A stretch of 25,031 bases of DNA from an uncultured bacterium (GCA_903938205.1 CAJACJ010000518.1:1-25031), one strand, 5' to 3'. Numbered from the stretch's first letter, positions 1 through 25,031 are shown. Translations and numbers: made by a program. The notes: a model not told the origin generated them from the sequence alone.

Positions 1-91
1 CAAGCGCTTTCAAATGCGCAAATGCGGTATCCGTGTCCCACGCTTTCGGGGCGTCAAGGCCGTGCAATTGTGCTTTGGAAGAAGTGGTCAT
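1..91 (-). CDS. cysD: N-terminal fragment of a probable sulfate adenylyltransferase subunit 2 (runs off the left edge)
   Basis: Hand translation from ATG at 91 gives MTTSSKAQLHGLDAPKAWDTDTAFAHLKAL plus one G base. HLKAL(E) resembles the conserved CysD start HL(K/R)xLEAESI. The gene is divergent from cysQ. Only 30 codons are visible. Confidence 0.5.
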   Translation of the reverse strand, partial: MTTSSKAQLHGLDAPKAWDTDTAFAHLKAL

Positions 92-206
92 GGATCATGC
101 ATGGGTGAGCGGGGCGCCCGTGTCGCAATATGCTATTTGTACATAAATATCTTCTAAATATCTATCTAAGTTTACTTTTTACTATTAAATATGATAAATT
201 GCAGTT

Positions 207-1061
207 ATGCGACAAGCTGCTTTGGACATCAAATTGGCTTCTGCCGCGTGCGATATAGCCAAAAACGCTGGCAAAGCCATCTTGGAGGTGTATGCCCACG
301 CCGACACCATTGCGGGCAAGAATATTGCGCACAAGGCGGATTCCAGCCCATTGACCGAGGCTGATTTGCGAGCGCATCACGTGATTGCGGGGGCGTTGCA
401 ATTGCTTACTCCTCACATTCCCATTGTTTCGGAGGAGGACGAGGCATCCCACGCTCATCGAAACGCGGGCGGGGAATTTTGGATTATTGATCCGCTTGAT
501 GGCACAAAGGAGTTCATCGCTCGCAATGGACAATTCACCGTGAACATTGCGTTGGTGCGCCAAGGCGCGCCGGTTCTTGGCGTGGTGTACGCGCCAGTAC
601 TTGACGAATTATTTTGGAGCGAGCCAGATTTGAACTCCAGCGCGGAAAGCGGCGCCAGCGTAAACATGCGCGCGCTGTCGCACATTGAAAATCAAACACA
701 TGTCATTCGGGTTTCAACACCCCAGCAGCAATTAGGAAAGCCAGTGCGCGTGTTGGCCAGTCGCAACCACATGAATGAACAAACACAGGAATGTATTCGC
801 GCGTTGGGCGCGCATGAACTTGTGCAAGCTGGCAGCTCACTTAAATTTTGCCGCATTGCCCAAGGTCTGGCAGATTGCTATCCGCGCCTTGGACCAACAT
901 GCGAGTGGGACACCGCCGCCGCGCAGGCCGTGCTTGAAGCCGCCGGCGGATTTGTTCGCACGCTGAACGGCGAGCGCTTGCTGTATGGAAAATCCCAAGT
1001 GCTCAACCCAAGTTTTGTTGCCAGTGCATGGCCCATTGGCTTGCCAGGTATGGCCACATGA
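207..1061 (+). CDS. cysQ: 3'(2'),5'-bisphosphate nucleotidase (PAP phosphatase, inositol monophosphatase family)
   Basis: Motifs KADSSPLTEAD, SEE, WIIDPLDGTKEFI, FTVNIAL, GSSLKFC, YPRLGPTCEWDTAAAQAVLEAAGG. Confidence 0.93.
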   Translation: MRQAALDIKLASAACDIAKNAGKAILEVYAHADTIAGKNIAHKADSSPLTEADLRAHHVIAGALQLLTPHIPIVSEEDEASHAHRNAGGEFWIIDPLDGTKEFIARNGQFTVNIALVRQGAPVLGVVYAPVLDELFWSEPDLNSSAESGASVNMRALSHIENQTHVIRVSTPQQQLGKPVRVLASRNHMNEQTQECIRALGAHELVQAGSSLKFCRIAQGLADCYPRLGPTCEWDTAAAQAVLEAAGGFVRTLNGERLLYGKSQVLNPSFVASAWPIGLPGMAT

Positions 1062-1837
1062 TTGACGCCCCGTTCGCTTTCGCCGGAGCTTTCACGGGAT
1101 TTGTTGTTGGCTTAACGGGAGTAGGCGGCGGTGCGCTCATGACGCCGATTTTATTGTTGTTGTTCGGCATCGCTCCACAAACTGCAATCGCAACCGACCT
1201 TTGGTTTGCGGCCATCACCAAAATAGCCGCCATGCAAGTGCACAAGCGCGGCGCGGGCGTTGATTGGCAAGTGGTGCGAAGACTGTGGATGGGTAGCTTG
1301 CCCGTGGCAATAGTCGTTGTGGCTCTGGTTGCGTTTGGAACCAGTGTGGGCAACATGCAGTGGCTCACCAAATCCGTTGGCGTGGTTGTGCTCATCACCG
1401 TGTTTGGTTTATTGCTCTCACCAAAGTTGCGCTCGCTTGCGCGTGATCGCCGCGTCACGCAACCCGAGCACTTTAAAAAATTTCAACCCGCGTGGACCAT
1501 TGCCGCGGGCGCGCTGCTGGGTTTACTTGTCGCGCTAACTTCCGTTGGCGCGGGCGCGCTTGGCACCGTGCTTCTGCTTGTGTTGTATCCGCTGCGCATG
1601 ACCACGCATAAATTGGTGGCCACCGATATCGCGCACGCCATTCCACTGGCGCTGATTGCGGGCACGGGTTATTTATTGGCTGGCATGGTGGACAGTCGCA
1701 TGCTGATCAGCATGCTGTGCGGATCCATTCCCGCAACGATTGTTGCAAGTCTTTTGGCCCGCCGATTCTCATCACGGTGGTTGCAAGTGTCACTGGCATT
1801 TGTATTGCTGGCCGTTGGCATTAAAACGCTTTTGTGA
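1058..1837 (+). CDS. TauE/SafE-family (sulfite exporter-like) membrane protein
   Basis: GLTGVGGGALMTP, AIATDL, LTSVGAG, KLVATDIAHAIPL and about 8 hydrophobic segments. Start placed at ATG 1058 because it forms an ATGA overlap with the cysQ stop. Confidence 0.9.
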   Translation: MIDAPFAFAGAFTGFVVGLTGVGGGALMTPILLLLFGIAPQTAIATDLWFAAITKIAAMQVHKRGAGVDWQVVRRLWMGSLPVAIVVVALVAFGTSVGNMQWLTKSVGVVVLITVFGLLLSPKLRSLARDRRVTQPEHFKKFQPAWTIAAGALLGLLVALTSVGAGALGTVLLLVLYPLRMTTHKLVATDIAHAIPLALIAGTGYLLAGMVDSRMLISMLCGSIPATIVASLLARRFSSRWLQVSLAFVLLAVGIKTLL

Positions 1838-1963
1838 TCTGGCAAGACGCGTCAGCATTGTTGTATAGGTTTAGTAGCGGATTTAGAGCTAAAAATGCCC
1901 TATTTTACAAACAAAGTCTTATAACAACAAAAGTTGCTCGCCTTGACTATGACTAAATATATC

Positions 1964-1989
1964 TGCAAATTCCCGAACTAAAATTTGCA
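1964..1989. promoter_or_regulatory. Perfect inverted repeat TGCAAATT-N10-AATTTGCA upstream of the PEP-CTERM gene; possible regulator site
   Basis: Read directly at 1964-1971 and 1982-1989, about 80 nt before the ATG. The cognate regulator is unknown. Confidence 0.25.
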
Positions 1990-2071
1990 CGTACTCGGTT
2001 TTGGGGCATCCTCTACTTATCTTTCTTTCCTTACTTCGCTCTGAATCCCTTTTCCTTCAGGAGTTTGAAAA

Positions 2072-2800
2072 ATGAATTTACGTACAGCATCTTGTGTTGC
2101 AGCTGTTGCAGCCATTACATCTGTTCTTCAAGTCAACGCCAACCCTGGCGTGATTTATAATGACGCCATTGGCGACATTGATCCCGGCATTACAACAGGC
2201 GGCGGAACGCTTGACCTTGTATCCATGGAAGTTTCGCACACCGCGACTGACATTCAGTTTAAGTTGACCGTGAACGGCAACATCGGCACCACCGATTGGG
2301 GCAAGTTCATGGTTGGTATTGCCAACAATAAAGGCTATGGCACCAGCAGCAGCGATGGTTGGGCTCGTCCAATCACCATGAGTGCAAATGGTGGCATGAC
2401 CAATTGGTTTGGTTCATGGGTTGATAGCGGCGGCGGCGCTGAAAATCGCAGCAATCAAACATCTTGGGGCGTAACCGGCGCAACCTACAACGGCAACTTT
2501 GGCAACTTCGCCTTTGCGGCTGGTGCGCAAAGCACCATCACCTATGGCGTCTCAATCGCCAGCATTGGCATGTCGATCGGCGACACCTTCAGCTTTGACG
2601 CCTACAGCTCTGGCGGCGGCAGCGGTGACAGCGCCATTGACGCGCTTGCAAACCCAAATGTTGCTATTACAAGTTGGGGTCAAGCCTATGACTCCGGCAC
2701 TTCGACTAGTTTGTCTTACACACTCACAGCGATTCCTGCTCCAGGCGCAATTGCGCTTGTTGGGTTGGCTGGTTTAGTGGCTCGTCGACGCAAGGCTTAA
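2072..2800 (+). CDS. PEP-CTERM (PAPG variant) sorting-signal surface protein
   Basis: Signal peptide (..VLQVNA), Gly/Ser/Thr-rich beta-type body, C-terminal IPAPGAIALVGLAGLVARRRKA (motif, TM helix, basic tail). AGGAG RBS upstream. Confidence 0.9.
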   Translation: MNLRTASCVAAVAAITSVLQVNANPGVIYNDAIGDIDPGITTGGGTLDLVSMEVSHTATDIQFKLTVNGNIGTTDWGKFMVGIANNKGYGTSSSDGWARPITMSANGGMTNWFGSWVDSGGGAENRSNQTSWGVTGATYNGNFGNFAFAAGAQSTITYGVSIASIGMSIGDTFSFDAYSSGGGSGDSAIDALANPNVAITSWGQAYDSGTSTSLSYTLTAIPAPGAIALVGLAGLVARRRKA

Positions 2801-2832
2801 TTCATTTCGGTTATCACTTTCATGTGACTTCA

Positions 2833-2872
2833 AACCCCGGTGCGAGCAACCCTCGCATCGGGGTTATTCTTT
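2833..2872 (+). terminator. Rho-independent terminator of the PEP-CTERM gene
   Basis: 14-bp stem AACCCCGGTGCGAG / CTCGCATCGGGGTT with one G-U pair, 5-nt loop, followed by ATTCTTT. Confidence 0.8.
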
Positions 2873-2887
2873 GGCGACTTGTTTCCC

Positions 2888-4720
2888 ATGAATATTCTTG
2901 GCCTATCAGCATTCTTTCATGACAGCGCCGCCGCCTTGGTGCGTGATGGAGAAATTGTGGCGGCCGCGCAAGAGGAGCGCTTCAGTCGCCGCAAACATGA
3001 CGAGCGATTTCCAACGCACGCCGCGCGCTATTGCCTAAGCGAAGCCGGCATTGACGCCAGCCAACTTGACGCGGTGGTGTTCTATGAAAAGCCGCTGCTG
3101 AAATTTGAGCGCATCTTGGAGACATCACTGGCGTTCGCGCCGCGCGGGTTTGGTTCTTTTCTGCGCAGCATGCCACAGTGGCTGCAAAAAAAACTTCATC
3201 TTCCGCGGGAAATCGACGCGGGTTTGGGCGGCAACTACACCGGTCCCATTGTGTTCACCACGCACCATGAGTCGCATGCCGCAAGCGCGTTCTATCCAAG
3301 TCCATTTTCAAGCGCCGCCATTCTCACGCTGGATGGCGTTGGTGAATGGACCACGGCAAGTTGGGGCGTGGGCAACGGCAACACCATCACTCTGCACGAG
3401 GAGTTGCGATTTCCACACTCGCTTGGTTTGCTCTACAGCGCGTTCACTTTTTATTGCGGCTTTCGCGTGAATAGTGGTGAATACAAATTAATGGGACTGG
3501 CGCCGTTTGGTCAGCCGCGATACGCCAATGTAATTCTTGAAAAAATAATGCGCTTGAATGATGACGGTTCATTCTGGCTTGATCAACGCTATTTTAATTA
3601 CTGCGCCGGCTTGACCATGACTAGCCGCGCCTTTCATAATTTGTTTGGCGGTCCGCCGCGCAATCCTGAAAGCCGTCTTACGCAGCGCGACATGGATTTG
3701 GCGGCCAGTATTCAGGCTGTCACCGAGGAAATTGTGCTGCGTATGGCAAGATATGTGCATGCAAAAACAGGCCAGCGCAATTTGTGTTTGGCCGGTGGCG
3801 TGGCGCTGAATTGCGTGGCCAACGGGCGCGTGCTTCGCGAGGGACCATTTGAAAAGTTGTGGATTCAGCCGGCGGCGGGTGATTCTGGCGGGGCGTTGGG
3901 CGCGGCACTTTTGCATTGGCACAGCGATCAACCTGGACATTTGGGCAACGCGCGTCACGCGCAACCCACGGACTCGCAGCGCGGCTCCTATTTGGGGCCA
4001 GCGCACAGCGACGCCAACATTTGTGGCGCGCTTGATGCGCTTGGCGCCGTGTATGAAAAACTTCATGAGGATGAGTTGGTTCAAGCCATCGCGGCGGATC
4101 TTGCGGATGGAAAAATAGTGGGGCACTTTTTTGGTCGCGCTGAATATGGTCCGCGTGCGCTTGGGCATCGCTCCATTCTGGGTGATCCGCGCGACGCCAC
4201 AATGCAGCGGCGCATGAATGTGGCGATTAAGTTTCGTGAATCGTTTCGGCCATTCGCGCCCGCGGTGTTGGCGGAAAAACAAAGCGAGTGGTTTGATTTG
4301 CAAACCGACAGTCCATACATGTTGTTGGTCGCGCCCGTGGCCAAGCAACACGTGCTTGCGCCCGAGCCCAACGCGCCAAAGGTTGCTGGCATTGATTCGC
4401 TCAAGCAAATTCGTAGTGATGTTCCGGCCATTACCCACGTGGATTTTTCGGCGCGCGTGCAAACCGTGCACGCCCACACATCACCGCGATTTCACGCCAT
4501 TTTGCAGGCATTTGAGCGGCGCACGGGTTGTCCGGTGTTGGTGAACACCAGTTTCAATATTCGCGGCGAACCCATTGTGCACGATCCTGGCGACGCCTAT
4601 CGCTGTTTCATGTTCACCGACATGGATGTGTTGGTGGTGGGCAACCAACTCTTGCGCAAACAAGCGCAACCTTCCATGCCAGGCGCAGAGGCATACAAGC
4701 GATCTTTCAAACTAGATTGA
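2888..4720 (+). CDS. O-carbamoyltransferase, NodU/CmcH/TobZ family (SxtI-like)
   Basis: FHDSAAAL, AAQEERFSRRKHD, HHESHAASAF, TLDGVGEW, GEYKLMGLAP, LAGGVALNCVAN, EYGPRALGHRSIL, FRESFRPFAP, NTSFNIRGEPIV. Start placed at ATG 2888 because the longer GTG start lies inside the terminator. Confidence 0.93.
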   Translation: MNILGLSAFFHDSAAALVRDGEIVAAAQEERFSRRKHDERFPTHAARYCLSEAGIDASQLDAVVFYEKPLLKFERILETSLAFAPRGFGSFLRSMPQWLQKKLHLPREIDAGLGGNYTGPIVFTTHHESHAASAFYPSPFSSAAILTLDGVGEWTTASWGVGNGNTITLHEELRFPHSLGLLYSAFTFYCGFRVNSGEYKLMGLAPFGQPRYANVILEKIMRLNDDGSFWLDQRYFNYCAGLTMTSRAFHNLFGGPPRNPESRLTQRDMDLAASIQAVTEEIVLRMARYVHAKTGQRNLCLAGGVALNCVANGRVLREGPFEKLWIQPAAGDSGGALGAALLHWHSDQPGHLGNARHAQPTDSQRGSYLGPAHSDANICGALDALGAVYEKLHEDELVQAIAADLADGKIVGHFFGRAEYGPRALGHRSILGDPRDATMQRRMNVAIKFRESFRPFAPAVLAEKQSEWFDLQTDSPYMLLVAPVAKQHVLAPEPNAPKVAGIDSLKQIRSDVPAITHVDFSARVQTVHAHTSPRFHAILQAFERRTGCPVLVNTSFNIRGEPIVHDPGDAYRCFMFTDMDVLVVGNQLLRKQAQPSMPGAEAYKRSFKLD

Positions 4721-4778
4721 TGCATGAACACATGTATGCTTGACCTACTCACGCAACACTTGATGCAGGAACTCACCC

Positions 4779-4934
4779 ATGCGACGACGATCATTTCTTT
4801 CTGAACTCTTCAGCTTCGTGATTTCTCACAAGACCTACTTGTTAATTCCAATTATTGTGGTTCTGCTTTTGGTGGGCGCGTTGATTATTTTGGGCGGAAC
4901 AAAAGCCGCGCCATTTATTTACACGTTGTTTTAA
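4779..4934 (+). CDS. 51-aa DUF5989/SxtK-like small membrane protein (not in ORF track)
   Basis: Hand translation: MRRRSFLSELFSFVISHKTYLLIPIIVVLLLVGALIILGGTKAAPFIYTLF. The APFIYTLF ending is typical of the family, an AGGA RBS is present, and the position after the carbamoyltransferase is as expected. Confidence 0.85.
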   Translation: MRRRSFLSELFSFVISHKTYLLIPIIVVLLLVGALIILGGTKAAPFIYTLF

Positions 4935-5045
4935 GTGTCGTGGTTGGAAGAATTGTTTTGAATGATTGCGGTTAGAAATGTCGCCGTTGAAAATGTCGCT
5001 GGCTATGGCTCAACAACTACTCGTGGAGCGCGCAACTTGATTATT

Positions 5046-5453
5046 GTGAATTGGAAACCCAACTCAAACGAACTTCGCCGCTGGGCCGTTATGACCAGCG
5101 TTGCGTTGGCTTGCGTTGGCTCGTTATTTTATTTTGTGAATTGGGGAGTGTTCGCCAAAGCACATGGTTTAGCGCCTATTTTGTGGGGCTTTGGCGCCTT
5201 CGCGTTGTTGACCGCGGGCACGGGCACTCGCATTGGTCTGCCCGCCTATTGGATGTGGATGACATTTGTGTGGATCATGGGCACGCTGATTGGCACGATA
5301 GCTTTGGCGATTGTTTTTTTTCTGGTGGTCACGCCGCTGGGCCTTCTAGCGCGCGTCATGGGCCGCGATAAGTTGCTTGTTCGCAACAGCGCCGCGTCAT
5401 CTATGTGGAAGCCATTGCCAAGCAAGCCGCACGATCCCTTGCGCCAGTTTTAA
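5046..5453 (+). CDS. SxtJ-family membrane protein
   Basis: Three hydrophobic segments, FFLVVTPLGLLARVMGRDKL and C-terminal PLRQF. The frame is open from 4962; GTG 5046 (MNWKPNSNELRRW) fits the family N-terminus better, so the start is uncertain. Confidence 0.75.
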   Translation: MNWKPNSNELRRWAVMTSVALACVGSLFYFVNWGVFAKAHGLAPILWGFGAFALLTAGTGTRIGLPAYWMWMTFVWIMGTLIGTIALAIVFFLVVTPLGLLARVMGRDKLLVRNSAASSMWKPLPSKPHDPLRQF

Positions 5454-5493
5454 TTTCGTTGGAGTATGTCTATTCATTACTAGCACGCCAATC

Positions 5494-7772
5494 ATGACGC
5501 CAACCACAACATCAACTACAACGCCAACAATTACTCCCGCTAGGCGCCGAGTATTTATTCTGATCACCATCGCGCTTCCATTTATTGCGCTGGCGGTGGT
5601 GGAAATTGCGCTGCGACTCTTTGGCTTTGGCGGCTATCCACCATTTATTCGCTCGGTGGGCACGCTGCCCCAGGGCGAGCAATTGTGCATTGTTGAACCC
5701 GCGGCCAGCAAGCCTTATTTCTTTGCCAATCCAACGCGGCCTGGCTACGCGGAGCAAAGCAGTTTTATAATGCCCAAGCCTAAGGACACGCTGCGCATTT
5801 TTCTAATTGGCGAAAGTGCGGCCAAGGGATATCCGCAGCCGCGCAATTTGGCCATGAGTGAATTTCTGCAGACCATGCTGGGTGATGTTCTGCCGCAGAA
5901 ACGCGTGGAGGTGATCAACCTTGGCACAACGGCCGTGGCCAGCTTTCCATTGGTGTATCAAGTGCAAGACGCGCTGCGCTATCAGCCGGATTGGTTTGTG
6001 TTTTATGTTGGCAACAATGAATTTTTTGGCGCCTATGGAACGGCATCTATTAATGCCGCGGGAACAATGCCGCTGTGGGCGTTGAAACTTATGCGTGCGG
6101 CGCGCGGCTTGGCATTGGTGCAGACCGTAGAGAGTGTTGTGCGTGCGGGCGCTGACGAAAACAGAACGTTGATGGAGCAAATGATCGGACAAACTTTTAT
6201 CGCGTGTGACTCGCCGTTGCGTGAGGCCGCCGCCCGAAACTTGCAGGCGAATTTAGGCGACATGTTGGACCAGGTGAAGGCGGCGGGCGTGGCGGCTTTG
6301 GTGTGCACCACCGCAAGTAACGAATCTGGTTTAGCGCCGCTGGGTCAAGACGATGTGTCCAATCTTTCCGGCGCGGCGCAACAAGCATTCAATGAACTGC
6401 TTCGGCAGGCTGCTGCATGTTCAAGCGCGCAATCGGCGCAAGCAGTGGAATTGCTTGGCAAAGCCGCGCTTCTTGCGCCACGCAGCGCGTTGACGCAATT
6501 CATGTTGGCCAACGCGCAAGCCAACGCCGTGATCTTGTGGCGGCGCGCAAGGCATTTTTGTTGGCGCGTGATTTGGACACCATGCCGTGGCGGCCCATCT
6601 CCGTAACGGAGCAGGCCATCCGTGACACGGCCGCGGCGCGCCGCGTGTTGCTGTGTGATATTGCGTTTAAGTTTCGCAACATGAGCGCGCGTGGCGCAAC
6701 AGATTGGGAATTACTTGATGACCACGTACATCCATCGTTGCAGGGACAAGTACAAGCCGCGCGCGCCATGGCGCAAGATGTTGCGCTGGCTATCGCCCAC
6801 ACGAATGGGTTGGCAAATACAGCAGCAAACGCAACTACAAACGTAACGGCAAACACAACTACAAACACAACTACAAACGCAACTACAAACGCAACAGCAT
6901 CCACGCCAATCCCTGCGCAGTCTGGTGCCTCCATCACATCGCTGAATGATCCTTCCAATTGGAACACATATGCGCAGCGCCTTGGCAGCAATCCATTTGA
7001 CACCTACCGCGTCAATCACACGCTGCGCACGTTGTTTGGCATTGGCTTTATGAAAAATAATAATAAGCAAGCCTTTGATCGATATGAAAGCGCGTGCAAA
7101 AATTTCGAATCCACATTGTCGCCCAGCATGCTGGAAGCGGCGCGCGAATGGCAAACCAGCAAGCCCCATGCGGGCGGAATGCGGCCATTGACTGGTATGG
7201 AAGCGCGCGTGTTGTTACGCGAGAATAAAACTGAGCAGGCGCTTGCGCTCTATCAAATTGCGCAGACGCAAGTTCCCAATTACACATCGTGGAAGTTGGA
7301 ATACATTTATTTCACCTTGGCGTGTCAGGAACGTTTGGCGCAGCAGCAATTCAAGGACGCCACCGCGCTTGTAAATGCGCAGGGGGCTTCCGCAGCCGCG
7401 CCTCCAAGCACGCAGACCAATATCAACTCCGCGCCCGTAAACTTTCTTACAGAATCCCAAATGCAGCAAGCCGCTGATGGCATTGCCGAGGGCAACTTTT
7501 TATTGCGCCAAGGTTTTTCCGAATCTGGCTTCACCGAGCGCTATGTTGGACGTCTTCACCAACTTCGCGGGGAGTGGTCGCAGGCCATTTCATATTTACT
7601 TGCGGCTCGCCCGCGCATGGCCGCGGAGGACTTGGTGGCCTGCGATCAAGCGTTATTTATGTCGTATATAAAAACTGGCAACACCTCCGCCGCACGGCAA
7701 CTGGTCAATGAAGGCATAGAAAAAAGCGGTCGATTTGCGCCCGTATATCAACAATTGCGCAGCCAACAATGA
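5494..7772 (+). pseudogene. Membrane-anchored SGNH/GDSL hydrolase with TPR-like C-terminus, split by a 1-nt deletion near 6529 (real pseudogene or sequencing error)
   Basis: The first frame (to 6606) has an N-terminal TM helix and SGNH blocks FLIGESAAKG, NLG and YVGNNEF. The second frame (6417-7772) has DLDTMPWR and catalytic DDHVHP. The join reads AAC GCC GT GAT CTT; adding one G gives NAGDL and a protein of about 759 aa. Confidence 0.8.
6813..6896 (+). repeat. Seven imperfect 12-bp tandem units (consensus about ACAAACRCAACT) encoding an Ala/Thr/Asn linker
   Basis: GCAAATACAGCA GCAAACGCAACT ACAAACGTAACG GCAAACACAACT ACAAACACAACT ACAAACGCAACT ACAAACGCAACA, translating to ANTAANATTNVTANTTTNTTTNATTNAT. 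Confidence 0.85.
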
Positions 7773-7900
7773 ATTCAATGTCAATTCATGCGATTTCATG
7801 ACTGAACATCATGGGTGACGGCGTTTCCAAGGCGAAACTAGTTTTTCAAAATTAAGGAACGCAATCAGGAAGGCGTAAAATTGAGTTGGCAATAATAGAT

Positions 7901-7920
7901 GAATAAAGTATCCTTTATTC
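7901..7920. promoter_or_regulatory. Perfect palindrome GAATAAAG-TATC-CTTTATTC upstream of the porin; candidate operator
   Basis: 8-4-8 inverted repeat ending 48 nt before the ATG, in an AT-rich intergenic region. Confidence 0.4.
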
Positions 7921-7968
7921 TTAATTAATCTATTTTTCAGAAAATTTATTTTTGTAGGAGTCAGAAGA

Positions 7969-9600
7969 ATGTTTCAAATCACATTGTCAGGGTTCCTCTC
8001 GGCCCTTGTAATTTCTGCAGCTCCGTTCGGTGGAGTCGCCCCTGGCTCCATACATGAAGATGCAACGACAGCGGCCTTGCGGGCCGAACTTGATCTTCTG
8101 CACAAATCACTTGAGCAAGTTCAAGTTGAAAACCAAGCGAACAAACAAGCGTTGACAATCAACAATCAAGAACTTTCTGAACTTAAATCACAGAATGGCG
8201 ACAAGTGGCTCACCCAAGAGCGTGCAAATCAAATCCGTGGAGTTGTGCAGGATGTCATGAGCGACGCTCAATCGCGCGCAAGTTTACAGACCACAGGCGC
8301 GACATCTGGTTACGACAATGGATTTTTTATTGCAAGTCCAGATGGCAATTTCAAACTTATGATTGGTGGACAAATGCAAGTGCGTTACGCGCTCAGTCGT
8401 TTAAGCAACAAAAGTTTGAACGATTGGAATGCCCCCAGCACTGGCAAAAATATCCAAATTGAACGCGCCGCGTATGGATTTGAGTTGCGGCGCATGAAGG
8501 TTGAATTTTCCGGACACGTGATTGATCCAAGTTGGACCTTCAAGGTGACCACGGTGTATGTCAATCAGACCGCGACTCAAAATTCGGCAGGTGTTGGTGG
8601 CATTACACCAATCGCAGGGCTTGAGGAAACGTGGATCAACAAGGATCTTGGTGGCGGACTTGGTGTGCGTGTTGGGCAGTTTAAAAGCCCATTTAATCGG
8701 GAAGAATTGGTCACTTCACGTCATCAATTATGTGTTGAACGGTCGCTCGTGAACATGCTGTTCACAACAAAGTTAACCCAGGGAATCATGCTTACGGCCC
8801 GGGGTGAAAATTTTTCTGCTGCATTCTCATTCAATGATGGCGGCAACGACGGCAACACGTCGACTGTTGATGGAAACACAAACATATCGTATGGGTACAC
8901 GCAATATGCAATGACCGGACGCGCTCAATATCTTGCGTTTGGAAATTGGAAACAGTTTGACACGCTCACGAGCGCGCGCGGCGATGCACAAGGCTTGTTA
9001 TTTGGCAGCGCGTTCAATTGGCAACGCGGTGGTGTATCAAATAACACAACGCCAACCAATGGCAACGGGGATGTAGCCATGTTTTCTTGGACCGCCGATG
9101 CAAATTGGATGTTGGGTGGTGCGAATATTTTTGGCGCGATCTACGGCAACACCGCAACCAGCGCAGCAGATGGTGGCGTTCCACTGACCAACGTTGGCAG
9201 TTCCATATTTACGTATGGTTCCACGTTGCAGGCTGGTTACTACGTAAGCGATGATGTTGAAATGTTTGGGCGTTTCGAGTGGTACGACACTTTGAGCAAC
9301 GGTTCAAATGGCCAGGCGTATGTTGCCCCTGGCGCCGTTGTGCCCGCAGTCGGCATTGCTTCTATTCCCTCCAATCCGTTTTTTGCGCAGCACAACACCA
9401 TCTATACGACAGGTTTGAATTGGTATCTCGGTGGAAAATCTCTCAAGGTGACAACTGATTGCGGATATTCGGTGAATGGCGTGATGTTTACAAATGGGTT
9501 CTATGGTCAGCCCATATCAAACGCAAATTATCGCCAAGATTCTGGCGTCAATAACGGTGGGCAGTGGGTTTTTCGCTGTCAGTTGCAGTTGCTTTTTTAA
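7969..9600 (+). CDS. Outer-membrane porin, OprO/OprP (phosphate-selective porin)-like, with periplasmic coiled-coil N-terminus
   Basis: Signal peptide, heptad-like segment, then GYDNGFFIASPDGNFKL, FELRRMKVEFSGH, VGQFKSPFNREEL, ERSLVN, and a terminal beta-signal QLQLLF. AGGAG RBS. Confidence 0.8.
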   Translation: MFQITLSGFLSALVISAAPFGGVAPGSIHEDATTAALRAELDLLHKSLEQVQVENQANKQALTINNQELSELKSQNGDKWLTQERANQIRGVVQDVMSDAQSRASLQTTGATSGYDNGFFIASPDGNFKLMIGGQMQVRYALSRLSNKSLNDWNAPSTGKNIQIERAAYGFELRRMKVEFSGHVIDPSWTFKVTTVYVNQTATQNSAGVGGITPIAGLEETWINKDLGGGLGVRVGQFKSPFNREELVTSRHQLCVERSLVNMLFTTKLTQGIMLTARGENFSAAFSFNDGGNDGNTSTVDGNTNISYGYTQYAMTGRAQYLAFGNWKQFDTLTSARGDAQGLLFGSAFNWQRGGVSNNTTPTNGNGDVAMFSWTADANWMLGGANIFGAIYGNTATSAADGGVPLTNVGSSIFTYGSTLQAGYYVSDDVEMFGRFEWYDTLSNGSNGQAYVAPGAVVPAVGIASIPSNPFFAQHNTIYTTGLNWYLGGKSLKVTTDCGYSVNGVMFTNGFYGQPISNANYRQDSGVNNGGQWVFRCQLQLLF

Positions 9601-9621
9601 GGCATAGAAAGGTGTTTCATT

Positions 9622-10362
9622 GTGAACGACACAGCATCGCTTCATTGGAAAACTGGTAGCAGCGAGCCCGCACATGAGTCCAGTGTCAGCAAAATCCAAT
9701 CGTCTATTTCAGCGCAAGAAAACATACACGCTATTCAATCAAGCGCCTCCGAGTTGGGTTGGAGCAAGTCCTTGCGCCACCGTCCCTATGAAGATGTTCA
9801 GGCCCTGATCACTGGCACTCTGTTCTCGGCTTTTGGTGTTGTCATGTTTAGCAACGCGGGGCTAGTCACCGGGGGCACGGCGGGTCTAGTGTTCTTAATT
9901 CATTATTCGACAGGATGGAATTTTGGTTTGATATTTTTTCTAATCAACCTTCCCTTTTACGCGCTCGCTTGGAAACGCATGGAAAAAGCGTTCATGTTCA
10001 AAACATTTATATCGATTGGATTGGTTTCGATGCTGGTGAATGTTTTACCCGAGTTTGTTCGTTTTAAAGAACTGTCGCCCGTGCTTGCAGCAATTCTGGG
10101 TGGTTTATTCATGGGTATGGGCATGCTTATTTTGTTTCGTCATAGGGCCAGTTTGGGTGGATTCAATGTGCTGGTGTTGTATTTACAAGAAAAATATCGG
10201 TGGCGTGCCGGTCGCGTTCAAATGTTGTTTGACAGCCTGATTGTGCTGAGTTCAATGGCTTTGGTCAGTTGGCAACAATTTGTTTTGTCGGTATTGGGCG
10301 TGGTGATTTTAAACCAAACATTAGCCACCAACTACAGGGCGGGGCGCTATTCAACGCTGTAA
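9622..10362 (+). CDS. YitT-family membrane protein
   Basis: EDVQALITGTLF, GLVTGGTAGL, INLPFY, LFRHRASLGGFNVL, AGRVQMLFD. GTG start preceded by GAAAGG. Confidence 0.85.
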   Translation: MNDTASLHWKTGSSEPAHESSVSKIQSSISAQENIHAIQSSASELGWSKSLRHRPYEDVQALITGTLFSAFGVVMFSNAGLVTGGTAGLVFLIHYSTGWNFGLIFFLINLPFYALAWKRMEKAFMFKTFISIGLVSMLVNVLPEFVRFKELSPVLAAILGGLFMGMGMLILFRHRASLGGFNVLVLYLQEKYRWRAGRVQMLFDSLIVLSSMALVSWQQFVLSVLGVVILNQTLATNYRAGRYSTL

Positions 10363-10474
10363 TTAAAACCAAGCGGCACTGTCATGTTTTCACAATACAA
10401 ATTCGTATGTGCGCGAAACTGAATGAGGTATAACCATGGTGTTCACGCCACACTTATCAGAAAGGGTAGAACCA

Positions 10475-10882
10475 ATGTCCGTCAAGAAAAAAACTAAATC
10501 ACCGCACAAATTAAATTCGCGCTCGACCGTCAAAGTAAAGCCATCCAAAGAAGTTTCCTCACTGCCTGAAACTTTCAAGAAATTTGCAGCACGCTTTCCA
10601 GAGTTAACCAGTGCCCATGAAAAAATGGGCAAATCAATTTCTGTTGCAGGTTCGCTTTCAAAGCGAGAGCAAACTCTTGTCAAGATTGGATTGTGTGTTG
10701 GCGCAGGCATGGAGTCGGCGTTGCGCAGCCATGTTCGACGTGCTTTACAGGGTGGAATTTCGGTTCGTGAAATAGAGCACGCAGTTGCCCAGGCCATGAC
10801 CACGCTTGGATTTCCGCGCACGGTTCAGGCATGGAGTTGGGCGCACATTCAAATTGAACGCAGCGCGCGCAGCACTCTTTAA
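10475..10882 (+). CDS. Carboxymuconolactone decarboxylase (CMD/AhpD-like) family protein without CxxC
   Basis: LSKREQTLVKIGL, ALRSHVRRALQGG, EIEHAV, TTLGFP. Lys-rich N-terminal extension. Start set at ATG 10475 after GAAAGGG; the frame is open from 10436. Confidence 0.8.
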   Translation: MSVKKKTKSPHKLNSRSTVKVKPSKEVSSLPETFKKFAARFPELTSAHEKMGKSISVAGSLSKREQTLVKIGLCVGAGMESALRSHVRRALQGGISVREIEHAVAQAMTTLGFPRTVQAWSWAHIQIERSARSTL

Positions 10883-10924
10883 GAAGCGAAAGCTCGCCCA
10901 TTATATAAAGTCCGAATAATTACA

Positions 10925-10938
10925 CTGATTTTGATCAA
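10925..10938. promoter_or_regulatory. FNR/DNR-type (Crp-Fnr) box CTGAT-TTTG-ATCAA
   Basis: 9 of 10 matches to TTGAT-N4-ATCAA, upstream of ric and the oxidoreductase operon. Confidence 0.55.
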
Positions 10939-10975
10939 TTTTAAGAGTATTGAGTAAAATATTCAGGAATCCGCC

Positions 10976-11003
10976 TTGCAAGCAAGAGTTCACCCGCTAC
11001 AAT
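10976..11003 (+). promoter_or_regulatory. Candidate sigma70 promoter TTGCAA-N16-TACAAT for the ric/oxidoreductase operon
   Basis: -35 at 10976-10981 and -10 at 10998-11003, about 80 nt upstream of the ric ATG. Confidence 0.5.
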
Positions 11004-11017
11004 TTAAGAGAATAATA

Positions 11018-11039
11018 TCTTTTTATCTGTATATAAAGA
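11018..11039. promoter_or_regulatory. Inverted repeat TCTTTTTAT-CTGT-ATATAAAGA; candidate repressor operator
   Basis: 8 of 9 arm symmetry, located just downstream of the predicted transcription start. Confidence 0.4.
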
Positions 11040-11084
11040 GTCAGAATAAGTTTGCCGTCAATACAACTTTTTGAAAGGTCGCAC

Positions 11085-11792
11085 ATGGAACCAATTACTT
11101 TAACGCCCGCAAATTCCGTGGGTCAATGGGCTGCTTCTTCGCCGGCCGCTGCCCGCACCTTAGCTGACATTGGTCTTGATATTTGCTGTGGCGGAAAGCG
11201 TGCGCTGCTCGATGCGTGTCGTGAAAAAAATATGGATCCATCCGATGTGGTGCAAAAAGTGTGCGCGGCACAAAATGCGCGCCAGGCTGATGGAGAAAGT
11301 GATCCAGCTCTCATGCCATTAGCAGAGTTAACACAGCACATTGTGGATACGCATCATGCGTATTTGCGACAAGCGTTGCCTCGTATCGAATATTGGATAG
11401 AAAAAATGGTCAAGGCTCATGGCGACAAGAATCCATCTTTCAGCGAATTGCTTGATGTGTTTAAGGGTTTACATATTGAAATGCAAACACACATGGACAA
11501 AGAGGAAAATATTTTGTTCCCAATAGCGGCGGCTATGGAATGCGGTATTCGACCCGCCATGAATTTAATGTATCCCGTGGCGTGCATGGAGCAAGATCAC
11601 CAAGAAGCTGGTTTGGCTCTTGCTCGGATCAAGGAACTCACAAGAAGTTTTTCTGCACCGCCCAACGCGTGCACGACATGGCGAGCAGCCTATTCAGCAT
11701 TGGCAGAATTAGATGCAGACATGCACCGCCATGTTCATAAAGAAAATAATGTTTTATTTCCACGCATTATTGAAATGCAAAAAATGAATTGA
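11085..11792 (+). CDS. ric: Iron-sulfur cluster repair di-iron protein (Ric/YtfE/ScdA)
   Basis: N-terminal DICCGG and hemerythrin-like ligands HHAYLR, HMDKEENILFP, MEQDH, HVHKENNVLFP. Start at ATG 11085 after GAAAGG. Confidence 0.9.
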   Translation: MEPITLTPANSVGQWAASSPAAARTLADIGLDICCGGKRALLDACREKNMDPSDVVQKVCAAQNARQADGESDPALMPLAELTQHIVDTHHAYLRQALPRIEYWIEKMVKAHGDKNPSFSELLDVFKGLHIEMQTHMDKEENILFPIAAAMECGIRPAMNLMYPVACMEQDHQEAGLALARIKELTRSFSAPPNACTTWRAAYSALAELDADMHRHVHKENNVLFPRIIEMQKMN

Positions 11793-11834
11793 ACACTGCT
11801 CAAGTTTAAAATTGAAATTAAAACAAGAACGCAC

Positions 11835-14800
11835 ATGAACAAGCCTTTACCAATGGTTTCCCGGAGAAACTTTCTAAGCACTCTTGCCGCCACAAGCATC
11901 AGTTCGTTGGCTATCAGTAGGCATGCAATGGCTGCCATCGGCGCATTGACGCCCATGGATGTCGCCAATCCATTAGCCGCATATCCAAACCGTGATTGGG
12001 AAAAGGTGTATCGCAATCTGTATAAACATGACTCTTCATTTGTGTTCATGTGCGCGCCCAACGACACGCATAATTGTTTGTTGCGGGGATTTGTGAAGAA
12101 CGGCGTGGTGACTCGTATTGGTCCAAGTTGGGGCTACAACAAGGCCACCGATCTAGCAGGAAATAAAGCAAGCGCGCGTTGGGATCCGCGATGTTGTCAA
12201 AAAGGAATCGCGCTTGCCAGAAGATTTTATGGCGACCGCCGCATTAAAGAACCATTAGTTCGTCAAGGAATGCTGGATTGGCTTCAAGCGGGCAAGCCGC
12301 GCGGTACTGATGGAGCCATCGATCCGAAATATTTGAAGCGTGGTCACGATTCATTTGTGCCAGTGACTTGGGAAAAAGCGTTCGAAGCGACCGCTGAAAC
12401 AATGGTGGACATTGCCAAGACCTACAACGGAAAACAAGGCCAAGAAAAATTACTTGCGCAGGGGTATGACCCGCTCATGGTTGAAACAACAGGCGGCGCG
12501 GGCACACAAGTGATGAAGTTTCGTGGCGGTATGCCGCTCCTTGGATTGACGCGCGTGATGGCGCAGTACCGTCTTGCCAACAGCATGGCGCTTTTGGACA
12601 GCACGTTGCGCGGAGTCGGCCCTGACCAAGCGGTTGGTGCGCGCGGCTTTGATAATTATTCATGGCACACGGATCTTCCGCCAGGACACCCAATGGTCAC
12701 TGGTCAGCAGACCAATGATTTTGATTTGTGCATGGTTGAACACAGCAAAATGGTGATTGTGTGGGGTATGAATTGGATCGCAACCAAAATGCCGGACAGT
12801 CATTGGCTGACGGAAGCCAGAATGAAGGGCACGAAAGTTGTTGTGATTGCTTGCGAATATTCCGCCACGGCAAACAAGTCAGACGAGTTGATTGTTGTGC
12901 GGCCTGGAACCACGCCCGCGCTTGCGCTTGGATTGGCGCAAGTCATCATGAGTGAAAAACTCTATGACGACGCTTTTGTGCGCCGCCACACGGATCTACC
13001 GCTATTGATTCGTTTGGATAACGGAAAAATGTTGCGCGCCGCGGAGGTGTTCCCTGGATATCAAGCGGCGGTATTGACCAATGGAATCACCGTAGTCAAA
13101 ACAGGTGAAAAACCACCAAGTACGTTGGAGCAATCGGGTGCGTTTGTGTCGCAGGAAAAACGAGCGGAGTGGGGCGACTATGTTGCTTATGACGATGTGG
13201 CCAAAAAGCCAGTGGCGGTGAATCGCGACCAGGTTGGTGACAAGGCAAACGCGCTTCCCAAAGGGTTGGCGTTGGACATTCGCACAAAAATAAAGTTGGC
13301 CGATGGCGGCGAAGTGGAATGCGCCACTGTTTGGAACGCCACCAAGCAAATGCTTGACAACGCGTACACGCCAGATTCCGTGGAGAAATTAACGTGGGCT
13401 AAGGCGGAGGCCATTCAAAGCTTGGCGCGACAAATTGCGGTCAACTCTGGCGCCGTTGCTTTCGCATGCGGCATGGGTCCCAATCAGTTCTTCAACAGCG
13501 ACCTGAAGGACCGCGGCGTGTTTCTTGTTGCCGCGCTCACTGGCAATGTTGGTAAAAAAGGCGGAAATGTAGGCAGTTATGCGGGTAATTATCGCATTGC
13601 CTATATGAGCGGCTTGCCGCAGTACATCTTGGAAAATCCATTTGATATTGAACTTGATCCCACAAAGCCAGCGCGCTCCAAGCGTTATTGGAAACCTGAA
13701 AGCGTTCATTACTTCAACCACGGCGACATGATTTTGCGCAAAGGCAAAGCTGTGTTGACAGGTAAGACGCATTTGCCAACGCCGACAAAGTCAGTGTGTG
13801 TTTCCAACTCCAACAGTTTGATTGGAAATGTAAAGGGGCACTATGACTTTGTTATTAACACATTGAAGCGCGTGGAATTGATCGCCATCAATGAGTGGTG
13901 GTGGACCGCTTCCTGCGAATATGCGGATGTTGTATTTCCTGTCGATAGCTGGGCGGAGTTTCGCTATCCAGACATGACCATGTCGGTCACGAATCCGTTT
14001 GTGCAAGTGTTTCCAACTTCTCCGTTGCCGCGCATTCACAACACGCGCGGCGATATTGAAGTGGCGAAGGGTCTTGGCGAAGCCATTGGAAAACTGACAA
14101 ATGATTCGCGGCATGCGGACTATTGGAAATTCATCAATGAAAAAGATCGCGCGTTGCCTTATTTGCAACGCATGATGGATCAGTCCAACGCCATGCGTGG
14201 TTACAAAATTGAGGCCTTGGAAAAGAATGCGGAGCTTGGCATTCCGGCGATTCTGAACACGCGCACTTATCCAAAGTATTCAAGCTTTGAGCAAATTGAG
14301 GAGTCAAAGCCGTGGTATACAAAAACTGGTCGTTTGGAATTTTATCGCGAAGAAGCTGAATTCCAAGATGCCGGAGAGAACGTGGTCATTCATCGCGAGC
14401 CGATTGACTCCACTCCATACGATCCGGCTTCATTGGTGTCGGCGCCACATCCATTGTTGCGGCCCAAGTCACCAGAAGATTACGGAACAAAAACTTCCGA
14501 TCGCGACGCTGATTCGCGTCAAGCACGGCATGTGATTTACACCACTGATGAGTTGCTTCAAACAGCGCATCCCTTGACCGAGCATGATCCGAATTACCGA
14601 TTTGTTTTTCACACGCCAAAATATCGCCATGGAGCACACAGTACTCCCGTTGATCTAGACATTATCGCGGTTTGGTTTGGTCCCTTTGGCGACATGCATC
14701 GCCGCGACAAGCGAATGCCATTTGTGAATGAGGCATACGTAGATATCAATCCCCTTGATGGCAAGTCGCTTGGTGTTGAGGATGGTGATTATGTTTTTAT

Positions 14801-15377
14801 TGACGCCGATCCGCACGATCGACCGTTCAAAGGTTGGCAAAATAATCCAGAGGGATACGCCGTGGCGCGTTTGATTGCGCGCGCCCGTTATTACCCAGGC
14901 ACGCCGCGTGGAATTACACGCATGTGGCACAACATGTATGGCGCAACATTTAGTTCCGTGGCGGCGGCGAAGGTACGAGCGGATGGTTTGGCAAAATCCA
15001 AGGACACGAATTATCAAGCCAGTTTCCGCTCCGGTTCGCATCAAAGTTGCACGCGTGGTTGGCTCAAACCAACATGGATGACGGATTCATTGGTGGTGAA
15101 GGAGTTGCTGAATCAAGGCATTACTCAAGGATTTGTTCCTGACGTGCATTGTCCAGTCGGTGCTCCTCGTGAATCAATGGTGCGCATCACCAAGGCGGAA
15201 AATGGCGGACTCGGTGGCGAAGGAATTTGGTCGCCAGAGACTCTTGGATATCGCCCCACGTATGAAAGTGACGCGATGAAAAAATTTATTCTTGGAGGAT
15301 TTGTGACTCGTTCATTCATGGCGAAAGTCACAAGCCCGCTTGTTGTTCCAATCACAAAAATTACTTCTCCAATGTAA
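11835..15377 (+). CDS. narG/nxrA: Type II DMSO-reductase-family Mo-bisPGD catalytic subunit, Tat-exported periplasmic nitrate reductase / nitrite oxidoreductase alpha
   Basis: Tat signal SRRNFL..HAMA. FS0 motif C73-APN-D77-THN-C81...RC-C121-QKG. NYSWHT-D280-LPPGHP Mo-ligand region, [30 protein letters not shown]. The fold family is certain; the reaction direction is not. Confidence 0.92.
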
Positions 15378-15386
15378 GAAGCCACC

Positions 15387-16514
15387 ATGCCAAAGATTTT
15401 CAATAAACAGATTGATCGTGAAATGGATTATCCGTACGAAGCCTCGCCACCGAAGCGGCAGGTGGCGTACATATTTGACACCAACAAATGTATCGCGTGT
15501 CAGACCTGCACCATTGCGTGCAAGACATGTTGGACATCCGGCCGCGGGCAAGAACATATTTTCTACAACAACGTGGAGACCAAACCATACGGAAGTTATC
15601 CAATGGGTTGGGATACAAAATTACAAGAGCAGCGTGTGCAGGTGACGTGGAACAACAAGCGTTTGGAGTCGCCAACTATTTTCGAAGGCAATTCACCCAA
15701 TTCTCCGCCAGATGGTTGGCGTCCAACAAGTGAGGATTACGCGCATCCAAATCATGGTGAAGATGACATCTCTGGCATCATCGAGAAGACCGCGCACTTT
15801 GCTGGTGAGCACCCCATGTGGATGTTTTATTTGGCGCGCATTTGCAACCATTGCACAACTCCCGCGTGCCTGGCGGCTTGTCCGCGCAAGGCCATTTACA
15901 AGCGTGAAGAAGATGGCATTGTGTTGGTGGATCAGGAACGCTGCCGTGGATATCAAGAATGTGTTCGCGCGTGTCCATATAAGAAAGTTTTTTACAACGC
16001 AGTGAGTCGCGCCAGCGAAAAATGCATTGGCTGTTTTCCGCGTGTGGAGCAAGGCTTGCAGGCTTTGTGCGTGGAAGGCTGTATTGGAAAAATCCGCATG
16101 CATGGATTTATTTCAACGCAGACGCCTCCGCGTGAGGACAATCCGCTTGACTACATCATTCACATTCGAAAGTTGGCGCTTCCGCTGTATCCACAATTTG
16201 GAACTGGTCCAAATGTGTATTACGTGCCGCCTATCCATGTACCGATTGGGTTTTGTGAGCAACTCTTTGGTCCAGGTGTGGAGGAGTCTGTTTCGTTGTA
16301 TCGCAAACTGAAAGACGATCCAAAATTGCTTGGAGCATTGTTCCTATTTGGTTCCACTGATCACATCATTGAGCATTTTGAGGTGAAGGACCAAGTTGCA
16401 ATTGGTTGGAACGCCAAAGGTGATGAAGTTTCTCGCGTTCCGTTCACTGAATACACCTATGTGCGTCCACACCATGACAAAGAATTTCAGGTGTACAGGC
16501 ATAACACGGCTTGA
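15387..16514 (+). CDS. narH/nxrB: Fe-S beta subunit of the type II molybdoenzyme
   Basis: CIACQTCTIAC, CNHCTTPACLAAC, CRGYQECVRAC, CIGCFPR..LCVEGC (3x[4Fe-4S] plus [3Fe-4S] pattern), and PLYPQFGTGPNVYY. No signal peptide, consistent with Tat co-export with alpha. Confidence 0.93.
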   Translation: MPKIFNKQIDREMDYPYEASPPKRQVAYIFDTNKCIACQTCTIACKTCWTSGRGQEHIFYNNVETKPYGSYPMGWDTKLQEQRVQVTWNNKRLESPTIFEGNSPNSPPDGWRPTSEDYAHPNHGEDDISGIIEKTAHFAGEHPMWMFYLARICNHCTTPACLAACPRKAIYKREEDGIVLVDQERCRGYQECVRACPYKKVFYNAVSRASEKCIGCFPRVEQGLQALCVEGCIGKIRMHGFISTQTPPREDNPLDYIIHIRKLALPLYPQFGTGPNVYYVPPIHVPIGFCEQLFGPGVEESVSLYRKLKDDPKLLGALFLFGSTDHIIEHFEVKDQVAIGWNAKGDEVSRVPFTEYTYVRPHHDKEFQVYRHNTA

Positions 16515-16552
16515 TTGATCAGCATATTTCACTTTTGAAATAAGGAATTCAC

Positions 16553-17500
16553 ATGACAGAAGAAATTAGTTCAAACAGAAAACGAATGCTTCCGCTGCAC
16601 GGCTTAGCGAGCGCGGTATTTTTGGTGATCGCGGCGGCGTTTGTTTGGCGCATGCCATCCAATTCCAAAGCCACAGATACCACGAAAGATATTGTGGCGG
16701 TCAGTCCATTACATGTGACAAAAATCGCAACCCTTGGTGCGCCGGATCCAACGGCTTCCTATTGGAAATCCGCGACCGTTGCGGTGATTCCATTGCTTCC
16801 GCAAACAATCACCAAGCCCACAATTGAAAAATCGGAAATACATTCAATGGAAGTCCAGGCCGTGAGTGACGGGACAAATATTGCATGGCGACTTGCGTGG
16901 GCGGATCCCGAGGCCGACTCCGCGGTGGATTCTGGAAAATTTTCAGATGCGTGCGCCATTCAATTTCCAATTGGAACCAATACAAATTTAATGATGGGTC
17001 ATGGTGGCGAAGTTGAGATTTTCTTGTGGAAAGCGATTTGGCAGCGAGATGTGAATCTTGGATTTCAAGATATTCGCGACCTGCATCCAAATGCATGGAC
17101 CGATTTGTATTGGTTTTCCAAAGGCGGACTTGAAACAAATATAAATGACGCGTTCGCGGATCCGCGAGCCAAGCAATGGATGATTGCGTTGACTGCGGGA
17201 AATCCAATGAGTCAAATGGATCGCAAACAACCTTGCGAAGAATGCACGGCGAAAGGCTTTGGAACAATCGCCACACAGGCACAGCAATCATCACAAGCCG
17301 TTGGTATCTGGGCTGGCGGGCAATGGGCCGTTGTTTTTCAACGACCCCTTCGCACAGAAGATGTCTCGGATTATCAATTTGGACTTCACGCATCAGAGTT
17401 TGCGCTTGCTGTCTGGCAAGGCAGCGCCAAACAAGCTGGCGGTCGTAAGCAATTTTCTGGATGGGTTCCATTTGAATTGCCGAACGGAAATATCAAATGA
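16553..17500 (+). CDS. Gamma subunit: ethylbenzene dehydrogenase-like (EbdC/NxrC) heme b DOMON-type protein with an N-terminal membrane anchor
   Basis: One N-terminal TM segment, FSDACAIQFP, LMMG (candidate Met ligand), AKGFGT, WAVVFQRPL, ALAVWQGS..GGRKQFSGW (candidate Lys ligand). Confidence 0.85.
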   Translation: MTEEISSNRKRMLPLHGLASAVFLVIAAAFVWRMPSNSKATDTTKDIVAVSPLHVTKIATLGAPDPTASYWKSATVAVIPLLPQTITKPTIEKSEIHSMEVQAVSDGTNIAWRLAWADPEADSAVDSGKFSDACAIQFPIGTNTNLMMGHGGEVEIFLWKAIWQRDVNLGFQDIRDLHPNAWTDLYWFSKGGLETNINDAFADPRAKQWMIALTAGNPMSQMDRKQPCEECTAKGFGTIATQAQQSSQAVGIWAGGQWAVVFQRPLRTEDVSDYQFGLHASEFALAVWQGSAKQAGGRKQFSGWVPFELPNGNIK

Positions 17501-18225
17501 ACGACTCGATCAAATCCTATGCCACGGCTGATCTTTTGATGCTTCTGACAAGCGCGATTGCTGGAAAGCAATCAGAGGATCAAAATCCAAGCCATGATGA
17601 ACTGCAGGAGTTGGTTCGTTATGCGCAATTGCCAGACGATGTGATAGGCCCAATGCAAGAAGCGCTGCGCGCATTTCATGAAGCGCCTGCGAATGAATTG
17701 CATTTGGAACGAGGCAGATTATATTCGGCGGCGCAAGCGTGTCCGCCATACGAGGCCGCGTATGTGCGCCGCGACAAGGGCGCATTACTAGCGGATATCG
17801 CCGGATTTTACCATGCATTTGGTTTGCATTTGGATGAGCATGTCCATGAACGTCCCGACCATATTGTGATGGAATTGGAATTTCTTGCGTTGGCATTTGT
17901 CATGCTTGGAAATGCGCAAAAAGATGGAAACAGCGATGGTCTGGCGGTGTGTTGGCACTCCATTGCATTGTTTGCCAACGAACATCTTGGTGAGTGGATT
18001 GAATCGTTTGCCACAGTGCTCAGCGCGACAAGTACGGATGACGTGCATCCACGTATAGCCCATGCGGTTGGAGTTTTCTGGGAAGCCTTGCGCGAGCGGG
18101 AGTGTTGGTCAAAACCAAGTTGCCCTGGAATTGCTCCCGATATTCAGAACAAAAATGAACATGACAGTCAATGGGATTGCGTTGGCGCCCAAGAAAATGT
18201 TTGTGAAAAGGAGATTCAATCATGA
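17497..18225 (+). CDS. TorD/DmsD-family molybdoenzyme maturation chaperone
   Basis: CPPYEAAY, LADIAGFYHAFGL, ERPDHIVMELEF, EHLGEW. ATGA overlaps with both neighbours. Confidence 0.88.
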   Translation: MNDSIKSYATADLLMLLTSAIAGKQSEDQNPSHDELQELVRYAQLPDDVIGPMQEALRAFHEAPANELHLERGRLYSAAQACPPYEAAYVRRDKGALLADIAGFYHAFGLHLDEHVHERPDHIVMELEFLALAFVMLGNAQKDGNSDGLAVCWHSIALFANEHLGEWIESFATVLSATSTDDVHPRIAHAVGVFWEALRERECWSKPSCPGIAPDIQNKNEHDSQWDCVGAQENVCEKEIQS

Positions 18226-19004
18226 GTGAAGAAGATCATCAATTTTCCCAAGCACAGCAGGCAACTCACCCCGCGCGAAAAATTGTCTTTGGCAGCCTGA
18301 TTAGCTTAAGTGTTTTGCCCATTGCAATGCTGCTTATTGCCGTGCTGTGGAGCGTAAAGCCAATGATGAAACAGTCATCTGCGCAAAATGATGCGGCTCA
18401 AGAAAGTGCGGCCACCAACGGACATGCAAAAGGCGCGCTGATTAATTTTGCGACATGCGCAACGTGCCACGGCGTGAATGGTGAAGGAAATGCAAAAATG
18501 CATGCCCCGCGAATAGCGGATCTTCCGCCTTGGTATGTGAAAGCGCAACTCGAAAAATTTCAAAACGGCTTACGCGGCGTGAATCCAACCGATGTCTATG
18601 GCCAGACCATGCGGCCAATGGCGCTGCAAGTGCAGGATGTGGACGCGATGGCGAAGATTGTCTCTGATTTAGAGGGACATCGCGGACGATTTGCGCCCGC
18701 GGGACCAGTCATTGCAGGCAATGTTGATCATGGTCGAGTTTTATATGCACAGTGCGTGGCCTGTCATGGCGTAAACGGCTTGGGTGAGCGTGGCGTGAAA
18801 AGTCCCACGATTGCGGGGCAAGAAAGTTGGTACGTGCAACAACAGTTAATGAATTTCCGAAGTGGTACTCGTGGAATTTCTACTGCGGACCGGGAGGGAA
18901 ATTTAATGAGGATCATTGTCGCTCCTCTCAGTGATGCAGACATTGCTGACTTGGCGATTTTTGTGAACGCAATGGGGAATAAAAAAACTGTGACGCAACA
19001 ATGA
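18222..19004 (+). CDS. Membrane-anchored diheme cytochrome c, c4 family
   Basis: N-terminal TM helix, CATCH and CVACH, repeated PxIA...WY..QL.xF..G.R pattern, and a distal Met in each domain. Confidence 0.9.
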   Translation: MSEEDHQFSQAQQATHPARKIVFGSLISLSVLPIAMLLIAVLWSVKPMMKQSSAQNDAAQESAATNGHAKGALINFATCATCHGVNGEGNAKMHAPRIADLPPWYVKAQLEKFQNGLRGVNPTDVYGQTMRPMALQVQDVDAMAKIVSDLEGHRGRFAPAGPVIAGNVDHGRVLYAQCVACHGVNGLGERGVKSPTIAGQESWYVQQQLMNFRSGTRGISTADREGNLMRIIVAPLSDADIADLAIFVNAMGNKKTVTQQ

Positions 19005-20824
19005 TCAAAGTCACTGGCGTGCCACACACATTTCATATACCGGTGATGGGGTTGGCCTACACCATTGATACCCCGATTAAAGTCGCGCGATTTGGAATTG
19101 CGTCTGTGATTTCGATTATCGAAGATCGATTGGTAGAGATGATGAGAAGTTATTACTACCCCACACTCAACTTGGAATATAAACCCATTTCGGGACACGA
19201 GGACGATTCTCGAGCAAAACGAATCACTGATTATTTAAATCTGGTGAACACGATTGTGCAGGGCCAATTTGAAAAATTAAGAAACGCAACGTTTGAGGCT
19301 GGTTCTGAAATCGTAAAATATTTTGAATTGCTTCCCGACGACAGCTCTTTGAAATTGTTGTACCGAAAAATGATGCGGTGTAGCGACGAGCTTGAAAAGT
19401 TGGAAATGGCGAATTTTTTACGCAAGCACATGCGTCCCGGAAGCATTGATGTGAACATCATGACAAAATTGGATCGGGAAAAGTATGTCAAAAATGGCGA
19501 TGGGGTTGTGAAAGAAGATGCTTCGGATGCGGTGGCGGCGCTTCGTGGATACGCAAAAAGCGACCTTTCAAATTCATCGGTCGTTTTTTCGGCTGGGATC
19601 AATCCAAGACTTTTTAATTACTTGGCCAGCCGCAAGGAATTCGAAATGAACTCGGACGGTGAATTCACAAAGAAAGTTGTTGTGAAGGTGAGTGATTATC
19701 GTTCTGCGTTGATACAGGGGAAATATCTTGCCAAGCGCGGTATTTGGGTTAGTGAATTCAGAATTGAATCCGGACTGAATTGTGGCGGGCACGCATTCGC
19801 GACCGATGGTTTTTTGCTTGGCCCAATTCTTGAGGAATTTAAAACCAAGAAGCAAGAACTCATTGACACGTTGTTTCAAACATACGGCATTTCAATTTTG
19901 AAAAAGGGCTCCGTGCAATGTGAGCAAGCTCCTCCAATTCGAATTTCGGTGCAAGGCGGAATTGGGACCCGTGATGAGGATCTTTTTTTACACCAGTATT
20001 ACAAGGTCCAAAGCACCGGATGGGGAACCCCATTTTTACTGGTGCCCGAAGCGACAACGGTTGACGAAGCAACCTTGAAACTATTAAGCGCCGCGCAAGA
20101 AAAAGATATCGTGTTGAGCCATAACTCACCATTGGGGGTTCGTTTTTATTCGCTCAAGGGAACGACGGCCGACGCGGAAAAATCATTTCGTATTTGCAAT
20201 GGAAAACCGGGAAGTCCCTGCACCGAAAAACATTTGGCATTCAACACGGAATTCACAAATGAACCTATTTGCACGGCTTCTCAAAAATATCAAAAACTTA
20301 AAATCGAGCAGTTGCACACATTTCAATTGCCTCAACTCGAACATCAATCCCGTTTGAATTCCATATTGGGTAAGGAATGTCTGTGTGTTGGACTGAGCAA
20401 TTCCGCGGCAATTACTTACAACAAGGTGTTCATAAAAAAATTAAACGCCGTCACGATTTGCCCGGGTCCAAACATTGTTCATTTTTCCAAAGTGGTATCG
20501 CTGCGAACCATGGTTAATCATATTTACGGAAGAGGCAAAAGTTTGGTTTCTCCAGGCAGGCCGCACATGTTTATTGCGGAATTACGTTTATACGTCGCAT
20601 ATCTAAAGGAGCAATTCCAAGGTGGCATTCGTGTTGAAGATCACGTTCAACATAAAAAATACCTGGCGTCTTTTTATAGCAATCTGAAGAGCGGTATTTC
20701 GTATTACAAAAATTTGCCTGGCGTTTCGAAACCTTGTGGAGATCCTTTTCACAGGGATCTGGCGCGTGCTGAAATGGAATTGGATTCTTTGAACCTGCAA
20801 TATGCAACGCCTTTGAATGCGTGA
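19001..20824 (+). CDS. Conserved uncharacterised protein; predicted FMN-binding TIM-barrel oxidoreductase distantly related to the nitronate monooxygenase/FabK/FabX superfamily
   Basis: The 607-aa ORF is clear. Motifs HIPVMG, FSAG, ESGLNCGGHAF, VQGGIG, GWGTPF, SPLG, GSPC, ICTAS and KECLCVGL line up in order with NMO-type barrels. The fold call is inference. Confidence 0.7.
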   Translation: MIKVTGVPHTFHIPVMGLAYTIDTPIKVARFGIASVISIIEDRLVEMMRSYYYPTLNLEYKPISGHEDDSRAKRITDYLNLVNTIVQGQFEKLRNATFEAGSEIVKYFELLPDDSSLKLLYRKMMRCSDELEKLEMANFLRKHMRPGSIDVNIMTKLDREKYVKNGDGVVKEDASDAVAALRGYAKSDLSNSSVVFSAGINPRLFNYLASRKEFEMNSDGEFTKKVVVKVSDYRSALIQGKYLAKRGIWVSEFRIESGLNCGGHAFATDGFLLGPILEEFKTKKQELIDTLFQTYGISILKKGSVQCEQAPPIRISVQGGIGTRDEDLFLHQYYKVQSTGWGTPFLLVPEATTVDEATLKLLSAAQEKDIVLSHNSPLGVRFYSLKGTTADAEKSFRICNGKPGSPCTEKHLAFNTEFTNEPICTASQKYQKLKIEQLHTFQLPQLEHQSRLNSILGKECLCVGLSNSAAITYNKVFIKKLNAVTICPGPNIVHFSKVVSLRTMVNHIYGRGKSLVSPGRPHMFIAELRLYVAYLKEQFQGGIRVEDHVQHKKYLASFYSNLKSGISYYKNLPGVSKPCGDPFHRDLARAEMELDSLNLQYATPLNA

Positions 20825-20827
20825 TCC

Positions 20828-21505
20828 ATGAAAGACAAATCCAATTCTCATATTGTGAACGCCTTGACGCACTTGATTTCATGCGGCGATATACCTAATG
20901 ATCCGCCACAGAATCCCATGGATTTATTTCAGGAATGGTTTACGAATGCAGAGGATTGCGGTCAATATGTAAACCCAAATGCGATGACTGTTGCAACAAG
21001 CACATTGGACGGCGCGCCTTCGGCCCGAATTGTTCTATGCAAGTGCTTAGAAACGCAGCCTCCAGCGTTGGTGTTTTTCACAAGTTATGAAAGTAGAAAG
21101 GGTAGGGAAATAGAAGCAAATCCCAGGGCTGCGGCGGTGTTTCATTGGCCGCACGCCAAGCGGCAGGCGCGCGTGGAAGGAGTTGTGGAGCGCGTCTCGT
21201 CGCAAGAAAGTGACCAGTATTTTAGTTCGCGACCACTCATCTCACGCATCGGTAGTTCGGTTAGCCCACAAAGTCAGGTGATTTCTTCAAGAGCAAGCTT
21301 GGTTGCATCGGCGATTAAATTAGCGGGTCAAGCCACTCTTGCGGGAAAGCTTCCGCGTCCAGCGAATTGGGGTGGGTACAGAATTCATATTCGTGTTGTA
21401 GAACTTTGGTCGGCGCGTGAGGGCCGACTGAATGATCGCGTACGGTGGATACACGATGACTCAGATTCCACCACAAGTTGGAAAGTGACGCGGCTTGGAT
21501 CTTGA
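20828..21505 (+). CDS. pdxH: Pyridoxine/pyridoxamine 5'-phosphate oxidase family FMN protein (divergent)
   Basis: PNAMTVAT, PSARIVLCK, FFTSYESRKG, RQARVEG, YFSSRP, RPANWGGYR, and RLNDR in place of canonical RLHDR. Confidence 0.85.
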   Translation: MKDKSNSHIVNALTHLISCGDIPNDPPQNPMDLFQEWFTNAEDCGQYVNPNAMTVATSTLDGAPSARIVLCKCLETQPPALVFFTSYESRKGREIEANPRAAAVFHWPHAKRQARVEGVVERVSSQESDQYFSSRPLISRIGSSVSPQSQVISSRASLVASAIKLAGQATLAGKLPRPANWGGYRIHIRVVELWSAREGRLNDRVRWIHDDSDSTTSWKVTRLGS

Positions 21506-21550
21506 ACTGTATTTGTGAGCCGACGACTTCTCTATTGTTTGGTGACGTTG

Positions 21551-21578
21551 GAGCAATCACGGTACTCATAGATTGCTC
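21551..21578. terminator. Hairpin GAGCAATC-N12-GATTGCTC between the converging pdxH and ccoS genes
   Basis: 8-bp perfect stem with a long loop and no clear U-tract, so a weak candidate. Confidence 0.3.
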
Positions 21579-21596
21579 ATGATTACGCGTGCAAAA

Positions 21597-21776
21597 TTAT
21601 TTATTTTTTTGGCAGTCAGATTTTGTATGGATCAATGGCGCATCGTCTAGGAGCATGCGAATTGCTGGCGTATTCAGATCCTCATATTGATCGTTGTGGG
21701 CCGCCCACATAAATGCCAGCACGGCCGCTGCGGCTATGAAAAGTGCCACTGGAATGGCTATATAAATCAGAATCAT
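21597..21776 (-). CDS. ccoS: cbb3-type cytochrome oxidase assembly protein CcoS/FixS, 59 aa (not in ORF track)
   Basis: Hand translation: MILIYIAIPVALFIAAAAVLAFMWAAHNDQYEDLNTPAIRMLLDDAPLIHTKSDCQKNK. Matches the CcoS pattern IP..L...AF.WA...QY.DL..PA.R.L.DD. ATGA overlap with the ATPase stop. Confidence 0.88.
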   Translation of the reverse strand: MILIYIAIPVALFIAAAAVLAFMWAAHNDQYEDLNTPAIRMLLDDAPLIHTKSDCQKNK

Positions 21777-24463
21777 GCGTGCGCCTTGGTTGGAGATGTG
21801 TTGATTTCCAAGGCATTCTTCGCTGCAATTGGTGTCGTTGATCTTGCCGCAGACGAATTTGTTTTTTTCGTGTGAGATTGAATAATCGTCGCTGCGTTGT
21901 GAATTTCAAATCGTGGCATGCGCAACGCAACAGCCGTTACGGTCAAGCCACTGAGCGGCATCAGCACCGCAGCGATGAGTGGATTGATGACACCTGTTGC
22001 GGCAAGGGCGCCGCCGACAATGTTGTATGCCAGACTGATCGCAAAATTCACATGTATTGTTTTCATGGTTCGTTGTGCGCCATCAAGCAGTGAAACAACT
22101 TGGCCAAGTCCGCCGCCTGTCAGCGCCACATCCGCATGTTCAAGAGTGACTCGCGCGCCTTGGCGTACCGCAATGCCAACATCCGCAGCGGCCATTGCGG
22201 GCAAATCATTCACACCGTCGCCAATCATGACAATCGGACCAATGTGGTGGCTTGCCCGACATGCTGCAACAATTTCAACCTTGCGCTCGGGTGTGCATGC
22301 GCCCCACACTTGTTGATCAGGAATTTTTAACTGACAACCAATGTTTAACGCAATTTCTGTGACGTCGCCCGAGGCCATCCACATATTCCAACCGCGATTC
22401 GCTAGGTTGTTGACCAGTTCAAGTGCGTCGCTTCGAAGCGGATCACCCACGCCAATCACGGCGCATGTGACATGATCAACTGTCACAAAAACTGGTGAAA
22501 ACCCCTCGCGAATCATGTCGTGTGCGTGTGCAATCACAACGGCGTTGCTGATGTCATCGTGAATAGATGAAAATTTTTGGTTGCCAACTTTCACTTCATG
22601 ACCATTCACGATTCCAGAAATTCCGCCGCTAATCGTTTCGTGAACGTCGGTCACGATTGCGCCCAGTTGATAATGTTGTGCAATCGCTTTCGCAATTGGA
22701 TGCGTGCTTCGCGCCTCAAGAGCCGCCGCAAAATTCAAATCGGTTGATTCACCACATTCACGCAAGACGCGCATGCTGCCCTCGGTCACCGTGCCGGTTT
22801 TGTCCAGAATGATTGTTCCGCTACGCGCCAGGCGCTCAAATACATCACCACCGCGAATTAAAATTCCAATGCGCGCGGCTTTTCCAAGCGCCGCCACCAT
22901 GGTGAGCGGGGTCGCAAGACCGAGAGCGCACGGACACGTGACCACCAACATTGCGATCACAATAGAGAGGGCTCGTGTTGGATCAATAAACCACCACGCA
23001 CACCCTGTGATTGTGGTGAAAATGATGACTGCAAGTAAAAACCAACCTGCGATTCGGTTTGCAAATTCAACCACGCGCGGTCGTTCACCCGCCGCATTTT
23101 CCACCATGCGCGCAATGGCGGCCGCACGCGTGTCCACGCCGGAAGTTGTCACAAGAACTCGGACTGGATGTTGCTCTAACAATCGAACGCCCGCGAAAAT
23201 GGTTTCGCCACATTGCACCATCACTGGTCGTGATTCACCAGTGAGTAGTTGCATGTCAAAATTAGCGGCGCTATTCACAAGTGTTCCGTCGGCGCACACG
23301 GATTCACCCGCGGAAATTTCAACTATGTCACCAGGGCGCAAAGCCTCTGTTGGAATTTCTTCTATCGATTCTGCGTTTGATTCTGTTCGTGTTTCGGTTG
23401 TCGTATCAATTGACTTCAAATTGTTGTTCATCACGCGCCGAGCGGTTTGTGGAACCAGCGCGCAAATCAATTCAAGATCATGCCGTGCCGATCGTTGTTG
23501 ACGAAACTGCACAAATCGTCCAACAAGAAGCAAAAATACGAGCATGGAGACGCTTTCAAAATAAACACCCGGACGATTTGCCGCCGTCATTGCGACGCCA
23601 CCTAAAAGACCCGCCAGCAACGCAAGAGCAATAGGTAAGTCCATGTGCGGACTACGCGCGCGGATTGCGTTGAAGGCATTGGTCAGGAAAAGTTTTCCAG
23701 GCCAAAACACCGCCACCGTAGCCAACGCCACGCTTATCCACTGCAGAAATTGACGCGTTGAATCATCCATCCAAGAAAATTGCGCGCCATACAACGCGAA
23801 GGCAATCGCCATGACATTGCCACTGATGGCCCCGGCCACCGCGATATGAACCAACCACGCGCGATCCTGTCTACGCCACTCACTGCGCGAAGCGAGCGTT
23901 CCAATTGGTCGTACTTCATATCCCAACGAAGCGATGCGGGTGGCAATTGCGGACAAAGTTGTTTCGGTTGCTAGCCATTCCAGTGCGATAACGGAACGGC
24001 CAAGATCAACACGCGCGCTGAGAAGTCCTTGTTGCAAACGCGGAAGTGATTCCAGCAACCAAAGACATGCGCCGCATTTCAAACCATCAAGACGAAGTTC
24101 CGCGCGCAGTCGGCCGTTACCCAGTTGTTGAACGTGTCTTTGCTGAAAATCCGCATGGTCCAAATACAACAAAGAACCCTTTATTTGCGGTCTATTCGGC
24201 AAAAATCCATTGTCTTGTTGAAGCTTGTAATAGCCTTCCAATCCGCATTGGTGAAGCATGTGCCACACGGCTTCGCATCCTGTGCAACAAAATACTTCAG
24301 TCCTTGTTTGTGTGTTGGCTTGTGTATGCACAGTTTCAGAGAACTGCAGGTTGTTGGTTGTGACAGCATTCGTCTTGCCAGAATTGAGTTGATGGGCGCT
24401 GAAAGCGTTTGAAACAGGTAACCCGCAATGCGCGCAACAATTGGTGTTGTTCACAAATATCAT
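21773..24463 (-). CDS. ccoI: CcoI/FixI-type P1B copper-translocating ATPase
   Basis: N-terminal CAHC...FCCTGC domain, HMA GLKCGAC, TGES, CPCALGLATP, DKTGT, HP, GDGVND, YN and M..S transmembrane ligands. Followed directly by ccoS. Confidence 0.88.
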   Translation of the reverse strand: MIFVNNTNCCAHCGLPVSNAFSAHQLNSGKTNAVTTNNLQFSETVHTQANTQTRTEVFCCTGCEAVWHMLHQCGLEGYYKLQQDNGFLPNRPQIKGSLLYLDHADFQQRHVQQLGNGRLRAELRLDGLKCGACLWLLESLPRLQQGLLSARVDLGRSVIALEWLATETTLSAIATRIASLGYEVRPIGTLASRSEWRRQDRAWLVHIAVAGAISGNVMAIAFALYGAQFSWMDDSTRQFLQWISVALATVAVFWPGKLFLTNAFNAIRARSPHMDLPIALALLAGLLGGVAMTAANRPGVYFESVSMLVFLLLVGRFVQFRQQRSARHDLELICALVPQTARRVMNNNLKSIDTTTETRTESNAESIEEIPTEALRPGDIVEISAGESVCADGTLVNSAANFDMQLLTGESRPVMVQCGETIFAGVRLLEQHPVRVLVTTSGVDTRAAAIARMVENAAGERPRVVEFANRIAGWFLLAVIIFTTITGCAWWFIDPTRALSIVIAMLVVTCPCALGLATPLTMVAALGKAARIGILIRGGDVFERLARSGTIILDKTGTVTEGSMRVLRECGESTDLNFAAALEARSTHPIAKAIAQHYQLGAIVTDVHETISGGISGIVNGHEVKVGNQKFSSIHDDISNAVVIAHAHDMIREGFSPVFVTVDHVTCAVIGVGDPLRSDALELVNNLANRGWNMWMASGDVTEIALNIGCQLKIPDQQVWGACTPERKVEIVAACRASHHIGPIVMIGDGVNDLPAMAAADVGIAVRQGARVTLEHADVALTGGGLGQVVSLLDGAQRTMKTIHVNFAISLAYNIVGGALAATGVINPLIAAVLMPLSGLTVTAVALRMPRFEIHNAATIIQSHTKKTNSSAARSTTPIAAKNALEINTSPTKAHA

Positions 24464-25031
24464 TGCTCACTCATTTCTTTACAACACGCGTGCGGACCGT
24501 TTGCGATGTTTGAAAGGGTCGAATTTTTCACCTCATCACCAACGGCCCCCGCGCGAATGTCTTGTGAGTGATTGTTGTTATTTTTTTCAGACAATCGTGT
24601 TGCCACAACTTCAGCAAGCGGTGCGCGAACGCCAGCGGTGTACACGCCAACGGCAATCATGAAAGCGCCAGCAATTGCCGCTAAAATTCTTCGCTTTTGC
24701 CCGCCAAGCGACGCAATACCCGCGCCAACAAGCGCCAGAATTGGAACAGTTCCCAACCAAACTGCGGCCATGACCAACGCGCCCTCGACGACACGCCCAG
24801 TGCCCGCAGCCACCGCTGTAAATGCCCAAAGCCATCCACAGGGAAGCAGCGGTGTGGCCAATCCAATCACCAATGCGCGTGGAGTTGGCTGCATTGTTGC
24901 GGCCACTTTGTGTATTGCGCCAAGCGAGCGCTTCATCCAAAGTGGCAAAGGCACACGACCTGAATCAATTCCCGCGGATTGAAGCAGCATGCCAACTCCA
25001 ACAAGTGCCACCGCAATACCAGCTGCAATGG
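24460..25031 (-). CDS. DsbD_2 / TauE-like membrane protein of cbb3 maturation clusters (5' end outside the window)
   Basis: GLATPLLPCGWLW and VWLGTVP motifs. The frame stays open to the right edge. ATGA overlap with the ATPase start. Confidence 0.8.
   Translation of the reverse strand, partial: IAAGIAVALVGVGMLLQSAGIDSGRVPLPLWMKRSLGAIHKVAATMQPTPRALVIGLATPLLPCGWLWAFTAVAAGTGRVVEGALVMAAVWLGTVPILALVGAGIASLGGQKRRILAAIAGAFMIAVGVYTAGVRAPLAEVVATRLSEKNNNNHSQDIRAGAVGDEVKNSTLSNIANGPHACCKEMSEQ

Follow-up and report, generated by a model that had tools for sequence, protein, structure and literature searches.

The window, a stretch of 25,031 nucleotides from a Phycisphaerales MAG from lake water, carries an operon whose product, on balance, we take to be a periplasmic nitrate/nitrite oxidoreductase, soluble or tethered to the membrane, from the nitrite oxidoreductase (NXR) lineage, with cytochrome c-fed nitrate reduction as its role. 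From its sequence, the enzyme appears to be a member of the sister clade to which the Nitrotoga NXR and putative periplasmic nitrate reductases (pNARs) belong. The enzyme type is widespread and has already been reported in Planctomycetota. Lake metatranscriptomes contain RNA of the operon, of ric and of two genes further downstream, showing that they are expressed. The genes of the region are as follows.

7969..9600, + strand: Porin_O_P-type anion-selective outer-membrane porin (PF07396, E = 4.9e-8), first gene of the island
9622..10362, + strand: predicted YitT-family membrane protein (PF02588, E = 3.2e-35), in the island
10436..10882, + strand: small protein with a weak PcaC-like match (TIGR02425, 32 bits vs. 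a cut-off of 156)
11086..11792, + strand: ric (YtfE/ScdA), di-iron Fe-S repair/nitrosative-stress protein (TIGR03652, 226 bits, above the cut-off of 204.7)
11835..15377, + strand: alpha, catalytic, Tat-exported Mo-bisMGD subunit (PF00384; TIGR03479, 302 bits)
15387..16514, + strand: beta, four-cluster Fe-S protein (TIGR03478, 275 bits; PF13247)
16553..17500, + strand: gamma, EbdC/NxrC-type haem b subunit (PF09459 EB_dh, TIGR03477)
17497..18225, + strand: delta, TorD/NarJ-type assembly chaperone (PF02613, TIGR03482)
18222..19004, + strand: membrane-anchored dihaem c4/CcoP-like cytochrome c (PF00034 twice, two CxxCH)
19001..20824, + strand: 607-aa protein outside Pfam/NCBIfam families, in ATGA overlap with the cytochrome c gene
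20828..21505, + strand: PNPOx-family FMN oxidase, pdxH-like (TIGR00558, 205 bits), last gene under the RNA contigs
21773..24463, - strand: CcoI-type heavy-metal P-type ATPase (TIGR01525, PF12156), convergent with the operon and outside it

The five genes alpha-beta-gamma-delta-cytochrome c were found at 11835-19004 on the + strand, exactly where a previous reading made from the sequence alone (the sequence-only reading) had placed a periplasmic NXR/NAR-type complex. Direct reading of the ATGA overlaps at 17497-17500 (gamma/delta) and 18222-18225 (delta/cytochrome c) likewise upheld its joining of the last three genes, and a further ATGA overlap at 19001-19004 couples the cytochrome c gene to the 607-aa ORF. 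The transcribed unit proved bigger than these five genes, with ric upstream and the 607-aa gene and the PNPOx-family gene downstream. RNA contigs from the lake metatranscriptomes cover 11080-21874; the 42-nt gap between ric and alpha is bridged by one of them (11074-12795), and another (18435-19297) spans the junction of the cytochrome c and 607-aa genes. The first gene of the unit, ric, likely starts at ATG 11086, the longest ORF opening at TTG 11052, and had the top RNA word depth in each of the four runs. Depth of RNA stops at about 21874, past the PNPOx-family gene; it was low over the porin gene, whose product may be the entry route for nitrate/nitrite, and zero over ccoI in three of four runs. 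The same alpha-beta-gamma-delta order was found at 44-48 of 81 related loci, indicating that the gene content is not due to chance. A dihaem cytochrome c beside alpha was not found in 80 related loci, and homologues of the small protein at 10436..10882 adjoin alpha in 3 of 80.

In its predicted features, alpha is a type II DMSO reductase, with an N-terminal FS0 motif (C73-x3-D77-x3-C81...C121, Cys3/Asp type), an Asp Mo ligand (Y-4x-D280-11x-QT) and a Tat signal (SRRNFL, then AMA); alignment A1 shows no variation in the FS0 motif or at D280. The predicted partners, a four-cluster beta, an EbdC-type gamma and a TorD-like chaperone, are also those of this family. TIGR03479 (DMSO_red_II_alp) was the top NCBIfam match of alpha, under the cut-off of the model. 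Moreover, the substrate-coordinating Asn is invariant, Asn76 in alpha being Asn70 in Kuenenia (PMC8387239). A phmmer search of the PDB returned Kuenenia NxrA as by far the best solved match, over the full length (850 bits vs. 166 for PcrA, 149 for NarG and 122 for EbdA). Beta has no signal peptide and is presumably exported by hitch-hiking with alpha. Alignment of gamma to Kuenenia NXR-C (7b04_C, 70 bits) showed that the haem ligands Met155 and Lys305 are conserved, and its N-terminus contains a hydrophobic segment, either signal peptide or anchor. The cytochrome c combines its two CxxCH motifs with an N-terminal transmembrane segment.

Maximum-likelihood trees placed alpha in clade B (support 99/98), sister to the Kuenenia/Nitrospira-type NXRs of clade A (100/100), the Asp-FS0 clade holding both being supported at 100/100. 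The claimed position outside Kuenenia/Nitrospira-type NxrA was thus confirmed. Membership of clade A (Nitrospira, Nitrospina and anammox NXR), defined by branching with Kuenenia NxrA, at least about 60% identity and a WHGDQ-type Mo motif, was rejected: alpha is 39-40% identical to P0143 and P0333 and carries WHTDL where anammox and Nitrospira enzymes carry WHGDQ. The clade A representative P0143 scored 1590 bits against 7b04_B, compared with 850 for the window alpha. The crown group that contains alpha (support 100/100) also contains Thioploca, Thiomargarita, Beggiatoa, Pirellulaceae and Phycisphaeraceae. Alpha is 64-72% identical to its counterparts in Thioploca, Thiomargarita, Pirellulaceae and Phycisphaeraceae (66-68% for the homologues of large sulfur bacteria), and the nearest alphas (P0006, P0007, P0009 and P0012) lie outside the Pirellulaceae/Phycisphaeraceae subgroup. 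The suggestion that the lineage is new for the trait is not supported: the enzyme family occurs in more than 598 species genomes, and NXR-like genes of Planctomycetota were reported in 2023 (PMC10732223).

Other enzyme types were also evaluated. For cytoplasmic NarGHI, TIGR01580 reached 163 bits where its cut-off is 1084, alpha has a Tat signal, E. coli NarG is the outgroup at 25% identity, and no NarI or NarK genes are present in the window. For NapAB, the NapA models gave 28-31 bits against cut-offs of 904-930. These HMM scores and the PDB scores support the proposed assignment to a periplasm-facing NXR/pNAR lineage apart from NarGHI and NapAB. A PcrA/EbdA-type enzyme was rejected as well, with the PcrA-like P0247 (926 bits to 5e7o) and P0256 falling outside with NarG, and the EbdA HMM giving 149 bits (cut-off 2000). 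Branching with perchlorate-type enzymes, raised in the sequence-only reading as the outcome that would count against it, was not seen in these trees, which included PcrA-like sequences and NarG but no bona fide SerA, ClrA or DdhA.

By RpoB, every one of the nearest named relatives (76-79%) belongs to Phycisphaerales, Phycisphaerae or Planctomycetota, in agreement with the Phycisphaerales host proposed earlier. The operon lies on a low-GC accessory island, and the region from 7773 onwards is missing from most same-genus genomes. Because only three (perhaps four) of the 21 species in the genus carry it, the operon is not part of the core energy metabolism of the genus. In contrast, bc1 is core, with cytochrome b in 20 of 21 genomes. 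Besides bc1, the host has two oxidases of the aa3 type, and a cbb3 oxidase adjacent to the operon; contig C361, which overlaps the right end of the window, bears a fused ccoNO gene, and ccoNO and ccoI lie on the same accessory island as the enzyme operon. RuBisCO, ACS and the citrate-binding domain of ATP-citrate lyase (ACL) were not found in the three carrier genomes, and nirS, nirK and nrfA were not found in the host genome; these absences are provisional because the genomes are 77-91% complete. Across the 21 genomes of the genus, ACL yielded only two marginal matches (26-27 bits), both in non-carriers and one barely above the cut-off. On the absence of CO2-fixation genes, the host is provisionally a heterotroph and not a chemolithoautotroph like all known nitrite-oxidising bacteria (NOB). 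A chemolithoautotrophic nitrite oxidiser, for which a CBB or rTCA pathway (Wood-Ljungdahl in anammox bacteria) would be expected beside NXR, a high-potential cytochrome c and a terminal oxidase, was therefore rejected, likewise provisionally, although cytochrome c, cbb3 and aa3 are present.

Among 80 related loci, RIC was near alpha in 14, Rrf2 in 13, Crp/Fnr in 9, and a cytochrome b/multihaem c/flavoprotein set in 20-25; the 72% identical homologue adjoins NrdD, NnrS and a Crp/Fnr regulator. The 607-aa protein had no match in Pfam and NCBIfam searches, and its homologues elsewhere neighbour RIC and Rrf2 genes, not NXR genes. The P0004 family was found within RIC-Rrf2 clusters elsewhere. A PNPOx-like gene also occurs in the RIC-Rrf2 cluster of L114.

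For nitrate reduction, alpha-beta would be exported by Tat after Moco insertion aided by the TorD-like delta, and would dock on the haem b gamma. With oxygen scarce, electrons would pass from quinol through the core bc1 to the membrane-anchored dihaem cytochrome c of the operon, and then through haem b and five Fe-S clusters to Mo, reducing nitrate to nitrite in the periplasm with energy conserved at bc1. Since no nirS, nirK or nrfA was found, the nitrite would be released from the cell, and RIC, perhaps also the 607-aa and PNPOx proteins, would handle the resulting nitrosative stress. The heterotrophic host, the bc1 electron supply, the nitrosative/anaerobic gene framing and the physiology of the relatives argue for this role. 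Among the relatives, the large sulfur bacteria with 66-68% identical homologues are known nitrate respirers. The Hydrogenobacter pNAR has been characterised as a nitrate reductase (PMC6050957), and Thermogutta terrifontis reduces nitrate (PMC5673643, PMC10732223). Against it, the high-potential Met/Lys haem b, the dedicated dihaem cytochrome c and the adjacent cbb3 would suit nitrite oxidation exactly, the FNR-like box upstream of the operon was no better than chance, and a search for a canonical Fnr identified none. We know of no sequence feature that fixes the direction of catalysis. The Kuenenia NXR works in both directions (PMC8387239), and Nitrotoga, of the same sister clade according to the literature, oxidises nitrite.

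Periplasmic nitrite oxidation, in which haem b would hand electrons to the anchored dihaem cytochrome c and this in turn to cbb3, for supplementary energy (mixotrophy) or nitrite removal, is rather unlikely. The NXR lineage, the motifs shared with Nitrotoga in a machine-read alignment, the conserved Met/Lys haem b ligands and operon RNA in lake-water metatranscriptomes are consistent with it, as is the failure of genome searches to find a nitrite reductase. Moreover, the operon's dihaem cytochrome c and the island's ccoNO and ccoI form the chain described for Nitrotoga (PMC6050957). However, the three carriers yielded no RuBisCO, ACS or ACL, nitrosative-stress genes flank the operon, close homologues stand in anaerobic contexts, and only 3-4 of 21 species hold the operon. 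In addition, nitrite in the water column is usually scarce relative to nitrate. Of the two options in the sequence-only reading, the unrecognised nitrite oxidiser is thus the less likely, given that no CO2-fixation pathway of NOB or anammox bacteria was found and that nitrosative-stress genes frame the operon. It is doubtful, in particular, that some heterotrophic (mixotrophic) members of the freshwater Phycisphaerales oxidise nitrite aerobically through an acquired island with a Nitrotoga-like NXR-dihaem cytochrome c-cbb3 chain; if true, lakes would have a nitrite sink that has gone unrecognised, and nxrA surveys would pick up false 'NOB' signal from these bacteria.

The enzyme might also switch direction with oxygen, reducing nitrate in anoxic microniches and oxidising or detoxifying nitrite on the return of oxygen, with a cytochrome c pool shared with bc1 and cbb3. 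Catalysis in both directions has been shown for the Kuenenia NXR (PMC8387239), bc1 and cbb3 co-occur here with one dedicated cytochrome c, and low-oxygen respiration genes share an island with the enzyme genes; we consider it quite improbable, and sequence data cannot tell it from nitrate reduction or nitrite oxidation. Chlorate, perchlorate, selenate or a hydrocarbon as the substrate, as in other type II DMSO reductases, would fit the family membership and the TIGR03479 match under its cut-off, but is very unlikely in view of the distance of alpha from the PcrA-like group and NarG in the trees, the low PDB scores of PcrA and EbdA beside NxrA, the invariant Asn76 and the failure to find a chlorite dismutase gene in the window.

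The window enzyme can be compared with several known systems. E. coli NarGHI belongs to the same superfamily, with the Asp Mo ligand and QT motif; however, NarG (25% identity over 940 aligned columns) is a cytoplasm-facing protein with a His-type FS0 and without a Tat signal, and the system has the quinol oxidase NarI and needs NarK. Like the window enzyme, Kuenenia stuttgartiensis NXR-ABC (PDB 7B04; PMC8387239) has the Cys3/Asp FS0, substrate Asn, Asp Mo ligand, Y-4x-D-11x-QT motif, Fe-S cluster beta and Met/Lys haem b gamma. It differs in belonging to clade A rather than B, the 39-40% identity of alpha referring to Kuenenia-like tree representatives and not to the Kuenenia sequence itself. 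Furthermore, there is neither NXR-T nor an anammoxosome here, and the window operon includes ric and a dedicated, anchored dihaem cytochrome c.

The sister clade described by Kitzinger et al. (2018), which comprises NxrABC and a chaperone of Ca. Nitrotoga fabula, the periplasmic NAR of Hydrogenobacter thermophilus and many uncharacterised enzymes, and which that paper proposed might hide unrecognised nitrite oxidisers (PMC6050957), shares with the window the Tat-exported alpha, the Cys3/Asp FS0 and the alpha-beta-gamma-chaperone order. The Nitrotoga-like motifs proposed earlier agree with the printed alignment: an 11-residue stretch and WHTDL match those of Nitrotoga and Hydrogenobaculum (PMC8387239), a 10-residue stretch and WHTDL being common to alpha and Nitrotoga, although this likeness is indicative only since that alignment (Chicano et al. 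2021) was machine-read. The distance of alpha to Kuenenia (~40%) is also about that of the sister-clade set (quoted in PMC8387239); the likeness to Nitrotoga and Hydrogenobacter consists of these short motifs and this distance, neither sequence being in the trees. Nitrotoga is a CBB autotroph, whereas CO2-fixation genes were not found in the window host, and the window operon has ric, the dihaem cytochrome c and two more genes in addition to those of the Nitrotoga type.

Within the phylum, NXR-like genes were reported in 2023 from 19 non-anammox Planctomycetota MAGs of the Oslofjord tunnel, Thermogutta terrifontis serving there as the reference for nitrate reduction (PMC10732223). These genes share with the window the phylum, the enzyme lineage and the poor label 'molybdopterin oxidoreductase'. 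T. terrifontis respires nitrate and has bc1 genes beside the enzyme genes (PMC5673643, PMC10732223), whereas bc1 of the window host lies elsewhere in the genome. Unlike these cases, the window comes from lake water, and its enzyme genes are accessory within the genus.

A tight series of genes, from ric to a PNPOx-family gene, was delineated on the + strand of the window, with families assigned by Pfam and NCBIfam:

11052/11086-11792, + strand: ric, matching the RIC equivalog TIGR03652 above cut-off
11835-15377, + strand: alpha (Mo catalytic subunit), Pfam molybdopterin oxidoreductase; best model TIGR03479, type II DMSO reductase alpha
15387-16514, + strand: beta (Fe-S subunit), TIGR03478
16553-17500, + strand: gamma (EbdC-like haem b subunit), EB_dh/TIGR03477
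17497-18225, + strand: delta (TorD-like chaperone), NarJ/TorD and TIGR03482
18222-19004, + strand: dihaem cytochrome c, two Cytochrom_C domains
19001-20824, + strand: 607-aa ORF (P0004)
20828-21505, + strand: PNPOx-family gene

The sequence-only reading had proposed a five-gene complex with ATGA overlaps. The five genes and the gamma/delta and delta/cytochrome overlaps were confirmed, and the unit extends further than that reading had placed it, the cytochrome gene and the 607-aa ORF being coupled by a third ATGA overlap in the sequence. Read from the sequence, alpha carries a Tat signal (SRRNFL...AMA), the N-terminal Fe-S cluster (FS0) motif C73-APN-D77-THN-C81 with C121, and the motif Y-SWHT-D280-x11-QT. 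In an alignment of 14 sequences (39-72% identity), the FS0 and D280 motif ligands and Asn76 were invariant, and the haem ligands Met155 and Lys305 of Kuenenia NXR-C were matched in the aligned window gamma. Promoter and terminator scans of the window reached chance level only, and an Rfam search of the window returned zero families, hence a Moco riboswitch was not found. An FNR-like box upstream of ric (CTGAT-N4-ATCAA, CTGATTTTGATCAA, 10925-10938) was also at chance level: 3 boxes with at most one mismatch occur in the window vs. 1.6 expected, a count equalled by 24 of 100 shuffles. The sole cNMP-binding match fell within a 635-aa open frame.

Nearly word-identical copies of the alpha gene turned up in numerous metagenomes of lake water and freshwater, and two studies contributed four lake metatranscriptomes that contain such copies too. 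RNA contigs of the four runs, placed on window 6000-25031, covered 11080-21874 in every run, with the deepest bin always at ric. Over 21875-24414, where the convergent ATPase gene lies, one run had very low depth and the other three had none, and left of 7900 depth was low or patchy; this uneven cover speaks against DNA carry-over. Single contigs bridge ric and alpha (11074-12795), beta to the cytochrome gene (16359-18331), and the cytochrome gene and the 607-aa ORF (18435-19297), although assembled contigs are no proof of a single transcript.

Comparison with solved structures gave alpha 850 bits to Kuenenia NxrA over its full length, vs. 166 to PcrA, about 149 to NarG, and 122 to EbdA. At least 120 proteins are 64-72% identical to alpha, those listed all being uncultured. 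Relatives were found in more than 598 species genomes; the best 80 of these share 55-68% identity with alpha, and their sources include Thioploca, Thiomargarita, Parabeggiatoa, Thiosymbion, Pirellulaceae, Rubripirellula, Phycisphaeraceae, and Singulisphaera, as well as many Acidobacteriota, Myxococcota, and others. Three maximum-likelihood trees (65 rows, quick search; 40 rows, ultrafast bootstrap and SH-aLRT; 44 rows, E. coli NarG outgroup) were anchored by PDB scores of representatives rather than by named NxrA sequences, and all three agreed that the Asp-FS0 clade (100/100 support) divides in two. Clade A, of Kuenenia/Nitrospira-type NXR alphas (100/100), contains the representative P0143, which scores 1590 bits to Kuenenia NxrA, and a second enzyme type from other Phycisphaerales families. 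Within its sister, clade B (99/98), a crown group with 100/100 support unites the window alpha with enzymes of sulfur bacteria and planctomycetes. The PcrA-like representatives and NarG lay far outside the Asp-FS0 clades. The window alpha is 39-40% identical to P0143 and P0333, another clade A representative, and 25% to E. coli NarG. Kuenenia NxrA is about 60% identical to that of NOB and about 40% to that of Nitrotoga or Hydrogenobaculum (Chicano et al., PMC8387239), whose alignment, in machine-read text that is indicative only, prints SWHTDLAPGHP for Nitrotoga and WHGDQ for anammox bacteria and Nitrospira. The earlier suggestion that alpha is nearer the Nitrotoga-like branch is consistent with all the evidence gathered, including the ~40% identity level and the printed, indicative motifs.

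Other Phycisphaerales families (loci L004-L008 and L010; genomes G026, G031, G032, G036, and G040) carry a different, clade A alpha, often in two copies and only 39-42% identical to the window alpha; that of L006 scores 1433 bits to Kuenenia NxrA (PDB 7B04, chain 7b04_B) and has the motif CAPNDTHMC. The order Phycisphaerales therefore holds both NXR lineages. A homologue on Natronococcus occultus SP4 plasmid 2 (L138, NC_019976.1, 6995-10198) was rejected as a cultured anchor, since its N-terminally truncated alpha provides no functional reference. After this clade B alpha (48% identity), which lacks the Tat and FS0 part and is absent from the CDS listing, come beta and a TorD-like gene, and both ric and a gene for haem-copper oxidase subunit I lie close by; the alpha on this haloarchaeal plasmid is probably a copy in decay.

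For RpoB of the source MAG (2.49 Mb, 83% complete, 5.4% contamination), every named relative (76-79%) came from a MAG assigned to Phycisphaerales, Phycisphaerae, or Planctomycetota. These relatives supported the Phycisphaerales host read from the sequence and excluded the genome of a known NOB or anammox bacterium as the source of the contig. Window 1-7772 is syntenic with many members of the genus at 65-96% nucleotide identity; the contig therefore belongs to the genus, and mis-binning was ruled out. Alpha is present in only 3 of the 21 genus species genomes (G000, G007, and G016; 99-100% amino-acid identity), and the window from 7773 onwards is shared, among genus genomes, with G007 and G016 only. 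Because the region past 7772 is nearly absent from the genus and GC drops across the boundary (from 0.52-0.56 to 0.43-0.50), the operon was assigned to an accessory island. The island starts with an anion-type porin and extends, via contig C361, which overlaps the window's right end, into a fused ccoNO cbb3 oxidase and an Rrf2 regulator.

With C361, this low-GC island (7773-25031, the right two-thirds of the window) was found in 3-4 of the 21 genus genomes. It carries genes for the porin, a YitT protein, and a small protein weakly matching PcaC, together with the enzyme operon and ccoI, and two low-oxygen respiratory modules are combined on it. The porin beside the enzyme genes is of Porin_O_P type (7969-9600), and an Alginate_exp-type porin occupies this position in 8 of 80 related loci (e.g., L054, 1591-3198). 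Such outer-membrane porins may be the path of an anion substrate into the periplasm.

The alpha-beta-gamma-delta core was kept across 81 related loci. Genes for Rrf2 (13 loci), RIC (14), and Crp/Fnr (9) proteins, together with Moco synthesis genes, recur near alpha; 20-25 loci have a set of flavoprotein, cytochrome b, and multihaem c genes upstream, and 7 include a Rieske protein. At L053 (1959-7492) and about 20 further loci from Acidobacteriota and others, alpha comes after a same-strand set coding for a GltD-like FAD/Fe-S flavoprotein, a cytochrome b, and a multihaem cytochrome c, sometimes with the Rieske protein added; together they form a dedicated complex of bc type that has an NAD(P)-binding module. 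Neighbours of P0007, a 72% alpha homologue, include the anaerobic ribonucleotide reductase NrdD, NnrS, a Crp/Fnr regulator, RIC, and a NiFe hydrogenase. Homologues of the window's dihaem cytochrome and 607-aa gene were not found beside alpha in 80 related loci.

P0004 matched no family by Pfam (E <= 10) or in the ESM Atlas. Its homologues (54-68%) in 20 metagenome contigs (within L111-L132) never stood beside NXR genes (0/20), and a RIC gene lay 3-4 kb away in 8 of the 20. In one of these (L114, 478-8806), the order is PNPOx-like, DUF6051, DUF2249-RIC, hemerythrin, DUF1858-DUF2249, a weak COX1-like ORF, Rrf2, and the P0004 homologue. P0004 appears to be one of the uncharacterised components of an NO-stress module, and from these neighbourhoods the enzyme genes of the window appear to be set within a nitrosative-stress module. 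One 5.4-kb contig of the genus genome G003 (84% identity), broken off at both ends, runs from the end of the cytochrome gene through the 607-aa and PNPOx genes into the ATPase gene. A tie of P0004 to the cytochrome instead of NXR (G003 without alpha) was considered, but this contig (G003:C3, only 5359 bases) breaks off within the cytochrome gene and supports no conclusion.

The three carrier genomes are 77-91% complete, and gene absences are provisional. RuBisCO and acetyl-CoA synthase were not found in them; across the genus, the ATP-citrate lyase citrate-binding domain was not found except for two marginal matches (26-27 bits) in two non-carriers, and nirS, nirK, and nrfA gave no match above cut-off. 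bc1-type cytochrome b is encoded in 20 of the 21 genomes, and two aa3-type oxidases and a cbb3 oxidase are present. Together these results suggest an aerobic to microaerobic heterotroph as the host.

The direction of catalysis is not decided by the sequence, and nitrate reduction is mildly favored as the role. Arguments for it are that the host looks heterotrophic, that stress genes frame the operon, that close homologues sit in anaerobic settings, and that a bc1 complex is there to supply cytochrome c with electrons. Sulfur-bacterial carriers also respire nitrate, and this counts on the same side. So does the physiology of Hydrogenobacter pNAR (PMC6050957) and Thermogutta (PMC5673643, PMC10732223). 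Nitrite oxidation, judged rather unlikely beside this evidence, is suggested by the NXR lineage of the enzyme, its Met/Lys haem b, the water-column habitat, the failure to find a downstream nitrite reductase, and a dedicated high-potential-type cytochrome with an adjacent cbb3 oxidase, a chain described for Nitrotoga (PMC6050957). Condition-dependent use in both directions seems improbable, and another substrate highly so.

To our knowledge, the only sister-clade enzymes tested are those of Nitrotoga, which oxidises nitrite, and Hydrogenobacter, which reduces nitrate. As the clade is very common in metagenomes (the >598 species genomes include large sulfur bacteria, Acidobacteriota, and Planctomycetota), few members have been tested, and both directions are represented, nxrA surveys that count every NXR-lineage alpha misassign nitrogen fluxes. 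The sister clade was described by Kitzinger et al. (2018; PMC6050957), who proposed that unrecognised nitrite oxidisers may hide there, and in an ODZ study the nxrA-bearing community members were mostly Planctomycetota. Suarez et al. (2023; PMC10732223) described NXR-like genes from 19 non-anammox Planctomycetota MAGs, taking Thermogutta terrifontis as their nitrate-reducing reference. Earlier publications already cover this type of system, its occurrence in Planctomycetota, and the question of direction, and the present case leaves that picture unchanged. It adds a few modest points: an abundant planctomycete genus of lake water has the operon on an accessory island, RNA of the operon occurs in situ, and the enzyme genes are linked to the RIC/607-aa/PNPOx module.
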